Below the pieces are notes generated by a model. The model was not told where the DNA came from. It saw only the letters and a program-made list of their open reading frames with translations, and made no database searches. A program made the translations under genes and the position numbers. Shown here piece by piece: positions 1 through 64,000 of a stretch of 64,000 nucleotides of DNA (positions are counted from its first letter, which is position 1; each line of letters starts with the position of its first letter). The stretch lies in the IMG/VR virus record IMGVR_UViG_3300031884_000008. The stretch is one strand, 5' to 3'. This DNA is from a virus (lineage: Duplodnaviria > Heunggongvirae > Uroviricota > Caudoviricetes).

Positions 1-616
1 AAAGTCCCCTAAATAATTATCCTGTTGAATTGGAGCGTTAAGAATATCAGCAAATTCTTCAGAGTTCACTAGAGGCTCGCACTTAATTCGCCAAAGATGC
101 GGGAACCATGTTTGCGAAAACCCTTCACTTGCATAGTTAGCATCTGTTATTTGCATGAAACGTTTCAGTGCAGTAGGGATAGCTTCGTTGAGAGGATTAT
201 AGTCCAGCAAGTGCGGCAACTCCAACACATCTCCTACCATCAGTTTACGACCGATTATGTCAATCATATCGTTATAGTGAACTGTGATAAAAATGATGTC
301 GTTATTCAGAAAAAGTCCAAATTGACTTAGATCAAAATCCAGATTCTGCACATTATAGTGCCCTCGCAGGCGATATATGTTTGAGTCGTATTTTCTATCT
401 CTGTTTTCCAAAAACAGTAGATCCTGAATTTGAGTCGGATCAGGATCTACATACTGCGGCTGCGTGTAATCTATAGAAGGTCCTTGATTCGTGACTCCTG
501 CATATTTATGGATATACAGGTCTGTTCCGCCGACCGTTAACATTTCTGAAATCGTGCGGTCTAAGAACCTATAATCGTTCTGCTTATTCGGGCGGTATAA
601 ACTAAGTCGTGGCATA
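1..616 (-). CDS. hypothetical protein, 5'-proximal part only (gene runs off window start); N-term MPRLSLYRPNKQNDYRFLDRTISEMLTVGG
   Basis: Uninterrupted minus-strand reading frame from ATG (complement of 614-616) to position 1; plus-strand ORF 97..330 lies inside it and is likely spurious. Confidence 0.4.
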
Positions 617-705
617 TCTTTATTTATCGTCGGGTCTACGATAAAAATGTTGACAAGTCTACAGTACCCTGCTAAGTTGAACATTCACTCAATAGGAAAT
701 ACGAT

Positions 706-961
706 GAACAAGAATCAAGAGTACGTAAAGCAAATTGACGGTCAAATCATGAGCTTGCAAATTAATAAACCTGAAGGCTGGGAAGGAACTGTTTCTTATC
801 TCCAAATGGCTCTGACCGACGTAATGGGACGATTAAGTGCAGAAGAACTTGCAGAAGTTCGTGCCTCTCAAACTCAGGTCATGAGTGCCGAAGAAGCTAA
901 GGTCCGACGGGCCGAAGAAGCCAAGGAAATGGCTAACAATCGAGATAAACCGAGTATCTAA
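706..961 (+). CDS. hypothetical protein
   Basis: ORF track 647..961; likely start at MNKNQEYV. Confidence 0.3.
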
Positions 962-990
962 CATAGGCTAGAAAGCCTAAAAGAGCAGAC

Positions 991-1362
991 ATGCTACCTC
1001 CGATATCTGATGAACAAATGATGTGGTATATCCTTAAGGGGTATACTATTAACGTGGACGTATTCGGAAATCGGGAGTGGTGTCTAAACGGGCAGTGGCA
1101 CCGAGAAGGCGGCCCGGCGGTTGAAGATGCGAACGGAACTCGGTATTGGTATCTTAACGGGCAACTTCACCGAGAAGACGGCCCGGCGGTTGAAGATGCG
1201 AACGGAACTCGGTATTGGTATCTTAACGGGCAACTTCACCGAGAAGACGGCCCGGCGGTTGAAGATGCGGATGGAACTCGGTATTGGTATCTAAACGACC
1301 AAAGCATGACCGAAGAAAAACACCGAGAACTCACACAAAAGAAAATGGCTAATATCGGTTGA
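991..1362 (+). CDS. MORN-variant repeat protein (WYLNGQLHREDGPAVEDANGTRY x3)
   Basis: Three tandem ~23-aa repeats matching the MORN_2 pattern (W-Y-x-N-G-x-L-H-R-x-D-G-P-A); two paralogs at 58241 and 58506 share the N-terminus LPPISDEQMMW. Confidence 0.55.
   Translation: MLPPISDEQMMWYILKGYTINVDVFGNREWCLNGQWHREGGPAVEDANGTRYWYLNGQLHREDGPAVEDANGTRYWYLNGQLHREDGPAVEDADGTRYWYLNDQSMTEEKHRELTQKKMANIG
1123..1260 (+). repeat. exact 69-bp tandem direct repeat x2 (plus degenerate flanking copies) inside the MORN-repeat gene
   Basis: gaagatgcgaacggaactcggtattggtatcttaacgggcaacttcaccgagaagacggcccggcggtt occurs twice back to back. Confidence 0.9.
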
Positions 1363-1412
1363 CTCCTACTTCAACTGATATATAATCAAACAATCGACAA
1401 CGGAGATATCCA

Positions 1413-2660
1413 ATGGCTCGCGCTAAAACGACTACTGTTCGTAGGACTAAGAAGACAGTCAAAGCTGCCCCTCGTGTAAAGCGCGGAGCTAAGGTTGTTG
1501 GTCCTAGCTTTGATGGTTGGGAATCCTGGTCCGGTGAAGTTTATCACCTCAATCGACTTAAGGCCCGTGACTTCTTCTACGAAAATTACAAGTTGGTTGA
1601 CCTTCTTCCCGATGTTTGGGCTTGGATGAAGGATAATAAGTATAACGTTAATGATATTCGTGCTGCAAAGACTCAAAGTATCGGTTTTGGTGTCGCTATT
1701 AACTGCAAGCTTCTTCGGCAAGGAATGCCGGACTACAACAAGACCCATGCAGAATACTGGGAAGCTTTGCCTGGTACCGGTGACAAGCTGTATCCAGTTA
1801 CAGAACACACTCGTCGTATGATTGATGAAGCTGTGAAGAAGGGTAAGCAGATCGTAGATGCTGAAAAGAAAGCAGAACAAGAATCTGCTGCCAAGCCCGC
1901 TCGTCAAAACGTTCAAGAAATCATGCGTGAGCGTGCTAGCGAAGCTGCTGCTGAGATTGAAGGTATGTATGATTCCTTCATCGCTGCTGGCTGCCCCAAA
2001 GAGTTTAGTATGGACAAGGTAGTCCAAAAAGAATTGGACGAACGCAAAGTTCTTCCGCAACATATTCCGACGCTGATTAAGCCTTGGGAACGTCTTCGTG
2101 CCGAATACGTCGATCTGCAGGATGGTAGGGACAAGCAACTTGTCGAAGGCTACGCTCGCTTCTCTAAGATGCAAGTTCGCAACATCGTCAAGATGATTGA
2201 TCAAATCATCAATGATCTGAATGCGTATATCGCTATTAAGAAAGCCACTAAAGCTACTGGTGTTCGGACCCGCAAGCCTGTTCCGATTGAAAAGATCGTT
2301 GCGAAGCTTAAGTATCTCAAAACCTTGAAGGATGAGGCCACAAAGGTTGATCTGACCAGTCTGCATCCTTCTAAGCTTCATGGGTGCACCGAAGCCTGGG
2401 TGTACGACACTGCAAAGCGAAAGCTGCATCACTATGTGGCCGATAACTACAGTCAGGTGCTGTCTGTGAAGGGCAACACTCTGCTCGGGTTTGACATAAA
2501 GGACAGTGAAGTTAAGACTGTTCGCAAGCCGGCTGAGCAACTCAAAGCTGTGATGGGCAGTCGTCCAGCTGCACGCAAGTTCTTCAAGGACATCAAGGCT
2601 GTCGCTACGTGCCCGAATGGTCGCTTCAACGACAAGATGATTATTTTGAAAGTTTATTAA
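1413..2660 (+). CDS. hypothetical protein with highly basic Lys/Arg-rich N-terminus
   Basis: 415-aa ORF with RBS-like GGAG upstream; overlapping minus ORF 1386..2540 judged spurious. Confidence 0.5.
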   Translation: MARAKTTTVRRTKKTVKAAPRVKRGAKVVGPSFDGWESWSGEVYHLNRLKARDFFYENYKLVDLLPDVWAWMKDNKYNVNDIRAAKTQSIGFGVAINCKLLRQGMPDYNKTHAEYWEALPGTGDKLYPVTEHTRRMIDEAVKKGKQIVDAEKKAEQESAAKPARQNVQEIMRERASEAAAEIEGMYDSFIAAGCPKEFSMDKVVQKELDERKVLPQHIPTLIKPWERLRAEYVDLQDGRDKQLVEGYARFSKMQVRNIVKMIDQIINDLNAYIAIKKATKATGVRTRKPVPIEKIVAKLKYLKTLKDEATKVDLTSLHPSKLHGCTEAWVYDTAKRKLHHYVADNYSQVLSVKGNTLLGFDIKDSEVKTVRKPAEQLKAVMGSRPAARKFFKDIKAVATCPNGRFNDKMIILKVY

Positions 2661-2669
2661 GGAAAAAAG

Positions 2670-3119
2670 ATGAAAAATATTGACCTAAACAAGTACAAGG
2701 ACTTTGTACAAGCTGTAACTAGCAAAGAAAGCAATGATCTGCAGGAGTTTCAGCGGCGTCTAGCCCAACTGGATCAAAACTTCGAAGACTATGGCCCTAA
2801 TGGTGAAATGCAGAATGGCCCAAACATTAACGTCCCGCTTCTAATCACTTCGGGACTAGGTCTGGGCAGTGAAGCAGGTGAATTCCAAGAAATCCTAAAG
2901 AAGCTTCTCTTTCAAGGAAAGCCTCTTACCGAAGAAAACGTATTCCACATGAAGCGTGAGCTAGGGGACGTTATCTGGTATTGGGTAAATGCGTGTCGCG
3001 CTCTTGGTCTTGACCCAAATGATGTTATCGTAGAGAACGTCAACAAGCTAGAATCTCGCTATCCAGGCGGAGAATTTGATCCGTTCTATAGCGAAAATCG
3101 TCAAGTCGGTGATCTGTAA
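2670..3119 (+). CDS. mazG: MazG-like nucleoside triphosphate pyrophosphohydrolase
   Basis: ELGDVIWYW...LGLDPNDVIVENVNKLESRYPGG matches the MazG NTP-PPase core. Confidence 0.7.
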   Translation: MKNIDLNKYKDFVQAVTSKESNDLQEFQRRLAQLDQNFEDYGPNGEMQNGPNINVPLLITSGLGLGSEAGEFQEILKKLLFQGKPLTEENVFHMKRELGDVIWYWVNACRALGLDPNDVIVENVNKLESRYPGGEFDPFYSENRQVGDL

Positions 3120-3135
3120 CACAGAAAGCAGTGCA

Positions 3136-3381
3136 ATGGTTGAAGATGATCATCTGAACCTACGAGCCATCGTAGTAGCTAAACGAATGAAATGGTTTGA
3201 GGAAAACATCTATGACATTCGTAGGAGCGAATTTGCTAAGGATCTATCAAAGTATAAGGTTTTGTTTGATCTACAATCAGGCTACTTTACTCTGAATGAA
3301 AAGTTGATTAACGAACTTGAATCCATTGCTACTGTTTTAGAAGAAAAATATAAGCCAGAAGACGCTTTTATGTTTGAATAG
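3136..3381 (+). CDS. hypothetical protein
   Basis: ORF 3076..3381; probable start at MVEDDHL. Confidence 0.3.
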   Translation: MVEDDHLNLRAIVVAKRMKWFEENIYDIRRSEFAKDLSKYKVLFDLQSGYFTLNEKLINELESIATVLEEKYKPEDAFMFE

Positions 3382-3429
3382 GAGCTGCGGTATGCGTTTC
3401 CTGATAAATACTATCAACAGGAAACGCAC

Positions 3430-4215
3430 ATGACCGCAAGCATTCTATCAACACCGACAAACTACAATCTTGAAGAAATCAAAGAAGCGTTCTTTGAAAA
3501 TATCAGACTGCGTTTAGGCGGAGATATAATCGACCTAGAAATTGATCCGCAGCACTATGAGGCTGCGTACAACTATACGATCAAAACTTATCGTCAACGT
3601 GCGCAAAACGCGACCCAAGAGTCATATACTCTGATGACGGTAATCAAAAACGTAGACACGTATACACTACCCAGTGACTTTATCAACGTGCGCTGTTTGT
3701 ATCGTAGAACAGTGGGTTTAGAAACAGGGCCATCGTCATCTTCGTTCGATCCATTCTCAAGCGCAATTCTCAATACGTATTTGTTGAATTACAACTATAC
3801 GGGCGGCATGGCGACGTATGACTTCTATGCAGGATACGTTGAGCTAGCAGCACGTATGTTCGGTGGATACTTGACATACACATTTGATCCGGTAACAAAG
3901 GTCCTACGTATTACTCGTGATTTTAAAGGTACGGGTGAACGCATTCTTATTTGGGCTGACATACAACGCCCAGAAGCTGTTCTTTTACAAGATCCGGGCG
4001 CCGGCGTTTGGATCGGAGACTTCATGCTTGCGGTGCTTAAAGGTATCATGGGTGAAGCTCGTGAAAAGTTTAGCACCGTTGTGGGTCCAGGTGGAGGAAC
4101 TACCCTAAACGGTACTGCTATGAAAGCAGAGTCAAAGGCTGATATGGAACGACTGCTAACTGAACTCAAGAAGTATGTGGATTATTCACAACCCCTGACA
4201 TGGATTCAAGGTTAA
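3430..4215 (+). CDS. T4 gp13-like neck protein
   Basis: N-terminal NYNLEEIKEAFFENIRLRLGGDIIDLEIDPQHYEAAYNYTIKTY follows the gp13 pattern (NP-N--EL---I--RLG-PII-VEL---Q------A---Y); ATAAATA box 20 nt upstream. Confidence 0.5.
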   Translation: MTASILSTPTNYNLEEIKEAFFENIRLRLGGDIIDLEIDPQHYEAAYNYTIKTYRQRAQNATQESYTLMTVIKNVDTYTLPSDFINVRCLYRRTVGLETGPSSSSFDPFSSAILNTYLLNYNYTGGMATYDFYAGYVELAARMFGGYLTYTFDPVTKVLRITRDFKGTGERILIWADIQRPEAVLLQDPGAGVWIGDFMLAVLKGIMGEAREKFSTVVGPGGGTTLNGTAMKAESKADMERLLTELKKYVDYSQPLTWIQG

Positions 4216-4216
4216 C

Positions 4217-4564
4217 ATGAGAATTGCTGAAATATTTTCTCCAAGTGAACCATACCGTGCTCCTCACCATGGTCGGGAACTTGAGTTGATGCTTGCTGGT
4301 ACAAAGCCGGCTGCATTGATTGACGCCTCTCCCGGATTCAAGGAAAAAGCGGATAAGTTAATACAGCAAGGTCGTATCAAACTTATTGCAAAAGACCAAA
4401 ACGGAGATTATGTTATCACTTTGCCCGGTGAAGAATGGCGAGGGGAAGAGATATTAAAACTTATATCTTCTTCAGATAGAGGCAGGGAGTATGACATCAA
4501 ATTGGGTAAATTATTGGGATACTCCGACGAAGCTATTCAGTGGTGGATAGATCAAACCGATTGA
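4217..4564 (+). CDS. hypothetical protein
   Basis: 115-aa ORF translationally coupled to the previous gene. Confidence 0.35.
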   Translation: MRIAEIFSPSEPYRAPHHGRELELMLAGTKPAALIDASPGFKEKADKLIQQGRIKLIAKDQNGDYVITLPGEEWRGEEILKLISSSDRGREYDIKLGKLLGYSDEAIQWWIDQTD

Positions 4565-4595
4565 CATTCTATAGCTACTGTGCTATTATAATTAA

Positions 4596-5231
4596 ATGAT
4601 CATAGGAATTACAGGCAAGATCGGATCCGGCAAGGATACCGCAGCAGACTATCTGTGCACCGTTCATGGATTCAAACGCATGAGCTTTGCTGGAACTCTT
4701 AAAGATGCTGTATCAGCAGTCTTCAACTGGGATAGAGAACTCCTTGAAGGCTCTACCAAAACAAGCAGAGAATGGAGAGAGACTGTTGACCAATGGTGGG
4801 CTGACAGACTAGGTATTCCAAATCTAACTCCTCGTTGGATTCTTCAGCAATGGGGGACAGATGTTTGTAGGAAAAGCTTTCACAATGACATCTGGGTAGC
4901 TTCAGTCGAGAATCGGCTCCTAGTTACAAAGGATGATATCGTCATCACTGACTGCAGGTTCCCAAATGAGATTAATGCTATCCAGTCAGCAGGCGGAATC
5001 ACTATGAGAACTAATCGCGGCGGCACCTACATATGGGAACAGTTCGCTGCTAAGTTCAACAACTCGACGGATGAAGAAGAACGCAATCATCTTAAGCTCA
5101 TCCTAGAGAAGGAATATGAAGTTCATGCTAGCGAATACAGTAGCGTTGGTCTAGAATATGATTGCCAGATAGATAATAATGGCACGATTGACAGTCTGCA
5201 TCAGCAGATTGAATCAATAATCAACGGTTAG
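4596..5231 (+). CDS. deoxynucleoside monophosphate kinase (T4 gp1-like)
   Basis: GKIGSGKDTAADYL P-loop; FAGTLKDAVSAVFNW, RWILQQWGTD and ITDCRFPNEINAIQSAGG align with T4 gp1 motifs. Confidence 0.7.
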   Translation: MIIGITGKIGSGKDTAADYLCTVHGFKRMSFAGTLKDAVSAVFNWDRELLEGSTKTSREWRETVDQWWADRLGIPNLTPRWILQQWGTDVCRKSFHNDIWVASVENRLLVTKDDIVITDCRFPNEINAIQSAGGITMRTNRGGTYIWEQFAAKFNNSTDEEERNHLKLILEKEYEVHASEYSSVGLEYDCQIDNNGTIDSLHQQIESIING

Positions 5232-5730
5232 GGTTAGACTTACAGTTATCAAAATGCCATCTAGCTAATATTAACTTTGTTCCTTCTTTACCGCAGTGCG
5301 GACAGGTTGTCTTTACAACGCATTGATGAGTACCTTCGTCCGTGCGTTGTTTTGCTGATCTTCGTTGTATGTCTCCGGATAATAGATGGTGTTTTCCACT
5401 AGCTACTAATTCCCTTTGTAGCTTTCCTCCGACTAGGGCACTTTTTCCGTCTGCTATTTGTCTTCTCACCATGCTTCGTTGAAACTCACTATCTAAAAAG
5501 AGGTGTGTTCCGTTCTCTAGTCTTTTCTTATTGTGAAGGCTTGACAATTCGGATATTTTGCTAGGGGACACACTCATTCTTTGGGCTATTCTAATACACG
5601 CACCCCAGTCTCCTTGGGAATAATGTATGTCGTAGTGATCTTGTATAGAGACGGCAATCAGATTGTTAGGATCGTTGTTTTTTCTATTCCCATCTAAGAT
5701 GGTGTATTTCATAGGTTCTCCCATCCTCAT
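5221..5730 (-). CDS. homing-endonuclease-like protein (degenerate HNH_3 motif, NUMOD-like repeats, C-terminal CPHC...WHFDNCK zinc finger)
   Basis: ILDGNRKNNDPNNLIAVSIQDH resembles I-HmuI-type HNH but lacks the first His; the C-terminal Zn module is shared with the GIY-YIG genes at 16957 and 54135. Confidence 0.45.
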   Translation of the reverse strand: MRMGEPMKYTILDGNRKNNDPNNLIAVSIQDHYDIHYSQGDWGACIRIAQRMSVSPSKISELSSLHNKKRLENGTHLFLDSEFQRSMVRRQIADGKSALVGGKLQRELVASGKHHLLSGDIQRRSAKQRTDEGTHQCVVKTTCPHCGKEGTKLILARWHFDNCKSNPNR

Positions 5731-5848
5731 CTACGGGGATGGGACCATTGTGGTCTTCGTATATTTTGCGGTAGTTGGTTTTTCTATAAATAGACATTGC
5801 TGATACTCCTTGACAGTATTAGAGTAGTTGGGGATTGCCGTCCCGCGA

Positions 5849-5856
5849 ACTACATC
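5849..5856 (-). promoter_or_regulatory. exact T4-type late promoter box TATAAATA (minus strand), followed on the transcript by a hairpin
   Basis: Reverse complement of tatttata at 5849-5856; hairpin GTAGTT...AACTAC at 5822-5845. Confidence 0.45.
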
Positions 5857-5857
5857 T

Positions 5858-6256
5858 TTATTTATACCAATCTACTGTCAAATCTCCGCGTTTCCAAGTG
5901 ACTTCTTTGCGCTTCACTACTTCAACGCAATTCAAACATATCGTCCTTAAATTATTGAACGATACATTAGTTAAGTCCCCGTCAATGTGGAACACCGTTG
6001 TTTGGCTGGGATAAACTACTTTAAATCCGCATAGGTCGCAAGTGGATTTTTTCTTGTATCCAGCCTTCTCCCAAGTATGAACCTGTGCCTTCTTTTTAGG
6101 CTTGTTCTTTCCACACCCATCACAAATACTACGGTAATGCGTCACTCCGTTCTTCTTGTAGTTGACGGCACAGTAGTTCTTATTACAGGTCTTACAGATG
6201 GGTCTTTTCAGCATACTAATACTTATCAAAAAACCTTCGAAGGTGCGTCTAACCAA
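5858..6256 (-). CDS. Cys-rich zinc-finger / HNH-like small protein
   Basis: Multiple CxxC pairs; HIDGDLTNVSFNNLRTICLNC resembles an HNH core. Confidence 0.4.
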   Translation of the reverse strand: MVRRTFEGFLISISMLKRPICKTCNKNYCAVNYKKNGVTHYRSICDGCGKNKPKKKAQVHTWEKAGYKKKSTCDLCGFKVVYPSQTTVFHIDGDLTNVSFNNLRTICLNCVEVVKRKEVTWKRGDLTVDWYK

Positions 6257-6355
6257 GGATTTTTTAATCCTACGCTAAATAAGTGTTAGAAACCTAGTGT
6301 TACTAGCATTAGGGGACAGGTGGTAAACCTCATAATTATACAAAGGAAAAATAAT

Positions 6356-9300
6356 ATGACACTAGTTTCTCCAGGTGTAGAAGTAACGATCATTGATCAA
6401 TCTCAATATCTTCCGGCCCCGCTCGGTACAATTCCTTTTGTTTTGCTCGCGACCGCAGCAAACAAAGCTGATCCTACTTCTACTTCTGTAGCAGTCGGAA
6501 CCACAGCAGCAAACGCAAACACGCTATTTCAAATCACTAGTCAACGTGATCTTGTAACTCTATATGGTAATCCATTCTTCTATACGACTTCGAATGGTAC
6601 TCCTATTCAAGGATACGAACTCAATGAATATGGTTTGCTAGCTGCATATTCTGCACTAGGTGTATCTAACTTAATTTACTGCCTAAGAGCAGATATCGAC
6701 CTCGCAAGTCTAGTAGGACAGACTGGTCGTCCTACTGGAAATCCAGCTGACGGAACTTATTGGTTAGATACTACTAACACCACTTGGGGCATTTACGAAT
6801 TTAATTCTACTACTGGGCAATTTGAAATTCAATCTCCGATTGAAATTAGCGATATTACGCTAGTATCTGCTGGATATCCAATTCAAAGCTTGGGTTCAGT
6901 GGGTGATTACGCGGTGATCGCAATTCCTAATTACACATATCCTTCTGCAAACAATGCTAAACAATTCTTCTATAAGAACTCATTTAATCAATGGGTGGCA
7001 ATCGGAACGTCTGCTTGGTTCGCTTCGGTTCCTACGGTTCAAGGTAGCAATTCACTACCAACGTTGAATTCAGGTGATTCTATCAGCATTGCGATGGGTG
7101 GCCCTGCAAACGGAGCGAATGGTCCCGTTTATACTATTACTGGACAGACTACTGTTTTTGGTCTAGCATCAGCTATTAATGCTTTACAGCGTCCGTATTT
7201 GTCAGCAAGTGTTGTAGGCGGAAATCTTCAACTTTTCTCTACACAAACTGGACAGGCTCCTAATAACAGCGTTCCGTTTTACATTAATATTTCAGGTACC
7301 GGCACAATGCTTACCTCCTTGGGCATTACCGCAGGTAATTATTTCCAACCGAATGTTGCCTATGGTACATCTGCACAGCAGCCATTATGGCAACAAGGTC
7401 AACTTTTCCCGAGCCCAACTGGATCAGTTTGGATCAAGATTGGATCTGCTGGCACTGGATTCAATCCAGTAATATCACAATGGGACAGCACACAGGCAGT
7501 TTGGTCTTCTAAAACTGTATCATTCGCTACTAGCGACGTTGCTGCGATCAATTCATTAGATTCAACTGGTGGAAAAAACATTCCAGCTGGAACGGTCTAT
7601 GCGCAATACAACTATGATGCTGATATCATCAATACTTCAGGCGTTCCTGGTTATCAAGCAGGTCCAATTTATTATTGGGAAAGACTTACATCTGGTCCAA
7701 CTGTAATTACTGGTTCTATGCAAGATCCTACATTTACTAATGGCCCATATACTAGTCATGTGTATGTTTCAATTCCAGGATCAAACGGATTGTCAGCACC
7801 TTATACGCTTAGTGTCGCAGATAACGCTACAGCGCTTGACTTTGTAACTGCTTGGACGACTGCTGCTATTCCATATACAACAGCTATGTTATTGGATACT
7901 GGAGAAATTCAATTGACTCACACTGAGGGTGGCGTGATCGTAGTAAATGACTTTGACACTAGTACATTCCAACCAAACGGTTTAATGAGTGACGCTGGAT
8001 TTGTTGTAAGTTATACTGAAGGAGTCAAAGTTGGTCCGTTTGTATCACCATTGATGACACCTACACCAACATATACTACTGGCGTAGGAACCGATTTGTC
8101 AATTAGCGTTACTAATAACTTCCAAAATTATCAAGTAAATCCTATTTCTTTTGCAAATCCAGGAACTGGTTATACTGTAGGAGACTTAGTAACATTCCCA
8201 GGTAGCCAATTAGGTGGTACTGGTACTGGTGGAATTACTCCATCAGGAAATGACTTGACTGTAAGAGTTGAAGAAACTTCAACAGGAGCAGTCACTAAAG
8301 TTTCTTACTATGCAGGCTCCGGCGCCGCAAACTACATGGTTGAATTGTCAAATTGGATACAATTTTACATGACTGCAAACGAAGGCGCACCAACTGCGGC
8401 TCCTGCTGATCTAACAAATTGGTTTTATAGTGTAGTAGATCAAGTAGATATTATGGTAAATACTACTACTGGATGGAAGGGCTATAGAAATGCATCATAC
8501 AGCAGTTCAGGTCTTCCTCTTCCATCAGGATCAAACATGACCGACCCTAACGGACCACTTATAAGTGCTTCAGAACCAATGCTGCAATCAAGCGGTCAGG
8601 CCCTTGCATATGGTGATATTTGGATCGACACTAGTGATCTAGAGAATTATCCTCTTATAAATCGTTGGGAAAGCGTAAATGGCGTAGATCAATGGGTAAG
8701 ATTAGATAATACTGATCAGACCAGTTCAACTGGTGTTCTGTTTGCAGATGCACGTTGGGCCACTACACAATACGTTAGCCCGGTTAATGATCCTATTCCA
8801 ACGATCAAGTCATTGTTGACTAGCAACTATCTTGATTTGGATGCACCAGATCCTACTTTATATCCAGTAGGTATGTTATTGTTCAATACTCGTCGTTCGG
8901 GATATAATGTAAAGCAATTCCGTTCTAACTACTTTAACAATAACAGATTCCCAGGAGCAAATATTCCCAATCAAACTGATGCCTGGGTAACAGAATCCGG
9001 GTTGCAAACAAACGGTGCTCCGTATATGGGCCGCAAGGCACAAAGAGCAATGGTTGTTAAGGCAATGCGTGAGGCAATCGACACAAATACTGCAATTCGT
9101 GACGAAGATAACGCATTCACCTTGATTGCAACTCCGAACTATCCTGAACTACAACCTAACATGGTTGTTCTCAATAACGATAGAGGAGACACTGGATTCA
9201 TCATCGGTGATACGCCGATGAGACTAGCAGATGATGCTACCTTAATTCAAGCATGGGCAACTAATGCTGCCAACGCAACGTCAACTGGTGAAGACGGTCT

Positions 9301-9982
9301 TGTAACTCGTGATACTTATTTGGGTCTGTTCTATCCATCAGGTATCACTTCTGACTTGAGCGGCAATCTTGTTGCAGTTCCTGCATCGCACATGATGATC
9401 AGAACATTCTTACGTAGTGATAGTGTTTCTTATCCATGGTTTGCTCCAGCAGGTACGCGTCGTGGTATCATAGACAACGCTACCAACATCGGATACGTTA
9501 GTGCAATGACGGGTGAATTTGTAGTAGTTAAGAATTCTAGAGTCGGAATTCGTGACGTTCTATATTCTAATCAAATCAACCCACTGGTATTCTTCACTGG
9601 AAATGGATTGCTAAACTACGGTAATAAAACTAGCTATGCATCAAATTCTGCACTTGATAGAGTTAACGTAGCAAGACTTATTGGATACATTCGTCGTCAA
9701 TTGACAGTGGCAGCAAGACCATTCGTATTCGAACCAAACGATAGTATCACTAGACAGCAAATCTCTGGTGTCATTCAAACCCTGTTTGTAGACCTAGTAG
9801 CAAAGCGCGGTGTATACGATTATTTGGTTGTATGTGATTTGTCAAACAACACACCAGCAAGAATCGACAGAAATGAACTTTGGGTAGACTGTGCGATTGA
9901 GCCGGTGAAAGCAGCAGAATTCATTTATATCCCAGTTCGCGTTCTTAATACTGGTGCATTGGGTAACAATGCTAGCTCATAA
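6356..9982 (+). CDS. tail sheath protein (T4 gp18-like) with large internal insertion
   Basis: N-terminus MTLVSPGVEVTIIDQS is near-identical in pattern to T4 gp18 MTLLSPGIELKETTVQS; followed directly by tube genes; ~1209 aa, about twice the T4 gp18 length. Confidence 0.7.
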   Translation: MTLVSPGVEVTIIDQSQYLPAPLGTIPFVLLATAANKADPTSTSVAVGTTAANANTLFQITSQRDLVTLYGNPFFYTTSNGTPIQGYELNEYGLLAAYSALGVSNLIYCLRADIDLASLVGQTGRPTGNPADGTYWLDTTNTTWGIYEFNSTTGQFEIQSPIEISDITLVSAGYPIQSLGSVGDYAVIAIPNYTYPSANNAKQFFYKNSFNQWVAIGTSAWFASVPTVQGSNSLPTLNSGDSISIAMGGPANGANGPVYTITGQTTVFGLASAINALQRPYLSASVVGGNLQLFSTQTGQAPNNSVPFYINISGTGTMLTSLGITAGNYFQPNVAYGTSAQQPLWQQGQLFPSPTGSVWIKIGSAGTGFNPVISQWDSTQAVWSSKTVSFATSDVAAINSLDSTGGKNIPAGTVYAQYNYDADIINTSGVPGYQAGPIYYWERLTSGPTVITGSMQDPTFTNGPYTSHVYVSIPGSNGLSAPYTLSVADNATALDFVTAWTTAAIPYTTAMLLDTGEIQLTHTEGGVIVVNDFDTSTFQPNGLMSDAGFVVSYTEGVKVGPFVSPLMTPTPTYTTGVGTDLSISVTNNFQNYQVNPISFANPGTGYTVGDLVTFPGSQLGGTGTGGITPSGNDLTVRVEETSTGAVTKVSYYAGSGAANYMVELSNWIQFYMTANEGAPTAAPADLTNWFYSVVDQVDIMVNTTTGWKGYRNASYSSSGLPLPSGSNMTDPNGPLISASEPMLQSSGQALAYGDIWIDTSDLENYPLINRWESVNGVDQWVRLDNTDQTSSTGVLFADARWATTQYVSPVNDPIPTIKSLLTSNYLDLDAPDPTLYPVGMLLFNTRRSGYNVKQFRSNYFNNNRFPGANIPNQTDAWVTESGLQTNGAPYMGRKAQRAMVVKAMREAIDTNTAIRDEDNAFTLIATPNYPELQPNMVVLNNDRGDTGFIIGDTPMRLADDATLIQAWATNAANATSTGEDGLVTRDTYLGLFYPSGITSDLSGNLVAVPASHMMIRTFLRSDSVSYPWFAPAGTRRGIIDNATNIGYVSAMTGEFVVVKNSRVGIRDVLYSNQINPLVFFTGNGLLNYGNKTSYASNSALDRVNVARLIGYIRRQLTVAARPFVFEPNDSITRQQISGVIQTLFVDLVAKRGVYDYLVVCDLSNNTPARIDRNELWVDCAIEPVKAAEFIYIPVRVLNTGALGNNASS

Positions 9983-9985
9983 TAT

Positions 9986-10016
9986 AGTTAAAGTGGGTGC
10001 TTTAGGGCACCCACTT
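9986..10016 (+). terminator. hairpin after sheath gene (AAGTGGGTGC-tttagg-GCACCCACTT)
   Basis: 10-bp perfect stem immediately after the stop; weak T tract. Confidence 0.45.
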
Positions 10017-10023
10017 TAAAAAG

Positions 10024-10030
10024 ATAAATA
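10024..10030 (+). promoter_or_regulatory. late-promoter-like ATAAATA box
   Basis: gATAAATActtataacaggagaatacaaaaATG, 23 nt before the tube gene start. Confidence 0.45.
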
Positions 10031-10052
10031 CTTATAACAGGAGAATACAAAA

Positions 10053-10697
10053 ATGGCAACAGCCTCACAATCATTGTTCAATATGACCGTAGCGTCTGAT
10101 AATGCTGGTGGCAATCAAGGCCTGTTGATGCCTAAACTACAGTTCAGATTTCGTGTCAATTTCTTGAACTTCGGGGTTGGGTCAACAGCAGGACTGAGTT
10201 TGACTAAGCAAGTAGTAGATTGCTCTCGTCCAAACGTTACGTTTCAAGAAATCACTCTTCCAGTATATAACTCAACCCTATATCTAGCTGGCAAGCATCA
10301 GTGGCAAACAATCTCGATCAACATTCGTGATGACGCTTCAGGCAGTGTTTCTAAGGCAGTAGGTCAACAAGTGCAAAAGCAAATGGACTTTGTTGAACAA
10401 GCATCTGCGGCTACCGGTCAAGACTACAAGTTCCAAACTAACATCGAAATTCTCGATGGTGGTAACGGTACTGCTACTCCGCAAGTTCTTGAGACCTGGG
10501 AGCTTTATGGTTGCTTCGTTCAAACTGTAAACTACAACACATTGAACTACGGAACAAATGAACCGGTAACTATCGCACTTACTATTCGTTTCGACAACGC
10601 AATTCAGTCTCCGCTTGGTTCTGGTGTTGGAACACCTGTAGTCCGCCCACTATCAGGTACAACTGGTTCTGTAACAGGTATCGGTGGAACTACTTAA
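10053..10697 (+). CDS. tail tube protein (T4 gp19 family)
   Basis: KLQFRFRVNFLNFG...RPNVTFQEITLPVYNSTLYLAGKHQWQTISINIRDD matches the gp19-fold consensus. Confidence 0.65.
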   Translation: MATASQSLFNMTVASDNAGGNQGLLMPKLQFRFRVNFLNFGVGSTAGLSLTKQVVDCSRPNVTFQEITLPVYNSTLYLAGKHQWQTISINIRDDASGSVSKAVGQQVQKQMDFVEQASAATGQDYKFQTNIEILDGGNGTATPQVLETWELYGCFVQTVNYNTLNYGTNEPVTIALTIRFDNAIQSPLGSGVGTPVVRPLSGTTGSVTGIGGTT

Positions 10698-10712
10698 TAA
10701 AGGTCATACAGT

Positions 10713-11891
10713 ATGACTGGATTTATTCAAGATTTACTACAGGACGCTGCCGGAGCCTTCTTCGGCAGCGACTACCTTAGAGACTATACACACGCATCAA
10801 AAACGTTTAGGACAAATGCATATCAAAATGCTCCTAAACTAAAGTTCCTTTTTCATACATATTTTGAAATTAATCCGGCGGTGTACTTTCCTGGATCTCA
10901 GACCAATTATGGTCTATTAGTAAAAGAGGTTAAATTACCATCATTCTCTTTCAGTACTTATCAGATGAATCAATACAACAGAAAGAGAATAATTCAAACT
11001 AAAATCAAGTACGAACCTATAGAAATTACTTTCCACGATGATACTGCAAATCAAGTTAACAAAATGTGGGAAGCATATTACGTTTATTATTACAACGACG
11101 GTGCTAGATCCGGATCGGTATTAGCTGGCGACCCGGGTAGTCCGCCCGGAGCAAATGGCCCGCGTGATGCAGCATATAATGACAGAAATATCTATCAAAA
11201 TAGCCCCGCTGCAACATATGATTGGGGTCTTGTGGGCGGCACTGGCGGAACCCCTACGGACGTGCAAGCAAACAAAAAGGTTCCCTTCTTCAAGCGCATA
11301 ACCGTGTTCGGGTTTGATCAACACAAGTATACTGCATATACCCTAATTAATCCTATAATCACGAATTTCTCACACGACTCGTACAATTACGCCGAGGGTG
11401 CCGGCACAATGGCTAACAGAATGACAGTCGATTATGAGACGGTGTTGTATAATAACGGTGGAATGGATGGCAGAACTCCAGGTAACATTGTAACTTCCTT
11501 CGGTGATCCCGCAAACTATGATACTACTCTGAGTCCTATTGCTAAGCCAGGTTCTCAGGGCACTATTTTCGGACAAGGCGTATTAGTGGATGCAGCAGGA
11601 GGGTTTGTAAATTCACTAAACGAGGGTAACCCAATTGGTGCTATTATGGCTGCTGGAACAGCGTACAACACGTTTAAAAATACCAACCTTGCGCTCACTG
11701 CTAAAACTGAATTGAACACTATGTTAGTGAACTCAGTACAAAACACACCAAATACTAGAAACACATTATTCAACTTCCCAACTGCAAGATCAACTCCAGG
11801 TCCTGCCGGATTAGCAGCATCACCTGTCATTGGTGCAGTGACCTCTGCTATAACAGGAAGCAGAACAGCCGGAACTCAAAACAATAGTTAA
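10713..11891 (+). CDS. gp19-fold tail tube-like protein (gp48/gp54-type baseplate-tube junction candidate)
   Basis: KLKFLFHTYFEIN...VKLPSFSFSTYQMNQYNRKRIIQTKIKYEPIEITFHDD shows a second gp19-like fold. Confidence 0.5.
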   Translation: MTGFIQDLLQDAAGAFFGSDYLRDYTHASKTFRTNAYQNAPKLKFLFHTYFEINPAVYFPGSQTNYGLLVKEVKLPSFSFSTYQMNQYNRKRIIQTKIKYEPIEITFHDDTANQVNKMWEAYYVYYYNDGARSGSVLAGDPGSPPGANGPRDAAYNDRNIYQNSPAATYDWGLVGGTGGTPTDVQANKKVPFFKRITVFGFDQHKYTAYTLINPIITNFSHDSYNYAEGAGTMANRMTVDYETVLYNNGGMDGRTPGNIVTSFGDPANYDTTLSPIAKPGSQGTIFGQGVLVDAAGGFVNSLNEGNPIGAIMAAGTAYNTFKNTNLALTAKTELNTMLVNSVQNTPNTRNTLFNFPTARSTPGPAGLAASPVIGAVTSAITGSRTAGTQNNS

Positions 11892-11911
11892 TTTACAGCA
11901 TAAATACTAAT

Positions 11912-12271
11912 ATGGCAAGCATTTCATCGATAGATCAAGTAGATCAAACTATTCGCATTTATGACAACTTCTATAATAAGCAGTTGACTATAAATGCGGC
12001 TGACTACGATATAGTGTATTCATATTTTAAGGGCAAGTCAAACAACGCAGACATTGCATCTAACATGACAACTATTCTGTTTAGAATCGCGCAAACTGGA
12101 AATTATAACGTTATGGACTTGTTAGAGATTGTTCAGGGCGCCCCTAATAATCTACAGATGAACACTATTCTTTGTTATTATTTGAATACATTTAAGTCAA
12201 ATAATTCTTTGTATGGCGTCGGAAATATTCCAAAACCAAACGAAGCAGTACAGCGCAATGTAGTGCAATGA
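11912..12271 (+). CDS. hypothetical protein
   Basis: ATAAATA 6 nt upstream of the ATG. Confidence 0.4.
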   Translation: MASISSIDQVDQTIRIYDNFYNKQLTINAADYDIVYSYFKGKSNNADIASNMTTILFRIAQTGNYNVMDLLEIVQGAPNNLQMNTILCYYLNTFKSNNSLYGVGNIPKPNEAVQRNVVQ

Positions 12272-12272
12272 T

Positions 12273-12707
12273 ATGGGTAAATGGGCAAACGGCATATACA
12301 CTCCCAAAAACCCTGAGAAATATATAGGTAAACACGCACCTAGATATAGATCAGGCTGGGAAATGACGTTCATGACCTTTTGCGACAGTAACAAAAATGT
12401 GCTTGCTTGGGCAAGTGAATCAATGTCGATTCCATATCGTAATCCATTAACAGGAAAACCATCCAACTATATTCCTGATTTTTTCGTAGTGTATGAAAAC
12501 AAATTTGGTAAAAAGATTGCTGAAGTAGTAGAAATCAAACCAAAGAAGCAAAGTCTGATTGAAAGCAGGACAGCAAGTGCTAGAGATAGAGCCGCAGTTG
12601 CAGTGAATCATGCTAAGTGGGCCGCGGCCAAGGCCTACTGCCAGTCGCAAGGGTTTGCCTTTCGCGTAATTACGGAAGAGGATTTGTTCTATAATGGGCG
12701 CAAGTAA
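12273..12707 (+). CDS. T4 gp4-like head completion protein (PD-(D/E)XK fold)
   Basis: SGWEMTFMTFCDSNKNVLAWASESMSIPYRNPLTGK...IPDFFVV...EVVEIKPKKQ...NHAKWAAAKAYC...GFAFRVITEEDL fits the gp4 family pattern as I recall it. Confidence 0.45.
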   Translation: MGKWANGIYTPKNPEKYIGKHAPRYRSGWEMTFMTFCDSNKNVLAWASESMSIPYRNPLTGKPSNYIPDFFVVYENKFGKKIAEVVEIKPKKQSLIESRTASARDRAAVAVNHAKWAAAKAYCQSQGFAFRVITEEDLFYNGRK

Positions 12708-12719
12708 ATAAATACTTGC

Positions 12720-13205
12720 ATGAAAAAACTTGAAGAACTATTTGAGTTATCATCCAAATCCAACGAGCCAGACTCGTATGATGACGCCTCCTTACCAGAA
12801 AATACACAAGAAGTAACCGAATCTGCACTTACAAATTTAGATAAAATTGAAGCAGCCTTACCGCTGGTTAAAGGTTTAGAGGCCGCTGATGAGGAGATGG
12901 ATGAACTTGCTGATATGGCAAAATCTAGCTATAAGGATCTTGTCGATTTAGGTATGCAAGTTGAATCCAGATTCAGTTCGGAAATATTCAACGCAGCTAG
13001 CAGTTTTCTTGGACATGCAATTACTGCTAAGACAGCCAAAATAAATAAAAAACTAAAGATGCTGGACATTCAGCTTAAGAAAGCGCAACTGGATCAAAAG
13101 GTTCAATCCAAAAATGAAGAAATAGAAAGTACTCCGTTAGGAGAAGGGAAATCACTCGACCGCAACGAGTTGCTTAAGATGCTTAATCCGAAAAAAAATG
13201 AGTAA
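12720..13205 (+). CDS. acidic coiled-coil protein (scaffold/core-like)
   Basis: Low pI, heptad-rich; ATAAATA 6 nt upstream. Confidence 0.35.
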   Translation: MKKLEELFELSSKSNEPDSYDDASLPENTQEVTESALTNLDKIEAALPLVKGLEAADEEMDELADMAKSSYKDLVDLGMQVESRFSSEIFNAASSFLGHAITAKTAKINKKLKMLDIQLKKAQLDQKVQSKNEEIESTPLGEGKSLDRNELLKMLNPKKNE

Positions 13206-13222
13206 CAAGAATAAATAGTATT

Positions 13223-13657
13223 ATGAGCGACATTAGAGAAATAATTGAATTATTAGAAGATATTTGGGCTGAACCCTCTGAGGGCGATGTTTTGGAAATC
13301 GAATTAGGTGATCAGGTTATTGAAACCACGATCAGTGAAGTTTTAGACGATGGCGTAGTCATTCATATAGACGAACAAGCTATTAGAATCCTAATTGATG
13401 CTAAAAAGCAGCTAGATGAAGCAAAGTATCAAGGGCGTACTGTCCCATTAAACAAGCCTATGCAAGGTGATGTTAAGAAATCAAAGGTATATGTTCGCAA
13501 ACCGAACGGCAAAGTTGTAAAGGTCAACTTTGGTGACAAAAATATGCGCATAAAGAAAAATAGTCCAGGCCATCGCAAGAGTTTTCGTGCCAGACATCAC
13601 TGTGAAAATCCGGGTCCAAAGTGGAAGGCTCGTTATTGGTCTTGCCGAGCTTGGTAG
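13223..13657 (+). CDS. hypothetical protein with basic Cys/His-containing C-terminus
   Basis: C-terminal NSPGHRKSFRARHHCENPGPKWKARYWSCRAW. Confidence 0.4.
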   Translation: MSDIREIIELLEDIWAEPSEGDVLEIELGDQVIETTISEVLDDGVVIHIDEQAIRILIDAKKQLDEAKYQGRTVPLNKPMQGDVKKSKVYVRKPNGKVVKVNFGDKNMRIKKNSPGHRKSFRARHHCENPGPKWKARYWSCRAW

Positions 13658-13728
13658 TCATAGTGTCGATTCGTTAAAAATCGACAAACAAATGATAAAT
13701 ATAATATAAGCTAATTGCAAGGATCCAC

Positions 13729-14352
13729 ATGCGCTCATTAAAACAATTCATTGCGGAAAGTGTATATACTTACAACTACACGATCAAGATCGCTGGTGAA
13801 GTTGACAAGAATTTCCTAGAACTCTTTAAGTTCAATCTAAAAAAGTTTGATCCGATAAAGATTTCAGATCCAGTGTCCACACCAATTCAAAAAGACCCAT
13901 ATGGTTTCGTAGGGATCACTAACCAACCAGTACACGTCATTAAAGCAGAATTCAGATATCCTGCTACTGAAACGATGATCCAGCAAATCGCACAGTTATT
14001 GGGTCACAACATCAATTATGTTCGTGTAGTAGGTACAGCATTTGATGACAGCATCAATAGTGAAGCCGAAGGCTATGCAAACGAAGCAGATCATAGTCCG
14101 GTACTAAATCACCTAGAACTAGAAGAACAACCTGGTGCAAAAGAAGCAGCCAAAGCATATGGCAATTCTTATCTAGACAGCATCAAAGATCAAGCAAAAG
14201 ATTCAAAACTTGACATTCCTTATTCCGGAACAAAGACTCCTAATTCATATGATCCGTTCAAGCCAGAAACTCAATTTGCTTCTATGGGCAAAGAAAGTCC
14301 TATGACTAAGATTACTAGACCTGCGAAGCCTTCAACTGGTGCAAAAGGATAG
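13729..14352 (+). CDS. hypothetical protein
   Basis: ATAAATA 28 nt upstream. Confidence 0.4.
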   Translation: MRSLKQFIAESVYTYNYTIKIAGEVDKNFLELFKFNLKKFDPIKISDPVSTPIQKDPYGFVGITNQPVHVIKAEFRYPATETMIQQIAQLLGHNINYVRVVGTAFDDSINSEAEGYANEADHSPVLNHLELEEQPGAKEAAKAYGNSYLDSIKDQAKDSKLDIPYSGTKTPNSYDPFKPETQFASMGKESPMTKITRPAKPSTGAKG

Positions 14353-14355
14353 CCC

Positions 14356-16869
14356 ATGAAAAATTTATTAGATAAAATGACCCAATTGGAAGCTAAAGCA
14401 ATTCCAGAAAAAGTGAACACTGCACCAAAGAAGAAAGTACTTAAGGAGTCTGCTGCAAAAAAGGCACCTACCACACTTAAAGGAATGTTTGAGCAATTGA
14501 GCGAGACTCTTGCGCCCGGGCAAAAGCCAATTCCTGTAGTAAACAAGCAAGGTGGAACTCAACAGACTGGTGCGGGTTTTCTAAACATCACAGATACGTC
14601 ACCTAGCGGTAAAGCATTGCAACAAGCATTAAGCCAATTGGGTCCGGCTCAGGCACAAATAGTAGTTCCTACTCAGCCAGGTCAATCAGGACAACAGTCT
14701 GGCACATCAGCCGCAGGTAAGCCTAATCCAAATCAAATGCAACAAGGACAACAGTCTGGCACATCAGCCGCAGGTAAGCCTAATCCAAATCAAATGCAAC
14801 AAGGACAACAGACTATGCAAGAAGATGATCTTGACGAAAAATGGGCTGGCAACACAAAGGTAAACCCAGCCAAGAAGGGTATGTTCGCTGGTAAAACTAA
14901 GGCTGAATTGGAAAAGCAACTAGCTGCATTACACAAGTCAGGACCGCACAAGAAAGGTTCACCTGAATACACTAAGCAACAAGAATTAAACTTCGCTATT
15001 CGTGCAAAGAGCGGATGGAAGAAGGACTCAGTTGAAGAAGACCAACTTGATGAAAAGTATATGGGTTTTGAAAAGGTTGAAAAGGCCGCAGCTAAGTCCG
15101 GTGCAAGAGACCCTGGCGCAGTAGCAGCATCAATCGGTCGTAAGAAGTACGGCAAAGAAAAGTTCCAAAAGGCAGCAGCATCTGGCAAAAAGTTGGGTGA
15201 GGCTGATTTTGCTTCAACTCAGGGTATTGACACACGAGGTGCTGGCTTAGGTGCTGGCCGCAGTCCAACTACACTAGAAGGTAAGAAGGCTAAACCAGAT
15301 TTTCTAGATTTAGATAAAGCTGAAAAAGATGCTTCTGATGAAAAATCAGCACTTCAAAAAGATAAATTCAAGAAGAAAACAGTCAATGAATTAAGTGCTA
15401 ATACTTTAAATTCCTATAGGGATAAAGCATTAACTGACATTGATAAAAAGAACGCAAAAGGTGATTATTTTGGACCAAAAGGTTCCTTATATAGGTCATT
15501 CAAAGCTGCGACAGCTGGAGAAAAAATTACCAAACAAGGTTGCACACCAATTACTAGAGATAACAGAAAAGAAGTGAAGGAAAGCATGAGCAATAGAATC
15601 TCGGCCGCCCGCCTCGAGGGCAAATCACATGGTCTTAGAGGCCATGCTTACGCAGGTAAAAACTATGATGATATGGAAGAGTGCAGAGCATATCATGATG
15701 GATACAAAGAGGGACTCGATGAGTGTCATGGTCAAGGAATGTATGAAAGCGCACTAGACATGCCGATTGAATCTACACCGGCTGCAACAGTGCCTGGTAT
15801 GGCATCAAAGGCTCTTCCTGAAGACGATATGGATGAAGGCAATGCTTTCACTGCGGCTCTTGCAAGAACACCAAAAGGTTCTAGCTTTAAGTTAGGTGGA
15901 AGAACTTTTAAGGATCGTTCGAATTATGATGCACCAATGCATGAATCTGACTTTGCATTTGAGGCTTTGGATAAGCAACTAAACGATTTACTCAACGAGG
16001 GTCTTTCAGTTTCTATTTCTAAGGGCAATCAAAATGCACCTGACTCCGTAACTATCACTGCACAGGATGCAGAAGCAGAACATCTTCTTGCGTTCGTAAA
16101 GAATGCAGGTCTTGGTATCTTTGGTGGAGAAGAAGTTTCTGAACCAGTAAGAGGATTCAGTGTTGCACCATCAAGTGAAGTCAACACTCCAGGGGACATT
16201 GAAGTAGTAGATGACCATGATGATATGCTTTCACTCATGAAGAAGTTATCAGGAGTTCATTCGGGAGGCCATGAAGGATCTTCTGAAGACTACGCAGACG
16301 AAGATGAAGATAGTGGATGCGATGCATGTGGTCAAGCAGAATGCGAATGCGATGCACCTCCTATGAGACAAATCGGAGAAGTAGAATCTGAAGATCAAAT
16401 GGAGTTTGAAGTCGCAGAAGATAATGCACCGGATAACGGTTCGGCTAATTCAACTAATGATACTCAAGGCAATGCTGAAGCCAATTCATCGGTAGCATCG
16501 TCAGACGTTGGTCAAGACGAAGAAGAAGGTGAAGAAGACGAACGCGTACAAGAAAGCTACGATGACGAAGAAGAGGAAGAAGACGACGACGAGGATCCTA
16601 GATTCCCTCGTAGGCACCCAGACGATCCACGCGGCGGCGACGACGACCTCACTGAGTGGGCAAATGATGCCGGCGGCAACGTAGCAGATACTACATTCGA
16701 GCAGGACATAGATTTCATGACCAAAGTCATCTCTGGCGGGCTAAACAAGCAGAAGTCAACCGGTCAAACTACTATTCCAGTTATTGCTAATCAAAAGGGT
16801 CGCACTAAGTATCACGACATAAACGAATCTATCAATGATTGGGCTAAGTTAGCAGGAATCAAAAAGTAA
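14356..16869 (+). CDS. large low-complexity protein with poly-acidic C-terminal region and Cys clusters (possible internal/packaged protein)
   Basis: 837 aa, Gln/Gly/Lys-rich; DDEEEEEDDDED run; CDACGQAECECD cluster; contains an exact 57-bp duplication. Confidence 0.5.
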   Translation: MKNLLDKMTQLEAKAIPEKVNTAPKKKVLKESAAKKAPTTLKGMFEQLSETLAPGQKPIPVVNKQGGTQQTGAGFLNITDTSPSGKALQQALSQLGPAQAQIVVPTQPGQSGQQSGTSAAGKPNPNQMQQGQQSGTSAAGKPNPNQMQQGQQTMQEDDLDEKWAGNTKVNPAKKGMFAGKTKAELEKQLAALHKSGPHKKGSPEYTKQQELNFAIRAKSGWKKDSVEEDQLDEKYMGFEKVEKAAAKSGARDPGAVAASIGRKKYGKEKFQKAAASGKKLGEADFASTQGIDTRGAGLGAGRSPTTLEGKKAKPDFLDLDKAEKDASDEKSALQKDKFKKKTVNELSANTLNSYRDKALTDIDKKNAKGDYFGPKGSLYRSFKAATAGEKITKQGCTPITRDNRKEVKESMSNRISAARLEGKSHGLRGHAYAGKNYDDMEECRAYHDGYKEGLDECHGQGMYESALDMPIESTPAATVPGMASKALPEDDMDEGNAFTAALARTPKGSSFKLGGRTFKDRSNYDAPMHESDFAFEALDKQLNDLLNEGLSVSISKGNQNAPDSVTITAQDAEAEHLLAFVKNAGLGIFGGEEVSEPVRGFSVAPSSEVNTPGDIEVVDDHDDMLSLMKKLSGVHSGGHEGSSEDYADEDEDSGCDACGQAECECDAPPMRQIGEVESEDQMEFEVAEDNAPDNGSANSTNDTQGNAEANSSVASSDVGQDEEEGEEDERVQESYDDEEEEEDDDEDPRFPRRHPDDPRGGDDDLTEWANDAGGNVADTTFEQDIDFMTKVISGGLNKQKSTGQTTIPVIANQKGRTKYHDINESINDWAKLAGIKK
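14689..14802 (+). repeat. exact 57-bp tandem duplication (QQSGTSAAGKPNPNQMQQG x2)
   Basis: ggacaacagtctggcacatcagccgcaggtaagcctaatccaaatcaaatgcaacaa occurs twice. Confidence 0.9.
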
Positions 16870-16887
16870 TCATTATGACAAATTGAA

Positions 16888-16917
16888 ATAGCCGGGTTTG
16901 TTCCCGGCTATTTTTTT
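16888..16917 (+). terminator. rho-independent terminator
   Basis: ATAGCCGGG-tttgtt-CCCGGCTAT followed by T7. Confidence 0.8.
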
Positions 16918-16956
16918 GGATAGGGAGTTTATAATCTAAAACGATAAATACATATC

Positions 16957-17541
16957 ATGAATGACCCGTTATCCTTTTACGTATATGCATATCTTCGCAG
17001 CGACGGGACGCCTTATTACGTCGGTAAAGGTAAGGGCGACCGAGCATGGAACCATAGTAGGTCTGATACCGTACATCCACCGCAGGATAAGCGAAAAATT
17101 ATAATTTTGGAATCCGGGTTGACCAACTTGGGTGCTTTGACACTTGAACGAAGAATGATTCGTTGGTATGGGCGCATTGATTTGGGCACAGGTATACTTA
17201 GGAACCAAACTGATGATGGTGGTGATGGTGCATCTGGTGTCAAACAATCACAAGAAACGATAGCAAAACGAGTAGCCTCTTCCAAGGGAAAGGCTATGGG
17301 AATGACAGGAAAAAAACACACGGTTAAATCTAATGAACAACGTAGACTGTCGATGTTAGGTAAAAATACAACTCCTCATACTACGGAACGCAGATTGGCT
17401 AATTCTAGGTCAAAGCTTGGTATGAGATACAAATCACAATATATCCTTAATTGTCCACATTGCAATACTTCCGGAGGAAGTTCAAACATGAAGCGATATC
17501 ACATGGATAATTGCAAACACCTACAAAAGGTAATAGTATGA
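16957..17541 (+). CDS. GIY-YIG homing endonuclease with C-terminal CPHC...YHMDNCK zinc finger
   Basis: [32 protein letters not shown] motif; ATAAATA 7 nt upstream. Confidence 0.7.
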
Positions 17542-20500
17542 GTCAACAGAACATAGATTTTGGTACTTTTCCAGACGATCCAAATGCGGATGCAATTCGT
17601 ATTGCATTTCAAAAAACCCAGAATAACTTTAGTCAACTGTTTGACACGCTACAATCTCAATCAGTTTTATCTGTAAATAAATCTCAGGGCGCTGGAATTA
17701 CTGTCAACTCTCCTACAGGAAATGTGGTAGTATCAGCTAATATTGCCTGTGTTCAGGTAACCAGCACTACATTAGCCGTCGGTATCAACGGGTCAAATAA
17801 CTCCGGTAAATCAGGAGGCCTTGCAACAGTAACTAAATCTACAGACATTCTTCTAGTAGATTTACCATATGATGTTGCTAACATTAATAATATTACTGCT
17901 GCACAAACTATCACGGCAAACGACATTGTAGCTAACAATTCCTTCACATCTACTTCATTTTCTGCTACTGGTAATGTGTCTGCAGGAAATCTATTTTCTA
18001 CTGGTAACATCTATGCTAATTCAGGCAATGCGAATGTATCAAATGTTAATGCGGGAAATGGTTACTTTACAGCGAACCTATCAGTAATTTCTAATGTTTC
18101 TGCTGGCAATGTTTATGCAAACTCAGGTACAGTGGGCGCAGCTACTGGTAATTTTTCTGGAAATGTTAATGCAGCTAATGCTAATTTAGGTAATACCGTA
18201 ACTGCAAATTTCTTTAGCGGAAATGGATACTATCTTACTGGTGTAATTACTGCACCCGGACCTAAAATTGTTAATGGTGCTAGCTATACCAATATCGCTA
18301 CTTCAGGTGGAAACGTAGTTACAGCGGTAAATGGCAACACAACATTTACGGTTACGTCGACCGGAGCTAATATATCTGGTACCTTAGGTGTTACTGGAAA
18401 TATTACTGCCGGTAATCTCGACGGCGCCAATAGTGTTTTCGCTAATTATTTAACCGGAACATTAACTACTGCTGCACAACCGAACATCACATCAGTTGGT
18501 ACTCTCTCTAGCTTAAGTGTTAATGGAACTGTTACGGCTCCCAACTTCACTGCTAATACAGGGGTGTTTACAGGTAATGGTAGCGGTCTATCATCTATTG
18601 CCGGCGCCAATGTAACCGGTGCAGTCGCATATGCTACAACTGCTAACTCGGTAGCCGGAGCCAACGTTTCAGGTACAGTAGGTAGCGCAACCAATGCAGC
18701 CGCAGTTCTTAGTAACTCAGCCTCAACTGGTACTTATTATATTCCATTCATATCATCAATCGCAAATGGTAACTATACACACGCATCAAATGCTAATTTC
18801 AGCGCAAATCTATCCAATGGCTATATCACAGCAACTGGTTTTGTAGGCACACTTAGTGGCTCTGCTACATCTGCAACTACAGCAGGTACAGTGACAACTA
18901 ATGCACAACCAAACATCACATCAGTTGGTACTCTCTCTAGCTTAAGTGTTAATGGAACTGTTACGGCTCCCAACTTCACTGCTAATACAGGAGTGTTCAC
19001 GGGTAACGCTAATGGATTGACTGGAATTCCTGGAGCCAATGTCACAGGTGCAGTCGCATATGCTACCACTGCTAACTCAGTAGCAGGAGCTAATGTGTCT
19101 GGTGCAGTCGCATATGCTACCACTGCTAACGCAGTAGCAGGGGCGAATGTTTCAGGTACAGTTTCTTCGGCTACGTCTGCAACTAATGCGTCCGCAGTAT
19201 TAAACAACGTACAAACAACTGGTACTTATTACCCAGCATTCATATCATCTACTGCTAACGGCAATTATGCGCACGCATCTAATAGTGCATTTAGTGCTAA
19301 TTTTGCAAATGGTGCACTTTCTGCTACTACTTTCGTAGGTACATTAAGTGGTGCGGCCACTACAGCAGGCACAGTAACAACAAATGCACAACCAAATATT
19401 ACATCGGTTGGCACTTTAACAGGGCTAAATGTTAACGGTACAATAACTGCGCCTAACATCACTGCAAACACTGGTGTATTTACCGGTAATGGTAGTGGTC
19501 TGTCAGCTATTGCTGGCGCTAATGTTACTGGTACGGTTTCGAGCGCATCGACTGCAACTACTGCAACTACTGCGGGTACAGTAACGACGAATGCACAACC
19601 AAATATCACTTCAGTTGGTACTTTAGCTAACTTAACAGTAGGAAACGCATCGGCCAATACTCAATTTGGAAATGGAACAATTAACGCCGCTGGTAATGTT
19701 CAAGCTGCAAACTTGATTGGTCCTCTCGCATCTGGTAATTCTAACGTTACTATCACTGCCAACAGCAACGTCAACATTTATGTTGCAGGTAATGCTACAT
19801 CTCAATTAACAGTGACCTCAACTGGTGCAAACATCGCAGGTTATGCAACGGTTGCCGGTAATTTAACTTCAGCTAATGCAAACTTAGGAAACTTAGCAAA
19901 AGCTAATTACTTCCAAGGAGACGGCGGACTGTTAAGTAACATTACCGTTTCAGGGGGAACTTCTATTGTTAACGGTAATAGTAATATTGCTGTAGGTGCC
20001 AATAGCAACATTACGATGAGTGTTGCTGGTGTTTCCAATGTAATGGTAATTACCAGTACTGGAGCAAACATTACCGGAACATTAACAGTAGGAAACGTAT
20101 CTGCAGGAAACATTACCGGTAATGTCACTACTGCTGCTCAAGGAAATATTACCTCATTAGGTACTCTTACAGGGTTAACTGTTGCTGGTCCCGTAAACTT
20201 AGGACCAGCAAGCAATCTAACATTATCCGGTGGATCAGCTAATCAGCTACTTGTCTCTAACGGCGCCGGCGGCGCAGCATGGCAAACTGTAACTAGCTTA
20301 ACCCTTGCTCCGGGCTCTAATACACAAGTATTGTTTAACGATTCGGGTAGCTTTGCTGCAAACAGCGGTCTCACCTTTAACAAAACAACTGGAGCACTTA
20401 CTGTTACTGGAAATGCTAATACCGGTAATATTGGTGCAAACAATGCAGTGTTCACGTCTGTTACAGGTACGTTAACTACTAACGCACAACCAAACATTAC

Positions 20501-22073
20501 TTCAGTTGGTTCGTTGACCTCGCTGATTGTAACTGGTAACATCAATTCTGGTAATATATCTGGTGGTAATTTAGTAAGTGCCAATTATTTCAGCGGTAAC
20601 GGTAATGCACTGTCTAGTATTCAAGGTGCAAATGTAACTGGTACAGTAGGTAGCGCGACCAATGCGGCCGCAGTTCTTAGCAATTCAGCATCAACTGGTA
20701 CTTATTATATTCCATTCATATCATCAATCGCAAATGGTAACTATACACATGCATCAAATGCCAATTTCTATGCTAATTTGGCTAATGGATACATTACAGC
20801 AACCGGATTCGTAGGCACACTGAGTGGCGCCGCAACATCTGCAACTACCGCAGGCACAGTAACGACGAATGCACAACCAAACATCACATCAGTTGGTTCG
20901 TTGACCTCACTGATTGTAAACGGTAATATCAATTCTGGTAATATATCTGGTGGTAATTTAGTAAGCGCTAATTACTTTACTGGTTCTCATGCTAATGGTA
21001 ACTCAAACATAAACATTCCATCAGCTGATGGTAACATAAACTTTAGTAGTGCAGGTAATGCGAATGTTGTTGTAGTAACCGGGACAGGTGTCAATGTTTC
21101 TGGCACATTAAACGCAACCGGCTACGCGAACGTTGGTAACTTAGGTACCGCACAAGTACTTGCAACTGCAAACGTAACTGCTCCGCAATTAATCTCAAAC
21201 ATAGCAACAGGTACTGCACCGTTCGCTGTATCAAGCACAACACAAGTTGCTAACTTGAACTCGCAATATGCAGGTACAGCTAACTCAGTAGCAGGTGCAA
21301 ACGTAACCGGTGCAGTAGCGTATGCAACGACTGCTAACTCAGTAGCAGGTGCTAACGTAAGTGGTGAAGTTGGTCTTGCTACATACGCAACAACAGCAAA
21401 CGCGGTAGCAGGTGCTAACGTATCAGGTACTGTTGCTAACGCAAATAATTCTGCATATTTAGGTGGTACTGCGGCAGCAAGTTATCTATTAACAAACGGT
21501 ACTGGTAGTGGTTTAACTGCAATTACTGGTGCAAACGTAACCGGCGCAGTTTCACAAGCAACAACTGTGATGGGTAACACTCAGAACAATATTAATACAC
21601 TTGGTGCATTAACTACATTAAGTACAGGTGCAAACACTACATCAGGTACTATCACTGGTAACTGGTCATTAAGTGCAGGTTCAAAATTAGCCGCAACTTA
21701 TTCTGACTTGGCAGAAAAATATGTTAGTGATGCAGAATATGCTCCGGGTACAGTATTAGTATTTGGTGGTGAATATGAAGTGACATTAGCTAATACATTT
21801 GATAGTACACGTGTAGCAGGTGTAGTAACAACTGCCCCGGCTTACACTATGAATAGCGAATGTCAAGGTGAACATGTTGTTAACATTGCGCTACAAGGTC
21901 GTGTACCATGTTTAGTAATGGGTCCGGTAAGTAAGGGTGACTTAATGGTTGCAGGTACAAATGGTCGTGCAGTTGCTAATAATGAAGCACGTGCAGGTAC
22001 TATTATCGGTAAGTCATTAGAAAACTTTACAGGTACTGAAGGTATTATTGAAGTTGCTGTTGGTAGATTCTAA
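17538..22073 (+). CDS. tail fibre protein, highly repetitive, with possible C-terminal intramolecular-chaperone-like domain
   Basis: Ala/Thr/Gly/Asn-rich ~80-aa repeats ([19 protein letters not shown]...); C-terminal ...YSDLAEKY...[12 protein letters not shown]... loosely resembles the S74 chaperone start (SD-x-K); start codon overlaps GIY-YIG stop (ATGA). Confidence 0.6.
18440..21000 (+). repeat. long near-identical direct repeats (~90-250 bp units) within the fibre gene
   Basis: e.g. cacaacc(g/a)aacatcacatcagttggtactctctctagcttaagtgttaatggaactgttacggctcccaacttcactgctaatacagg at 18478 and 18904. Confidence 0.8.
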
Positions 22074-22124
22074 AAAGGTCACATTGTATTTTATTAAACA
22101 TTTATTAAAAATGATAAGTACAAT

Positions 22125-22394
22125 GTGATTAATGTTTTTCAATTAGAATACGAAACAAGACTAAAGAGTTGGTACGAACTCAGGCAATCCCTCGAAAACA
22201 AAGATATTGCCACTAAGTGTTTAGAAATAGACAAATGGTGGCAGTACGCACCTTTGGTTAATTATTATCTTCATCCAGATGATATTGATAATTGGCCCGG
22301 TCCGTGGGAATTACTGAATGATAACAATTATTGCCAAATTGCCAGGGGTTTGGGTATGCAATTTGCGTTCTCGTTTCGGTGTATAATACAATAA
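22125..22394 (+). CDS. hypothetical protein (paralog of next gene, shorter)
   Basis: YLHPDDIDNWPGPWELLN shared with 22395 ORF. Confidence 0.35.
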   Translation: MINVFQLEYETRLKSWYELRQSLENKDIATKCLEIDKWWQYAPLVNYYLHPDDIDNWPGPWELLNDNNYCQIARGLGMQFAFSFRCIIQ

Positions 22395-22838
22395 ATGAAC
22401 ATATTTTTACAGGATTACTATTTACGCCTCAAGGCGTGGCATGAACTTAGAGAAATCCTTAAGGACAAAGATTTGCAAACAATCTGCGTCGAGGTTGATA
22501 AGTTTTGGCAATGGGCACCTATTAGTGCCCATTATCTTCATCCAGATGACATAGAAGACTGGCCTAATCCATGGGAACTACTCAACGTGAATACTTACTG
22601 TCTATATGGTCGTGCATTGGGCATGATTTATACTCTTGTGTTATTGGGCGTACAAGACATTGACTTTGTTGAAGGAATAAGTGATAATGACAAAGATGTC
22701 ATATTAGTTCTGGTTGATAACGCAAAATATGTTATGAATGGTGGTATAGATACAGTGTTAAATACTGATCTTGCGTCGTTCGACATAAAGAAACATATCA
22801 ACATAGATCCATTGACACAGAAGATAGGCAAGCAATGA
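22395..22838 (+). CDS. hypothetical protein (tandem paralog)
   Basis: YLHPDDIEDWPNPWELLN; sits right after the fibre gene. Confidence 0.4.
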   Translation: MNIFLQDYYLRLKAWHELREILKDKDLQTICVEVDKFWQWAPISAHYLHPDDIEDWPNPWELLNVNTYCLYGRALGMIYTLVLLGVQDIDFVEGISDNDKDVILVLVDNAKYVMNGGIDTVLNTDLASFDIKKHINIDPLTQKIGKQ

Positions 22839-24490
22839 CAATTAATGTAACAAAAAGATCAGGAATAATCGAACCCCTACAACTAGAAAAGTGGCAGTCG
22901 CAAATCGCTAAAATTTGTAGCGGCATCGCTGACATTAGCCAATCGATGATTGAAATCAAAGCTTCTCCTCATTTTTTTGATGGCATTACTACTAGAGAAA
23001 TTGACGAGCTAACCCTGCGCGCAATAGTAGACCTAATTGATATTGAATCTAATCCGGACGTTGGTCATACCAATTACCAATTTGTGGCAGGTAAGCAAAG
23101 ACTGTCTATGTTGCGCAAAGACGTATATGGACAATTTCAGCCGCCGCATCTTTATGAGATAGTAAAGAAGAACGTAGAAGTAGGGCTGTATACATCTGAA
23201 CTGCTTGATTGGTATACGGAAGACGATTGGAATAAAATGAATGAAATGCTTGACCATGAAAAGGATGAGCAATATTCATATGCGGCGATTGAACAATTAG
23301 TAGAAAAGTATCTAGTTCGCAACAGAGCAACTAAAGAAATCTACGAAACTCCACAAGTTAGATACATGATCGCCGCCGCGACGGTTTTTCACAGCGAAGA
23401 ACCTAATACAGCCAGAATGCGATATATTAAGGAATATTATAATGCTGCGAGTGATGGGCTTTTTACTCTTGCTACTCCTGTGCTTGCTGGCCTTGGCACT
23501 CCTACTAAACAATTTAGTAGCTGCGTTCTTATTCGTAGCGACGATGATCTAGATAGCATCTTTGCTTCCGGAGAGATGATGGCAAAGTATGCGAGCAAGC
23601 GTGCTGGTATTGGACTAGAGATAGGAAGATTGCGTTCATTAGGTTCGCCAATTCGCGGCGGAGAAATCATGCATACCGGTATGATTCCTTTTCTAAAGAA
23701 ATGGTTCGGAGACCTCCGTTCGTGTTCTCAGGGAGGAATCAGAAACGCATCCGCCACTGTCTTTTATCCTATCTGGCATCACCAATTCGATGACCTAATT
23801 GTATTAAAGAATAATCAGGGAACCGAAGAAACCCGTGTTCGTCATATGGATTATGGCGTTGTTCTCAGTGCATTCTTCTGGCGCCGATTCAAGAATAAGG
23901 AAAACATCACCTTCTTTGATCCAAATGAAGTTCCAGATTTATATGAAGCGTTCTATAAGAACACAGCAAAGTTTGAAGAACTTTATGTAAAGTACGAGAA
24001 ACGTAAAGACCTTCGTAAGAAGACAATGAGTGCTGAAGAAGTGTTTAAGGGAGGCATACTAAAGGAACGCACAGACACTGGCCGCATCTATTTGGTCTTT
24101 ATCGACAATGTTATGAAGCAAGGCCCGTTCGATCCTGAGTACCATACTATATATCAATCTAACCTTTGCTGTGTAACCGGTGAAACACAAGTAACTTTCT
24201 TGCACGAAAACGGCAACACAGAACAAATGTCTGTTTCTAGTGCTGTGGAAAGATTTGAATTAGGTAATTTAACTACTTCAAAGATTAAAAGTTTTAAGAA
24301 TGGTGAAGTTTCCTGGGAAAATATTTCTGCGGCAATTAAAACTAAAACAGTCACCGAACTGTATGAAATTGAAGATGAAAACGGTAATGTATTGAGATGC
24401 ACAGGAGACCATCGTGTTTTTACTAAGAATAGAGGTTATGTAAGAGCCGATGAATTAGTTGAAACTGACGAGTTATGTGTTGAAATTTGA
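22835..24490 (+). CDS. nrdA: ribonucleotide reductase class Ia alpha subunit, N-terminal fragment (to active-site SNLC) fused to intein N-terminal half
   Basis: NrdA motifs (QFSSCVL, SNLC); intein block A CVTGET begins at ~24173 directly after SNLC; block B RCTGDHRVFT; in-frame stop at 24488. Confidence 0.75.
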   Translation: MTINVTKRSGIIEPLQLEKWQSQIAKICSGIADISQSMIEIKASPHFFDGITTREIDELTLRAIVDLIDIESNPDVGHTNYQFVAGKQRLSMLRKDVYGQFQPPHLYEIVKKNVEVGLYTSELLDWYTEDDWNKMNEMLDHEKDEQYSYAAIEQLVEKYLVRNRATKEIYETPQVRYMIAAATVFHSEEPNTARMRYIKEYYNAASDGLFTLATPVLAGLGTPTKQFSSCVLIRSDDDLDSIFASGEMMAKYASKRAGIGLEIGRLRSLGSPIRGGEIMHTGMIPFLKKWFGDLRSCSQGGIRNASATVFYPIWHHQFDDLIVLKNNQGTEETRVRHMDYGVVLSAFFWRRFKNKENITFFDPNEVPDLYEAFYKNTAKFEELYVKYEKRKDLRKKTMSAEEVFKGGILKERTDTGRIYLVFIDNVMKQGPFDPEYHTIYQSNLCCVTGETQVTFLHENGNTEQMSVSSAVERFELGNLTTSKIKSFKNGEVSWENISAAIKTKTVTELYEIEDENGNVLRCTGDHRVFTKNRGYVRADELVETDELCVEI

Positions 24491-24499
24491 TTCCCGAAC

Positions 24500-24506
24500 A
24501 TAAATA
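24500..24506 (+). promoter_or_regulatory. late-promoter-like ATAAATA box plus hairpin sequestering SD and ATG of the HNH gene
   Basis: acATAAATAcatatggagaaattcatATG; ACATATG/CATATGT 7-bp stem encloses the GGAG and start codon. Confidence 0.45.
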
Positions 24507-24523
24507 CATATGGAGAAATTCAT

Positions 24524-25459
24524 ATGTATAAAGAACTTTATAAGACTATAATTGACAACGCAAGAAAAGAAAACAGAATGAGAAATCAAGGAACATATTA
24601 TGAACGACACCATATCGTTCCTGATTTCTTGTACAAGAACAGAAAGAGAACAGGACCAAACGGGCATCTAGACGGTAATCCAGATAGCGCGGAGAATTTA
24701 ATTCTATTGACTTTTTCCGAACACTTAATGGCTCATTACTACTTGTATGAGATTTATAAAGGAACTCGTTATGAATACTCTGCTGGTTCTGCCCTGCAAT
24801 TCTTTTTTGTAAAAGCGACAGGCAACCACAAACGACAAATTAATTTGTCAGATGTTGATGAAAAGTTTCTTAAAGAAATGGAACACTTAAGACTACTAGG
24901 CAATGAATGTATTAGTAAGGCAAGAAAAGGAAAGATGCCTGTTGTCGATGCTGTGACTAGAGAAAAAATAGGATCAGTCTCCGTAGATCACCCTAAAGTT
25001 TTATCAGGGGAATGGGTTCATCATAGTAAAGGCGTTCCTGGAAAGTCTGCAAGAGATATGTCTGGTTCTAAAAATACTAACTTTAAGGAATTAACTCAGG
25101 ATCGAAGAGAAAGAATGTGGAAATGTGTGTCTGAATCTTGTCAAGAGGGTTACTTGAAGTTACACTTATTGCAGGATAATATGAAAAAAGAATTTGTAGA
25201 GTTTAAGAAAATTTCATTGGCGTGGATAGGCAAAAAGTTTGGATCTTTAGAAAATCTAATAAACGAAACGAATAAGAACTTGAATCTAAACATCAAATAT
25301 AATCCATATCATAGAAGCGCAGAGCAACGACGGGTTGCAGCAGAACACTCAAAAAAACATCGATGGTACAACAACGGCGTACAAAATGTAAGAGTCACAG
25401 ACGAAGAAGAATTTTGTAAACATAATCCAAATTATGTATTAGGAAGAATAAAAATATGA
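24524..25459 (+). CDS. free-standing HNH homing endonuclease located between split-intein halves
   Basis: YYERHHIVPDF...NGHLDGNPDSAENLILLTFSEHLMAH HNH motif; stop overlaps the start of the intein-C ORF (ATGA). Confidence 0.7.
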   Translation: MYKELYKTIIDNARKENRMRNQGTYYERHHIVPDFLYKNRKRTGPNGHLDGNPDSAENLILLTFSEHLMAHYYLYEIYKGTRYEYSAGSALQFFFVKATGNHKRQINLSDVDEKFLKEMEHLRLLGNECISKARKGKMPVVDAVTREKIGSVSVDHPKVLSGEWVHHSKGVPGKSARDMSGSKNTNFKELTQDRRERMWKCVSESCQEGYLKLHLLQDNMKKEFVEFKKISLAWIGKKFGSLENLINETNKNLNLNIKYNPYHRSAEQRRVAAEHSKKHRWYNNGVQNVRVTDEEEFCKHNPNYVLGRIKI

Positions 25460-26544
25460 TTAAAATTAAAAAAATTAAAGTAGAACCAACCGATGTATAT
25501 GACTTATCTGTGCCTGAAACAGAATGTTTCTTTGCTAATAACATATTAGTTCATAACTGCGAGATCCTACTACCTACAAAGTCATTCAAGAGACTAGATG
25601 ATGAGGCCGGCCGAATTGCGCTGTGTACCTTAGGGAGTATTAATTGGGGTGCGTTCCGTAACCCAGAAGATATGCGCCGAGCATGTCGTATTCTACTAAG
25701 AAGTCTGAATAACATTTTGGATTATCAAGACTTCCTTTCTATTCAGTCTAAGTTATCGAATGACGAGATTCGTCCAATCGGTATCGGTGTAACTAATCTC
25801 GCATACTGGCACGCTAAGCGCGGATATAAGTACGGAGACTCAGATGCACTACAGGACGTAAAGAGTTGGGCAGAACACCAGACTTACTACCTCATGGAAG
25901 CAAATGTAGAATTGGCAAAAGAGCGTGGAAAGTGCATTGACTCTGACAAGACCCGCTATGGTCAAGGAATCTTTCCCTGGGAACTTAGAGCCAATGGTGT
26001 AAACGAGCTAGCAGACTTTAATCCTGAGCTTGATTGGGAATCACTACGATTTGAAATGAAAGAGTATGGTGTGCGAAACAGCACAGTTGGTGCCATTGCT
26101 CCGGTTGAATCTTCATCTGTTGCCATTAATTCAACTAATGGTATTGCACTACCAATGAGTTTGATTTCTGTTAAGGAATCAAAAGCGGGATCCTTCGTGC
26201 AAGTTGTCCCAGAATATCATAATATTAAGGTCAGAAAGAATTATCAGTTGATGTGGGATCAGGTTGATTGCGTCGAGTATCTTAAGACCTCTGCTGTTCT
26301 TGCTGCATACATGGATCAATCAATTTCAACTGATACGTTCTATAATCCAGCACATTTCCCTGATCGCAAGATACCAACTACGCTAATTGCTAAAAATTTG
26401 ATGCTAGCACATAAGTTCGGTCTCAAGACGCTTTATTATAGCCTCGTGTGTAAACAAGGTTCTAAAGAAGAAGCCGACGATGCACCTCTTATGCCTATAG
26501 ACTTTTTTGAAGATGAAGATTCCTGCGAGAGTTGTAAGTTATAG
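25456..26544 (+). CDS. nrdA: intein C-terminal half (34 aa, blocks F/G ...ILVHN) fused to NrdA C-terminal fragment
   Basis: VYDLSVPETECFFANNILVHN|CEILLPTK; C-extein resumes with CEI of the SNLC-x-EI active site at ~25558. Confidence 0.75.
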   Translation: MIKIKKIKVEPTDVYDLSVPETECFFANNILVHNCEILLPTKSFKRLDDEAGRIALCTLGSINWGAFRNPEDMRRACRILLRSLNNILDYQDFLSIQSKLSNDEIRPIGIGVTNLAYWHAKRGYKYGDSDALQDVKSWAEHQTYYLMEANVELAKERGKCIDSDKTRYGQGIFPWELRANGVNELADFNPELDWESLRFEMKEYGVRNSTVGAIAPVESSSVAINSTNGIALPMSLISVKESKAGSFVQVVPEYHNIKVRKNYQLMWDQVDCVEYLKTSAVLAAYMDQSISTDTFYNPAHFPDRKIPTTLIAKNLMLAHKFGLKTLYYSLVCKQGSKEEADDAPLMPIDFFEDEDSCESCKL

Positions 26545-26575
26545 CATGTAAACTATAAGTTTTCTGTAAACTATG

Positions 26576-26582
26576 ATAAATA
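26576..26582 (+). promoter_or_regulatory. late-promoter-like ATAAATA box inside an inverted repeat (CTGTAAAC...GTTTACAG)
   Basis: tgATAAATAagtttacaggagatttacATG. Confidence 0.4.
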
Positions 26583-26600
26583 AGTTTACAGGAGATTTAC

Positions 26601-27269
26601 ATGAACTATGAAAAAATATACAATACATTAGTAAGTAGAGGACAGAGTAGAATACTAGAAGGATATAGCGAGAAGCATCATATTGTTCCTAAATGTCTTG
26701 GTGGAACCGATGACGCATCTAACTTAGTATCATTGACTCCTGAAGAACATTATTTGTGTCATCTGTTATTAGTTAAACTGTATCCTAACAATATACGACT
26801 GGTAAAGGCCGCTATGTTTATGCTATCATCAAATAGTGAACAACAGAGAAACAACAAGTCATATGGCTGGTTAAAGAGACAATATTCCGAATATATGCGC
26901 GGTCCTAATAACCCGGCAAAACTAAACGGACCATGGAACAAGGGTATGACAGGCTATAAAAATAAAGTCAACTTTTCGGACGACACATTAAAATCAATGT
27001 CTACCCGAATGACGGGTGAAAAAAATCCATGTTCTGGTGTTAAGCCCTGGAATCATCCAAGAGCAACAGATTATTCTAAATCTGTTTGGAAACAAGCAGA
27101 AACGATTTACAATGTTTGGGTAGAAAACAATAAACCCTCGTACTGTAAGTTATATACATTAGTGAACGATAAGAGTTATATTAATGAAAGCAAAGTTATA
27201 GGACCGTATATGAATATGGTAAAATATTTTAGAAGTGGTTGGATTCCAACACAAGATACCGAGTTGTAA
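26601..27269 (+). CDS. HNH homing endonuclease
   Basis: YSEKHHIVPKCLGGTDDASNLVSLTPEEHYLCH. Confidence 0.65.
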   Translation: MNYEKIYNTLVSRGQSRILEGYSEKHHIVPKCLGGTDDASNLVSLTPEEHYLCHLLLVKLYPNNIRLVKAAMFMLSSNSEQQRNNKSYGWLKRQYSEYMRGPNNPAKLNGPWNKGMTGYKNKVNFSDDTLKSMSTRMTGEKNPCSGVKPWNHPRATDYSKSVWKQAETIYNVWVENNKPSYCKLYTLVNDKSYINESKVIGPYMNMVKYFRSGWIPTQDTEL

Positions 27270-27468
27270 AGGAAAGCAGATTAAATACACCTACAGCGAA
27301 AGCATTGCTCCGTACGTAAAGAAGACTACTAAAGGTATTAATAAAACAGAAGAGCATAAAAAGAATCAAAGCAAAGCAATGAGCGGCCGTAGTGGGACAA
27401 AAGAGTGGTGCGAACAACATAGCGAAGCAATGAAGAAGTATCACGCAAAGATGAAAGACAAACTTTAG
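27235..27468 (+). CDS. NUMOD3-like fragment, possibly frameshifted C-terminal extension of the HNH gene
   Basis: KTEEHKKNQSKAMSGR resembles a NUMOD3 repeat; overlaps 26601 ORF in a different frame. Confidence 0.3.
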   Translation: MVGFQHKIPSCKGKQIKYTYSESIAPYVKKTTKGINKTEEHKKNQSKAMSGRSGTKEWCEQHSEAMKKYHAKMKDKL

Positions 27469-27519
27469 GAACGGTTGGGTTCCTATAGAAGATTTAGAAT
27501 GGAAAGAACTAAAGGAAAA

Positions 27520-28107
27520 AAAATGAAATTTAAAAATATCGTAGCAACAGCATTAGTATTATTCGCCGTCGGCGCCGGCGCAGTTTTAGCTGAGCCACTG
27601 CATGTCTGTAAAAATATTGACTATGCTCTATGTGCCGCAAGTCCAACTACGCCAACAGGTAAAACCATGAAGGTCAATGGCAAAACATTCAAAGAAGGCA
27701 TGGCAGCATGTCCAATACTTCACGGTGATGCTGCGGCCAACCTAAACCTGATGAATGGGTCATGTGATGCTCCTGGTCCAGGTAAAATTTGGAGTTTGTT
27801 TGGCATTCCAGCCCAGACCAGTTATCCACAACAACCCACTTGGGCGGTGGCACCTGCACAATTTAGAAGCTTCATTATTGGCACAACGCCTACAACCGGT
27901 ATGAGCAATATGTGGAGTTTTCCATGCGAGATCCAAGCACAAAAAGTCAATGGAGTAAAGTTGGCTTCGTGTTATGGACCTATCATGGAAAGTCCTTGGA
28001 CTAACGATCATGTTAAACCTGGCCAGATTGGATTTACCCAGGCCGCAGAAGGTGTGACATATCCGGTTGGTGGTAATGCTCCGGCTAACATTGGATCTAA
28101 AAAATAA
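27520..28107 (+). CDS. secreted Cys-rich protein (signal peptide), unknown function
   Basis: MKFKNIVATALVLFAVGAGAVLA signal-like N-terminus; 8 Cys; inserted between nrdA and nrdB. Confidence 0.45.
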   Translation, partial: KMKFKNIVATALVLFAVGAGAVLAEPLHVCKNIDYALCAASPTTPTGKTMKVNGKTFKEGMAACPILHGDAAANLNLMNGSCDAPGPGKIWSLFGIPAQTSYPQQPTWAVAPAQFRSFIIGTTPTTGMSNMWSFPCEIQAQKVNGVKLASCYGPIMESPWTNDHVKPGQIGFTQAAEGVTYPVGGNAPANIGSKK

Positions 28108-28108
28108 T

Positions 28109-29209
28109 ATGAGTAAAGCGCAATACAATCTCAATACCAAGACAGACTACCTGCATCGCAAGATGTTCCTGGATCCAGCAGGTCCCGTAACCATCCAACG
28201 ATTTGAGGAAGTAAAATATAATAAGCTAGCAAAAATAGAGCAAACTGCCCGCGGCTTCTTTTGGATTTCAGAAGAAATCAGTTTGACTAAAGATGCCAAT
28301 GACATGAAAGATGCTAGCGAGACAGTAGCACATATGTTTACTAGTAACCTATTGAGACAGACAGCCTTAGATAGTATACAAGGCCGAGCACCTGCGCAGG
28401 TGTTTACGCCAGCATGTTCTATTCCGGAACTAGAAGCAATCATGTCCAATTGGTCCTTTTTTGAAACAAATATTCATTCTCGGGCGTATTCACACATTAT
28501 TCGTAACATCTATAACGTCCCTAAGGAAGTTTTCAACACCGTTCACGATACTAGAGAAATCATCGATATGGCTGCAAGTGTAGGTGAATACTATGATCGT
28601 TTACATCTATTAAATTGTAAGAAAGAATGCGGTATTGATGTTTCTGAGGAAGAACACATTAATGCTATTTGGCTAGCGCTACATGCATCTTATGCACTTG
28701 AGGCTTTTCGATTTATGGTTTCATTTGCTACGTCACTTGCGATGGTAGAAAACAAAATCTTTATGGGTAATGGCAACATCATCAGTCTTATTTTACAAGA
28801 TGAGTTACTGCACAAAGAGTGGACTGCCTGGATGATTAACCAAGTGATCAAAGAAGATCCTCGATTTTTGCGAGCAAAAAATGAATGCGAAGCAGAAGTC
28901 CGTAAGATTTATGAAGATGTTATACGTGAAGAAAAGGAATGGGCCGGATATCTGTTCAAGAAGGGCCCGGTTATAGGTCTTAACGAACGAATCATGATAG
29001 ATTTTGTGGATTACAATGCTGTAGATGCATTGAAGCAGATTGGTATTAAGTATTGGAATCCGGCTCCAAAGTCCACTCCTATTCCATGGTTCAACAAACA
29101 CATGGATACTAGTAAGAAACAAACGGCGCTGCAAGAGTCAGAAAGTACTAATTACGTAGTCGGAATCATGTCACATGACCTAAATTACGATGAACTACCC
29201 AATATTTAA
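28109..29209 (+). CDS. nrdB: ribonucleotide reductase class Ia beta subunit
   Basis: Di-iron/tyrosyl radical motifs (EEHINAIW..., SFATSLAMVENKIFMGN...ELLHKEW). Confidence 0.75.
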   Translation: MSKAQYNLNTKTDYLHRKMFLDPAGPVTIQRFEEVKYNKLAKIEQTARGFFWISEEISLTKDANDMKDASETVAHMFTSNLLRQTALDSIQGRAPAQVFTPACSIPELEAIMSNWSFFETNIHSRAYSHIIRNIYNVPKEVFNTVHDTREIIDMAASVGEYYDRLHLLNCKKECGIDVSEEEHINAIWLALHASYALEAFRFMVSFATSLAMVENKIFMGNGNIISLILQDELLHKEWTAWMINQVIKEDPRFLRAKNECEAEVRKIYEDVIREEKEWAGYLFKKGPVIGLNERIMIDFVDYNAVDALKQIGIKYWNPAPKSTPIPWFNKHMDTSKKQTALQESESTNYVVGIMSHDLNYDELPNI

Positions 29210-29218
29210 GGAGAAGAA

Positions 29219-29452
29219 ATGAAGGCATTAATTTGGTCAAAGGAAAATTGCACCTACTGTGTGCAAGCAAAGGCTCTATTGGATTCTAAGGGAATCGAAT
29301 ATGAAGAACGTAAGATCGGGTCAGGATACGCAATAGAAGATTTGCTTGAGGCAATTCCAAACGCTCGCACTGTTCCGCAAATCTTTTTAGACGGAGCGTA
29401 TGTCGGCGGCTTCCGCGAGCTACAAGCTAAGTTTTTAGCGGAGTCAGTGTAA
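29219..29452 (+). CDS. glutaredoxin (NrdC/NrdH-like)
   Basis: 77 aa, CTYC redox motif, adjacent to nrdB. Confidence 0.65.
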   Translation: MKALIWSKENCTYCVQAKALLDSKGIEYEERKIGSGYAIEDLLEAIPNARTVPQIFLDGAYVGGFRELQAKFLAESV

Positions 29453-29453
29453 T

Positions 29454-29753
29454 ATGAAGTTTGAAGAAAACGAAGTGTACTCGTTCAAGATGCACAGCGG
29501 CGAAGAAATGATCGCAACGTATTTGGGTATGGACGGTGATGAATTGATCATTCACAATCCGGTATCAGTCGCACCTGGTCCGCAAGGTATGGGACTCATT
29601 CAATCCATGTTTACTTCAGATACGAAGTCTGATCCTAGACTAAATAATAGCAGCTACTCACTAGTATGCAAGACTGATGCCACTATTACTGAAAAGTATG
29701 TGGAAGCAACGACTGGTCTAGTAGTACCTAAAAAGAAGTTTATCACGGGCTAA
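29454..29753 (+). CDS. hypothetical protein
   Basis: 99-aa ORF, coupled. Confidence 0.35.
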   Translation: MKFEENEVYSFKMHSGEEMIATYLGMDGDELIIHNPVSVAPGPQGMGLIQSMFTSDTKSDPRLNNSSYSLVCKTDATITEKYVEATTGLVVPKKKFITG

Positions 29754-30022
29754 TGGCAAAGCTATCCAGAAAAAACGATACGACGGAAGCTAATGGTAAG
29801 ATAGTTCGCGGGGCCAGTACCGTGTTTGCGAACGGAATTGCTGTTGGTTTGCATGTCAGCGACATCACTCCTCACCCTGGCGGAGGTAAGCATAATGCCT
29901 CTAAGACTACTGAAGGTAGTCCTAGCGTATTTGCTGATGGTGTCGCGGTCCTTCGTGTAGGTTCTGGGACTACATGTGGTCACAAAGTCAATCAGGGTAG
30001 TCCTGACGTGTTTGTGCCTTAG
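29753..30022 (+). CDS. PAAR-like small Gly-rich protein (gp5.4-like spike tip candidate)
   Basis: GSPSVFADGVAVLRVGSGTTCGH...GSPDVFV repeats resemble PAAR-domain organisation. Confidence 0.35.
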   Translation: MAKLSRKNDTTEANGKIVRGASTVFANGIAVGLHVSDITPHPGGGKHNASKTTEGSPSVFADGVAVLRVGSGTTCGHKVNQGSPDVFVP

Positions 30023-30030
30023 GATAAAAA

Positions 30031-32958
30031 ATGGCTGATTCAGGAAAACAAAGTCCCTTAGGTGTTAATGTACTGGGATCGCTGCTAGCTAACGCCGGCT
30101 TCGTCATCAATCCAGTAGCACAATCTTATATGGGAATCAGTAGGACTAATGCCGGATACGCATTTGGTAGTATACTGAATAATACAGTACTGCATCTACT
30201 CACGTGGGCAATAAATGACGGATATGTTCGCGGTTGGTTTCCGGGAACAACGTTAACTACGACAACATATAACAATCTTATATCTATTGGTGCTGACACT
30301 ATTCCTGCTCTAGGCAACTCGATGCCACCTACATATACTGTAACGGATCCTGCTGGTGTGTGGACTAATGCTGCACAAGCATACGGTTTACAGACCACAG
30401 GAAGTGCAGTTCTTCCTGGCCCTGCTACATCTGGTTATGGTAACTATAGTAATTCAATAGGAGATCCGCTTGAGGGGTATGGTGTTGTAGATCAACAACA
30501 AAATGCAACATGGTACCCTTATAATACAACTAATCCTAACAATTCGATCACGCAATGGGGATATATTAGACTTCATGCATTGCAGGCATGGAATGAATTT
30601 AACTGTAATGGTACTACTGTAAACACAACTACTCCGGAATATAAAGAATTTTGTGCATCATTTTCTAGTGCAGTTTCAGCAGCCGGTACTTCAAATCAAA
30701 CGATCAGTACGGTTGTAAACTCAAATACCTTCTTAGACGGAACATACAGCAACATGGATGACCTCATGAGTGCTGATATATCTGGTGTAAATCTTTCCAC
30801 TAAGGATTTTGGTACTGATCTAGAAAATTTAGGAAAGGCTATAGACCTAAAACAGATCGAGACGTTTGGTTTACCATCCAACCTACTCAGAACAATAGGT
30901 AAAAATTCAGCAGTCACGCAAGATTTGTCTTTGGCTCTTTTGGCTGCAGGATTAACCACTAAGGAAATATCTGACATTACGGGTGGAGTAACACCAAATG
31001 TATCTAAGGCACTAGAACAGAAAATCTATGGTGCATTTTTAATCATAACAGGTGAAAATTTAGCCCATGTTTTGGCACCTCTACAATGCGTGACACAAGG
31101 ACTAAACTCCTTAGCGGATCTACTAAATCTAAAGATGTTGTTCCCTATCAGCTATTCAGCATTAACTGTTCCAATCTATAATGCTATCGCAGGAACAACC
31201 AACAGCAAAACTTACTACCTCATTTATCAAAATGGCGGCGTCAATGATGCACTAGACACTCCTGCTCTACAAGAATATGTAGGAACAATCATTCCTAGTG
31301 GTAAGCCTCCTATTTTTGATAAAGCATCTAATCCTGAAAATTATACGGAGCTTCCTAAAGGATTCGCCTCATACCTGCAGGACATTATTCCATACGATCA
31401 GGCATTAGCCGCAGGCGCATTCTCATATACGATGAGACAAATTAGAAACATTCAAAATGTTGACATACAAAAATTCGCTAAAGTAGTTAAGGGTATTGAA
31501 AATACATCTAATCTAAATTTAGTCAATGGCACCAGTAAACCTACGGATCAGACGCAGATAGATTTTGCGACTAGTGTTCAGGCGCTAGGCAGCGGCCCTA
31601 GTGGATCGCTCACGCTTTCAGACTTTTTTGGATGCATGTCGGGCCTCCCTTACCCATGGCAACTCATAGAACAGCGAATTCAAGAAGCACAAACTGATAA
31701 CTTGGCTGCAATATATCGCGGATTATTTTTAGCTGTTACATGGGATCCGGCTATAGTAACAGTTCAATATACTACATATACTGTTGGTCCTCCGGGCCCA
31801 CTCACTACATACTATCATGTTACCGGAGTAACGCTCACTCATCCAGGTGGTGGATATATTCGCGGTGATGCACCTGTGCCTACAATAACACTGTCTAACG
31901 GCGGAACCGCAGTAGCCACTGTCGAAACCGGTGAGTTTGCACAGTCAGTAGATCACGTTAATACAGGGTACGGGAGAGTAACATCAGTAACACTAACATC
32001 ATCCGGTCCGGACTCCACGTCTATTCCTACCGTAACAATCGAATGCCCACCTACTAGTACATCGGGTGGAACTAATACACCAGCCGGAACAACTGGTTGG
32101 CCGAATCCAATGAATGCGGTAGTTCAGGGATATATCGATCAGGCTAATGCGGAAATAGCTTCTATCTTAGTAAACAAACCAGATGCTGCACAACACCTGA
32201 ATGCGTACTGGAACATTTTAGGAACCCAACTAGCAAGAGAACAGCGAACTCGATACACTTATGCACCTCCTGTATCGGTCCCTAAAGACTTTTTCTTAAA
32301 CGCATATCCTAGCACACAATCGTCCTTTGTAGATTCGCTACCTCAGATGGCACTAGACACTCGCCCTCATATGGCAGCACAGACATTAGAAGCAATTTCG
32401 GACTTGTCTACGGTCGGTGGTCAAAGCCTAGTAGCGCTACTGCGCCAAGAAAGAAATCAAGCCCGCTTGCAGCAAGTTGGTATTGATTTGGATAATAGTA
32501 TTGCAGATGTTCTTCCAAATCAAATTGCGCTCACTACAAACGGAACAACATCGAATGCAGTTAATGGTATTCCAAGTTGCGGTACTGAATATACGTTCCC
32601 TGCATGGCCTTCTAATATAGACGACACTGGTAATACCATAACGCCTAAACCTGCAGGGATTTATACGTCTTCAGAAGGGTTTCAACAGATTTCAGGATCA
32701 GCACCCGGCGATATTACTCAGATTCTAAATTGTAATCCAAATCCGGTTGCCGGCACTGTCGTTCCTGCTGGCCCAGTCGTTACTCCGCCGAGCAGCGAAA
32801 TAGTCATCATCGCTCCGGCGCCCGCATATGACCCTAATAATTTGCCACCGAATTTAGATCCAAATTACACTAGTACTACGTTGCTTCCGGCCACTCCTTC
32901 TATACCCGATGCAATTGCGCAGGTTACTGCTTGTAACTGTGATTGTTGGGTCAAATAA
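30031..32958 (+). CDS. large structural protein (baseplate/fibre candidate) with Pro/Thr-rich C-terminus
   Basis: 975 aa, Thr/Asn/Gly-rich, follows the PAAR-like gene. Confidence 0.45.
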   Translation: MADSGKQSPLGVNVLGSLLANAGFVINPVAQSYMGISRTNAGYAFGSILNNTVLHLLTWAINDGYVRGWFPGTTLTTTTYNNLISIGADTIPALGNSMPPTYTVTDPAGVWTNAAQAYGLQTTGSAVLPGPATSGYGNYSNSIGDPLEGYGVVDQQQNATWYPYNTTNPNNSITQWGYIRLHALQAWNEFNCNGTTVNTTTPEYKEFCASFSSAVSAAGTSNQTISTVVNSNTFLDGTYSNMDDLMSADISGVNLSTKDFGTDLENLGKAIDLKQIETFGLPSNLLRTIGKNSAVTQDLSLALLAAGLTTKEISDITGGVTPNVSKALEQKIYGAFLIITGENLAHVLAPLQCVTQGLNSLADLLNLKMLFPISYSALTVPIYNAIAGTTNSKTYYLIYQNGGVNDALDTPALQEYVGTIIPSGKPPIFDKASNPENYTELPKGFASYLQDIIPYDQALAAGAFSYTMRQIRNIQNVDIQKFAKVVKGIENTSNLNLVNGTSKPTDQTQIDFATSVQALGSGPSGSLTLSDFFGCMSGLPYPWQLIEQRIQEAQTDNLAAIYRGLFLAVTWDPAIVTVQYTTYTVGPPGPLTTYYHVTGVTLTHPGGGYIRGDAPVPTITLSNGGTAVATVETGEFAQSVDHVNTGYGRVTSVTLTSSGPDSTSIPTVTIECPPTSTSGGTNTPAGTTGWPNPMNAVVQGYIDQANAEIASILVNKPDAAQHLNAYWNILGTQLAREQRTRYTYAPPVSVPKDFFLNAYPSTQSSFVDSLPQMALDTRPHMAAQTLEAISDLSTVGGQSLVALLRQERNQARLQQVGIDLDNSIADVLPNQIALTTNGTTSNAVNGIPSCGTEYTFPAWPSNIDDTGNTITPKPAGIYTSSEGFQQISGSAPGDITQILNCNPNPVAGTVVPAGPVVTPPSSEIVIIAPAPAYDPNNLPPNLDPNYTSTTLLPATPSIPDAIAQVTACNCDCWVK

Positions 32959-33015
32959 AATAGTTTGACATCATAGTTCATGTTTGTTATTTACGTATAA
33001 CAACGGAGTACAATC

Positions 33016-33288
33016 ATGTGGACACTCGCTAAGGTCAAGAACGGGTTTCATGACCTCCCCAACGAACGCTTTCATACGTTCGTCATTAAAAATGACGGAG
33101 AAATCGTAGGCGAACTTAAGTTCGACCGTGCCCGATGGAAGTCTGCCGGCGGTCCCGCATGGAAGGGTACTCTGTTCAAGACTTCTCTGCACAACAGAAC
33201 TATGTCTTCTGGATGCACCGGTGTCACGTATTACAGCAAGAAGAAGGAAGACGTGCTTACCTGGTTTAAGACCGGTGAGGTTCGATAA
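33016..33288 (+). CDS. hypothetical protein
   Basis: ORF with RBS (ggag) upstream. Confidence 0.35.
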   Translation: MWTLAKVKNGFHDLPNERFHTFVIKNDGEIVGELKFDRARWKSAGGPAWKGTLFKTSLHNRTMSSGCTGVTYYSKKKEDVLTWFKTGEVR

Positions 33289-33494
33289 TGGTTGTTAAAC
33301 CTCGATCACGTACTAAATCTCGATCTGCTCGAATTAAAGATTCTGAAAAGAAACTTAAAAAGATACACGAAGAGGTAACTGTTATTTGGCGCAATGCACC
33401 TAACCAAGCTGAAAAAATGGTGCTGCTTGATATACTTTCCGGATTGGATCATGCTATGTCAGCTATAAAATCCCACAAGGAAATTTCCAACTAA
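33288..33494 (+). CDS. hypothetical basic protein
   Basis: Coupled ORF. Confidence 0.3.
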   Translation: MVVKPRSRTKSRSARIKDSEKKLKKIHEEVTVIWRNAPNQAEKMVLLDILSGLDHAMSAIKSHKEISN

Positions 33495-33575
33495 AATATC
33501 GTTTGGTAATTTTACGGTTGACATAATCTTTTCGTGAGTTTATTGTAAGAAATAATCAATTGAGGAGATATCGAC

Positions 33576-33989
33576 GTGCTTACTCTATCTGACATCGACA
33601 ACATGTTTCCTGAAACTCGGGAAGGTTCCGTGTATTCGGATCTGTTTAAGGACGTTAACGGATTCCGCCCGCGCGCCGAACTTGCTCAATTTGCAAATCT
33701 CAATGATTTCCGAAACAGCTGGGACGCTCTAGTAATTGATTTGGAAAACCAAATGGAGCAGGATCGCAAGGCTAAGCTAGCAGCGGTAGCCCGACTCAAC
33801 AAGGATATCGAACTTCTTCGTACCTATTTCCCTCATGCTACTCAGTTGGATATGATGCGTTACCTCGCTGACGCCAACGGTTGCTACAGTGACAACCAGG
33901 GTTTCAGTTACTATGATTGGGAATTTTTGGACTACAAAATGGGCGTTAAGTATGGTACGTGTGAGGAATTGGCTAATGCTGAACGTTGA
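33576..33989 (+). CDS. hypothetical protein
   Basis: 137-aa ORF with GGAG RBS. Confidence 0.35.
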   Translation: MLTLSDIDNMFPETREGSVYSDLFKDVNGFRPRAELAQFANLNDFRNSWDALVIDLENQMEQDRKAKLAAVARLNKDIELLRTYFPHATQLDMMRYLADANGCYSDNQGFSYYDWEFLDYKMGVKYGTCEELANAER

Positions 33990-34283
33990 TCGATTTGCAT
34001 TTGGAGTCGGAATCCTTGGTATAATTTATTTTGGACTCCATCTGATGGTATCCTTAGTATTTCACCGCACACTAATGTAACGGAGATTTAACATGTGTGA
34101 CGAATGTGACTGTGAGCACAAGACTATGGATTTTGATGGTTCTACTACCGAAAGTAAGAATCCAACAATTCTTTTTTGGAATAGACTAGGTATGGCTGCT
34201 ATTATCTTCTCGCTCTGTATGGGCATTGGGTGCTGCACAGCAATTGCCAACCTTCATCAATAGTTATTATTTAAATAGTTAAC

Positions 34284-34290
34284 ATAAATA
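34284..34290 (+). promoter_or_regulatory. late-promoter-like ATAAATA box
   Basis: aacATAAATAtactcacatataaggagtatgtttATG. Confidence 0.4.
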
Positions 34291-34314
34291 TACTCACATA
34301 TAAGGAGTATGTTT

Positions 34315-35151
34315 ATGAAAAAGTTTTTTGCAGTAGTATCAATACTGCTAATATCTCTATGTCTTTATGATACAAGCTACGCATTTACACCTCGCGCACC
34401 TTTGCCTATTGCGAGTTGTTCAGTACATGCACCTTTTGGACCGCCGCAAAGCACTAAACCAGTTCAATCTATATGCCGTCAGGCATATCTGGTTGGGTAT
34501 GACGCTAGTTCAAAAATACCAGAATACGTAGAGTGGACACTTACTCCGCAAGCTGCGTTAGGTTGTGTTGTGCGATCAAATGCATTTACCGCTGACCCAT
34601 CTATAGCAGGCGGAGCAACGCCTAACGACTATGCAGGCTCCGGTTACGATAAGGGCCACATGGCGCCCGACGGCGACCAAAGTTGGAATCAACAAGTTGA
34701 GTATGAGTCATTTCTAATGACTAATATGACACCTCAGGCTCCTTCTCTCAATCGCGGGATTTGGAAATTGTTAGAAACTTCCTTTCGTGGTTGGGCGTTC
34801 CAACAGAACCGTCCATTCACCGCAATTTCCGGAGCAATCTATGCAGCTGGAGATAAAAAGATTGGGTCCGGCGTCGTTGTGCCTCATGCGTTCTACAAGA
34901 TTGTCATTGATGATCAAACTGGAATGGTAGCAGGTTGGTATTTCCCTCATACGGCTCCGTATCCTAATTTAGGAAACGATCTAACTAAGTATCGTACATC
35001 TATTGCCGCTATTGAAAAGGAATCAGGTGTAATTGTAGCATTACCTAAGAATGCTCAGGAACTTCCGGTAGGAAAAGAATGGCCGGTTGATTTTGGTAAA
35101 CTGACTGCTTCTAAGAAGGCAGCATGTGGACCAAGTGCGAGTGTAGACTAA
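34315..35151 (+). CDS. secreted DNA/RNA non-specific endonuclease (Serratia nuclease / Endonuclease_NS family)
   Basis: Signal peptide MKKFFAVVSILLISLCLYDTSYA; catalytic GYDKGHMAPDGD (DRGH-type) motif. Confidence 0.65.
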   Translation: MKKFFAVVSILLISLCLYDTSYAFTPRAPLPIASCSVHAPFGPPQSTKPVQSICRQAYLVGYDASSKIPEYVEWTLTPQAALGCVVRSNAFTADPSIAGGATPNDYAGSGYDKGHMAPDGDQSWNQQVEYESFLMTNMTPQAPSLNRGIWKLLETSFRGWAFQQNRPFTAISGAIYAAGDKKIGSGVVVPHAFYKIVIDDQTGMVAGWYFPHTAPYPNLGNDLTKYRTSIAAIEKESGVIVALPKNAQELPVGKEWPVDFGKLTASKKAACGPSASVD

Positions 35152-35156
35152 CAAAA

Positions 35157-35190
35157 ATACAGGTGTTATTTCAATAGCACCTGTATTTTG
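35157..35190 (+). terminator. rho-independent terminator
   Basis: ATACAGGTG-loop-CACCTGTAT followed by TTTT. Confidence 0.65.
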
Positions 35191-35325
35191 CGCAATAAAT
35201 AGCTTGAGAGGTGGCTGACATGAATCTAAACAATATGGGCGCCGGACGAAAGCTGTTAAATCAAATATTAATGCAAGGTAAGTTACGGACGATGGGTTGG
35301 TCTCCGCAGCAGCAGCAAGAAACAC

Positions 35326-35637
35326 TTGCTAAACAAAAAAATCCACATAACCCTAAATCAAGGCCAACCAATCGTGAGTGATTCCGAAAGCAGACTTAAG
35401 AAATCTAAACGTAGAGCAGCGGCGAACACCGCAGCCAAGAAACAATACAGTATCGCAAAATCACATGGAATGAATCCTGATCCTAACAAAATGCATCGGT
35501 ACGCAAAAATGCATTCTTTGAATTGCGGAGATCCAAATTGTATGATGTGTGGAAATCCTCGTAAGTTTTTCAATGAAATAACTATGCAGGAGAAAAAATT
35601 TATTGATGGTGTCGATTTTGGGTACAAAGACGATTGA
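35326..35637 (+). CDS. small zinc-finger-like protein
   Basis: CGDPNCMMCGNPRKF. Confidence 0.3.
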   Translation: MLNKKIHITLNQGQPIVSDSESRLKKSKRRAAANTAAKKQYSIAKSHGMNPDPNKMHRYAKMHSLNCGDPNCMMCGNPRKFFNEITMQEKKFIDGVDFGYKDD

Positions 35638-35817
35638 CTTTACGTCTAGTCGCTGATAAATTGTAGTTATCGATACAGAGAAGGCTCTGTACGAAACTAA
35701 GAGGCTACCTGTGAATAAGAAATCAGTATATGGTTTTCTAATCGAGTTCATCAAGGGTTTTGCAGTAGTTATGGTTCCTCTTATGTTATGGTTCCTCTTA
35801 TTTGGTTCCGTGCTATC

Positions 35818-35958
35818 ATGCCCTGGATGATTAACATTCACAACGACTTCGCGATCTTCGGCGCACTGCTGGGAACCATGCTCGTTGTGATTCTTACCGC
35901 AACACTAATCATTGAATTTGTGTTCAATATTATCAAACAACCTCAATCAAAGGACTAA
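35818..35958 (+). CDS. small single-TM membrane protein (46 aa) immediately upstream of the SPFH gene (NfeD-like partner?)
   Basis: MPWMINIHNDFAIFGALLGTMLVVILTATLIIEFVF; not in ORF track (<60 aa). Confidence 0.3.
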   Translation: MPWMINIHNDFAIFGALLGTMLVVILTATLIIEFVFNIIKQPQSKD

Positions 35959-35965
35959 TCAAACT

Positions 35966-36814
35966 ATGAATAACATTAAGACGGTTCTTATCGTCGGTGC
36001 TGCCGCTGCGGCTCTTGCTGCATGTGGTCAAGTGCAACCCGGATATGTTGGCCTTAAGGTTAATCAATATGGTTCAGGTTCTGGTGTTGACCCTAATGTT
36101 CTAGGTGTCGGTACGTATTTTACCCCAATGGGAACTCAAATTATCGAGTTTCCGGTTTATACTCAGCAATATATCTACACCGCTTCTAAGAATGAAGGCA
36201 AGGCTGTCAACGAAGAATTTACGTTCAATGACAAGCAAGGTCTGAATATGGGTGCCGACATTGCTGTAAGCTATTCGGTTGACTCTAGCAAGGCTCCGGT
36301 TCTTTATCAGAAGTTCCGCTCTACTGCCGAAGGTCTTGTCGAAAATCAAATTCGTAACGAAATTCGTAACGATCTGAACGACATTGCTTCTGCCTATGCG
36401 GTCGATGAAATCTTCGGTCCTAAGAAGAAGGAACTGTTGGATAAGGTGCAGGTTGAAGTCGCTGCTCACTTCAAGCCTTACGGTCTGAACATCGAGCGTC
36501 TGACTTGGGCGAATACTATTCGTATGCCCCAATCGATTCACGATCAAATCAACCAACGTATCGCTAACGAACAGCAAGCTAAGGCTGCTGAGGCTAACGT
36601 GATCACGGTTGAAGCCAATGCTCGCTCTGCGGTTGCTAAGGCTAAGGGTGAAGCTGATGCTAACGCACTGCTTGCTCAATCGATTAAGGCTAGCCCAGAA
36701 CTCGTCAAGCTTCGTGCGATTGAAGCCTGGAAGGAAACTGGTGGTAAGATGCCGACTTATGTTGGCGCTGGGGCTGAAATCCCGATCATCGGCAATCTGA
36801 TGAAGGGTAACTAG
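35966..36814 (+). CDS. SPFH/Band-7 (stomatin/prohibitin-like) lipoprotein
   Basis: Lipobox AALAAC|GQ; SPFH core GYVGLKVNQYG... Confidence 0.65.
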   Translation: MNNIKTVLIVGAAAAALAACGQVQPGYVGLKVNQYGSGSGVDPNVLGVGTYFTPMGTQIIEFPVYTQQYIYTASKNEGKAVNEEFTFNDKQGLNMGADIAVSYSVDSSKAPVLYQKFRSTAEGLVENQIRNEIRNDLNDIASAYAVDEIFGPKKKELLDKVQVEVAAHFKPYGLNIERLTWANTIRMPQSIHDQINQRIANEQQAKAAEANVITVEANARSAVAKAKGEADANALLAQSIKASPELVKLRAIEAWKETGGKMPTYVGAGAEIPIIGNLMKGN

Positions 36815-36815
36815 T

Positions 36816-37100
36816 ATGGCCCGCATGCTATCGATGATTATCGGGCTTGCTTCTATCGTGGCGCTAGCGGGGTGTAATAAACCCGCTAGCGGTTCGTTTG
36901 TTCAGCAAGGCTCTGATACATCAAGCGATCCTTCAATCCCTGCTGATTACAAGCTAGCTAATCCATGCCCACCAGGAGTTCCTTCGGTTTACTTGCGCCC
37001 GGACGGGTCTTACGTGGTCAAGAACTCAGAAGATCATGATAACTTTATTGTGATCGCTCAGACACCAGAAGATTTCTGTAAGTCTTTCCAAAAGAACTAG
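36816..37100 (+). CDS. small lipoprotein
   Basis: MARMLSMIIGLASIVALAGC lipobox. Confidence 0.45.
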   Translation: MARMLSMIIGLASIVALAGCNKPASGSFVQQGSDTSSDPSIPADYKLANPCPPGVPSVYLRPDGSYVVKNSEDHDNFIVIAQTPEDFCKSFQKN

Positions 37101-37164
37101 TTATACATAATATGTGCTAAATACTTGACAATAAGAGGATTATTGCCATTTAGGACATAAAAAA

Positions 37165-40100
37165 ATGAAGCACGCGAAGGCTATTTTACTAGCAGTTACC
37201 GCTATAGTTTCCACACTCACACTCACAGCTTGCTTTACATCTAGACAACAAACTGCAAACGCAGAAAATATTCCAAACAATCCTGACTACAATTGGGACG
37301 TTCGTCCGATTTTGTCACAAAATTGCTTTGCTTGTCACGGGCAAGGAACACAGAAGGCTGGTCTACGGTTAGACATACAAAAAGCCGCTTACGATTCCAT
37401 ACCAGAAGACAAAACCAAACACGCTTTTGTTCCGGGTAATCCTAGTAAAAGCGAGGCATTTAAACGCATTACTTCGACTGATGCAGACTACAGAATGCCA
37501 CCTAAAGATTCTCATAAAACCCTGTCTGCACATGAAATCGCAATTATAAAGCGATGGATTGAACAAGGTGCTCACTATAAACAACACTGGGCATACATAA
37601 CACCGACAGTAGTAAAGCCAGAAAGAACTAAATGGGACAAGCAAGCTGTCAACGCCATTGATCGATATATCTATGCCAAATTAGCTACAGAAGGGTTATC
37701 TCCTTCTGCGGAAGCGGACAAAGAAACGCTTATAAATCGTGTTTATCTAGACCTAACTGGACTTCCTCCCTCGCTTCAAGAAGTAGATGCATTTATCAAT
37801 GACACCTCTCCTAATGCTTACGAGAAGATAGTAGATCATCTTTTATCATCTACCGAGTATGCAGAACGCCAAACAAATATTTGGATGGATGTTGCTCGGT
37901 ATGCAGACAGCCGCGGAGGACTAAATGACGGGGAACGAGGAATCAGTTTCCCGTATCGTGATTGGGTCATCAATGCGTTTAAACGCAACATGCCTTATGA
38001 TGAGTTTGTGACCTGGCAGCTTGCCGGCGATAAACTTAATAATGGTCATCCGACTCGTGAGCAATTACTTGCAAGTGCCTTCCTTAAAGAAGGTCGTCAA
38101 GATTCAGAGGGCGGATCAATTGATGAAGAATTTAGAACTAATTATGTCCAAGAAAGAACAGAATTAATAGGTAAAGACTTTTTGGGTCTAACCGTTGGGT
38201 GCGCCAAATGCCACAATCACAAATATGATGTGATTGCCCAATCAGATTACTATTCATTAGCTGGATTCTTTAATCAGATGGACGAGCGAGGACAAGGATC
38301 CGGTTCTCGTGGTACACCCGGCGGCGCCACAATCGAATGGCCGACTCCGCTGCAATCAAAAAGACTTGAGGCCGCCCATGCAATTACAGTAGCTAAAGAA
38401 CAAGCTTATCAAGTTGCTTTACAATCTGCGCAGATCAATAAAATAGCATTAGACACAAACCGAACAACATTTATACAATCATCTATTCAAGCAGACACAC
38501 AAGCCTATTATCCATTAGATGCAGGGTACAAAGATTCATTTGATGAACTGTACCTAGATCCGCAACCAACGGCACCTGGTGAACCTCTACCTAATCAAAA
38601 AAATAACTTTCCCGGATTAACTGCGGCTCAAGTTACTGCCATATTACAAAATAAAATTCTTGCAGATGTAAAGGTCGGTAAACCAACTCCTAGTATGACA
38701 CCTAAAGATGATTCTATGTCTCCTAAAACCATCAAGTCTTCAGATATAAAGGACCCTAAAAAAGCACCCCTTCGCCGCTCACGATTCGGCGGTATGGACG
38801 GAGACATTGCTGCAATGAAGGCGGACCCTAATCTTCCGAGAATAGCTTCTCATGAAATCGATTGGGCTATGGAACAGCTTGTAGCATCCGGATTTACTGA
38901 TGATCGTTTAGGAGACCCACAACGTATCATGAAACGTCAACTTCCACAATGGATTCATGAAGATTCACTGTTGTGGACAGATGCAGGGATTCAGGGTGAA
39001 AAGCGTGGATTTGTAAGTAATGTAAAGTTTGTTTCCGGTCACAAGGGACAGGGAATTCAACTAAAAGATTCAGTTTTTGCTGCGGACAAAAGTGTAGGTA
39101 TGTTTGAAAGAACTCAACCATACACATTAGATTTTTGGTTGAAGCTTCCAAAGAAACCATATTACGACAATACTCGTCCATTAGGACCGTCTGCATCTAT
39201 AATTTATAACAACGGCGGCATTGAAGGGCTTGGTTATGAATTAACCATGTCTAATAATAAAATGGCATATTCTATTACTCACCAAGCTCCAACCGACATG
39301 CTTAGAATTTCTACGATTCAAGATGTTCCCACAGGTCGTTGGGTTCATATAACTTCTACTTATGACGGTAACTCCAAAGCGGCTGGTATGCATCTATATT
39401 TTGATGGTGTAGAACAAAAAGCTCAAATTGATCATGACCACTTAACACGTAGCGCATTTCCGCGCGGCGGAAACAGTCAGTTTGTGAGTTATTTTGGGTT
39501 GTCTGCTGGAGTTAACTTTAATAGACCGGAATTAGTAGACGGCGCCATTGATGAGCTACGTGTGATTACACGGGCATTGACTCCTACGGAAATTACTTAT
39601 CTGCAGGATCCTGCACTACTTAAACAAGTTCCGGCACAGCAAGCAATATCTGATATGAAGTTAATTATGGCTGAACTGGATCCTGCGGTTCAACGAGCCT
39701 GGCAAGAGATGACAGATGCACGACTTGCTGAACAACGCATAGAAACTCCGATCTATCGTGTCATGGTTGCAGGAGATCAGGCTATTCCTCGTAAAAACTT
39801 CGTGTTAGATCGTGGGGTCTATAACAGCTATCTACAAGAAGTAAAACCTCAGGCACCGAACCGAGTATTTGCATGGAACGAAACTTTACCTAGAGACCGT
39901 TTGGGACTAACTGAATGGATGTTTGATCCGAAAAATCCGCTCGTTGCTAGGGTTTATGTAAACCGCATATGGCAAAATCATTTCGGTACTGGTATAGTTC
40001 AAACGGTAGATGATTTTGGTACACAAGGAACTAATCCAACTCATTCGGAACTACTTGATTACCTAGCCGTAGAGTTTATTAGGTCTGGTTGGGATATAAA

Positions 40101-40836
40101 GCACATACAAAAACTAATAGTTATGTCTGCAACTTATCGTCAAAATTCTAATATTACGCATGACGCATTAGAAAAAGATCCACGAAATTTTCTTCTAGAA
40201 CGAGGACCACGTTTTAGAATGCCAGCAGAAGTTATTCGTGATAATGCATTAGCTGCCTCTGGTCTGTTACTTAAGAAAGTGGGCGGAGATGCAGTATTCC
40301 CATATGCTCCAGATGCAATTTGGGATGGTGTAGCGCAAGGTGCGGTTATTTATCCTACAAATGAACCGGATGATCAAATGCACAGACGATCTATGTATAC
40401 CTATATAAAGCGGAACTCACCAGTAGCCAACTTAGTACCGTTTGACATGCCAGATCGCTACAATGCACAAGTTCTACGTCCAGTGTCAACTACACCTCTG
40501 CAATCATTGGTTATGTTGAATGACGTTCAATTTATGGAAGCTTATCGTAAGCTATCTGAAAGAGCAATCAAGTCTTCTGCAAATCAAGATCAACAACTGA
40601 TAACGATGTTCCGTTTGGCTGTTCGGCGCCATCCAAATGATAATGAACTATCAGTATTGAGGAAATATCGTGTTGCTGAAATTAGCAGAATGCAGAATTC
40701 CCCTGATGAAGTAAAAAAGATACTTTCTATGGGGGTTTCTCCTACCGATACTTCGATTGATCCGGCCCAACTCGCAGCAATGACTATGGTCACTGCAAGC
40801 GTCATGAATACCCCAGACGCATATACTTTGCACTAA
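37165..40836 (+). CDS. PSCyt1 (planctomycete cytochrome c) - DUF1549/PSCyt2 - LamG-like - DUF1553/PSD1 multidomain lipoprotein
   Basis: Lipobox LTAC; DVRPILSQNCFACHGQGTQKAGLRLD (PSCyt1 CxxCH); LDLTGLPPSLQEVDAFI...WMDVARYADS...PYDEFVTWQLAGD (DUF1549); TTPLQSLVMLNDVQFMEAYRKLSER (DUF1553). Confidence 0.7.
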   Translation: MKHAKAILLAVTAIVSTLTLTACFTSRQQTANAENIPNNPDYNWDVRPILSQNCFACHGQGTQKAGLRLDIQKAAYDSIPEDKTKHAFVPGNPSKSEAFKRITSTDADYRMPPKDSHKTLSAHEIAIIKRWIEQGAHYKQHWAYITPTVVKPERTKWDKQAVNAIDRYIYAKLATEGLSPSAEADKETLINRVYLDLTGLPPSLQEVDAFINDTSPNAYEKIVDHLLSSTEYAERQTNIWMDVARYADSRGGLNDGERGISFPYRDWVINAFKRNMPYDEFVTWQLAGDKLNNGHPTREQLLASAFLKEGRQDSEGGSIDEEFRTNYVQERTELIGKDFLGLTVGCAKCHNHKYDVIAQSDYYSLAGFFNQMDERGQGSGSRGTPGGATIEWPTPLQSKRLEAAHAITVAKEQAYQVALQSAQINKIALDTNRTTFIQSSIQADTQAYYPLDAGYKDSFDELYLDPQPTAPGEPLPNQKNNFPGLTAAQVTAILQNKILADVKVGKPTPSMTPKDDSMSPKTIKSSDIKDPKKAPLRRSRFGGMDGDIAAMKADPNLPRIASHEIDWAMEQLVASGFTDDRLGDPQRIMKRQLPQWIHEDSLLWTDAGIQGEKRGFVSNVKFVSGHKGQGIQLKDSVFAADKSVGMFERTQPYTLDFWLKLPKKPYYDNTRPLGPSASIIYNNGGIEGLGYELTMSNNKMAYSITHQAPTDMLRISTIQDVPTGRWVHITSTYDGNSKAAGMHLYFDGVEQKAQIDHDHLTRSAFPRGGNSQFVSYFGLSAGVNFNRPELVDGAIDELRVITRALTPTEITYLQDPALLKQVPAQQAISDMKLIMAELDPAVQRAWQEMTDARLAEQRIETPIYRVMVAGDQAIPRKNFVLDRGVYNSYLQEVKPQAPNRVFAWNETLPRDRLGLTEWMFDPKNPLVARVYVNRIWQNHFGTGIVQTVDDFGTQGTNPTHSELLDYLAVEFIRSGWDIKHIQKLIVMSATYRQNSNITHDALEKDPRNFLLERGPRFRMPAEVIRDNALAASGLLLKKVGGDAVFPYAPDAIWDGVAQGAVIYPTNEPDDQMHRRSMYTYIKRNSPVANLVPFDMPDRYNAQVLRPVSTTPLQSLVMLNDVQFMEAYRKLSERAIKSSANQDQQLITMFRLAVRRHPNDNELSVLRKYRVAEISRMQNSPDEVKKILSMGVSPTDTSIDPAQLAAMTMVTASVMNTPDAYTLH

Positions 40837-40847
40837 GAGGAATAAAC

Positions 40848-42311
40848 ATGAATAATGATCCAAATGAATTAATAAATTTTGCCCGCCGGTCACTTTTAGG
40901 CACGAGTATGGGATTGGGTGTGATAGCCGGCGCCGAATTATTAGGTGCTACCAAATCACAAGCAGCCAGTGCTGCACCTTCCAGCGAGACTGGCCCAGAT
41001 TTAGGTAAGTTAACTACAGGTCAATTTCCAGCAAGAGCAAAGCGTGTAATTGACATTCACATGAAAGGAGCAGTATCCCAAATTGATACTTTTGATTATA
41101 AGCCAGAAGTTATCAAGCGCCATGGGCAAGAAATTCCACCTTCTGTAAAGGGTCATGGCAAAATATCATCAATGTCTAATGGACAAACTTCTTTCCCTCT
41201 TATGGGTCCTATTGCTCCATATAAACAATATGGTCAATGTGGTCGTTGGGTTTCAGACCTAATGCCACATATAGGGTCTATATCAGATGATCTAACCTTC
41301 ATTCATTCTATATGGACTCCCCAAGTTAATCACGATCCAGCAGACATTCTCATGCATACTGGGTTTCAATTAGCGGGCCGCCCTGCCGCTGGAGCATGGG
41401 TTAATTATGCATTAGGGACTGATAACTCTAATCTCCCTTCATATGTAGTCATGAAATCTCAGTTCCAATCAGCAGGGGTTGGCGCTACTCAGGCTACTTG
41501 GTCAGCAGGATTTTTGCCCTCTAATCACCAAGGTGTTGAATTTCGTTCTGGTAATTCTCCTGTTCTTTATGTAAGCAATCCAGATGGCATTAGTCGTGAA
41601 GAACGAAGAAGTCAAATTGATCTTATCGGTGAATTATCGCGCTATCAGTATCAGACGACCGATGACCCAGAAGTCTTAGCCAAAATTGCTCAATATGAAA
41701 TGGCATATCGTATGCAAGATTCTGTACCTGAGGTAACTGATCTATCTGATGAACCACAATATATACTCGATATGTATGGTCCTCAGGTTCATCAACCAGG
41801 TAGCTTTGCTCGCAATTGCCTATTAACACGTCGTCTTATTGAACGCGGTGTTAAGTATGTCAACCTAATTCAAGTTGGATGGGATCACCATAATGGTATT
41901 GCCCGCCGACATCCTAGTGACTGTTGGGCAGTAGATCAGCCATCTGCTGCTTTGGTGACGGATTTAAAGCAGCGAGGACTTCTAGATGATACTCTTGTAA
42001 CTTGGAAGGGTGAATTCGGTAGAACTGTATACGCGCAAGGAGGAATAAATCCAAACTGCGGGCGTGACCATCACGGAGGAAACTTTACGATGTGGATGGC
42101 CGGAGGCGGAACAAAACCTGGCATCGAATACGGCAAATCAGATGATTTCTCTTATAATGTTGTGGAAAATCCAGTAGAAGTTCACGATTTAAATGCTACT
42201 GTGTTATATCTTTTAGGAATTGATCACAAACAACTTACATACCATTATCAAGGTAGAGATTTCCGTTTAACTGATACTGCAGGTAAAGTAGTTCAAGGAA
42301 TAATTGCTTAA
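40848..42311 (+). CDS. DUF1501 (sulfatase-like) protein with Tat signal, canonical partner of DUF1549/DUF1553 proteins
   Basis: RRSLLG twin-arginine motif; DIHMKGAVSQIDTFDYKPE...GRDHHGGNFTMWMAGGG. Confidence 0.7.
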   Translation: MNNDPNELINFARRSLLGTSMGLGVIAGAELLGATKSQAASAAPSSETGPDLGKLTTGQFPARAKRVIDIHMKGAVSQIDTFDYKPEVIKRHGQEIPPSVKGHGKISSMSNGQTSFPLMGPIAPYKQYGQCGRWVSDLMPHIGSISDDLTFIHSIWTPQVNHDPADILMHTGFQLAGRPAAGAWVNYALGTDNSNLPSYVVMKSQFQSAGVGATQATWSAGFLPSNHQGVEFRSGNSPVLYVSNPDGISREERRSQIDLIGELSRYQYQTTDDPEVLAKIAQYEMAYRMQDSVPEVTDLSDEPQYILDMYGPQVHQPGSFARNCLLTRRLIERGVKYVNLIQVGWDHHNGIARRHPSDCWAVDQPSAALVTDLKQRGLLDDTLVTWKGEFGRTVYAQGGINPNCGRDHHGGNFTMWMAGGGTKPGIEYGKSDDFSYNVVENPVEVHDLNATVLYLLGIDHKQLTYHYQGRDFRLTDTAGKVVQGIIA

Positions 42312-42369
42312 GGCTTGACATTCAGCGTATATTATCGTATTATTCGTTACATAAGAGTTATGCGCGCCT

Positions 42370-42450
42370 GAGGCTGAATGGTTTCACAAGAGTCTCTAAA
42401 GCTCAAGATTGCAGGTTCAAATCCTGTCGGGCCCGCCACTCTTAAAATAT
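42370..42450 (+). pseudogene. tRNA 3'-half remnant (T-arm/acceptor ...GCAGGTTCAAATCCTGTCGGGCCCGCCA) without matching 5' half
   Basis: Canonical T-loop and CCA end seen but no complementary acceptor 5' strand upstream. Confidence 0.35.
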
Positions 42451-42487
42451 ATCTTGACTCCGTATACACCTTATAATAATGTGACTT

Positions 42488-42793
42488 ATGGACATGATCA
42501 CACAAGAACTGAAATCGCTGCACGAGGAATTCACTTCCCGTGTTTTTCAACTGCGTCTGGTTGACGGTGTTCGACGTGATTGGGCAGTTTCTTGGGCTCT
42601 GCTGCAAGATCAAAGTCCCGACTATGCCGAATGCTATGTTCCTCCGATCTTTCCGATTAAAGGACAAGACCTGCTGGAAACTGGTATGAAGCCTGGCAAG
42701 GAAGTTGGTCAACGGCTGCAAGTCATGCGTGATGCTTGGGTTAAATCTCGTTTTACTATGACTAAGGAAGACCTGCTGTCCCATAATAATTGA
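42488..42793 (+). pseudogene. C-terminal remnant of a CCA-adding tRNA nucleotidyltransferase
   Basis: PIKGQDLLETGMKPGKEVGQRLQVMRDAWVKSRFTMTKEDLL resembles the CCA-enzyme C-terminal tail; only ~100 aa; GC ~48%, above neighbours. Confidence 0.4.
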
Positions 42794-42843
42794 CATATAC
42801 TGCATTAAGTTGTAGTATATGTCATTATTATAAAGGAGACATT

Positions 42844-43377
42844 ATGAGTGCTGACCTTCCTACGCTAGTCCCTAGCGTAGTCTTTAAGACTCGGGTTCGT
42901 GACGATAGTATCGAAGGACCCAATCCATATCGCTGGCAAGAAGTAACTTCATTTGACTATTTCGCAGGAAAGCGAGTTGTGCTATTTGCGCTGCCTGGAG
43001 CATTTACCCCTACTTGCTCTACTTACCAACTTCCGGGTTTTGAAAATAACTATCAACAATTTAAGGATTTGGGTATTGACGAAATCTACTGCTTGTCAGT
43101 GAACGATTCGTTCGTCATGAACAAGTGGGCTCAAGACCAAAATCTAAAGAACGTTAAGGTTATTCCGGATGGTTCTGGTGAATTCACTAGCAAGATGAAC
43201 ATGCTTGTTGCTAAGGATAATTTGGGTTTCGGTGTTCGTTCTTGGCGATATGCGGTAATCGTTGACAATGGACGCATTGAAAAGTGGTTTATTGAACCTG
43301 GCATCGAACACAATTGCGATACGGATCCCTACGGTGAATCTTCACCTGAAAACATCCTCGTATATCTGAAAAACTAA
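42844..43377 (+). CDS. peroxiredoxin (Prx5-like, AhpC/TSA family)
   Basis: VLFALPGAFTPTCS peroxidatic Cys motif; AGGAG RBS. Confidence 0.7.
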   Translation: MSADLPTLVPSVVFKTRVRDDSIEGPNPYRWQEVTSFDYFAGKRVVLFALPGAFTPTCSTYQLPGFENNYQQFKDLGIDEIYCLSVNDSFVMNKWAQDQNLKNVKVIPDGSGEFTSKMNMLVAKDNLGFGVRSWRYAVIVDNGRIEKWFIEPGIEHNCDTDPYGESSPENILVYLKN

Positions 43378-43905
43378 CAACCGCGGACAAGCTTCGCATA
43401 AAAAAAGAAGAGGAAACCCGCATCATCTTTCTCTACGGTAGTGCAATACATAAGGCACTAGAGCGCAATGAATTCCAACATACTCCTTTTAAAACTACGA
43501 CAGGAGGATGCGGTAATCCATGGGTAGTGTGTGATATGCTCGATAAGCAGGAAGTTGTATTTGCCCTATTGAAATACGATTTTCGAATCATGACGCCCAA
43601 CGAACCTCTCTACAAAGAATACGATAAACGAGCCAAAACACTAGATTACGATGAAGCAGATTGGATTGATGAAGATGAAGACCTGTAAAATTTTCGTACC
43701 AACCTAGGTTTTCCATCAAATTAATAAGGCAATACGAGAATCGGGAATCAAACACCTGCCGTATCAAAAAAAGTTTGATGGGTACAACATTGAATTTATG
43801 ACTAATGATCATCCTCTAATTTGTTATCTTATTCTTAAATACGACGTGAAATATGAAATATGAAATATGAAATGTCATAAATATACACAGTATGAAAGAT
43901 TCAGT

Positions 43906-44802
43906 ATGTCTGTAGTAATTTTGACCAAAAGAGAAAAGGATTATGAGAATGCTCGTCTCCTAGAAAGTTTTGCCAACCAAGGTATAAACGTACAGTTTGC
44001 CAATCCAGAAAACTTTGATTTAGTTGTTAGGCAAGGTATAGAAACTGGTATAAATTACAATGGATTGACCCTTGAGAAACCCAAACTTTTGTTGACTAGA
44101 ACTGGATCAGGTACAAATGAGTTTGCAAGGGCTTTGATCAGACAGTTTGAAGAAGAAGGAACACCTTGTGTAAATTCCTCTGAGGGAATTGAGATTGCTA
44201 AAGATAAACTTAGAACATCACAATTACTAGTGAGCAATGGAATTCCAATTCCAAATACGATGCTAGTTAGGTTTCCAGTTGAAGTTGATATTGTAGATAG
44301 AAATATTGGTTGGCCTTGCATAGTAAAAGTGATTAGTGGAAGCTATGGTGAAGGTGTATATCTATGTGAAAGAAAAAAAGATTTCAAAAAGCTTATGGAC
44401 TTCACTGATAGTCTAAAAAGTGCAAAAACCTTAATAGTACAAGAATACGTAGGACACCGCCCAGGTGAAGACCTCAGAGTGTTTGTTGTGGGCGGCAAGG
44501 TGATTGGGGCAATGAAACGTATTGCTCCAGTCGGTGACTTCCGTGCTAATATTTCAAATGGTGGTCACGGTGAAACATTTGAGGTCACCGACGAAATTGA
44601 ATACATTGCGAGAGAGACTGCTAGAGTTTGCGGATTGCAAATTGCAGGGATAGACCTCTTGTTTGATGAAAACGGATTTAAAGTTTGTGAAGCAAACTCA
44701 GCTCCAGGCTTTGAGGGCTTCGAACGATATTGCAATATAAATGTAGCAGACCACATCGTAGGATTTGTTAACTTCAAGTTAAACGGGTTAACCCGCAATT
44801 GA
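43906..44802 (+). CDS. RimK-like ATP-grasp ligase (alpha-L-glutamate ligase family)
   Basis: GWPCIVKVISGSYGEGV...IVQEYVGHRPGEDLRVFVVGGKVIGAMKRIAPVGDFRANISNGG aligns with E. coli RimK. Confidence 0.65.
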   Translation: MSVVILTKREKDYENARLLESFANQGINVQFANPENFDLVVRQGIETGINYNGLTLEKPKLLLTRTGSGTNEFARALIRQFEEEGTPCVNSSEGIEIAKDKLRTSQLLVSNGIPIPNTMLVRFPVEVDIVDRNIGWPCIVKVISGSYGEGVYLCERKKDFKKLMDFTDSLKSAKTLIVQEYVGHRPGEDLRVFVVGGKVIGAMKRIAPVGDFRANISNGGHGETFEVTDEIEYIARETARVCGLQIAGIDLLFDENGFKVCEANSAPGFEGFERYCNINVADHIVGFVNFKLNGLTRN

Positions 44803-44825
44803 CACAAGTAAAATAAGGAACTAAA

Positions 44826-45041
44826 ATGTCAAAGATGTATAAGAGTGAGGCTTCTTCTACGAAGGTAGATCACATTCAACCCATTACGGTTGAAAAACAA
44901 ATCGAGCTACTTGAATCAAAGATTCGTAGACTAGCAGAGACAGTAGCTAATGTTCAGTCTGAGTTGGGCCTAATGCAGAGGCATTATCGCCGCCAAAAAA
45001 CTGACATATCTAATTTAAATACTGCTGTTCGCAATAGATAA
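44826..45041 (+). CDS. hypothetical coiled-coil protein
   Basis: 71-aa ORF. Confidence 0.3.
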   Translation: MSKMYKSEASSTKVDHIQPITVEKQIELLESKIRRLAETVANVQSELGLMQRHYRRQKTDISNLNTAVRNR

Positions 45042-45137
45042 ATAAATTTGTAGCATGGTGCTTGCTCCTTGATAGCGTTAGAGTAGTTGGGATATTGTCG
45101 AGACATCCGTGAACTACATTTTTATTTATCTTTGTTA

Positions 45138-45166
45138 TTGACAATGGTTTGATGCTACTATATTAT
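45138..45166 (+). promoter_or_regulatory. sigma70-type promoter (TTGACA-N17-TATTAT) reading into the GC-rich island
   Basis: ttgTTGACAatggtttgatgctactaTATTATag. Confidence 0.5.
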
Positions 45167-45258
45167 AGATATGTCAATCAGACATTTATGATGGAGAAAA
45201 GCTATTTCATTTTATTTAAAATCGGGCACGAATTGGCGCGTTACTTCTAAGGATGCGA

Positions 45259-45339
45259 TGGATTTGCATGAGCATCTTCCAGCAGGCAACTACACGGTTG
45301 GTCAGGACATGCAAGGTAATTACGGGCTGGGCTGGTAAA
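45259..45339 (+). pseudogene. 27-codon ORF at the left edge of the GC-rich island (possible truncated toxin remnant)
   Basis: MDLHEHLPAGNYTVGQDMQGNYGLGW; begins where GC content jumps. Confidence 0.25.
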
Positions 45340-45344
45340 AGAAA

Positions 45345-45803
45345 ATGAACACTACGACGACATGCACGGAATGTGGCAATGGCCACTATGAGGAGTACAT
45401 CCTCCCGGAGCACCTGGAGGATGTCGGCGGAATTGAGGTGTGCCTGAAAAACACCGTCCACGTGCGTCGCTGCGCTGGATGTGCGGACGAGATGACCATG
45501 ATCCCGGACATGCGGGGTCTAGTGCGGACGGTGGCTGTGGCTCGTTGCCTGCTGCCGATCAAACTGAACGCGGGTGATATGCGTCTGCTGCGCCGTGCTT
45601 TGGACATGACGCAAAAGGAATTTGCCGAGACGATGGGTATCACGGCTGAGACAGCCTCTCGTTGGGAGAAGGATGGGGGAAAGGGTGTGGGTGACTATTC
45701 GGATCATCTTGTCCGCCACAACGCCTGCGCCCTGCTGGCTGCCGATGCCCCGGGTGAAGGAAAAGATCAACTACGACTATACTGCCCTGCTTTAGGAAAA
45801 TAA
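45345..45803 (+). CDS. MqsA-like antitoxin (N-terminal CxxC...CxxC zinc ribbon + C-terminal HTH-XRE)
   Basis: CTECGNG...CAGCADE zinc ribbon; MTQKEFAETMGITAETASRWE HTH; island GC ~55% vs ~38% flanks. Confidence 0.55.
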   Translation: MNTTTTCTECGNGHYEEYILPEHLEDVGGIEVCLKNTVHVRRCAGCADEMTMIPDMRGLVRTVAVARCLLPIKLNAGDMRLLRRALDMTQKEFAETMGITAETASRWEKDGGKGVGDYSDHLVRHNACALLAADAPGEGKDQLRLYCPALGK

Positions 45804-46279
45804 TGACTCGAAATTGGATTGATGACGTAAAGGGTACTATTCCGGAATATGCGGAATCTGTGGCTGAAACGCTACAATACTCCATAGATGATGCGGTAGC
45901 ACAGTTAGATGAAATAACTGTTCACGGTTGTGCTCTTGCTGCTGCTACCGCAACTGCTAATGGTGGTTTGGCATTTGAAATTTCTATGAATGGTCCACTT
46001 TTCGGATCCGACGAAAGAGAAATAGCAAAGAAAGTAGCAGTGCTTCTAGTTATGGAAGCGACATGCATGTCATATCCTCAATATACTGGTGGATTGACCA
46101 ATGATTGGAATCAACCAAATCACAACGCATATGCTTTTGCAGCAGCCATCGCTATGCAGCACGAAAAATTAATCAATTATTATTCGAGTCTGCTAACAAA
46201 CGGCGGCATAAATGTTAAGGCAAAATCAGCAATTGTGAAAATTGCTGCTGCGATAGCCGCTATTGGTAAGATTACTTAA
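45803..46279 (+). CDS. hypothetical protein, Ala-rich C-terminus
   Basis: TAATG overlap with preceding gene. Confidence 0.4.
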   Translation: MTRNWIDDVKGTIPEYAESVAETLQYSIDDAVAQLDEITVHGCALAAATATANGGLAFEISMNGPLFGSDEREIAKKVAVLLVMEATCMSYPQYTGGLTNDWNQPNHNAYAFAAAIAMQHEKLINYYSSLLTNGGINVKAKSAIVKIAAAIAAIGKIT

Positions 46280-46841
46280 TACCGATTAGCATAAAACGAT
46301 TATACCCTCCGTCGGAGTATCTAATTTCTTTCGTCCCCGAAAAAAGATACTTTGATAGAGGGTATTTTTTTGTTAAGGCATCTAATGACTCATTAGGATT
46401 GACGCACTTCCAAATATCATCATTGTCAATGGTTACATCACTAGATTGAATACATACAAGTTTTCCGTAATCCAAATTTTCAAACCATTCATTTGTGGAC
46501 ATATGTTCAGGTGAACAGTTGACAACAATATCGAAAGAAGCTAAATCATACGTACTGGCGTCAGCAATGATGTTAGTGACAGTCGAGTCGATACACCAAG
46601 CATCGGTGATTCTGTCTGCAATAGGCTTCGTGCTTGCATCTATATCAATGCCCAAAATATGTTGATATAAATTAGGATTGCGTGTAAGAAGCATAAATGA
46701 TAGTACGTTGTACCAACTACCTAAGATAGCAACTTTTGCGCTTTTAGGGACGTAGGGTTCAAGTTCATTGCAGAGCCAAAGTTTACTTTGAATCTGTCCG
46801 TGAGAAAATGCATCGAAATTCATAATCGTATTTATATGCAA
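46272..46841 (-). CDS. hypothetical protein (possible Rossmann-fold methyltransferase-like)
   Basis: KVAILGSWYN...ILGIDID weakly resembles MTase motifs I/II. Confidence 0.35.
   Translation of the reverse strand: MHINTIMNFDAFSHGQIQSKLWLCNELEPYVPKSAKVAILGSWYNVLSFMLLTRNPNLYQHILGIDIDASTKPIADRITDAWCIDSTVTNIIADASTYDLASFDIVVNCSPEHMSTNEWFENLDYGKLVCIQSSDVTIDNDDIWKCVNPNESLDALTKKYPLSKYLFSGTKEIRYSDGGYNRFMLIGIK
46302..46371. terminator. bidirectional terminator between convergent genes
   Basis: ATACCCTC...GAGGGTAT long imperfect hairpin followed by T7. Confidence 0.55.
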
Positions 46842-46848
46842 AAAAGGC

Positions 46849-46877
46849 TTGACAACTGTTTTTAGAAGATGTATAAA
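46849..46877 (+). promoter_or_regulatory. near-consensus sigma70 promoter TTGACA-N17-TATAAAT
   Basis: gcTTGACAactgtttttagaagatgTATAAATaag. Confidence 0.55.
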
Positions 46878-47138
46878 TAAGACTGTAGAGTTGATTGAAA
46901 CGAAAGTTTGAAAAAACCGAAGTTAAAATTAACGTATTATTAACCAGGACTAAATAAGTTTAATATGAACAACACTTGTAACATATCGATGAAGCAGCAT
47001 AACCAACTCTGGGGCCAATTAGCCTCATTGTGCGTCGTTGCGGATGCGGTATACCCTACAAGCATTCGCGGTACCTTTAATCTAAGAGAAGGGTTCCGGG
47101 ATTAGATAAACAGTTCATATAAAACTAGTTTATTTGGT

Positions 47139-47170
47139 CCCTGGGAATCGAAAGATTTTCAGGGTTTTTT
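47139..47170 (+). terminator. rho-independent terminator
   Basis: CCCTG-ggaatcgaaagattttc-CAGGG followed by T6. Confidence 0.65.
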
Positions 47171-47519
47171 ATTAGTTGGAGGCAAGAATCTCTGACAGTT
47201 AGGATGAAAGACCTAACACAAGTGCAAGTCGGAACGAGGCTGCAAAGCACTTTAAAAAATGAACGGGCGGTGTTAGGGATGAAATCTGCGGAGGTAACGC
47301 AGAAAGTAAAAACTTTCAGTGAAGGGCATTGTGACCCTTCGCAAGTGGGGCAGTCCGAAATGCTGGACAACATATCCTCGCTTGTCAATAAAAAGCTAAC
47401 TATTATTATATGAAAACATAGGACTTAAACACAGTCACTGGGCTACGAACCTCGTTGAAGCAACACGTCAATGTGTTTTCTTATAATCATAGTATTCGTA
47501 TATAAATATCAAGTATTAT

Positions 47520-47593
47520 TGTCCCTTCGTCTAATGGTAAGACATCCGTTTTTGGTGCGGATTATCGAGGTTCGAGTCCTTGGGGGACAGCCA
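47520..47593 (+). tRNA. tRNA-Gln(UUG)
   Basis: Cloverleaf by eye; anticodon loop TTTTGGT; CCA encoded; TATAAATA 13 nt upstream. Confidence 0.7.
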
Positions 47594-47637
47594 AATTATA
47601 TGCCGTGTTAGCTCATACAACATACCTATTAATAGGC

Positions 47638-47644
47638 ATAAATA
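47638..47644 (+). promoter_or_regulatory. late-promoter-like ATAAATA box
   Basis: gcATAAATAactgagctaggacaaagcttATG. Confidence 0.4.
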
Positions 47645-47664
47645 ACTGAGCTAGGACAAAGCTT

Positions 47665-48162
47665 ATGCACGTATGTCACTGCGGTAAAGAGTTTGAAACG
47701 TTCCGTCAATTGAATGGACATAAAAGTGTTCATCGGGAAGGCGGAAGATACTCTATTAGTAGAGGTAGAGCCCGAACAAATATACCTTCGTGTTTGAAAT
47801 GCGAGAAACAATGTGGCGTCAAGCAAAAGTTTTGTTCTAATAAATGTCAAGCAGAATACCAGTCTGCTGAAAAAATTAAAAATTGGTTGATAACCGGTGC
47901 ATTTGATAGCATGGGTTTTCCGGCATGGGCGCGCCGAACTTTAATAGCGTTGCATGGAGCCAAATGTCAGTGGTGTAAATTAGAGCAATGGAACGATCTC
48001 CCAATCACACTAGAATGTGATCATTCAGATGGTAATCCTAATAACAATCATATAGATAATTTAAGGTTGCTTTGTCCAAACTGTCATAGTCAAACTGATT
48101 CCTTTAAAGGAAAAAACAGGGGAAATGGTCGAACGCACCGGTACAAAAATAAGCCGACGTAG
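47665..48162 (+). CDS. HNH endonuclease with N-terminal C2H2-like zinc finger (paralog of 55811)
   Basis: CHCGKEFETFRQLNGHKSVH; ITLECDHSDGNPNNNHIDNLRLLCPNCH; stop overlaps tRNA-Thr start. Confidence 0.65.
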   Translation: MHVCHCGKEFETFRQLNGHKSVHREGGRYSISRGRARTNIPSCLKCEKQCGVKQKFCSNKCQAEYQSAEKIKNWLITGAFDSMGFPAWARRTLIALHGAKCQWCKLEQWNDLPITLECDHSDGNPNNNHIDNLRLLCPNCHSQTDSFKGKNRGNGRTHRYKNKPT

Positions 48163-48227
48163 CACAGTGGTAGTGCGCAGTCTTGGTAAGACTGAGGTCA
48201 AGGGTTCAATCCCCTTCGTCGGCACCA
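48153..48227 (+). tRNA. tRNA-Thr(GGU)
   Basis: Anticodon loop TTGGTAA; CCA encoded. Confidence 0.75.
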
Positions 48228-48233
48228 TATTAC

Positions 48234-48310
48234 GGATCCTTAGCTCAGCGGACTAGAGCATCGCGCTTCGGACGCGAGGGTCGGCAGTTCAAATCTGTCA
48301 GGATTCGCCA
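48234..48310 (+). tRNA. tRNA-Arg(UCG)
   Basis: Anticodon loop CTTCGGA. Confidence 0.75.
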
Positions 48311-48330
48311 AATATAGCATATTAAAGTAT

Positions 48331-48408
48331 GCAGTCATAGCTCAACGGATGAGAGCATCAGACTACGAATCTGAGGGTTGGGGGTTCGAATCCCTCTGAT
48401 TGCGCCAT
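48331..48408 (+). tRNA. tRNA-Arg(ACG)
   Basis: Anticodon loop CTACGAA. Confidence 0.7.
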
Positions 48409-48418
48409 TTATAGTATT

Positions 48419-48530
48419 GGTCCTAGGTGGTTTTCCTTGGTGGGAAAGGGTGTGACGTTCGAATCGTCTCTATAGGACTTGGGTGCCCCAAAAGCGGTTT
48501 GATTCCGCTAGCCAATACGACTTTATCATG
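48419..48530 (+). ncRNA. tRNA-like element(s) with T-arms (GACGTTCGAATCGTC; AGCGGTTTGATTCCGCT) that do not fold into one canonical cloverleaf
   Basis: Two T-loop consensus segments, stem-triloop TTGGG-TGC-CCCAA; acceptor pairing imperfect. Confidence 0.25.
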
Positions 48531-48549
48531 CGCACTTCGTACAATAGTA

Positions 48550-48622
48550 GTACCGCTGTCTCCAAAGCAGCAGACGTGGGTTCGATTCCAATTAGACCCA
48601 CCAAATTGCGCATTGCACACCA
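48550..48622 (+). pseudogene. degenerate tRNA-Trp(CCA)-like copy (good D and anticodon arms, disrupted T-stem/acceptor)
   Basis: GTACAATAGTAGTAC D-arm; GCTGT-CTCCAAA-GCAGC anticodon arm; T-stem 3' strand does not pair. Confidence 0.3.
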
Positions 48623-48690
48623 AAGTTTATGCCCCGACTATCAACTCACTTAGGTGATTATATAATTAGGATTGAGGGCCACCATAATAC

Positions 48691-48777
48691 GGAGTGGGTA
48701 AGCAGATAGGATCTGTCTTCGCTTGGAAAGCGAAAGGTACCTTACGGGTATAGAGTTCGAATCTCTAACGCTCCGCC
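48691..48777 (+). tRNA. tRNA-Ser(GGA), class II
   Basis: Anticodon loop TTGGAAA; long variable arm. Confidence 0.7.
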
Positions 48778-48931
48778 ATAAGTTTATGCCCCTATCACGT
48801 ATGTTTGGTATCCAACACCGAAAGTAATCGAGAGAAAGATAGAGTAGGGGCGACAGTTTATCGTCAGGTCCCGCAGCGGTAGCAGTTTACTAGTGACTGC
48901 CGGAGAGAAAATTTCCTGACGGCCAAATTAT

Positions 48932-49020
48932 CAGGGTATAGCTCAGCCAGGTCGGAGCGCTCGTTTTGGAAACGAGAGGCGGAATCGTTCACGCAGGTTC
49001 GAATCCTGCTACCCTGACCA
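48932..49020 (+). tRNA. class-II (16-nt variable arm) tRNA with anticodon UGG (Pro), discriminator A73
   Basis: CTCGT-TTTGGAA-ACGAG perfect anticodon arm; var arm AGGCGGAATCGTTCAC; perfect T-arm and acceptor. Confidence 0.5.
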
Positions 49021-49029
49021 TTTAACTAC

Positions 49030-49121
49030 GGAGAGTTGACCGAGCGGCCGAAGGTGGCGGTCTCGAAAACCGACGTACTTAGAAATAAGTACCGGGGGTT
49101 CAAATCCCTCACTCTCCGCCA
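49030..49121 (+). tRNA. tRNA-Ser(CGA), class II
   Basis: Near-identical in architecture to E. coli tRNA-Ser(CGA): GGTCTCGAAAACC. Confidence 0.7.
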
Positions 49122-49129
49122 AATTTAAT

Positions 49130-49203
49130 TGAGGGTTCGTCTAATAGTAGGATATTTGACTCTGAATCAGAAGATCCAGGTGCGAGTCCTGGCCCCTCAT
49201 CCA
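49130..49203 (+). tRNA. tRNA-Gln(CUG)-like
   Basis: TTTGA-CTCTGAA-TCAGA anticodon arm; good T-arm; weak D-stem. Confidence 0.45.
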
Positions 49204-49221
49204 ACATACCAGCGAGGAAAT

Positions 49222-49605
49222 ATGAAACTGAAAATGTACTGCATCTTCGCTAAAGAAAGCGTAGACAAGATGAAAGGTAATCGCGGAAAGCTTGCTTCTA
49301 TGGCAGGTCACGCATACCTTCATGCTTATTGGAATGCAGTTAGTCTTGAGGTTTCTTCGGACTGCAATCTTCAAGCAATCCAGTACAAGAACAGTGATCA
49401 TGCGTATAAGATCACTCTTATTGTTGACACGGTAGCCGAACTAGAAGTGATTCAAGAGGCATACAAGAATGTATGCGGTGTCTCGTTAGTTAAAGACGCT
49501 GGGTTCACGGTATTCAACGAACCGACTGTTACTTGTTTAGGACTCGGTCCTATTCGAGAAGACTTGATCGGTGAAGATTTGAAAGCCTTGAAGCTATTCA
49601 TGTAG
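49222..49605 (+). CDS. peptidyl-tRNA hydrolase, PTH2 family
   Basis: MKGNRGKLASMAGHAYLHAY matches PTH2 GKGK-AAQ-xHA motif; C-terminal GLGPI...LKLF; embedded in the tRNA array. Confidence 0.5.
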   Translation: MKLKMYCIFAKESVDKMKGNRGKLASMAGHAYLHAYWNAVSLEVSSDCNLQAIQYKNSDHAYKITLIVDTVAELEVIQEAYKNVCGVSLVKDAGFTVFNEPTVTCLGLGPIREDLIGEDLKALKLFM

Positions 49606-49751
49606 AGAGGATACTCTCGTTGGTACCCTGCACAATGGTTCTGACGAGGAAGGGTAGTGTGCAGCTACCCGAGAGATTATGGGGACGTAAGTGGGCTTAA
49701 CGCCGGGCTGGCAGTTCAGCAGGGAGGGTTCGATTCCCTCCGTCTCCACCA
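49606..49751 (+). ncRNA. structured RNA candidate: 5' nested-helix domain plus tRNA-like 3' module (acceptor GGGGACG/CGTCTCC, T-arm, ACCA)
   Basis: CTCTCG...CGAGAG and CTGCACA...TGTGCAG helices; ...GGGAGGGTTCGATTCCCTCCGTCTCCACCA 3' end. Confidence 0.35.
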
Positions 49752-50068
49752 AAATAACTCGGCGGGTGAAGAACACCGTAAGTCCGCAGAATTCATGTTG
49801 CTCTAGTGTAGATGGTCTGCACGCGAGACCGAAAATCTCGAGGTTTCGGATCATTACCGAAGGGCAACACCATTTATGTCTCCTCAGGTTCATAGCGTGC
49901 TAAAGGCGTCAAGTCGCCGGGAGACACCATTTTTACTGTAGGTGATTATTGCAAGCCCTGCAGAATGAGATATACGGTTGAGGAGAAACTAGGCAGCACA
50001 ATACTGCTATTAGTAAGCTTTTAAGGGGGTGACGGTCTCTAAAAATGAGGAACCCCAGTAAGTTTTAT

Positions 50069-50153
50069 GCGAGTATGGCGGAATTGGTAGACGCACTGGT
50101 TTTAGGTACCAGCGCCGAAAGGCGTGGGGGTTCGACTCCCTCTACTCGCACCA
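50069..50153 (+). tRNA. tRNA-Leu(UAG), class II
   Basis: Anticodon loop TTTAGGT. Confidence 0.75.
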
Positions 50154-50199
50154 ATATATAATGCCCCGATGGTGGAATTGTCCAGGGTATAAATGATGT

Positions 50200-50283
50200 G
50201 GGGGCGTGGCGGAATGGTCTACGCGGCTGTCTCAAAAGCAGCTTCCGAAAGGATTGGGGGTTCGACTCCCTCCGCCCCTACCA
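50200..50283 (+). tRNA. tRNA-Leu(CAA), class II
   Basis: Anticodon loop CTCAAAA. Confidence 0.75.
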
Positions 50284-50289
50284 AATTAG

Positions 50290-50853
50290 TTACATACCGG
50301 CTTCTGCTTTAAGTGCATCAAGCTGTCTATCGTAATCTTTAGCCCAACCCAAAATAGTCTGTTTTAGTCGAGAGAACACATCTCCTACAGCTTCTTTGAT
50401 TGGCTTTACTGACATTGCAGGACTTTTTTGAGTCACTGTAACCATTTGCTTTTTAAGCCCCTCTAACACTACGATCAATTCAGGTGTTAGATGCTTCTCT
50501 AATTCAGTTAAAATATCTTTGTACTTTGGAGTTCTAGTTTCTTCCGGATCCTTAGTCAACGTAAAGATAAAGCTAAGAGTCTCAACAACTCTAGTGCGAA
50601 CGGCATCTTCTGCGTCAAACAAATCACTCACATTTTCTTTAGCTTCATCCTTTACGGCAGCTTTAAGATATTTGACTTCTGATTCCAATTCATCAATTCT
50701 TGCAAGTTTTTGTGCAAGCTTTGTATATATTTGGCTATTATAGCTCTTAAGTCTAGCAATGACCTTTTTACCGTTAGGTTCGTCCTCGTACTCCAAATTA
50801 GGATTACGTGCTTCAAATAGGTTAAGTAGTTTACGAAAATCTGTAGTGTCCAT
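50290..50853 (-). CDS. hypothetical protein
   Basis: ORF 50290..50934; likely start MDTTDF; two ATAAATA boxes and a 16-bp direct repeat upstream. Confidence 0.4.
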   Translation of the reverse strand: MDTTDFRKLLNLFEARNPNLEYEDEPNGKKVIARLKSYNSQIYTKLAQKLARIDELESEVKYLKAAVKDEAKENVSDLFDAEDAVRTRVVETLSFIFTLTKDPEETRTPKYKDILTELEKHLTPELIVVLEGLKKQMVTVTQKSPAMSVKPIKEAVGDVFSRLKQTILGWAKDYDRQLDALKAEAGM

Positions 50854-50914
50854 ATTCATATTTATCATTATATTCATATTTATCATTAGATAAATAATAT
50901 GGGAGGATACTCTT

Positions 50915-51298
50915 ATGAAAAAATTACTATGCATCGCTGTGCTTGCGTTAGCAGCATGTACGCCAAATTCAAGTTCACAAGTTGGCGCTGATGGTTATAC
51001 TTTTAAACAAAAGCAGTACGAGAAGCACGAAGTTACGATTAAGATAGTTACATATAAATCACCTTCGGAATTAAACCGAGTAGTAGCAGGGTATCTCAAT
51101 AAGAGTACTACGGCATCAGATCATAAAGTAAATTCTACTAACGTAGTAGCATTTAGCCTGCTGCAACCTCCTAGTTATGATACATGCACAATTCACATGA
51201 TGGATCCTAGCGTGACTTACCAACCAGAGTTTGTTGGTCACGAATTTATCCATTGTATATACGGACAGTTTCACGGCGACAACACAGTAAATAACTAA
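50915..51298 (+). CDS. small lipoprotein with HExxHxxGxxH (metzincin-type) zinc-binding motif
   Basis: Lipobox LALAAC; HEFIHCIYGQFH; ATAAATA + GGGAGGA RBS upstream. Confidence 0.45.
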   Translation: MKKLLCIAVLALAACTPNSSSQVGADGYTFKQKQYEKHEVTIKIVTYKSPSELNRVVAGYLNKSTTASDHKVNSTNVVAFSLLQPPSYDTCTIHMMDPSVTYQPEFVGHEFIHCIYGQFHGDNTVNN

Positions 51299-51299
51299 C

Positions 51300-51374
51300 G
51301 CCCTATTAGCTAAGAGGTATAGCAGCGCTTTCGTAAAGCGAAGGTCGGCAGTTCGATTCTGTCATGGGGCACCA
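51300..51374 (+). tRNA. tRNA-Thr(CGU)
   Basis: Anticodon loop TTCGTAA. Confidence 0.55.
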
Positions 51375-51429
51375 AAAAATCTAAGTGTTTAGGTTGCGAC
51401 ATGTTAAATACATTCGGAGAAAATTTCGC

Positions 51430-51867
51430 ATGTATACTGTTTATAGAATTACTAATTTGGTTAACAGCAAAACCTATATAGGAGTTCATAAGACCAACAA
51501 GCCAATGGATTCGTATTACGGGAGCGGAACTGCAATAAAAAACGCAATTTCAAAATATGGAAAAGAAAATTTTCGAAAGGAAATTCTTTTAATATCCGAA
51601 ACCCGAACGGAAGCATATGATTTAGAACGAAAGCTAACCGAAAACTTTAACGAACATTCAAATTATAATATGAGATTGGGCGGAGTGGGAGGGTTTACCA
51701 AAGAGAGCGCCCTTAAGGGCGCTCTGGCAAGGATAGAAAAAACAACAGTAGAAGAACGCAGTCTTCTGGCCAAAAAAGCTTATTTAGAGTACGTCAGCAG
51801 AATGACGGAGGAAGAATATAGTTCCTATACGAACGCCATGCGAGAAAGAGCTAAAAAGGCGGGTTAG
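51430..51867 (+). CDS. GIY-YIG homing endonuclease
   Basis: YTVYRITNLVNSKTYIGVHKT...YYGSG. Confidence 0.6.
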   Translation: MYTVYRITNLVNSKTYIGVHKTNKPMDSYYGSGTAIKNAISKYGKENFRKEILLISETRTEAYDLERKLTENFNEHSNYNMRLGGVGGFTKESALKGALARIEKTTVEERSLLAKKAYLEYVSRMTEEEYSSYTNAMRERAKKAG

Positions 51868-52107
51868 CGAATAAAGGTAAACCAAAAAATACGGATTCAG
51901 TTGAACACCAAGAAGCCAACAGAAAAAGATCATTAGCCTCTAAAAACAAAGTCAGAATAACTAACGGAGTGATTAACAAATCAATTTCGCCATTGGACGA
52001 AATTCCTATAGGATATAGAAAAGGTCTAACTCGTCGCAACCATAAAGAAAATAAAAAACCCGGTTGACAATTTTTTTATATCTGTTATGATAAAATTAAA
52101 GAAATAT

Positions 52108-52184
52108 GCCCGTATAGCTCAGTGGTCAGTAGCGCAGGTCTCATAAACCTGGGGTCCTAGGTTCAAATCCTAGTGCGGGCACCA
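52108..52184 (+). tRNA. tRNA with CAU anticodon (Met or, more likely given adjacent TilS, Ile2/lysidine)
   Basis: CAGGT-CTCATAA-ACCTG anticodon arm; G1:C72 paired so not an initiator. Confidence 0.7.
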
Positions 52185-52203
52185 TCATCTAAGAGGTACT
52201 CAA

Positions 52204-52881
52204 ATGTCAGTTGCATGGAAAAAGATTCAACAAGAATTAGTGAATCTGTATTCGCAAGATCGTAGAGAAATCCTGCTGATGGTATCAGGAGGACCCGACA
52301 GTATGTTCATGCTAGATTTCTGCAATAATGCAGGCATCGGTTTTACTGTCTGTCATTTTCAGCACGGTATTCGAGACAACGATTATCTCGACAAGGAACT
52401 CATTCAGCAGTTTATTCAGGATAAACAGATTCAATGTAACTTTGTCGTTGGTTACGGAAAGGATCTCAAAGATTCTTCCAACCTTGAAGCAGAGGCCCGC
52501 AGTCAGCGTTGGGAGTTTGTGCGTAACTACAGAAAAACTCTTGGTAAAGAGGTTGTAGCGGTAACTGCACACCACCTCAATGACAATATCGAACAAGTGT
52601 TTTTGGACCTGATGCGGGGCGCCGCTCATTCGAATCTTGGACTTGCTAAGTTTAGATTTGACGAAAGCCTAGAATTTTTTAAATGCAAACCATTTCTTAC
52701 GGTTCCGAAGTCTGTTATTTTAGAACAGTGCAATCGGCGCGGTATCCCCTTCATTGATGATATCACTAATCAAGACAATCACCATGAAAGAAATTGGTTG
52801 AGAAATGAAATCATTCCACAACTGATGAGTCGTAGAAATCTAGAGAAATCTATGCTCAATGCGTTAATTCACAACTATTGA
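52204..52881 (+). CDS. tilS: tRNA(Ile)-lysidine synthetase-like PP-loop ATPase
   Basis: LLMVSGGPDSMFMLDF (SGGxDS PP-loop); VTAHHLNDNIEQVFLDLMRGA; gene starts 20 nt after the tRNA(CAU). Confidence 0.55.
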   Translation: MSVAWKKIQQELVNLYSQDRREILLMVSGGPDSMFMLDFCNNAGIGFTVCHFQHGIRDNDYLDKELIQQFIQDKQIQCNFVVGYGKDLKDSSNLEAEARSQRWEFVRNYRKTLGKEVVAVTAHHLNDNIEQVFLDLMRGAAHSNLGLAKFRFDESLEFFKCKPFLTVPKSVILEQCNRRGIPFIDDITNQDNHHERNWLRNEIIPQLMSRRNLEKSMLNALIHNY

Positions 52882-52894
52882 AAGATAAAATACA

Positions 52895-53119
52895 ATGACT
52901 AAGAAGACCGCGCTTGAAAAGGATTTGGACAAGCATACAAAGCTGTACGTGTCGCATACAGTCGAAGAAATGAAGCGATTGAGGCATTGGTTTGCCGGTT
53001 TTTCTGCTGCTGGCGGAAAGCTTCCGGCATGTGAACAAAGTTTTAGTGCCTGCCAAAAGGCACAAGTTATTCTTGACGACTATCTGGCCCTTATGGAAAA
53101 ATACGGACCTAAATCCTAA
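52895..53119 (+). CDS. hypothetical protein
   Basis: 74-aa ORF. Confidence 0.3.
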   Translation: MTKKTALEKDLDKHTKLYVSHTVEEMKRLRHWFAGFSAAGGKLPACEQSFSACQKAQVILDDYLALMEKYGPKS

Positions 53120-53127
53120 ATAAAATA

Positions 53128-53203
53128 TGCCTAGGTGGCGGAATTGGTATAGCAGCGCTTTCGTAAAGCGAAGGCCGGCAGTTCAATCCTGTTCTAGGCA
53201 CCA
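53128..53203 (+). pseudogene. tRNA-Thr(CGU)-like duplicate with diverged 5' half (poor D-stem)
   Basis: 3' 55 nt near-identical to tRNA at 51300. Confidence 0.35.
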
Positions 53204-53270
53204 AATACGATTTACCTATAGAAAAATAATTACCTAAATTAGGTACTTAAATAGTATATAGGAGAAACTC

Positions 53271-53444
53271 ATGAACACTAATACTAAACCTAATCGCAGA
53301 GCGGTCATCACTGACATAGATGGATATGTAGTGCTTTGCTACGAAAACGAAATTCTTAAGCGTACAATCGATCTTAAGGACAAGTCAATCTACTATGCAG
53401 AGTCCGCCGCCGAAAATTGGGAATCAGGTATTCTCAACGAATAG
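53271..53444 (+). CDS. small hypothetical protein (57 aa)
   Basis: AGGAG RBS; not in ORF track (<60 aa). Confidence 0.3.
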   Translation: MNTNTKPNRRAVITDIDGYVVLCYENEILKRTIDLKDKSIYYAESAAENWESGILNE

Positions 53445-53566
53445 TCTATAAAATGGTTGACGCCGTTCGCCCATTTTGTTATATTAACTCATAAGATGAA
53501 TTGAAGAAATTTCAAGGATTGAACATAGGGTTCAATAGAGAGAATGAACATATAGGATAAATACAG

Positions 53567-53573
53567 AAAAATA
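53567..53573 (+). promoter_or_regulatory. late-promoter-like ATAAATA box
   Basis: gGATAAATAcagaaaaataggagcagttATG. Confidence 0.4.
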
Positions 53574-53582
53574 GGAGCAGTT

Positions 53583-54146
53583 ATGGCGATTCTAGCCTTG
53601 GACGTTTCGGGTATTCCCCGAACTTGGGTATCTAACGACGATGCAATTTCTTATCACGCGAAGGGTCTTGTGGCCTGGTCGCTAGGTTCGGTAGTTGCTC
53701 GTTATCGTGGTGGCACGAGAAATGACGGTACCCAAAGCTATCTTGAAACTCCGAGTATCATCGCCATTAAGGGCACTGGTTTCGACTTCAAGAAGCACAC
53801 GCATGTTATTCTGACGAACAAGACTTTGTTCGCTCGTGACCGTAGCGTCTGCGCCTATTGCGGTGATCATCACACGAGTCATCAATTCTTGAGTCGTGAT
53901 CACATCAAGCCGCGGTTTCTTGGTGGCGAAGATGAATGGATGAACGTCGTAACTGCTTGTAAGCCTTGTAACCAAAAGAAGGGTTGTAAGACGTTGAAGC
54001 AGGCTGGTATGGAGTTGCTGTACGTACCGTACGAACCGTCACATTATGAACATTTGGTTCTCCAAAACCGCAGCATCCTTGCTGACCAAATGGATTACTT
54101 GATGTCCGGTATTCCAAAACACAGTAGAATTAGACTATATTTTTAA
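53583..54146 (+). CDS. HNH endonuclease
   Basis: CAYCG...LSRDHIKPRFLGGEDEWMNVVTACKPCNQKKG; GC ~47%. Confidence 0.6.
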   Translation: MAILALDVSGIPRTWVSNDDAISYHAKGLVAWSLGSVVARYRGGTRNDGTQSYLETPSIIAIKGTGFDFKKHTHVILTNKTLFARDRSVCAYCGDHHTSHQFLSRDHIKPRFLGGEDEWMNVVTACKPCNQKKGCKTLKQAGMELLYVPYEPSHYEHLVLQNRSILADQMDYLMSGIPKHSRIRLYF

Positions 54147-54854
54147 TTTGCGACAGCGGTCGAAATGCCAAACTTGCATTCCTGATCTTTTACCGATCTT
54201 TTTGCAATGCGGGCACTCGACAATAACCTGAGATTCAAGTGCGGCTTGCTTCTTTCGAAGTTTTGCTGTACTTGAATCTTTTCTACCGAAGTTTGGATTT
54301 GCAGGTCCAATTTTACCGAACATAGGGTTTTTAGCCCCAGACATGTCAGCGTGATTATCGCTCATCTTCTGTTTACGTTCTTCGGTGTGTTTTACACCAA
54401 GTAATGCGTTAGCAATGTTTTTCTTACGCTCAACAGAGTGTGGTCCTACTTTTCTCCCTGTTAGCGTCGTGCTAGTTTTATCTCGTTGCGCTATAGATAT
54501 AACTTTCCCTTTTTGTGAACATCCTATTTTCTTTTTGTGGTTTTCGGTTTTTTTCTTTCCTTTATGTGACGGAGGTTTGCCTCCTCCCGGTACTAAATTG
54601 TAGACATCGGACCTCATTATAAATGATTCATTAACTATTTCAGTTTCCTTAGACAACGCATCATGTTCCGTAGTAAACACATGTAGCGTTTCTCGTATAA
54701 ATTTGTATCGCCCGTATTTCTTTATAGCCTTTAAGATACCTTTACCGCTACCTAAATATCCATCAAATGCGAAGGGGTCACTTTCTTGAAAATGATAACC
54801 CACGTAGATTTTGTTGTTGACAGTGTTAGTAGTTTTGTATATAATGTGAAACAT
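54135..54854 (-). CDS. GIY-YIG homing endonuclease with C-terminal CPHC...WHFDRCRK zinc finger
   Basis: MFHIIYKTTNTVNNKIYVGYH...YLGSG. Confidence 0.65.
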   Translation of the reverse strand: MFHIIYKTTNTVNNKIYVGYHFQESDPFAFDGYLGSGKGILKAIKKYGRYKFIRETLHVFTTEHDALSKETEIVNESFIMRSDVYNLVPGGGKPPSHKGKKKTENHKKKIGCSQKGKVISIAQRDKTSTTLTGRKVGPHSVERKKNIANALLGVKHTEERKQKMSDNHADMSGAKNPMFGKIGPANPNFGRKDSSTAKLRKKQAALESQVIVECPHCKKIGKRSGMQVWHFDRCRKLKI

Positions 54855-54906
54855 GATTTATTTATCTAATCAATATGAGAATCTAATTTATGGTGTTTAA
54901 TATCAT

Positions 54907-54983
54907 TCCCTAGTAGCACAGTTGGTAGTTGCGTCGGACTGTTAATCCGAATGTCGTTCGTTCGAGCCGAACCTGGGGAGCCA
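54907..54983 (+). tRNA. tRNA-Asn(GUU)
   Basis: Anticodon loop CTGTTAA. Confidence 0.75.
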
Positions 54984-55153
54984 TTCTAACGGGGTGAGAG
55001 CCGTAAATAACTCCGCATAGGGTCATGGTTAACTCTATATTATTTAAGTTCGGTAGTGTAGTTAAACGATCAATAAATAGCAAGGCTGTCAGCGTTGACT
55101 AGTGTACTCTAGAGACGGCAAGAGCGGGTGAAGAATCGTCACTCCCGCCCGAA

Positions 55154-55579
55154 CTACTCATCGTGTTTCTTAAGTAGTTCATGAATATCAGAATGAATAG
55201 CTTTGATTTCCTGTAACTCTTTTAATAAAGTTTCGTGATCTTCGTCTGCTCTTTTTTCTGTTTTTTCATTTAAGACCGCTTGACCTACCATAATTATACT
55301 AAGTAAAACTAACTGCAAGAAAGTCTGTGCTATCCAACTTATCAGAGTAGCGACCCCACCCTTAATAGCTTCGGGTAAACTGATAAACGCTATAATAGCA
55401 AAAAGGTAAGCACACCACATTGTGGCTACAGAATTTGTAATGAGTATGGCTATTGTCTTGTTGATATCATTTATTTTGTCAACAATAGGTTTTATATTCA
55501 TTAGCTTTCCTTTTACGTATTTATAAATTTTCATGCATGGAACCATGCATATATACATGATAATGCCGGTATAGCTCAT
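55154..55579 (-). CDS. membrane protein (2 TM helices + C-terminal coiled coil)
   Basis: Hydrophobic segments AILITNSVATMWCAYLFAIIAFISL / LQLVLLSIIMVGQAVL. Confidence 0.4.
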   Translation of the reverse strand: MSYTGIIMYICMVPCMKIYKYVKGKLMNIKPIVDKINDINKTIAILITNSVATMWCAYLFAIIAFISLPEAIKGGVATLISWIAQTFLQLVLLSIIMVGQAVLNEKTEKRADEDHETLLKELQEIKAIHSDIHELLKKHDE

Positions 55580-55599
55580 TCGAAAAATACGTAAAATAC

Positions 55600-55674
55600 G
55601 CCCTTATAGCTCATCGGTAGAGCAGCGACCTTGTAAGTCGAAGGCAGGGGGTTCAATTCCCTCTTGGGGCACCA
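55600..55674 (+). tRNA. tRNA-Thr(UGU)
   Basis: Anticodon loop CTTGTAA; same scaffold family as 51300. Confidence 0.55.
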
Positions 55675-55810
55675 TTTTTGCTCGTTTTCATATTTGAAAG
55701 ATAAATAATTATTAATTAATAGAAAGTTTCAAAAATGAGTATGAGTAAAGCAGAATAGGCGGATTATAATCCGCTGCAATAACACTGCAAAAAAGCAAGA
55801 TCGGATAAAC

Positions 55811-56323
55811 TTGTATACAATCGATCCTAAACGGTGTATACATTGTAGTCAGATTTTAAAATATGAACATCGTCATAGATTGTTTTGCAATTCGTCTTGT
55901 TCTGCTGCCTGTAATAATGCTAAAAGAAAAATAATTTATACAAATATATGTGTTTACTGTAATAATAGTATTTCTAGTAAGGGCAAATATTGTAATAATA
56001 AATGTCAAAATGATCACATTTTTTCTTTAAAAATTAAACAGTGGTTAGATGAAAACCAAGCACCCGGGTTAGGTGCTATCCGTCGATACTTAAAAGAAAC
56101 ATTTGGTTATAAATGCACAGAATGCGGAATCAGTGATTACAATTCTAAACCTATAACATTAGAACTAGAACATAAAGACGGTAATAGTGATAACAATGCA
56201 TTAGAAAATCTTTGTTTGCTATGTCCCAATTGTCATAGCCAAACACCTACTTATAAGGCCAAAAATAAAGGTAACGGTAGACACACTAGAAGACAACGTT
56301 ATGCTGAAGGCAAAAGCTACTAA
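55811..56323 (+). CDS. HNH endonuclease with N-terminal zinc fingers (paralog of 47665)
   Basis: ITLELEHKDGNSDNNALENLCLLCPNCHSQTPTYKAKNKGNGR. Confidence 0.65.
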   Translation: MYTIDPKRCIHCSQILKYEHRHRLFCNSSCSAACNNAKRKIIYTNICVYCNNSISSKGKYCNNKCQNDHIFSLKIKQWLDENQAPGLGAIRRYLKETFGYKCTECGISDYNSKPITLELEHKDGNSDNNALENLCLLCPNCHSQTPTYKAKNKGNGRHTRRQRYAEGKSY

Positions 56324-56374
56324 TCCTTGGTGCCGGCACCAAACAAAGATAAATAGTCACGTAAGGAGACTCTT

Positions 56375-56719
56375 ATGGCTAATTTTTTAAATATTTTTTC
56401 AGAAGCTAAAACAGAAGAAAAAAAGGCAATTCAGCTAGTAGATACGTTCGTAGAGGAAGTAGAGACTGACGCAAAGATTTTATTTGAACGGTCACGAAAA
56501 CTTGCGATTGAAACCAATGCAGAAGTTAGTTTACTTAAAACACAGTTACAAGATGCATTGAAAAAGTCACGAGACGCGCACCAAGAAACAATTAATCAAG
56601 GTGCCCGAGCAATTGCAGATGCGGAAGCTGAAATTGCAAAGTTTAAGCAAATTATCATTGCACATACTTCTGATCTTGCAGCACAAACGGCTCAAATTCA
56701 AACTTCGGAACCAACCTAA
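56375..56719 (+). CDS. hypothetical coiled-coil protein
   Basis: 114-aa ORF with AGGAG RBS. Confidence 0.4.
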   Translation: MANFLNIFSEAKTEEKKAIQLVDTFVEEVETDAKILFERSRKLAIETNAEVSLLKTQLQDALKKSRDAHQETINQGARAIADAEAEIAKFKQIIIAHTSDLAAQTAQIQTSEPT

Positions 56720-56750
56720 TTCTACTGTAAAATATCATCGAGAATGATCA

Positions 56751-56786
56751 AGTCAAGGGTTCAGAACCCTTGACTTTTTCTTTTGA
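56751..56786 (+). terminator. rho-independent terminator
   Basis: AGTCAAGGGTTC-a-GAACCCTTGACT followed by TTTTTCTTTT. Confidence 0.8.
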
Positions 56787-56822
56787 TAGTATAGAATAAG
56801 AAAACGATAAGAGATTAGTTAA

Positions 56823-56867
56823 TGGCTCCATAGCTCAGCGGATTAGAGCCTGAACCTATTCGCGCCA
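56823..56867 (+). pseudogene. internally deleted tRNA fragment (acceptor 5' strand + D-arm joined to ...TTCGCGCCA)
   Basis: GGCTCCATAGCTCAGCGGATTAGAGC then CTGAACCTATTCGCGCCA. Confidence 0.3.
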
Positions 56868-56882
56868 TTGTGTACAATATAT

Positions 56883-56957
56883 GTCCCGGTCGTTTAATGG
56901 ATAAGACAAGAGTCTTCTAAACTCTGAATGGGAGTTCGATTCTCTCTCGGGACGCCA
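56883..56957 (+). tRNA. tRNA-Arg(UCU)
   Basis: Anticodon loop CTTCTAA. Confidence 0.75.
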
Positions 56958-57024
56958 AAATATAACTTGACACAGAATAAAAATTGTGTCATAGTAGAAA
57001 ACTAAATACTTTTACGAAATACAA

Positions 57025-57100
57025 GGGGACATAGCTCATCTGGTAGAGCGACTGGTTTGCATCCAGTAGGTGGCGGGTTCGAGTCCTGTTGTCTCCACCA
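57025..57100 (+). tRNA. tRNA-Ala(UGC)
   Basis: G3:U70 identity pair; anticodon loop TTTGCAT. Confidence 0.8.
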
Positions 57101-57182
57101 ATATTAGGGTCTGCTACGGGATTAATGTAGCAGAGCAATTGAGAGGGAAAATACCCACTCTTAGCCCGTGTGTTTTATATAA

Positions 57183-57259
57183 CGGAGATTAGCGCAGTCT
57201 GGTAGCGCATCTGCTTTGGGAGCAGAGGGTCGCAGGTTCGAATCCTGCATCTCCGACCA
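57183..57259 (+). tRNA. tRNA-Pro(UGG), canonical class I
   Basis: Anticodon loop TTTGGGA. Confidence 0.8.
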
Positions 57260-57324
57260 TAATAGAAGTCGTTACAAAAAGGTAACTAAACGTAACAAGT
57301 ATTTGTAAGAATACAAAAAAATAC

Positions 57325-57400
57325 GGGCCCTTAGCTCAGCTGGGAGAGCGTCTGCTTTACACGCAGAATGTCGGCAGTTCGATCCTGTCAGGGCCTACCA
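57325..57400 (+). tRNA. tRNA-Val(UAC)
   Basis: Anticodon loop TTTACAC. Confidence 0.8.
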
Positions 57401-57427
57401 TTTAGAAGAAGCCGCGCATACAGGAAA

Positions 57428-57868
57428 ATGCTGCGGCTTTTTCATTTAAATAAATATGATATTAAGAAAGGTAATAAGAAGTTGGCCCTATTTCACAAGC
57501 ATTTGATCGTCCGTGCAGAAGTCAATAAACCAATGGTTTGTCCTGAGAAGGTATCTAAAGAGTGGATGCCTGCTCTTATTGACCGTATTGGTATGAAAAT
57601 TCTCATGGGACCCTATGCTGTTTATAGTGATATGGAAGGTAATCGCGGATTGACCGCTGCCACTATTATTGAGACCAGTCATATTGTCATGCATATCTGG
57701 GATGAACAGAGCCCGGCAATGGTACAACTCGACGTTTATACGTGCGGGCCGCTCGATCCATATGACGTTGTTGAATCGCTTAAGATCATGGATCCAGTTC
57801 ATATCGACATGAAATATTTGGATCGTGAACATGATCTGGTTGATCTTCCTATTCCTGAATCCGAGTAA
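57428..57868 (+). CDS. speD: S-adenosylmethionine decarboxylase proenzyme (SpeH/SpeD small class)
   Basis: ETSHIVMHIWDEQ (pyruvoyl-forming ES-H site) and LDVYTCG motifs. Confidence 0.6.
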   Translation: MLRLFHLNKYDIKKGNKKLALFHKHLIVRAEVNKPMVCPEKVSKEWMPALIDRIGMKILMGPYAVYSDMEGNRGLTAATIIETSHIVMHIWDEQSPAMVQLDVYTCGPLDPYDVVESLKIMDPVHIDMKYLDREHDLVDLPIPESE

Positions 57869-57872
57869 CTAT

Positions 57873-57946
57873 ACCAGTGTAGTATAGTGGTAGTGCGAGG
57901 GTCTCCAAAACCCCAAGCGGGAGTTCGATTCTCTCCACTGGTGCCA
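57873..57946 (+). tRNA. tRNA-Trp(CCA)
   Basis: Anticodon loop CTCCAAA. Confidence 0.7.
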
Positions 57947-58240
57947 AATACGTAAAAAACAGTTGACTTGTTTCATATCATACAGTACATTCTCTTATAA
58001 AGAGGATATGAGCATGATGTTTAAATCTGAACAAGACTTTGAAGCTGCATTTGGAACTGAGGAATTTATCAGGCAATACGCTGAATACATCATGCGCAAT
58101 TGTGCCGGAGACCGAATCATCGCCAATGGTGACATGCTTCTTGTAGCTATGGAAGACATGTATCTCTACGAAGAATTTAAAGAGTCCATGCTTTAACTGA
58201 TTTAGGTTTAGTTATTCTACCGCCGATATCTGATGAACAA

Positions 58241-58525
58241 ATGATGTGGTATATCCTTAAGGGGTATACTATTGATGTGGACAGGCCCGGCGAGCGGTGG
58301 TGGTCTCTAAACGGGCAGTGGCACCGAGAAGACGGCCCTGCGGTTGAACATGCGAACGGAACTCGGGCTTGGTATCGCTACGGAGAACTTCACCGAGAAG
58401 ACGGCCCGGCGGTTGAAGATGCGGATGGAACTCGGTATTGGTATCTAAACGACCAAAACATGACCGAAGAAAAACACCGAGAACTCACACAAAAGAACAG
58501 AGAACATGCTACCGCCGATATCTGA
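58241..58525 (+). CDS. MORN-variant repeat protein paralog
   Basis: MMWYILKGYTIDVD...WHREDGPAVE repeats; shares 5' box with 991 ORF. Confidence 0.5.
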   Translation: MMWYILKGYTIDVDRPGERWWSLNGQWHREDGPAVEHANGTRAWYRYGELHREDGPAVEDADGTRYWYLNDQNMTEEKHRELTQKNREHATADI

Positions 58526-58847
58526 TGAACAAATGATGTGGGATACTCTAAAGGGTTATAGAGTCGTTACGTATAGTAGCGGAACTCGTATGTGGTTTTT
58601 GAATAGAACCCTACACCGAGAAGCCGGCCCTGCAGTAATTGGTATTAACAGCGTATGTTGGTATCGCTACGGAGAACTTCACCGAGAAGACGGCCCTGCG
58701 TTGGAACGTGCTAACGGTGACAAAGAATGGTATTTTAACGGACAACGTCACCGAGAAGACGGCCCTGCGATTGAATGTGCAGATGGAACTAAACATTGGT
58801 ATGTTAACGGTAGGGAAGTTTACAAAGAAATTAAAATAGCCGGTTGA
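58506..58847 (+). CDS. MORN-variant repeat protein paralog
   Basis: MLPPISDEQMMW...LHREDGPA repeats. Confidence 0.5.
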   Translation: MLPPISDEQMMWDTLKGYRVVTYSSGTRMWFLNRTLHREAGPAVIGINSVCWYRYGELHREDGPALERANGDKEWYFNGQRHREDGPAIECADGTKHWYVNGREVYKEIKIAG

Positions 58848-58904
58848 CAGTAAGAAAATGATTTGCTACTATGCATCATAGAGATTGAACAAAGGAGCTG
58901 AACA

Positions 58905-59069
58905 ATGATTTTCGCGTCTGGTGCCGAAGCTGTTGCTCACTACTACAGGCAAGGTTACATGACTCTTAAGGAGTCTGACGATTATCGTTCGATGATCAAT
59001 GAAATTACCGGACATATCGTTCGAATCTTTCATACCGGATTCCTCGAATGGAAGGCAGTCGAAGACTAA
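58905..59069 (+). CDS. small hypothetical protein (54 aa)
   Basis: AAAGGAG RBS; below ORF-track cutoff. Confidence 0.3.
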   Translation: MIFASGAEAVAHYYRQGYMTLKESDDYRSMINEITGHIVRIFHTGFLEWKAVED

Positions 59070-59075
59070 AATTAT

Positions 59076-59160
59076 GGCCGCGTGGTGAAACTGGTAAGAC
59101 ACAAGGGACTTAAAATCCCTCGCTTTGGGCATGTCGGTTCGACTCCGACCGCGGCTACCA
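59076..59160 (+). tRNA. tRNA-Leu(UAA), class II
   Basis: Anticodon loop CTTAAAA. Confidence 0.7.
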
Positions 59161-59201
59161 AAATATACTAAATAACACCCGAAACAGTTGACAGTGTACA
59201 A

Positions 59202-59435
59202 ATGCTGTCGTACTGTAAAACAGTAACAATAACGGAGACTAACATGAGCAATATCATTAACGTTGACTTCACCCGTAAGGTAAACCCTGCGCTTGAAAAC
59301 TATCTAAACTCACTACGAGAGCAAGGATTAGACGAAGACGACGCTATGGATGTAGTTGACGCAATCAACGATTGTGTGGCTTTTGACCAAGCCGATGAAG
59401 ACATTCAGGTGTTGGCCTCAGCCTGGTTCGGATAA
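59202..59435 (+). CDS. hypothetical acidic protein
   Basis: 77-aa ORF. Confidence 0.3.
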   Translation: MLSYCKTVTITETNMSNIINVDFTRKVNPALENYLNSLREQGLDEDDAMDVVDAINDCVAFDQADEDIQVLASAWFG

Positions 59436-59443
59436 TATTTAAC

Positions 59444-59528
59444 GCCTCAGTATACCTCTAAGGACGGGGTCCGGACTGTAAATCCGGTGTCTTTGACTGG
59501 CTAGGATCGTTACCTAGATGAGGCACCA
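59444..59528 (+). tRNA. tRNA-Tyr(GUA), class II, non-canonical T-loop (ATCGTTA)
   Basis: CCGGA-CTGTAAA-TCCGG anticodon arm. Confidence 0.55.
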
Positions 59529-59534
59529 ATTCAT

Positions 59535-59608
59535 GCTGACGTAGTTCAATGGTAGAACGCTTGATTGTGGATCAAGTCACGTACGTTCGATTCTTACCGG
59601 CAGTGCCA
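59535..59608 (+). tRNA. tRNA-His(GUG) lacking encoded G-1
   Basis: CTTGA-TTGTGGA-TCAAG anticodon arm; GTTC/GAAC D-stem; one acceptor mismatch. Confidence 0.5.
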
Positions 59609-59807
59609 TTATATAGGATCTGAAATGAATATTTTTACTGCGGCGGCGTATGGCTATGCCTTGTGTGCAATTCAATGGGGCCCGATTTTTATGGATCATG
59701 CTCCGAACACTGCTAAATGGTTTATCGTAGTAGGTTGCTTCGTTGGAATCATTGGCGCTGTTGCAGAAATTGTTAGGATCAACAAATACAGAAATAAATA
59801 GTTATAC

Positions 59808-59900
59808 GGAAGTGTGGTCGAGTCTGGTTTATGGCATCCGCCTTGAAAGCGGACGAACGTGATGAGCGTTCCGTGAGTTCGAATCTCACCGCTTCCGCCA
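59808..59900 (+). tRNA. tRNA-Ser(UGA), class II
   Basis: Anticodon loop CTTGAAA; ATAAATA 7 nt upstream. Confidence 0.7.
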
Positions 59901-59916
59901 ATTTTAAGGAGCCCCA

Positions 59917-60972
59917 ATGTCTAAAGTACTGTTCATCCTAAAGCGCAAGGATGACTATAATGCAAACAGAGATAGTAGACATATAGGACTTAGTACGGGA
60001 TTATATAACTCAGCATCATTTGTTAATCAGATGCTAAATGATATGGGTATAGAATCCAATATGGAAGTTGCAGTCGATAACAACTGCATTGATCACTTTG
60101 TAGCAAAGCATAAACCAACCCATGTGATCATAGAAGCACTCTGGGTAGTTCCTGAAAAATATCAAATACTACAAAAGTTACATCCTAATGTAACATGGAT
60201 ATTGCGCCTTCACAGTGAAATGCCTTTTATGTCCGGTGAAGGTATGGCGCTGAATTGGATTGGTGAATATTCTAAAATTAAGAATATGTTAGTTTCAGTA
60301 AATGCGCCACGTATGTTACGTGAAATTAAATTTTTTCTAAAGACGCTGAATAATTGGACAGACGAGCAAACTGATAAAAAGGTTTTGTATCTTCCTAACT
60401 ATTATCCACAAACATACGCCAAACCAAAGAAAATAGATCGCAAACAATATTACGTGAACGTGGGTTGTTTCGGTGCTGTCCGCCCACTAAAGAATCATAT
60501 GGTTCAGGCAATAGCAGCGGTGGATTTTGCTGAATCTATAGGAAAAAGAGTCAAGTTTCACATAAATGCCGGCAGAATTGAAATGCAAGGGCAACCGGTA
60601 GCACACAATTTAGAAAGTTTCTTTGCGCATTTATATGATCGTGGACATAGATTAGTTAATCATGCATGGGCACCTCGCGAGGAATTTCTCGTGACTTGTT
60701 CTAAAATGGACATTGGTATGCAGTGCAATTTTAGTGAAACCTTCAATATCGTAGGAGCTGATTTAATAAGCCAAGGTGTTCCTTTGATTGGTAGTAAAGA
60801 GATTCCGTGGATGGTGTTCGGTAAAACTGATCCAACAGAAAGCAGACTAATTAAAACTGAATTAGAGTTTGCTTACGAAATGCCATGGCTCAATGTAGCA
60901 TGTAATCAGCATAGCTTGACTAAATACACAGACAAGACTGCTAAGATTTGGTCAAAGATATTTAAAGGATAG
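59917..60972 (+). CDS. hypothetical protein, possibly GT-B glycosyltransferase-like
   Basis: ETFNIVGADLISQGVPLIGSKEIPW weakly resembles GT4 C-terminal motif. Confidence 0.3.
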   Translation: MSKVLFILKRKDDYNANRDSRHIGLSTGLYNSASFVNQMLNDMGIESNMEVAVDNNCIDHFVAKHKPTHVIIEALWVVPEKYQILQKLHPNVTWILRLHSEMPFMSGEGMALNWIGEYSKIKNMLVSVNAPRMLREIKFFLKTLNNWTDEQTDKKVLYLPNYYPQTYAKPKKIDRKQYYVNVGCFGAVRPLKNHMVQAIAAVDFAESIGKRVKFHINAGRIEMQGQPVAHNLESFFAHLYDRGHRLVNHAWAPREEFLVTCSKMDIGMQCNFSETFNIVGADLISQGVPLIGSKEIPWMVFGKTDPTESRLIKTELEFAYEMPWLNVACNQHSLTKYTDKTAKIWSKIFKG

Positions 60973-60975
60973 CAC

Positions 60976-61179
60976 ATGCACAAGAAACATTCAGTTAAAA
61001 TCCGTGGTTGGGAAAACGGAGAGCTAGTCGTAGCAACATTGTTCTTCAATTCATACAATGAAGCCGTAGATTTTGCATCTGGTCGCCATCACAGATATGG
61101 TCATTCGGCTAAGATTTATAATGAGTTCAATGAACTTGTTTTAGAACTTGTAGCGAAAATTATCGGCTCCTACGCATAA
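60976..61179 (+). CDS. hypothetical protein
   Basis: 67-aa ORF. Confidence 0.3.
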   Translation: MHKKHSVKIRGWENGELVVATLFFNSYNEAVDFASGRHHRYGHSAKIYNEFNELVLELVAKIIGSYA

Positions 61180-61220
61180 TTAATATTGACTTTGTTCTCA
61201 ATAAGTAATATGCATGTAAC

Positions 61221-61412
61221 ATGCATATTACCTTTTGGGAAATCATAGAACTACTAATTCTACTGCCAGGCACCATTTTATTTGGTTGGTTGTCAATTCC
61301 GGTTCTTCTAGCTAATTGGAAGGATTGGCACTGGCTTCTGGCCGCCCTGTGGACGGGAATTTTTGCCCGTGATGTTGTGTTGCTTATCGTACAAATCATG
61401 CATCGGGTTTAG
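61221..61412 (+). CDS. small membrane protein
   Basis: Hydrophobic 63-aa ORF. Confidence 0.3.
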   Translation: MHITFWEIIELLILLPGTILFGWLSIPVLLANWKDWHWLLAALWTGIFARDVVLLIVQIMHRV

Positions 61413-61761
61413 CGTGGAATTCTTTATAGAAGAACAGTATCTAACTCATGTATCGGTACGAGACGTTAGAAGCAATTTAGAAAATCCAGACGAGCCTACG
61501 GCTGAGGATCTCATCAAAATTCTTAAAGATGAACACATAACTGTTAGAAGTTATTCGCATAAAGATCATCCTATATTCACTGAACTTAGAGAACATCTGG
61601 AAGATAACGGCTATATAAAAACAGAGCGTCATTGGTGGAATGGAGATAGAGTAATGAAACCGTTTTCACTTAACGGATACCAATTTGAAATAGGTGAGAA
61701 GTTTCCTTGCGCAGCCGCTATTGCTGGTCACATGAAGTTTAATTCAAAATATAAAGATTAA
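61363..61761 (+). CDS. hypothetical protein
   Basis: 132-aa ORF. Confidence 0.35.
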   Translation: MPVMLCCLSYKSCIGFSVEFFIEEQYLTHVSVRDVRSNLENPDEPTAEDLIKILKDEHITVRSYSHKDHPIFTELREHLEDNGYIKTERHWWNGDRVMKPFSLNGYQFEIGEKFPCAAAIAGHMKFNSKYKD

Positions 61762-61772
61762 AGAAAAGTCCA

Positions 61773-62156
61773 ATGTCATACCTACTGTTTCTAGATGATG
61801 TTCGAATGCCAGATCAAGTTACCTGGGAATCGTTCCCTCGCGATGAATTGACCTACATTCTTCGTAACTATGATCAATTCATTAAGCATATTTCGTTGCA
61901 TGGCGTTCCTGAATTTGTCTGTTTTGATCACGACCTTGCAGATGAACACTATGCTGCTATGTTGGCTGAATCTGAAGGTCATGACGCGGCCTACGGTGAT
62001 GAAAAGACCGGATACGATTGTGCCAAATGGTTGGTCGATTACTGCACGGATCACGGAAAGAAATTTCCAAAGTACATAGTACATTCTATGAATCCGGCTG
62101 GTAAAGACAGAATCATCGGTTACATTGAAAATGCGAAGAAGCATTTAGGTATATAA
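61773..62156 (+). CDS. hypothetical protein
   Basis: 127-aa ORF, MSYLLFLDDVRMP N-terminus. Confidence 0.35.
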   Translation: MSYLLFLDDVRMPDQVTWESFPRDELTYILRNYDQFIKHISLHGVPEFVCFDHDLADEHYAAMLAESEGHDAAYGDEKTGYDCAKWLVDYCTDHGKKFPKYIVHSMNPAGKDRIIGYIENAKKHLGI

Positions 62157-62166
62157 ATACTATTAC

Positions 62167-62258
62167 GGAGAGGTGCCCGAGAGGCCGAAGGGAGTGGTTT
62201 GCTAAACCATCGTACCTAGAAATAGGTACCCAGGGTTCGAATCCCTGTCTCTCCGCCA
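62167..62258 (+). tRNA. tRNA-Ser(GCU), class II
   Basis: Anticodon loop TTGCTAA. Confidence 0.7.
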
Positions 62259-62318
62259 TTTTTAATAAAATCGGTTGACACGCAGCACACTGTTTGCTAC
62301 TATGAATCATACAGATAC

Positions 62319-62393
62319 GGATCCTTAGCTCAGCGGTAGAGCAGCGGGCCTTTAACCCGCTGGTCCTCGGTTCGATCCCGAGAGGATCCTCCA
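62319..62393 (+). tRNA. tRNA-Lys(UUU) with U73 discriminator
   Basis: GCGGG-CCTTTAA-CCCGC anticodon arm; palindromic GGATCC acceptor. Confidence 0.65.
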
Positions 62394-62402
62394 AATTTTA
62401 TT

Positions 62403-62432
62403 ACTAGACAGTCTGCTAGCAGACTGTCTAGT
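62403..62432. repeat. 30-nt perfect palindrome ACTAGACAGTCTGCTAGCAGACTGTCTAGT
   Basis: Exact self-complementarity centred on GCTAGC; followed by tRNA 3'-end-like GAGTTCGAGTCCCAGAGGGTTCACCA (62436-62466). Confidence 0.85.
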
Positions 62433-62533
62433 AAACTAGATGAGTTCGAGTCCCAGAGGGTTCACCAAAGTCACCCAAATTGATTGTGTTGAATATATAA
62501 GTGTTGTATAATTGACACTATCAAAGGGTTTAC

Positions 62534-62818
62534 ATGTTAAAAGATATAGTAGTTATTGATGATGCGTTAGCTGATCCGTATTATTGGGTGAATCTAGCAA
62601 AGACTATTCCGTTTCATAGCAATGAAACCACAGACATTGATTTTGCACCGACTGTGGGCCTAAAATCAAAAAAGCCTGGTGGCTCATGGCCCGGGTATCG
62701 GTCTGACCCACTAAATATTATAGCAGCAGACCAAAATAGATTAGTGCTGCAAGAATTAATAGAAAAAGTGTTCTTGCACTGTGATGTTGACGCGAGGGGT
62801 TATAAGTTCGGTGACTAA
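62534..62818 (+). CDS. hypothetical protein
   Basis: 94-aa ORF. Confidence 0.3.
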   Translation: MLKDIVVIDDALADPYYWVNLAKTIPFHSNETTDIDFAPTVGLKSKKPGGSWPGYRSDPLNIIAADQNRLVLQELIEKVFLHCDVDARGYKFGD

Positions 62819-63761
62819 GGTTTGGTACACTGGGCACAATGATTATCGAAAGTTAACATTAGACGAAGGCCCTACCAACACATTCACTATGGAACTTCGT
62901 GACGTTGAAACTGTAACGTACAATACTGTGCAGGAAGCATACACTGAGCATTTGAAATCGGCACTTCTTCCAGTTGAAGTTTTGTATAGCGGCGGATTAG
63001 ATAGCGAGAGCGCTATCGTAGGATGTTTGCAAAACAATATTCCAGTTGTTGCAGTATCAATGCGCTTGTTGTTTAGGGGAAACCCTATAAACGTCCATGA
63101 TCTATACTACTCTGAAAAATTTTGCAGAAATCATGGAGTCAAGCAATATCATTTTGATTTAAACCTTGACAGTTTCTTTGGTAATGGTGATCATACAAAG
63201 TATATGGAACCATATAATTTGTTAGAACCAAACACTCCTACTCAAATGTGGTTAGTTGAGCAATGCCATTCATTTCCTATCATAGGCGGAGATTACACTT
63301 GGCCACAGGAAAAGGTATATAGTCCACACCGGTATGAATTTGCGATGTTTGATGTGTTCATGAGAGAACAAAGCATCCCTGGTATAGGCAACATGATAAG
63401 TCACAGTTTGGAATCTAACATGTTCTTTATTAAGGAACACCTGAGCCTGCGCAAGAAACATTCTATTAACGGGGATTACCTGGCCATAGGTCAATTCAAG
63501 CTACAGTTATTAGAAAATTTAGGTTTTGGTAAACTGGAAGCCAGGCATAGAAGCGACGGCTGGGAATTCGTAAAGAGATCCAATTTATGGTTAGATACTA
63601 TACAGCCCGTTATAAATTCTCGTGTGACTAACTCCAAACACACAAAAAGTATTATTAACTGGAATATGTCCATAGGAAACCTTTTAGAGATAGGGCCTGG
63701 CTCAAATGATAATTATGGTATGACAAATCTAATCGGGTTACTTCGCCGCAAAACTTTGTAG
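62781..63761 (+). CDS. PP-loop superfamily ATPase (QueC/asparagine-synthase-like)
   Basis: VLYSGGLDSESAIVGC SGGxDS motif. Confidence 0.45.
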   Translation: MMLTRGVISSVTKVWYTGHNDYRKLTLDEGPTNTFTMELRDVETVTYNTVQEAYTEHLKSALLPVEVLYSGGLDSESAIVGCLQNNIPVVAVSMRLLFRGNPINVHDLYYSEKFCRNHGVKQYHFDLNLDSFFGNGDHTKYMEPYNLLEPNTPTQMWLVEQCHSFPIIGGDYTWPQEKVYSPHRYEFAMFDVFMREQSIPGIGNMISHSLESNMFFIKEHLSLRKKHSINGDYLAIGQFKLQLLENLGFGKLEARHRSDGWEFVKRSNLWLDTIQPVINSRVTNSKHTKSIINWNMSIGNLLEIGPGSNDNYGMTNLIGLLRRKTL

Positions 63762-64000
63762 ACATACCGGTAATGATAAATAAGAATAGTAATGAAGGTC
63801 AGAAATATGTCGTTTATGCAAGCGTTGCGTGAAAAATTAACTGAAGTTAAGGAAGATATTATAGCAGACAAGAGCATCTCTGCTGTCTTTTCGGTTTTTA
63901 GCAGCCTTTAGGATATCAGTATATTTAAGCGTAACCGAATCGTAATGTTCTTTTAGTTTTTCGAATCCATTATATTTACGAGGTTGCGGTATAACGTCAA

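Follow-up and report, generated by a model that had tools for sequence, protein, structure and literature searches.

The window, a 64,000-nt stretch of DNA, carries two adjacent genes on its plus strand, which we call A and B. A sequence-only reading of this DNA had placed a two-gene pair at 37165-42311, and both open reading frames, 37165-40836 and 40848-42311, are present with exactly the limits given. The features of the locus and its flanks are as follows.

35912..36814, +, SPFH/Band_7 lipoprotein gene of the phage backbone, lipobox LAAC (Pfam Band_7 1.7e-25; phrog_200 1.4e-64)
36816..37100, +, 94-aa lipoprotein gene at the left insertion boundary, lipobox LAGC (tblastn 63% to L092)
37101..37164, +, 64-nt spacer upstream of A, within the inserted segment (sequence and motif analysis)
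37165..40836, +, gene A, 1223-aa lipoprotein with PSCyt1, PSCyt2/DUF1549, Laminin_G_3 and PSD1/DUF1553
37219..37230, +, lipobox L-T-A-C at the end of the A signal peptide, residues 19-22
37324..37509, +, PSCyt1 c-type cytochrome domain, residues 54-115 (Pfam), with CFACH at 37324-37338
37657..38283, +, PSCyt2/DUF1549 domain, residues 165-373 (Pfam), with CAKCH at 38200-38214
39100..39594, +, Laminin_G_3/concanavalin-like jelly-roll domain, residues 646-810 (Pfam, AF2 model)
39895..40668, +, PSD1/DUF1553 domain, residues 911-1168 (Pfam)
40837..40847, +, 11-nt A-B spacer, GAGGAATAAAC, which includes GAGG
40848..42311, +, gene B, 487-aa DUF1501 protein; RRSLLG at 40884-40901, DUF1501 domain at 41037-42305
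42315..42343, +, strong sigma-70-like promoter match TTGACA-17-TATTAT (11/12), directly after the B stop and before the tRNA
42364..42435, +, tRNA with CTA (amber-suppressor) anticodon (Rfam tRNA, 34.6 bits)
42488..42793, +, remnant of a CCA-adding enzyme gene (cca) on the right flank (comparison with the L092 orthologue)
42844..43377, +, Prx5-type peroxiredoxin gene of the phage backbone, cytoplasmic product, PGAFTPTC (77-85% identical in relatives)

Domain architecture of A and B

The architecture PSCyt1-DUF1549-LamG-DUF1553 that had been proposed for A is recovered in full by Pfam profile searches, at scores far above the curated cut-offs: PSCyt1 (PF07635) reaches 56.7 bits against a gathering cut-off of 22, PSCyt2/DUF1549 (PF07583) 264.2 bits against 29.8, Laminin_G_3 (PF13385) 61.7 bits against 27.6 and PSD1/DUF1553 (PF07587) 299.1 bits against 28.5. 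The order characteristic of the family, PSCyt1-PSCyt2-PSD1, is respected with all three models above their gathering scores. The proposed lipoprotein signal is likewise present, with the signal peptide MKHAKAILLAVTAIVSTLTLTAC ending in the lipobox LTAC at residues 19-22; this fits the pattern [LVI][ASTVI][GAS]C and takes the place of L-V-A-C in the bacterial orthologues. The CxxCH motifs CFACH (residues 54-58) and CAKCH (residues 346-350) are predicted to bind c-type haem in PSCyt1 and PSCyt2, with a putative axial methionine in PSCyt1, and both motifs and the methionine of an MPP sequence are invariant across 40 homologues. The structure model of A is of moderate quality overall (pLDDT 68), while the AF2 model of the LamG region has a pLDDT of 80-95 and matches lectin-like jelly-rolls at an E-value of 1e-8. 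Solved structural relatives were found for this domain of A only, and are the lectin-like Hc-N domains of toxins and a carbohydrate-binding domain of an arabinanase.

B matches DUF1501 (PF07394) over profile positions 1-390 of 390 with 491.1 bits against a cut-off of 27. Its N-terminus, FARRSLLGTSMGLGVIAGAELLG, has a twin-arginine motif followed by a hydrophobic stretch, with FARRSLLG at residues 11-18; R13 and R14 are invariant among 51 homologues, and B is a predicted Tat-exported protein, as the RRSLLG signal had suggested. The description of B as sulfatase-fold stands only in part. A Foldseek search with the model of B, which is of moderate quality (pLDDT 72), returned 81 PDB chains at E ≤ 1e-3, all from the alkaline-phosphatase superfamily, and the model thus places B in this superfamily, albeit by a distant match: the top hits have a probability of 1.0 and E-values of 4e-6 to 1e-4, with a TM-score of about 0.3 and about 10% identity. 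The best structural matches are family S1 sulfatases, LtaS and phosphonate-monoester hydrolases, and the conserved Asp/His clusters of B (WDHH, GRDHH) may correspond to the metal sites of the superfamily. Formylglycine-dependent sulfatases carry a C/S-x-P-x-R motif, whereas neither [CS]xPxR nor [CS]x[PA]xR occurs anywhere in B, and no solved structure is matched significantly by its sequence. Since the formylglycine signature is missing and the fold similarity is only distant, B should not be called a sulfatase.

The pair is inserted in a jumbo myovirus genome

The window derives from a real jumbo myovirus, with tail sheath and tail tube genes, a fractured nrdA and 28 tRNAs. Virion genes therefore lie in the same window as the pair, as had been noted. 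The sheath matches phrog_10581 (E 1.5e-209), and the backbone genes are syntenic with, and 59-89% identical in amino acid sequence to, those of the IMG/VR contig IMGVR_UViG_3300032675_000001 (360,683 bp). The nearest cultured relatives by sheath are the jumbo myoviruses PA5oct, Atu_ph07, Phosso and SCTP-2 (40-47% identity), with which the window also shares a large tRNA array; A and B are absent from these four phages and from the 360-kb contig. To call the phage T4-like, as the earlier reading did, is an overstatement. Escherichia T4-type phages and cyanophages are among the 2,602 phage records matched by the C-terminal region of the sheath, and the homology to T4-type sheaths holds, but the best matches are to non-T4 jumbo phages (about 46% over 56% of the protein). 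Judged by its sheath, with the capsid, portal and terminase genes lying outside the window, the phage is only distantly T4-like.

The inserted segment spans 5.2 kb (approximately 37101-42344) and has no genes other than A and B. To its left lies a small phage lipoprotein gene, to its right a conserved tRNA(CTA). DNA homology with relatives stops at 37094 and resumes at 42345; on the left, positions 35994-37094 align by blastn with 10053-11151 of the relative L092, where the gene order is SPFH-lipo94-orf-cca. Four syntenic relatives (L094, L095/L096, L097 and L098) lack A and B and have the order endonuclease-(SPFH)-tRNA-Prx-RimK. The SPFH gene is found in L092 (81%), L098 and L097. Orthologues of the tRNA occur in L095, L094 and L098, with ARAGORN calling tRNA(cta) in L098 and L095, and in relatives without the pair it lies next to the peroxiredoxin gene, on its upstream side. 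Measured against the 382-aa orthologue in L092, the cca remnant retains about 30 residues at the N-terminus and about 77 at the C-terminus, an in-frame deletion having removed the catalytic head domain.

Upstream of A, the spacer has a TTGACA hexamer (37125-37130) with no good -10 element in this spacer, and an AGGA 10 nt before the ATG; GCTAAATAC at 37116-37124 is a one-mismatch variant of GATAAATA, a promoter-like motif enriched in the phage. This stretch is a weak candidate for a regulatory region. The spacer between A and B is equal in length to that of the closest bacterial loci, L005 and L091, which fits a joint transfer of the two genes in a single operon.

Bounded by phage genes on both sides, of bacterial origin, absent from close relatives and phage-like in composition, A and B qualify as phage auxiliary (host-derived) genes.

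Amelioration and integrity of the insertion

The pair had been described as an intact and compositionally ameliorated copy with a GC content of about 41%, and our measurements bear this out. Its GC content of 0.421 does not differ from that of the window (0.416). GC at third codon positions is 0.30 for A and 0.27 for B, against 0.25-0.31 in the phage structural genes and 0.74-0.94 in the orthologues; codon usage (RSCU) correlates with that of the phage core genes at r = +0.78 and with that of the orthologues at -0.5, and the corresponding r values for tetranucleotide usage are 0.88 (rest of the window) and -0.4 (orthologues). Synonymous sites and k-mer usage have been fully converted to the phage's own, and synonymous differences from the orthologues are saturated. 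At the protein level, dN for B is 0.065-0.106, no larger than the 0.079-0.103 between bacterial orthologues, and a relative-rate test is not significant (23 versus 15 changes). Both reading frames are complete; B retains 113 of 113 conserved columns (those at least 97% conserved among 86 family members from many phyla) and A 355 of 360, with the deletions in A confined to a Gly/Pro linker. Full amelioration together with the retention of conserved residues argues for long residence under strong purifying selection and against a chimera.

A mis-assembled bacterial fragment, or a recent functionless acquisition on its way to decay, is a highly improbable account of the segment. There is gene flux at its flanks, seen in the cca remnant and in the variable presence of SPFH and lipo94 in relatives, and the JGI metagenome collection did not yield the contig of this phage. 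However, a GC content of 64-68% would be expected of bacterial DNA from this clade, where the segment has 42% and the codon and tetranucleotide usage of the phage. Moreover, an independent 6.4-kb contig from two samples reproduces the order small ORFs-A-B-Prx with matching junctions and an identical A protein, and with k-mer usage continuous and the flanks syntenic with IMG/VR phages, the suspicion of a chimera raised at the outset can be set aside. As for a passenger, both genes are intact with their conserved residues in place; complete amelioration implies long residence, and over that time 5 kb of inserted DNA free of selection would have decayed, as the adjacent cca did.

Origin of the pair

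The closest homologues lie on bacterial contigs of 64-68% GC, several of them labelled Caulobacteraceae, with identities of 85-91% for B and 73-81% for A; the neighbouring genes are ordinary bacterial ones (thiG/S, aroQ-accBC, a TonB receptor). Relatives of A at 55% identity or more in JGI metagenomes are all in DNA of 65-72% GC. Among 185,579 species representatives the best match is a Caulobacteraceae metagenome-assembled genome (81%), followed by other Proteobacteria at 58-68% and PVC, Bacteroidota and Acidobacteriota at 48-53%. In a neighbor-joining tree, 98 of 100 bootstraps give a clade that holds the B protein of the window and every Caulobacteraceae-labelled sequence but no further named taxon, the labels being those of metagenome bins and not of isolates. 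The copy is sister to the sequence P0001 in 78 of 100 bootstraps, and its nesting relative to the Caulobacteraceae-labelled sequences is unstable.

The earlier reading had taken the pair as a signature of the PVC superphylum and hence as a hint at the host. It was in Rhodopirellula that these Pfam families were first reported, and they reach their greatest expansion in PVC genomes (PMC3542564); a separate phage-resident lineage (L117 and its relatives) is nearest to Verrucomicrobiota, at about 50-54%. For the pair in the window, an origin in, and a host among, PVC bacteria is nevertheless contradicted both by the identities (48-53% for PVC homologues against 81-91% for Caulobacteraceae-labelled B proteins) and by the bootstrapped tree, which leaves every PVC sequence outside the clade; the family is also common outside PVC, being widespread in Bacteroidota, Acidobacteriota and Proteobacteria. 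We regard the PVC account as almost certainly wrong. With a Caulobacteraceae-type donor, the likely host is a relative of the Caulobacteraceae and not a PVC bacterium, bearing in mind that the donor of a gene need not be the present host. PA5oct and Atu_ph07 have GC contents far below those of their hosts, and the same would apply to the phage of the window.

The bacterial PSCyt1-PSCyt2-(Laminin_G_3)-PSD1 and DUF1501 loci (PMC3542564; PMC5615132) resemble the pair of the window in domain order, including the Laminin_G_3 variant, in the adjacency and orientation of the two genes, in the Tat signal on the DUF1501 protein and the signal peptide on the cytochrome-domain protein, and in the CxxCH motifs. 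The pair and the Caulobacteraceae version are true orthologues, and the 11-nt spacer is shared with L005 and L091. The pair differs from the bacterial loci in being phage-borne and in its phage codon usage, and deletions in the Gly/Pro-rich linker have left A 60-140 residues shorter than its nearest orthologues. In Caulobacteraceae loci a third gene, for a PSCyt1-LRR protein, and a fourth, for a TonB-dependent receptor, often follow; both are absent from the window; if these partners are needed, the phage copy would depend on those of the host. The module has been regarded as essentially PVC-born (Kamneva et al. 2012, PMC3542564; He et al. 2017, PMC5615132), a view to which the rich non-PVC clades found here run counter.

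A model for the function of the pair in infection

The account that we consider probable combines a genuine insertion in a phage, a donor of Caulobacteraceae type and a function maintained by selection. A jumbo myovirus lineage would have acquired both genes together, in one operon, from an alphaproteobacterium of Caulobacteraceae type, and would have kept them as a working auxiliary gene set, a host-derived envelope module. During infection, A would be exported by Sec, lipidated, supplied with haem by the Ccm system of the host and tethered to a membrane in the periplasm, while B would fold with a metal cofactor in the cytoplasm and leave by Tat. The two may then act as they do in the bacterium, most likely in the periplasmic processing of an imported organic substrate, where B would be a metal-dependent ester hydrolase or transferase from the alkaline-phosphatase superfamily and A its ligand-binding, redox-active partner; the phage copy could maintain or boost this capacity as host gene expression declines in a long jumbo-phage infection. 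We propose the processing step by inference, since the members of these families have no reported biochemical function (PMC3542564, PMC5615132), and the specific biochemistry assigned to A and B is doubtful. Hints of a mechanism lie in the fold of B, in the similarity of the LamG jelly-roll of A to carbohydrate-binding domains, and in the frequent continuation of bacterial loci with the PSCyt1-LRR and TonB-dependent receptor genes.

The cyanophage genes pstS and phoA are examples of auxiliary metabolic genes in large phages whose products work outside the cytoplasm or in nutrient acquisition. Like these, the pair is host-derived, embedded between phage genes, ameliorated and under purifying selection, and plausibly supports host physiology; unlike them, it is a 5-kb two-gene operon for a haem lipoprotein and a Tat substrate, products whose need for host maturation and export machinery makes them unusual as phage cargo.

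Alternatively, the locus might serve envelope remodelling or superinfection exclusion, in which A, possibly with the two neighbouring small lipoproteins, would occupy or alter an outer-membrane component and so block the adsorption of other phages; a likely target would be the TonB-dependent receptor with which the module is associated in bacteria. Lipoprotein Llp of phage T5 blocks the receptor FhuA in this way, and TonB-dependent receptors often serve as phage receptors. In keeping with such a role, the pair is preceded by lipoprotein genes, making a run of three (SPFH, 94-aa and A) before the Tat-type B, bacterial orthologues often adjoin a TonB-dependent receptor gene, and the phage has retained A and B and not the receptor. 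Yet blocking needs no enzyme such as B, nor would it require the retention of every family-wide conserved column of B, both haem motifs and nearly all conserved columns along the full 1223 residues of A; neofunctionalisation is usually accompanied by faster protein evolution, which neither dN nor the relative-rate test reveals here, and unrelated phages also keep A and B together. We therefore consider remodelling or exclusion improbable, and a retained bacterial function the better reading.

Related modules in other phages

That such a pair is unexpected in a phage, as first remarked, holds for cultured phages: no copy of the module is present in 50,697 GenBank phages, and a phage-borne module is absent from the literature searched. 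It does not hold for IMG/VR, where 27 contigs carry distant relatives, several in clearly phage contexts. Phage-resident modules of DUF1501 with PSCyt2-PSD1 occur in L117/L111, L104/L105/L116, L129 and L130, and a lone DUF1501 gene in L102/L103. They resemble the pair of the window in the adjacency of a DUF1501 gene (Tat motif) and a PSCyt/PSD1 gene (signal peptide, two CxxCH motifs), in their flanking phage genes (PhoH, phrog_11903, ThyA, RNR, baseplate protein) and in third-position GC that fits their low-GC contigs. In contrast, their proteins are only 28-48% identical to those of the window, most lack LamG, two or three DUF1501 paralogues are often present, and the nearest named bacteria are Verrucomicrobiota (about 50-54%). 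The low identity and the Verrucomicrobiota affinity indicate that these modules are independent of the Caulobacteraceae-derived copy. With similar modules in other uncultivated large phages, phages appear to have adopted the module repeatedly.

It is possible, and we suggest it tentatively, that PSCyt/DUF1549/DUF1553 and DUF1501 modules form a widespread and unrecognised class of phage auxiliary genes, captured independently from different phyla and working in the host periplasm. The window would hold one such capture, from Caulobacteraceae; another lineage, with Verrucomicrobiota as the closest bacteria, would be inherited among phages, some of them on Tara Oceans contigs. If so, the modules might, for example, free phosphate, sulfate or carbon from organic esters after their import, and the repeated retention of these two genes alone by phages would define the minimal functional unit of the system.

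Domain architecture and export signals of the pair

The two adjacent genes studied here encode a multidomain lipoprotein (A) and its DUF1501 partner (B); both ORFs, together with the domains, lipoprotein signal, CxxCH domain and twin-arginine signal attributed to them in the sequence-only reading, were verified.

Genes A and B and the Pfam domains of their products
37165-40836: gene A, 1223 aa, four Pfam models each far over the cut-off
A residues 54-115: PSCyt1
A residues 165-373: PSCyt2/DUF1549
A residues 646-810: Laminin_G_3
A residues 911-1168: PSD1/DUF1553
40848-42311: gene B, 487 aa, end-to-end Pfam match to DUF1501 (491 bits)

The N-terminus of A, MKHAKAILLAVTAIVSTLTLTAC, is a signal peptide closing in a lipobox, and CxxCH motifs lie at residues 54-58 (CFACH) and 346-350 (CAKCH), while B opens with MNNDPNELINFARRSLLG, a twin-arginine signal. 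The CxxCH motifs are invariant across 40 homologues of A and the twin arginines across 51 of B. A recoding of TAG, suggested by a tRNA with a CTA anticodon close to the pair, was considered and rejected: TAG terminates 12 of 56 ORFs and both A and B stop at TAA, so the gene calls stand, and the phage has this tRNA without wholesale recoding.

The pair as a lineage-specific insertion

The pair is a clean, lineage-specific insertion, as seen by comparison with IMG/VR relatives of the phage backbone (L092 and L094-L098).

Gene order at the insertion site
L095 and L096: endonuclease (g35326), tRNA, peroxiredoxin
L098: endonuclease (g35326), SPFH lipoprotein, tRNA, peroxiredoxin
L092: SPFH lipoprotein, 94-aa lipoprotein, an ORF, CCA-adding enzyme (cca, 382 aa)
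Window: endonuclease (g35326), SPFH lipoprotein, 94-aa lipoprotein, A, B, tRNA, truncated cca, peroxiredoxin

Features flanking the insertion
35912-37100: two successive lipoprotein genes directly 5' of A, SPFH/Band_7 (lipobox LAAC) and 94-aa (lipobox LAGC)
42364-42435: tRNA with CTA (amber-suppressor) anticodon, just 5' of the peroxiredoxin gene (counterparts at 3794-3868 in L098 and 8160-8234 in L095)
42488-42793: cca remnant, roughly 30 residues of the N-terminus fused in frame to roughly 77 of the C-terminus

On the left, DNA homology to L092 stops at 37094, six bases ahead of the stop codon of the 94-aa lipoprotein gene, and on the right homology to L094 and L095 restarts at 42345-42364; the inserted segment (about 37101-42344) comprises A, an 11-nt spacer, B and nothing else. 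The spacer is likewise 11 nt in the closest bacterial loci of the pair (L005 and L091), which argues for the capture of both genes as one operon. Bacterial loci often continue with a PSCyt1-LRR protein and a TonB-dependent receptor, and neither gene is present in the window. Relative to the intact 382-aa orthologue in L092, the cca remnant has its catalytic PolyA_pol head domain deleted. The tRNA(CTA) upstream of the peroxiredoxin gene is conserved across this phage group; the window copy scores merely 34.6 bits with Rfam and is not called by ARAGORN. The unrelated phage contig L130 likewise has a Band_7 gene close to its DUF1501 module. A role of the peroxiredoxin as a TlpA/CcmG-like periplasmic helper in the haem maturation of A was rejected, the protein being of the Prx5 type (PGAFTPTC), devoid of a signal peptide and found in relatives that lack A and B.

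The sequence-only reading had raised the possibility of a chimeric assembly, to be recognized by a discontinuity in GC or k-mers. The segment is not a chimera: GC (0.42 for the pair, 0.416 for the window) and tetranucleotide usage are continuous, with no break. The tetranucleotide usage of the pair correlates with the rest of the window at r = 0.88 (window mean 0.83) and with its own bacterial orthologues at about -0.4; for codon usage the values are +0.78 to phage core genes and -0.5 to the orthologues, and the GC of bacterial fragments in the pair's clade is 64-72%. An independent 6,371-bp contig from two samples encodes an identical A protein in the order small ORFs, A, 487-aa DUF1501 protein, peroxiredoxin. 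An exact-match search of JGI metagenomes for the left junction returned nothing and a protein-based scan of them found high-GC bacterial relatives only; thus, independent support for the junctions comes from this one 6.4-kb contig.

Amelioration and purifying selection

The proposal that the pair is intact and ameliorated phage cargo is borne out by its composition and its residue conservation. GC3 is 0.30 in A and 0.27 in B, against 0.25-0.31 in phage structural genes and 0.74-0.94 in the bacterial orthologues. This is a textbook-clean case of complete compositional amelioration, in which GC3 has moved from about 0.9 to about 0.28 while amino acid identity has been kept at 85-91% for B and 73-81% for A. 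With pS at about 1, synonymous differences have reached saturation, and neither NG86 dS nor a numerical dN/dS is computable; the dN of B to its orthologues (0.065-0.106) is no larger than that among the orthologues (0.079-0.103), and Tajima's relative-rate test is not significant (23 versus 15 unique changes). All 113 columns of B whose conservation reaches at least 97% among 86 family members, drawn from many phyla, are kept. In A the figure is 355 of 360 conserved columns, one of the five mismatches being a signal-peptide trimming artefact, and the deletions in A are confined to a Gly/Pro-rich linker. The retention of these columns while the neighbouring cca gene lost its catalytic domain argues that selection maintains the pair, and the substitution pattern as a whole indicates a long residence in the phage under purifying selection.

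Donor and host lineage

Homologues number in the dozens, at 80-91% identity for B and 66-81% for A. The contigs examined that carry them all have a GC of 64-68% and ordinary bacterial neighbours (thiG/thiS, aroQ-accB-accC, MarR, acyl-CoA dehydrogenase, TonB receptors), and several of the NCBI records are labelled Caulobacteraceae. The sequence-only reading had taken the pair as a marker of the PVC superphylum and hence as a hint of a PVC host. The family is clearly not PVC-specific, and a comparison of B against one representative genome per species (185,579 species) places its closest relatives elsewhere.

Identity to B among representative genomes
Caulobacteraceae MAG, best match: 81%
Other Proteobacteria: 58-68%
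Planctomycetota, Verrucomicrobiota, Bacteroidota and Acidobacteriota: 48-53%

In 98 of 100 bootstrap replicates of a Neighbor-Joining analysis of 87 sequences, window B falls in a clade that includes every Caulobacteraceae-labelled sequence and excludes all other named taxa; with the identities, this speaks against a PVC origin. Its nearest neighbour is P0001, a homologue on a bacterial fragment of 64% GC (78 of 100 bootstraps). We rejected the stronger statement that window B is nested among the labelled sequences, as two tests disagreed and its place inside the clade is unstable: the group descending from the most recent common ancestor of the three Caulobacteraceae-labelled sequences includes window B in 40 of 100 bootstraps, and while that group is always free of other taxa, window B and P0001 sometimes fall just outside it. 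We therefore claim membership of the clade and not nesting. The host hint thus points to a Caulobacteraceae-type alphaproteobacterium, as judged from sequence relationships.

Related modules in other phages

No homologue of A or B was found in 50,697 GenBank phage records, and exact-peptide scans of IMG/VR with both proteins returned nothing. The uniqueness that these scans suggested was overturned by an alignment-based IMG/VR scan with B, which recovered DUF1501 genes of 28-48% identity on 27 contigs; the equivalent scan with A confirmed nothing, and local tblastn showed A-like partners in the loci recovered via B. In many of the 27, a PSCyt/PSD1 partner lies next to the DUF1501 gene and further DUF1501 paralogues are present; every module gene has a Tat motif or a signal peptide, with a GC3 that fits its low-GC contig. 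Seven uncultivated large-phage contigs (L104, L105, L111, L116, L117, L129 and L130) carry one or two PSCyt/PSD1 and DUF1501 pairs with extra DUF1501 paralogues, all with export signals. Several of the contigs with DUF1501 genes (L117, L105 and L102/L103) are clearly phage.

Gene content of phage contigs with DUF1501 genes
L117 (119 kb): module flanked by PhoH, phrog_7964/5070 and phrog_11903
L105: AAA_5 and DUF2201 pair, UvdE and ThyA
L102/L103 (91 and 162 kb), locus 9995-19406: phage GroEL (phrog_5725), ThyA, Endonuclease_NS gene
L130: RNR, dCMP deaminase, baseplate protein, Band_7 gene

The DUF1501 protein of L117 has graded relatives at 58-75% identity on phage-like contigs, some from Tara Oceans, among which L130 and L129 were inspected; the nearest named bacteria, Verrucomicrobiota, reach only about 50-54%. 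This difference indicates that one or more lineages of the module reside in phages independently of the Caulobacteraceae-derived copy in the window. A relationship between these loci and the window's backbone ORFs, suggested by weak tblastn matches, was set aside, the matches being mostly to generic or mobile domains (TnsA-like, HNH, PP-loop); phrog_11903, the family of window ORF 1413-2660, is the sole phage-specific family common to both. L102/L103 have an unusual phage cargo, a lone Tat-type DUF1501 gene beside Endonuclease_NS, a cohesin-domain protein and a TonB-dependent-receptor-like outer-membrane protein.

No report of phage-borne PSCyt/PSD1 and DUF1501 modules was found in the literature searched; a mention of DUF1501 in Pseudomonas phages is irrelevant, as it traces to a weak CDD match of a 61-aa protein. 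The family is a long-standing functional unknown and seems to have entered large phages more than once, two points that add to the interest of the pair. Host-derived auxiliary genes are known in jumbo phages, and the pair joins them.

Predicted function of the pair

The module is among the most expanded function-unknown families of Planctomycetes, Verrucomicrobia and many other environmental bacteria. It has been described as membrane-targeted, possibly redox-active and sometimes tied to carbohydrate-binding domains, with a role still given as unknown (PMC3542564, PMC5615132). An AlphaFold model of B (pLDDT 72) matches exclusively alkaline-phosphatase-superfamily structures in Foldseek, namely sulfatases, LtaS, phosphonate-monoester hydrolases and alkaline phosphatase (probability 1.0, E down to 4e-6), at a TM of about 0.3 and about 10% identity. 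B lacks the C/S-x-P-x-R sulfatase signature, which counts against calling it a sulfatase; its conserved WDHH and GRDHH clusters look like putative metal sites. The model of A (pLDDT 68) is informative for the LamG jelly-roll alone, which resembles lectin-like and carbohydrate-binding domains; DUF1549 and DUF1553 have low-to-moderate model confidence and no solved relatives in the fold search. A PDB sequence search with A and B gave nothing significant, and NCBIfam has no model for either.

We propose that A and B would perform a periplasmic two-component step on an imported organic substrate, and that by supplying them the phage may sustain or boost this capacity of the host during infection. 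On the evolutionary side this explanation has good support; we infer its biochemical side from the fold and LamG matches, the haem motifs, lipidation, export by Tat and the TonB receptor that often neighbours the module. That large phages apparently took up the module at least twice and keep it intact under strong purifying selection suggests that these two genes are sufficient by themselves as a unit relevant to fitness, one that can function while the cell is losing its own gene expression. The compact phage version, with a shorter A and no accessory genes, is a natural start for heterologous expression and biochemistry.

Phage identity and further features of the window

The tail sheath has its best cultured relatives in the jumbo phages Phosso, Atu_ph07, PA5oct and SCTP-2 (40-47% identity across about 56% of its length), with sheaths of T4-type coliphages and cyanophages as more distant matches; the description of the phage as T4-like thus holds loosely, but its nearest cultured sheaths come from jumbo phages. 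The IMG/VR relatives include a 360,683-bp contig, and they carry nrdB, a 975-aa gene, the endonuclease, peroxiredoxin and RimK in window order at 59-89% amino acid identity. For this uncultivated jumbo-phage lineage the donor of the pair provides a concrete host hypothesis, Caulobacteraceae. A host GC far above that of the phage would not be unusual in this phage group; the hosts of PA5oct and Atu_ph07 likewise far exceed their phages in GC.

Further genes of the window
Tail sheath, 1220 aa (phrog_10581, E 1.5e-209), and a tail tube protein
17511-22073: 1520-aa ORF, C-terminal region tail-fibre-like
22835-26544: nrdA of the class I ribonucleotide reductase, split in two ORFs (intein pieces plus free-standing homing endonuclease)
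22835-24490: NrdA N-part and intein N-splicing piece, one ORF
24524-25459: free-standing homing endonuclease (phrog_655)
25456-26544: intein C-piece and NrdA C-part, one ORF
47520-62393: 28 tRNA genes in an array, with most amino acids represented, small ORFs interspersed
52204-52881: PP-loop ATPase within the tRNA array
53583-54146: HNH endonuclease within the tRNA array
Also encoded: non-specific endonuclease, SPFH lipoprotein, Prx5-type peroxiredoxin, RimK-type ATP-grasp protein

The layout of the fractured nrdA resembles a split intein accompanied by an endonuclease gene of its own. The 1520-aa ORF alone departs strongly from the tetranucleotide usage of the window (r = 0.50, mean 0.83) and may be repetitive or of different origin. 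An ORF within the tail module (12273-12707; PF08722, 2e-21) encodes a TnsA-like endonuclease and probably represents a homing or mobile element. In the same module a 207-aa ORF (13729-14352) stops at TAG and an 837-aa ORF (14356-16869) resumes the same frame one codon later; with an amber suppressor encoded by the phage, 13729-16869 is a candidate programmed read-through fusion, for which the frameshifted tail-chaperone pairs of other phages are a possible analogue.

Upstream of A, a scan for sigma-70 promoters found none, and the GATAAATA motif enriched in this phage has no exact copy there, just a variant with one mismatch that lies at an atypical distance. Across the window GATAAATA occurs 17 times against 4.6 expected, a count reached in none of 100 shuffles, for example at 3403, 10023, 13694, 16943, 26575, 50889, 53556 and 56348. 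The copies lie mostly 14-35 nt 5' of start codons, those of structural genes included, and the motif, which resembles the T4 late promoter TATAAATA, is probably a late-promoter-like element of this phage.

Follow-up and report, generated by a model that had tools for sequence, protein, structure and literature searches.

The question raised by this locus is how a gene resembling a bacterial antitoxin came to lie in a phage genome without its toxin, and what its product might do there. The window, by which we mean the whole stretch of 64,000 nucleotides analyzed, is phage-like, containing genes for a tail sheath, a tail tube and RNR together with 28 tRNAs; the parts of the locus described below lie on its plus strand. 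An earlier note, made from the letters, had described at this place a GC-rich island opening with a promoter and a 27-codon ORF fragment, and had read the following 152-aa protein as an orphan antitoxin of MqsA architecture recently captured from a host. The rise in GC content proved real. In 200-bp windows, GC content was 0.32-0.36 at 45000-45299, 0.55-0.625 at 45300-45799 and ∼0.42 thereafter, and the segment 45322-45745 reached 58.5% GC compared with a mean of 41.7% (sd 3.9) over 424-bp windows (z=4.3). No other 424-bp stretch in the 64 kb was as GC-rich, the runner-up having 52.6%. The limits of the island, however, had to be redrawn. The captured bacterial DNA comprises ∼427 bp (45322..45748, 58.5% GC), which are absent from the near-isogenic metagenome contig L045, where codons of the phage gene p353 are found instead; positions 45222-45311 have 52% GC, yet they are p353 coding sequence. 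The GC3 of the captured segment was 0.68 vs 0.27-0.35 in phage genes, which argues that the capture was recent, as had been proposed, and no amelioration was visible. An Rfam scan of 44800-45900 gave no match.

What the locus looked like before the capture can be read from L045, whose flanks are 100% and 99.5% identical to the window and in which p353, an AAA+ ATPase gene with 4,647 homologs, is intact. Relative to L045, ∼900 bp of the p353 interior have been swapped for ∼430 bp of bacterial DNA, and both ends of the gene are still recognizable in the window. The 5' remnant (45204..45321) was identified by tblastn with the p353 protein of locus L029, residues 1-42 of which matched 45204-45329 (E=1e-13, 67% identity), and its identity to L045 is 100% as far as 45321. 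Within this remnant, the ATG at 45258 is the p353 start chosen by gene callers, and the intact 336-aa proteins P0121 and P0122 begin at the equivalent methionine. The short ORF previously assigned to the island does exist at 45258..45338, as 26 codons plus stop (MDLHEHLPAGNYTVGQDMQGNY followed by GLGW*), but comparison with L045 and L029 identified it as the p353 5' end read into the insert. The 3' remnant (45745..45795) consists of the last 16 codons, MPRVKEKINYDYTALL, plus TAG, in a frame that differs from that of the chimeric ORF described below, and 45745-45792 matches the C-terminus of the L029 protein, LTRVKQISHYDYSSLL. Decay of the p353 stump by a frameshift or a lost start was ruled out, since the intact L045 gene has the same ATT codon and gene callers start it at the equivalent of 45258.

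The promoter supposed to open the island, TTGACA-N17-TATTAT, is present at 45138..45166 and is surrounded by a segment of 30.6% GC. Positions 1-180 of L045 equal window positions 45142-45321 at 100%, so that the sigma-70-type promoter is common to the contig with intact p353; because it is identical in this uninterrupted contig, it is not part of the insert, and it represents the native p353 promoter outside the foreign DNA. Five perfect TTGACA-N16-18-TAWWAT sites occur on the plus strand of the window vs 0.29 expected by chance, and comparison of the five promoter regions found no shared similarity outside the hexamers. Downstream of p353 lies the conserved gene p158 (45803..46279), which is weakly AhpD-like, by NCBIfam TIGR00777 at E=4.9e-5 only. 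The p353-p158 neighborhood is syntenic in L025, L029, L045 and many other loci, and p353 is absent beside p158 in some relatives, e.g., L025. PADLOC returned generic HTH and P-loop matches only.

The left breakpoint was defined by comparing the window with L045 and with the bacterial loci L006, L009 and L017. Homology to L006 begins at 45312 and identity to L045 stops at 45321; the ∼10 nt between them, CAAGGTAATT (45312..45321), occur both in p353 and at the 3' terminus of the toxin gene in the bacterial loci. On the right, the match to L045 begins again at 45746-45749, where position 45748 is a mismatch, and identity amounts to 99.5% from 45746 onward, while homology to the bacterial antitoxin ends at ∼45747-45752; comparison with L045 indicated a microhomology of 5-6 nt here, CCCGGG (45749..45754). 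This pattern resembles illegitimate recombination mediated by microhomology, in which both bacterial genes were cut, rather than a tidy cassette acquisition. On the strength of these alignments, we are nearly certain that an internal fragment of an alphaproteobacterial DUF4258/MqsA-type operon replaced the interior of p353.

An assembly chimera of phage and bacterial reads could also explain an abrupt change in GC content, and no GenBank phage relative is available: megablast of 44000-47000 against GenBank phages returned nothing, as did tblastn with the 487-aa neighbor, and tblastn with the 152-aa protein gave HTH-level matches only. Against this explanation, the junctions recur in five contigs besides the window (L001-L005), which come from different samples, runs and projects, at 99.5-99.98% identity and with independent SNPs. 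Six independent assemblies sharing their junctions do not result from misassembly, the possibility which the earlier note had named as fatal to its reading; the junction microhomology and the match of the flanks to L045 also argue against it, and the probability of a chimera is negligible in our opinion. The replacement is recent and fixed in a lineage that has been sampled several times. This lineage persists despite the p353 knockout, with an internal divergence of up to 0.45%. The two alleles can be told apart by junction k-mers (GGTAATTACGGGCTGGGC vs GGTAATTTCTTCCTCAGCC), and lineages with intact and with disrupted p353 were about equally frequent in public data. The antitoxin fragment is confined to contigs whose identity to the window is 99.5% or higher, that is, to one near-clonal lineage. 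An antitoxin homolog was absent from all 65 related phage loci (21 viral, 44 metagenomic), and 2.9 million viral contigs yielded only three members of the family, all of them distant and full-length.

Sequence comparison shows that the 152-aa protein (45345..45803) is a chimera, and supports the view that it is MqsA-like and derives from an operon of the bacterial toxin-antitoxin type. The first ∼136 residues represent the N-terminal three quarters of an MqsA-like antitoxin, with a zinc ribbon at about 7-52, a linker helix and an HTH-XRE domain at about 76-134, and residues ∼137-152 are encoded by the p353 3' end read out of frame. A C-to-T change at 45774 in L001-L004 produces a 143-aa form, the window having the 152-aa form, and the p353-derived tail comprises the last 7-16 residues in the two forms, respectively. 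Alignment with the "empty site" in L025 had suggested that the tail came from the upstream gene p71, as a remnant of its 3' end; this was ruled out, since L029 and L045 show the p353 3' end. C7, C10, C43 and C46 were invariant or nearly so in alignments of 11 and 80 sequences. The profile search that had been suggested against TIGR03830, the MqsA family, gave E=3.7e-12 and 46.1 bits, under the curated cut-off of 61.8; PF15731 scored 16.4 bits, under its cut-off of 30, and HTH_3 (PF01381) matched with E=1.4e-6 and 28.6 bits vs a cut-off of 23 bits. Among the full-length relatives, P0008 passes the TIGR03830 cut-off (67.2) and P0004 fails it (54.8), and P0061 is named an MqsA-family antitoxin by NCBI. 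PHROG gave weak matches to phage repressor families.

The AlphaFold2 model of the phage form had a pLDDT of 86 (56-68 in the tail) and a pTM of 0.78, with a beta-rich domain at 14-52 (pLDDT above 90) and helices at 76-134. A Foldseek search of the PDB returned the two chains of E. coli MqsA, 3GN5_A (E=8.2e-5) and 3GN5_B (E=3.5e-4), as the sole matches at E≤0.001. These fold alignments covered 135-137 columns with 20-21% identity, and their TM-score was only 0.33-0.37, as would be expected of two domains joined by a flexible linker; the domains are oriented differently in the two structures. A sequence profile of the antitoxin family reached MqsA in the PDB only at E=0.3. The fold match, the TIGR03830 score below the cut-off and the relatives that pass it together bear out the MqsA architecture claimed for the protein. 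A regulator of phage genes, or a generic XRE repressor such as the earlier note had named among the findings that would refute it, would fit the intact HTH-XRE domain and the weak PHROG matches. The best matches, TIGR03830 and 3GN5, nevertheless belong to the MqsA family and not to phage repressors, and the gene is newly arrived and occurs in none of the relatives. Moreover, TTGAY-N5-RTCAA, a candidate operator of the family found upstream of the bacterial operons, occurs in the window at chance level, with one exact copy (inside tRNA-His) vs 0.49 expected and 16 one-mismatch copies vs 12 expected. We consider such a regulatory role very unlikely.

The nearest relatives of the protein were found in Phenylobacterium (182-185 aa, 61-68% identity), and the Phenylobacterium locus L006 (5968-6414) aligned with window 45312-45777 at 73% nucleotide identity. 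A DUF4258 partner gene is followed by the MqsA-like gene in 13 of the 15 alphaproteobacterial loci examined, and all 10 bacterial partners searched matched Pfam DUF4258 (PF14076) at positions 1-68 of 71 (best E=3e-8); a toxin profile found no match in the PDB. Toxins had been expected beside close homologs, and this expectation was correct as to their presence upstream of the antitoxin gene, but the family is DUF4258, not MqsR. A relic of this toxin is preserved in the window (KVITGWAGKRK*, 45313..45348); its stop shares 4 bp (ATGA) with the antitoxin start, an overlap also present in the bacterial loci L006 and L009. Although too short for a profile match, KVITGWAGKR is identical at 10 of 10 positions to the C-terminus of the L006 partner, encoded at L006 5690-6001, by tblastn. 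In total, the fragment holds the final 8-11 codons of the toxin gene and the initial ∼135 codons of an antitoxin gene that normally has ∼180. When 45220-45311 was searched for further toxin sequence, tblastn and local alignment of the DNA detected nothing past the last 10-11 codons, and no intact toxin gene was present in the 64 kb, in agreement with the toxin's absence as first reported. The captured 427-bp fragment points to a donor of ∼59% GC resembling Alphaproteobacteria. Capture required donor DNA inside a cell in which the phage was replicating, so that one host or more, or an element residing there, carried the cognate toxin. In L006 and L009, the bacterial module sits among IS elements.

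Comparison with known systems helps to place this family. E. coli MqsA (YgiT; PDB 3GN5, 3O9X; TIGR03830, PF15731) shares with the phage ORF a four-cysteine zinc ribbon followed by an HTH-XRE domain in colinear order, and in mqsRA the toxin gene precedes the antitoxin gene and overlaps its start (PMC6918082), an arrangement also seen in the bacterial relatives here. In contrast, the partner of MqsA is MqsR rather than DUF4258, and the source family has an extra C-terminal domain of ∼50 aa and an -AA end; the phage ORF further differs from MqsA in scoring below the curated cut-offs, in its identity of 20-21% and in having no toxin gene. The direct source family is represented by the alphaproteobacterial DUF4258/MqsA-like modules, such as Phenylobacterium P0004 with its 104-aa partner, whereas the phage copy is an internal fragment lying inside a phage gene, with a phage promoter in front and an added tail of 7-16 unrelated residues. 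DUF4258 is listed as a toxin family of the BECR-fold RelE/ParE superfamily, DUF4258-MqsA fusions occur, and the family is without experimentally tested activity (PMC11980606).

Compared with its full-length relatives, the antitoxin is incomplete, as the conserved C-terminal ∼45-50 residues are gone and a junk tail has been added. Conservation of the lost region is high (Y137 94%, I142 95%, M145 99%, W176 100%), and in the model of a full-length protein it had a pLDDT of 93-95, with a pTM of 0.87 vs 0.78 for the phage form. This extension may be needed for folding or toxin binding. In addition, the C-terminus is -AA in 74 of 79 family members, an ending that resembles an ssrA/ClpX-type degron and that is missing in the phage form together with a family-specific helix and beta-hairpin. 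What is retained corresponds to the canonical MqsA core, as the zinc-ribbon and HTH-XRE domains are both there in full, and its ∼135 residues are about the full length of canonical MqsA (131-133 residues in the 3GN5 chains). Toxin binding in MqsA is the task of the N-terminal zinc domain, and dimerization and DNA binding reside in the C-terminal HTH domain (PMC2791442).

The anatomy of the locus suggests that the 143/152-aa chimeric protein is probably made, its ORF being intact and lying behind a near-consensus promoter. Transcription would start from the native p353 promoter (45138). Ribosomes initiating at the p353 ATG (45258) would stop at 45336-45338, 6 nt short of the antitoxin ATG, and a second short frame would end in the original ATGA overlap; the ATG at 45345 has a weak ribosome-binding context (AAAGAAA). 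In hosts with a donor-type module, the phage protein might bind free DUF4258 toxin, the TTGAY-N5-RTCAA operator in front of the host genes, or both. As its -AA tail is gone, it may also be spared the proteolysis by which the toxin is ordinarily released, and abortive infection or growth arrest mediated by the toxin would then be blunted. Such an anti-toxin role is possible at somewhat less than even probability, and we propose the whole statement, capture and anti-toxin function together, with the same reserve. A more specific version, in which one accident in a jumbo phage of an alphaproteobacterial host gave rise to a nascent anti-defense gene whose degron-less product serves as a protease-resistant decoy silencing a DUF4258 defense, appears unlikely.

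Phage orphan antitoxins and antitoxin mimics that neutralize toxin-antitoxin defenses have been described, including DarG-like proteins of T4-like phages (PMC11257639), a DarG2-like protein of a chimallivirus (PMC13309987) and an antitoxin mimic of ICP1 (PMC10760071); further cases are T4 Dmd and pseudo-ToxI (PMC3594212). Like the phage ORF, they are antitoxin homologs without a toxin in an expressible context, with the same proposed logic, and if functional the present protein would plausibly belong to a kind already known. They are, however, experimentally proven and conserved across phage groups, whereas the phage ORF is a truncated type II antitoxin of one near-clonal lineage and was acquired at the cost of a phage gene. 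The insert is also comparable to phage morons in its foreign composition between conserved phage genes; unlike morons, which carry their own promoter and terminator, it uses a phage-native promoter, and no terminator-like site was found from 45803 to the next gene.

Against an anti-toxin role stands, above all, the possibility that the insert is filler DNA, left when a break in p353 was mended through microhomology-mediated repair or template switching; the antitoxin remnant would then be functionless or tolerated, and p353 dispensable. Much of the evidence already given would be expected from such an accident: there is microhomology at both junctions, a net deletion is combined with an unrelated insertion, neither bacterial gene is complete, the conserved domain at the C-terminus has been lost, some relatives (L025) lack p353 beside p158, and the module in L006 and L009 lies among IS elements, hence in movement-prone DNA. 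No selection signal was found in the phage lineage, where the bacterial part has one SNP, a synonymous one, shows no amelioration and continues into a tail that is polymorphic (143/152 aa); the similar frequency of intact and disrupted lineages in public data is likewise in keeping with neutrality. What such a repair scar does not readily explain is that a random ∼430 bp fragment should place an antitoxin core in sense orientation, with a start codon, behind a strong phage promoter, for which our rough guess is a frequency of 1e-3 to 1e-2. Nor does it account for breakpoints that keep exactly the canonical MqsA core, or for a lineage that lost a gene as conserved as p353 and did not vanish. 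On balance, we rate a purely neutral origin as a serious possibility, though a somewhat doubtful one.

Selection might instead have acted on the loss of p353, if the ATPase or its DNA triggered or was targeted by a host defense (an Abi sensor, CRISPR or restriction), with the bacterial DNA as a by-product of repair. Deletion of the targeted or sensed gene is an established way for phages to escape defense; here, ∼900 bp of a conserved gene were removed in a region rich in homing endonuclease genes, which make breaks. Nevertheless, no link between p353 and defense emerged, the PADLOC matches being generic P-loop hits, an intact sister lineage coexists, and an expressible antitoxin core as the filler is left unexplained. 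This explanation therefore seems distinctly improbable to us.

If the protein works as an antitoxin, it would be the first MqsA-type orphan antitoxin (type II, zinc-ribbon/HTH) shown on a phage and would provide evidence that DUF4258 modules act against phages, and L045 and the window would form a rare natural before/after pair for counter-defense genes born from host DNA through illegitimate recombination, at the expense of a conserved phage gene. Even if it is inert, the locus records a clean and datable capture of host DNA with exact breakpoints in an uncultivated jumbo phage, and the 427-bp fragment offers a clue to the host. The annotation changes in either case, with a chimera in place of the simple "152-aa protein" and a phage ATPase stump in place of the upstream "ORF fragment". 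As a minor observation, a direct repeat links 45334-45358 and 45753-45777 (18 of 25 positions), which by rough estimate is at the level expected by chance.

The GC content of the window, which averages 41.6%, climbs to 0.55-0.625 in 200-bp windows across 45300-45800. A 424-bp segment from 45322 has 58.5% GC, the maximum of the window (z=4.3; the second highest is 52.6%), bearing out the GC jump described in the earlier note. Misassembly, which had been named there as a possible source of this shift, is ruled out, because the same island recurs, at 99.5-99.98% identity, in five further contigs, which derive from different sequencing runs and from a JGI metagenome and have SNPs of their own. The 152-aa protein encoded at 45345-45803 showed a Pfam HTH_3 match above the cut-off, and the suggested comparison with the MqsA-family antitoxin profile TIGR03830 returned a match (E=3.7e-12) spanning positions 1-101 of the 127 in the profile, with a score of 46.1 bits that lies under the curated cut-off of 61.8 bits.

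A search over 5.8 billion proteins found a single 100%-identical protein, the 143-aa form P0001 from sister contigs. All remaining matches were bacterial proteins of 167-190 aa, the best of them 61-68% identical and from Phenylobacterium and other Alphaproteobacteria; the MqsA-like family has at least 234 members, of which only the phage copy is short. As had been proposed, we looked for toxins beside close homologs, and in 13 of 15 bacterial loci a same-strand ORF of 96-128 aa was located directly upstream of the antitoxin, often with a 4-bp start overlap. All ten partners tested matched Pfam DUF4258 across the whole profile (best E=3e-8). DUF4258 is catalogued among the type II toxin families with a BECR fold (RelE/ParE superfamily), with no assayed activity listed, and DUF4258-MqsA fusions are on record (PMC11980606). 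The phage lacks an intact toxin, as previously noted, and retains just its last codons: the relic KVITGWAGKRK, followed by a stop in a frame ending at 45348, matches the Phenylobacterium partner at 10/10 residues and keeps the ATGA overlap with the following gene. DNA homology to the closest operon, from Phenylobacterium (L006), begins at 45312 with 73% identity and fades at about 45750-45777. The relic and this homology together identified the GC-rich DNA as a piece from inside a DUF4258/MqsA-type operon.

In bacterial loci L006, L009, L012-L018 and L022, a conserved palindrome, TTGAY-N5-RTCAA, precedes the toxin start by about 60 nt and overlaps a TTGACA-like hexamer; it probably serves as operator for the DUF4258/MqsA-like operons. 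These bacterial modules are located among transposase genes of the IS1595 and IS1 types and a gene for a DNA methylase (L006 1013-1954 and 4642-5532; L009 6748-7761 and 3221-4357), and such a location in mobile DNA may make pick-up more likely.

The DNA just upstream of the toxin relic matches related phages, in which a 353-aa AAA+ ATPase gene, p353 (Pfam AAA, E=5e-9; 2879-3940 in the related locus L029), directly precedes the homolog of the downstream gene p158. In the window, 45204-45329 encodes the first 42 residues of p353 (E=1e-13) and 45745-45792 its last 16, with the same stop; remnants of the gene persist at 45204-45321 and 45745-45795. The near-isogenic metagenome contig L045 matches the window on both sides, with nt 1-180 corresponding to 45142-45321 at 100% identity and nt 1078-2876 to 45746-47544 at 99.5%, and carries an intact p353 (63-1127) between these flanks. 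Therefore, a bacterial segment of about 427 bp (45322-45748) has taken the place of about 900 bp of the p353 interior. Microhomology was present at the left junction (phage CAAGGTAATT versus bacterial toxin-gene CAAAGTGATA or AAGGTCATTAC) and at the right one (CCCGGG), which is the hallmark of illegitimate, microhomology-mediated recombination or template switching.

This event redraws the island of the earlier note, which had included a promoter, a 27-codon ORF fragment and an MqsA-like protein. The promoter TTGACA-N17-TATTAT does exist at 45138-45166, one of five such plus-strand sites versus 0.29 expected by chance, but its identity in L045 marks it as the native p353 promoter. Likewise, the short ORF (26 codons, 45258-45338) is present but is the genuine 5' end of p353, running 5 codons into bacterial DNA; gene callers begin the intact 336-aa copies P0121 and P0122 at the equivalent ATG. 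The zinc-ribbon/HTH architecture of the 152-aa protein was upheld, while its bacterial part covers only residues 1 to about 136, after which the ORF continues out of frame through the 3' end of p353. Whether the product has 152 or 143 aa depends on one C/T difference at 45774, where the window and L045 read CGA and four sister contigs read TGA.

With 4,647 homologs at E<=1e-30, the p353 family is very large and well conserved; many of these homologs lie on contigs of 300-512 kb, and some carry the JGI label 'DNA polymerase III delta prime subunit'. The gene is knocked out in the island lineage, which persists nonetheless, and no second copy was found within the 64 kb. In another related phage locus, L025 (2377-3059; same contig as L051), p158 abuts p71, the gene upstream of the p353 promoter, and p353 is missing from between them; related phages therefore vary in where p353 lies or in whether it occurs here.

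Recent capture from a host, as earlier proposed, was also supported. The GC3 of the captured coding part (0.68) falls inside the range of bacterial homologs (0.46-0.81) and far from that of phage genes (0.27-0.35), so the fragment shows no visible amelioration. Divergence amounts to 0.5% between the flanks and the intact sister L045 and reaches 0.45% among island-bearing contigs. Taken together, the island is recent yet has persisted through some diversification. No homolog of the captured gene occurred in 21 viral or 44 metagenomic related loci, and IMG/VR holds only three members of the MqsA-like family, all distant and full-length, one of them paired with a DUF4258-like ORF.

MqsA contacts its toxin through the N-terminal zinc domain, and dimerisation and DNA binding reside in the C-terminal HTH domain (PMC2791442). 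An AlphaFold2 model of the phage protein, built on an 80-sequence alignment (pLDDT 86), predicted a zinc-ribbon domain rich in beta structure at 14-52, followed by a linker helix and by the HTH domain, which is helical and extends to residue 134; confidence in the non-bacterial tail was low. In the PDB, only the two chains of E. coli MqsA 3GN5 matched its fold significantly (E=8e-5 and 3.5e-4), and they aligned over the full length. The low TM-score is what a flexible hinge between the two domains would lead one to expect. The fragment retains both MqsA domains, is of the same structural kind and is as long as canonical MqsA. Because its scores fall below curated cut-offs and no toxin is adjacent, we class it as an MqsA-like fragment of the DUF4258/MqsA-like subfamily and not as a certified member. 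The family-specific C-terminal 45-50 or so residues are missing; in the full-length model (pTM 0.87, versus 0.78 for the phage form) they form a helix and a beta-hairpin (pLDDT 93-95), and Y137, I142, M145 and W176 of this extension are 94-100% conserved. A terminal -AA, absent from the phage copy, ends 74 of 79 bacterial proteins in alignment A7 and is kept although the preceding residues and length vary. We take this end to resemble the ssrA/ClpX C-terminal recognition signal, and it might mark these antitoxins for ClpXP.

The origin of the fragment, its breakpoints, recency and architecture and the absence of the toxin are thus established, and the earlier observation stands, with its interpretation supported in part. 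We infer that the p353 promoter drives transcription of the captured ORF. Ribosomes translating the 26-codon stump would stop 6 nt before the antitoxin ATG, which makes reinitiation plausible; the Shine-Dalgarno context of this ATG is weak. Since the donor DNA has to have resided in a cell that supported phage replication, a host presumably carried the cognate toxin. We tentatively propose that the truncated protein would bind the host DUF4258 toxin and/or the operator of the host operon, would be spared by a protease acting on the -AA tail, and would thereby hold the toxin silent during infection. Only slightly less likely is the main rival, in which repair of a break brought in the fragment as filler DNA and its product is inert; it is improbable that loss of p353 was the selected event. 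Nothing supports a role in regulating phage genes, as the family operator occurs at chance level in the window.

Phage orphan antitoxins that neutralise toxin-antitoxin defences are already an established concept, including DarG-like proteins (PMC11257639), a chimallivirus DarG2-like protein (PMC13309987), an ICP1 mimic (PMC10760071), pseudo-ToxI (PMC3594212) and Dmd. If functional, the present protein would add a truncated, type II, MqsA-type example. The unusual value of the locus lies in the coexistence of the states before and after, and in its exact record of the capture; it is a well-documented recent acquisition of host DNA, for which a counter-defence outcome is plausible.

The rest of the window is phage-like, with a tail sheath gene (6320-9982; PHROG 10581, E=1.5e-209), a tail tube gene and ribonucleotide reductase. 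No GenBank phage was related to the window at the DNA level or for two proteins searched; uncultivated relatives occur in IMG/VR and metagenomes, some on contigs of 300-500 kb, which indicates a jumbo-phage lineage. The island is flanked by a peroxiredoxin-like gene (42790-43377; AhpC-TSA/Redoxin on the copy in sister contig L001), a RimK-type ATP-grasp ligase gene (43867-44802, E=1.7e-46) and the weakly AhpD-like p158 (45803-46279; TIGR00777, E=4.9e-5), which may form a redox-related accessory cluster. An 18-nt inverted repeat (45036-45053/45114-45131; 89% complementary, 60-nt loop) without a match in Rfam lies between the p71 stop and the p353 promoter. Further upstream, Pfam searches on identical L001 genes identified a 1223-aa protein with PSCyt1/PSCyt2/Laminin_G_3/PSD1 domains (37165-40836) and a 487-aa DUF1501 protein (40848-42311). 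Such a pair is typically found in Planctomycetes and Verrucomicrobia, and here its GC3 is phage-like (0.27-0.30), so it appears to be old host-derived jumbo-phage cargo. Downstream, 28 tRNA genes (47520-62393) cover most amino acids; scattered among them are endonuclease-like ORFs of the GIY-YIG, HNH and NUMOD3 kinds, a gene for a PTH2 peptidyl-tRNA hydrolase and a TilS-like ATP_bind_3 gene. So large a tRNA set could aid a phage of 42% GC on a high-GC host.

Follow-up and report, generated by a model that had tools for sequence, protein, structure and literature searches.

The window, by which we mean the whole stretch of 64,000 nucleotides that was analysed (IMG/VR record IMGVR_UViG_3300031884_000008), belongs to a giant tailed phage: it encodes a tail sheath protein of 1220 amino acids and a ribonucleotide reductase, and carries 28 tRNA genes between positions 47520 and 62393, all on the plus strand. 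The gap studied here runs from a divergently oriented gene of 189 amino acids (46272-46841, minus strand) to the first tRNA gene, tRNA-Gln(UUG). An initial annotation, made from the sequence alone, had described some 800 nt of non-coding DNA here, including a promoter-to-terminator unit for a candidate small RNA; the flanking gene and tRNA-Gln are some 680 nt apart, and a conserved ORF takes up 141 nt of this. We distinguish the following elements.

46849-46878, plus strand: promoter P1 (TTGACA, 17-nt spacer, TATAAA(T)), read from the sequence
46944-46972, plus strand: segment A, comprising 5′-UTR and start-codon region (CCAGGACUAAAUAAGUUUAAUAUGAAC), which pairs with 47113-47137
46965-47105, plus strand: leader ORF of 46 codons (MNNTCNISMKQHNQLWGQLASLCVVADAVYPTSIRGTFNLREGFRD), with a frame kept in relatives and a coding signature
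47096-47148, plus strand: predicted antiterminator hairpin (-22.3 kcal/mol, z = -4.0), of the same design in relatives
47139-47170, plus strand: intrinsic terminator hairpin and U-tract, from scan, folding and compensatory changes
47175-47217, plus strand: two optional hairpins (GUUGGAG/CUCUGAC and GUUAGG/CCUAAC), from covariation
47221-47401, plus strand: structured RNA domain of 181 nt, the "array-head RNA", from covariation and a covariance model; it contains H1 (47221-47251), H2 (47271-76/47313-18), H3 (47285-90/47298-303), H4 (47319-26/47335-42), H5 (47343-49/47377-83), H6 (47353-57/47364-68), a lone pair (47239:47264) and a tail (47384-47401)
47399-47493, plus strand: long A/U-rich hairpin (z = -2.4 in the window), of which relatives carry one or two
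47501-47508, plus strand: TATAAATA box, read from the sequence and kept in few relatives
47520-47593, plus strand: tRNA-Gln(UUG), the first of the 28 tRNAs of the array, from a tRNA scan of the window

Direct reading found the promoter just as the initial annotation had given it. Its -35 hexamer (46849-46854) and -10 hexamer (46872-46878) match the consensus at 11 of 12 positions (6/6 and 5/6), so that P1 has the TTGACA/TATAAT-like hexamers and the spacing of 16-18 nt of a sigma-70-type promoter; it is absent from our promoter scan because the scan demands a T at the final -10 position, which is missing here. Between 44000 and 52000, we counted 14 promoter-like sites against 17.3 in shuffled sequence, and five terminator-like sites against 7.0. 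Since consensus matches are not above chance in this A/T-rich region, the case rests on the comparison with relatives, where the -35 element TTGACA is identical and located 103-124 nt upstream of the ATG in 52 out of 53 distinct sequences. Transcription would start near position 46884.

In all, about 95 phage contigs (some 55 distinct sequences), which are metagenomic throughout, have the same block in front of their tRNA array; the viral contigs concerned measure up to 363 kb. Freshwater samples are a source of such contigs, for instance of Ga0209777_10078327, whose core sequence is identical to that of the window, and of Ga0316219_1000008. The neighbouring gene led to 10 IMG/VR contigs, in which the whole intergenic block shows 67-75% DNA identity. 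A search with an invariant 20-mer yielded 36 viral and 56 metagenome loci once false matches in coding regions had been taken out; together with the window these make 93 sequences, 53 of them distinct. A scan for a 15-nt leader motif returned mostly chance matches, amongst which cmsearch recognised five diverged members (types F and G). The 50,697 deposited phage genomes of INPHARED show no DNA similarity except in tRNA-Gln itself, and Ralstonia phage RsoM2USA, the sole cultured relative of the neighbouring gene, has no tRNAs and no leader adjoining that gene. No member occurs in 185,579 reference bacterial and archaeal genomes, where we obtained two false pattern matches only. Members were gathered by exact-pattern scans, by which the breadth of the family is underestimated. 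At all loci with enough flanking sequence, the block is located 230-500 nt upstream of the first tRNA of the array and on the same strand, and this first tRNA is tRNA-Gln in nearly all relatives. The linkage of ORF, terminator and RNA is held in every lineage, including the very diverged ones. The comparison with related phages, proposed at the outset as a check, thus identifies a block that is kept, i.e., a functional stretch and not a decayed remnant.

The 46-codon ORF noticed earlier between promoter and terminator is present at 46965-47105, but it does not deserve to be called weak. Its frame is open over 45-47 codons in all 35 distinct nucleotide versions (specifying 30 peptides), the insertions and deletions are multiples of three, and the two other frames contain about three stops each on average. 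On a minimum spanning tree of the leader ORFs, the differences between close relatives are distributed 27/39/58 over the first, second and third codon positions (p = 0.003), and 40 of 100 codon changes are synonymous; pN/pS for close pairs is 0.15-0.5. The peptide is moderately conserved, with the residues C-N-I-S-x-K-Q-H, L-W-G and Y-P-T-S-x-R-G-x-F recurring; we found no homologue of the window peptide in the protein database, and no Pfam match for the version of a relative. The sole Shine-Dalgarno-like sequence, AGGA, lies far from the AUG, at 15 nt. From this coding signature, we infer that the leader ORF is translated. A tandem run of one codon was sought in the 30 peptide variants and none was found; the leader is therefore not a classical amino-acid attenuator and, if it senses anything, it would be the overall progress of the ribosome. 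The peptide is better conserved than a pure sensor needs, and it may have a function of its own or act as a nascent-chain signal.

A promoter-to-terminator unit that is mostly non-coding does exist, as had been claimed, but the small RNA without an ORF does not hold, as a conserved ORF lies in between (frame kept, third-position bias): the unit would give rise to a leader-ORF transcript. The initial annotation had itself named a small ORF that is translated and conserved as evidence against its own reading; conservation is what we see, and translation is what the coding signature suggests. The elements it pointed out are real, and its interpretation is partly supported.

The terminator was likewise confirmed, by direct reading and scan, as a G+C-rich hairpin directly before a U-tract. 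The stem (47139-47164; -15.9 kcal/mol) comprises 11 pairs, five of them G-C, with a 4-nt loop, and is followed by TTTTTTATTA. Over 48 relatives it is 98.7% paired and shows 19 double changes of C-G to U-A. The U-tract is strong in the window (six U's), weaker in most relatives (UUUUCC(A/U)UUU) and degenerate in some type C members. The ORF lies wholly before the terminator and ends 34 nt upstream of its stem.

An alternative hairpin emerged from folding the sequence that begins 16 nt upstream of the stop codon and extends through the terminator 5′ arm. Its 5′ arm consists of the last codons of the ORF and the stop codon UAG (47103-47105), and its 3′ arm includes 10 nt (47139-47148) of the 5′ arm of the terminator, by which the two structures are mutually exclusive. 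Amongst the 53 distinct leaders, the median energy is -22.3 kcal/mol for the antiterminator and -17.3 kcal/mol for the terminator (median z of the former, -4.9), and the antiterminator is the more stable structure in 49. In 52 of the 53, at least five of nine terminator-arm bases pair with the end of the ORF; the stop codon is paired within the antiterminator in 51. The best complement of the terminator arm within the ORF always occurs 9-17 nt before the stop codon. This ORF-end element (UUCCGGGAU) is read as F-R-D in the window and as P-G in most relatives, and the use of different frames suggests that the RNA itself is constrained. The arm sequences of types F and G are unrelated, yet the architecture is the same: in L160, 14 bases are paired (antiterminator -26.2 versus terminator -18.8 kcal/mol), and in L131, a perfect 13-bp stem embeds the UAA stop codon (-18.9 versus -12.0 kcal/mol). 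The leader thus has the layout of an attenuator, in which the antiterminator excludes the terminator and carries in its 5′ arm the stop codon, where a ribosome is predicted to occlude it.

Furthermore, a third helix involves the segment that follows the stop codon. Sequences in segment A (CUAAAUAAGU..AUAUGAAC) are complementary to sequences in the post-stop segment (GUUCAUAU..AGUUUAUUUGG, 47113-47137), and the two long-range sub-helices are 92% and 85% paired in 48 sequences, with changes mainly to G-U. The post-stop segment can, moreover, form a local helix with the stop region (98% paired). As both helices are conserved, this segment has two mutually exclusive partners. When the 53 leaders are folded at full length and free of ribosomes, the terminator appears in 50, the long-range helix in 44 and the antiterminator in two; the minimum free energy fold of the window contains the long-range helix. 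This equivalent of a 1:2 helix is missing in type G. The attenuator helices show modest covariation, as their two strands hardly vary. The palindrome TAAACTAGTTTA has CTAG and CATG variants, which both preserve its symmetry. We considered it as a DNA operator, which we take to be less likely, since G-U-tolerant changes fit RNA pairing better.

The two optional hairpins downstream of the terminator occur in 12 of 48 sequences, the window included; they are 96% and 94% paired, and six of their pairs have changed on both sides. In the main family, the next conserved element starts 5-12 nt after the U-tract and we found no promoter between the terminator and the structured RNA. The sequence of the optional hairpins is selected as RNA, and it must therefore be transcribed through the terminator hairpin. 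In type F, a good promoter lies downstream of the terminator and ahead of the RNA, and in type G a 55-codon ORF occupies this place, from which it follows that the RNA does not depend on read-through everywhere.

The stretch 47172-47519 had been described as lacking a credible gene. Indeed, no frame is conserved there as an ORF, but a structured RNA of 181 nt was overlooked. Its structure was built by hand and then tested by covariation: the 41 pairs are 92.2% paired, compared to 34-52% when the 3′ partner is slid by one to three columns, and 22 of the 41 change on both sides (0/500 shuffles as good). The tertiary pair 47239:47264, which joins the final base of the loop to the linker, occurs as G-C, C-G, U-A and A-U, and G-U wobbles identify the plus strand as that of the RNA. 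H1 comprises a 3-bp inner stem and a loop of seven bases (AACGAG-N); H2 encloses H3 via a conserved internal loop (GAUGAAA / GAGUAAAAA), and H5 is long. H3 and the 3′ part differ from one subtype to another, and H4 is present in some only. Even types F and G have AACGAG, GGGCGG, GGAUGAA and (G)UAAAA without change. A covariance model recognises the window copy with 201 bits (E = 1.7e-51), and there is one copy per locus.

No family of Rfam 15 (including GOLLD, ROOL, RNase P, tmRNA, 6S and the riboswitches) matches the RNA of the window at E <= 10, and none matches six loci of other subtypes at E <= 0.1; over the whole of 46849-47519, E <= 10 returned a 23-bit CopA match on the terminator, two matches of 13-15 bits and nothing else. 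The reference genomes contain no match to the 181-nt RNA either. By these sequence comparisons, it is a new, strongly conserved structured family. A 69-amino-acid ORF (47204-47413) and an 87-amino-acid ORF on the reverse strand were discarded as they are not conserved, with stops in frame in 29 and 30 of 43 relatives, respectively. The minimum free energy partners of the invariant GGGCGG are inconsistent, and its duplex energies with the downstream sequence are no better than those of shuffles (median p = 0.2; the window offers no partner). A 7-bp closing helix beside the tRNA occurs in type C only. We also rejected a boxA of the rrn/lambda kind: the tail CGCUUGUCAACAA agrees at about 9 of 13 positions, but it is partly base-paired and lost in types C and D.

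Between the array-head RNA and tRNA-Gln, long hairpins are a regular feature of the relatives (median z = -3.3; 29 of 33 below -2), with stem sequences that are unrelated; our guess is that they could be sites for processing of double-stranded RNA. The TATAAATA box reported earlier is present at a spacing of 11 nt from tRNA-Gln. It was not retained as a promoter, lacking a good -35 element and being kept in few relatives only. A second candidate, TTGTCA-N16-TATTAT (47382-47409), overlaps H5 and an arm of the long hairpin, and its proper spacing is lost in relatives; it was rejected too. Within the tRNA array of the window, there are internal promoters of the form TTGACA-N17-TACTAT, which means that the attenuator cannot be the sole control of the whole array.

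With moderate confidence, we read the region as the control head of the phage tRNA operon, where a ribosome-dependent attenuator precedes a structured RNA that is made by read-through. The alternative helices suggest regulation by ribosome position. From a sigma-70-type promoter, transcription would yield a 5′ UTR of about 80 nt, the translated 46-codon leader and the intrinsic terminator. With no ribosome on the leader, the start-region/post-stop helix and the terminator would form, and transcription would stop. A ribosome lagging on the leader would open the start helix, upon which the antiterminator, stronger and made earlier, could form and allow read-through. A ribosome that has reached the stop codon would cover the antiterminator 5′ arm, so that the terminator forms and transcription stops again. 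Slow translation would then result in more expression of the downstream RNA and tRNAs. The read-through product (47175-47493) would comprise the optional hairpins, the 181-nt RNA and the long hairpin, and run straight into tRNA-Gln and the array; it would probably be released by RNase P cutting at the 5′ end of the tRNA and a double-strand nuclease acting on the long hairpin. The 181-nt RNA itself could be a stable RNA or act in cis as a leader for processing or antitermination.

The proposed attenuator resembles those of trpL, hisL, pheL and pheM (of the pheST operon) in that a short ORF ends before an intrinsic terminator begins, the antiterminator and the terminator 5′ arm have bases in common, a ribosome at the leader stop codon would cover the antiterminator, and a third helix favours termination when the leader is untranslated. 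The stop codon is some 65 nt from the end of the U-tract, a distance similar to that in trpL. Unlike those systems, the phage leader has no tandem regulatory codons, it is longer (45-61 codons) with a partly conserved peptide, and it is the start codon, not the sensor codons, that the anti-antiterminator segment overlaps; the system is carried by a phage and would gate a structured RNA and tRNA genes instead of biosynthetic enzymes.

The RNA downstream is reminiscent of T4 species 1 and 2 (rnaC/rnaD) and of GOLLD and ROOL, large RNAs often found beside phage tRNA genes (PMC12286853), in being a structured RNA adjacent to phage tRNA genes, in the same orientation as these and presumably cut from a shared precursor. 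It has no match to any of them in sequence or structure, and the Rfam models of GOLLD and ROOL miss it; it measures 181 nt as opposed to the 600-800 nt of GOLLD and ROOL and invariably occupies the 5′ end of the array, preceded by a leader ORF and a terminator. Some likeness to the minimal core of bacterial RNase P RNA is seen in the tRNA-gene context and in several short strings: GGAAAGUCCG; CAAG-U-CGG/CG-CUUG, similar to P4 and its bulged U; and ACAACAUA..CGCUUGUC, similar to CR-V. An RNase P-like core was nevertheless rejected: CGCUUG covaries with an internal CAAGCG (GGAGCG/CGCUCC in type D) and not with the invariant CAAG-U-CGG, GUCCG is assigned to a local hairpin, and no RNase P model matches. 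Covariation having assigned CGCUUG and GUCCG elsewhere, the P4-like helix cannot form.

Other explanations of the locus differ in what they make of the terminator. It could separate two unrelated neighbours, an ordinary small gene and an RNA transcribed separately with the tRNAs, with helices that tune mRNA stability or translation and no control by read-through. We find this doubtful, although some purifying selection on the peptide, the strength of the window terminator (11 bp and six U's), the promoter proper to the type F RNA and the promoters inside the array are all what one would expect of two neighbours. They would leave unaccounted for the main-family RNA or optional hairpins that start 5-12 nt past the U-tract with nothing promoter-like in between, and the linkage of ORF, terminator and RNA in every lineage; moreover, it is hard to see what use a free-standing gene would have for an antiterminator with the stop codon in its arm that is the stronger structure in 49 of 53 leaders. 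If the 181-nt RNA were a ligand-sensing riboswitch or another cis-regulator of downstream genes, the leader ORF would be incidental. Its compact multi-helix fold with invariant single strands (AACGAG, GGGCGG, GGAUGAA) would suit such a role, and in type D it lies directly upstream of a Shine-Dalgarno sequence and an ORF, where the 3′ strand of H5 (CGCUCC) could mask GGAG. We hold this to be improbable, given that no riboswitch model matches, that neither a terminator nor a consistent sequestering helix follows the RNA, and that what lies downstream is mainly tRNAs, for which control of translation would serve no purpose.

Very improbable, in our view, is a non-coding small RNA that acts in trans from 46884-47170, with a fortuitous ORF: the transcript of about 290 nt from promoter to terminator has strong predicted structure (z = -5.1), but the ORF is open in 35/35 versions with in-frame indels and a third-position bias, against some three stops in the other frames, and no Rfam family matches. 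Attenuated leaders can act in trans, however, as does rnTrpL of Sinorhizobium, an attenuator-derived small RNA that is a terminated leader also encoding a peptide (PMC6614838). The phage leader, likewise a terminated transcript with a peptide, could additionally work as an RNA by this route, through which the small-RNA reading would partly hold, but it has no sequence relation to rnTrpL and no trans targets known or predicted. We give least credit to a type I toxin-antitoxin-like mRNA, in which a fold-back of the hok type hides the start codon of a toxic peptide. The small ORF is indeed enclosed by long-range pairing that sequesters its start codon; the peptide, however, has no hydrophobic membrane helix and carries R, E, T and S in the central segment of many variants, no antisense RNA gene is evident in the promoter scan, and the fixed place at the head of a tRNA array would be left unexplained.

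Under the attenuator reading that we prefer, the leader attenuator and the folded RNA together probably set when the phage switches on its tRNAs. As a tentative extension, the phage might gauge the speed of host ribosomes on the leader to gate its tRNAs and, in addition, need the 181-nt RNA for expression or processing of the array. Slow translation would open this gate, resulting in a self-correcting tRNA supply, and the RNA could work by processive antitermination, serve as a scaffold in processing or bind a protein of the phage or the host. The 181-nt RNA offers a clean new family for biochemical and structural work, with some 55 distinct members and a tertiary pair that covaries in four ways. 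If true, a gate that senses translation would give the first description of regulatory logic in a phage tRNA array. Leader-ORF attenuation, known from amino-acid operons, would then extend to RNA genes, and its sensors would include one that lacks codon runs for a particular amino acid. The finding bears on why large phages carry dozens of tRNA genes and on when these are used.

A few kilobases upstream of the leader (the promoter, 46-codon ORF and terminator that head the tRNA array), the window carries two cargo genes and, closer by, an island of elevated G+C content:

Within 40848-44802, genes for a DUF1501 protein and a RimK-like ATP-grasp ligase
45300-45750, island of 58-61% G+C, against ~38% in its surroundings
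45345-45803, + strand, ORF for a 152-aa protein, inside the island

The DUF1501 protein (assigned with E = 3e-147) and the RimK-like ATP-grasp ligase (E = 2e-46) are uncommon cargo for a phage. The 152-aa protein, which combines an HTH_3 domain with a Cys-rich segment at the N-terminal end, resembles antitoxins or repressors of the MqsA type. The G+C island with its HTH_3 gene, a short way upstream of the leader, was probably acquired recently.

Further elements occur within the tRNA array and at its end:

47665-48162 and 55811-56323, HNH endonuclease ORFs, scattered between the tRNA genes
48539-48592, tRNA-like match over part of the model (positions 10-63), 30 bits
49681-49751, 71-nt "tRNA-Ala(GGC)", 36.7 bits against the tmRNA model
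58301-58809, 69-nt (23-codon) repeat in four to five copies (families D2 and D9)
58843-58871 and 62274-62302, the two copies of a 55-nt block with TTGACA-N17-TACTAT (repeat family D16)
62401-62434, perfect palindrome of 17+17 nt (inverted repeat I16), directly after tRNA-Lys

The two TTGACA-N17-TACTAT blocks probably act as promoters within the array; the second copy directly precedes tRNA-Lys (62319). The two HNH ORFs share 71% identity over a common stretch of 62 nt, and the copies of the 69-nt repeat sit within two small ORFs (58241-58525 and 58506-58847). The partial tRNA-like match was not called by ARAGORN; this match and the "tRNA-Ala(GGC)" are possible tRNA remnants or variants.

Related loci that carry the leader and the 181-nt structured RNA found between terminator and tRNA-Gln hold features of their own:

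L014, 11505-11828, - strand, permuted (two-piece) tmRNA, 71.7 bits (Rfam gathering score, 47)
L019, 7309-7502, + strand, group I intron, scoring 56.5 bits against a gathering score of 50
L001, 9869-9943; L003, 7387-7461; L009, 8619-8693, tRNA with anticodon CUA (ARAGORN label "Pyl")
L015 and L046 (type D of the structured RNA), at most ~25 nt after that RNA, 64-aa basic ORF (MYKRTAKSTHRKM...KKRRKKFG...)
L131 and L154 (the much diverged type G), ~130 nt into the extracted locus sequences, motif CAGGACTAAATAAACT

The L014 locus also gives a weaker match to the betaproteobacterial tmRNA, which hints at a betaproteobacterial host. The group I intron is placed within the tRNA-array region of its locus. 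The CUA-anticodon tRNA is an amber suppressor, located ~3-4 kb from the leader, beyond the 189-aa gene. The leader ORF itself ends in UAG in the window and in UAA or UGA in most relatives. In type D, the 64-aa basic ORF is preceded by a strong Shine-Dalgarno sequence, and a Pfam search with it returned no match.

In type G, CAGGACTAAATAAACT fills the 17 nt between the TTGACA and TACAAT of a promoter; in the main family, to which most relatives belong, it falls within the transcribed 5' UTR. The related TACTAT also serves as the -10 element of the putative internal array promoters in the window. The motif may carry a history at the DNA level or fill a second role.
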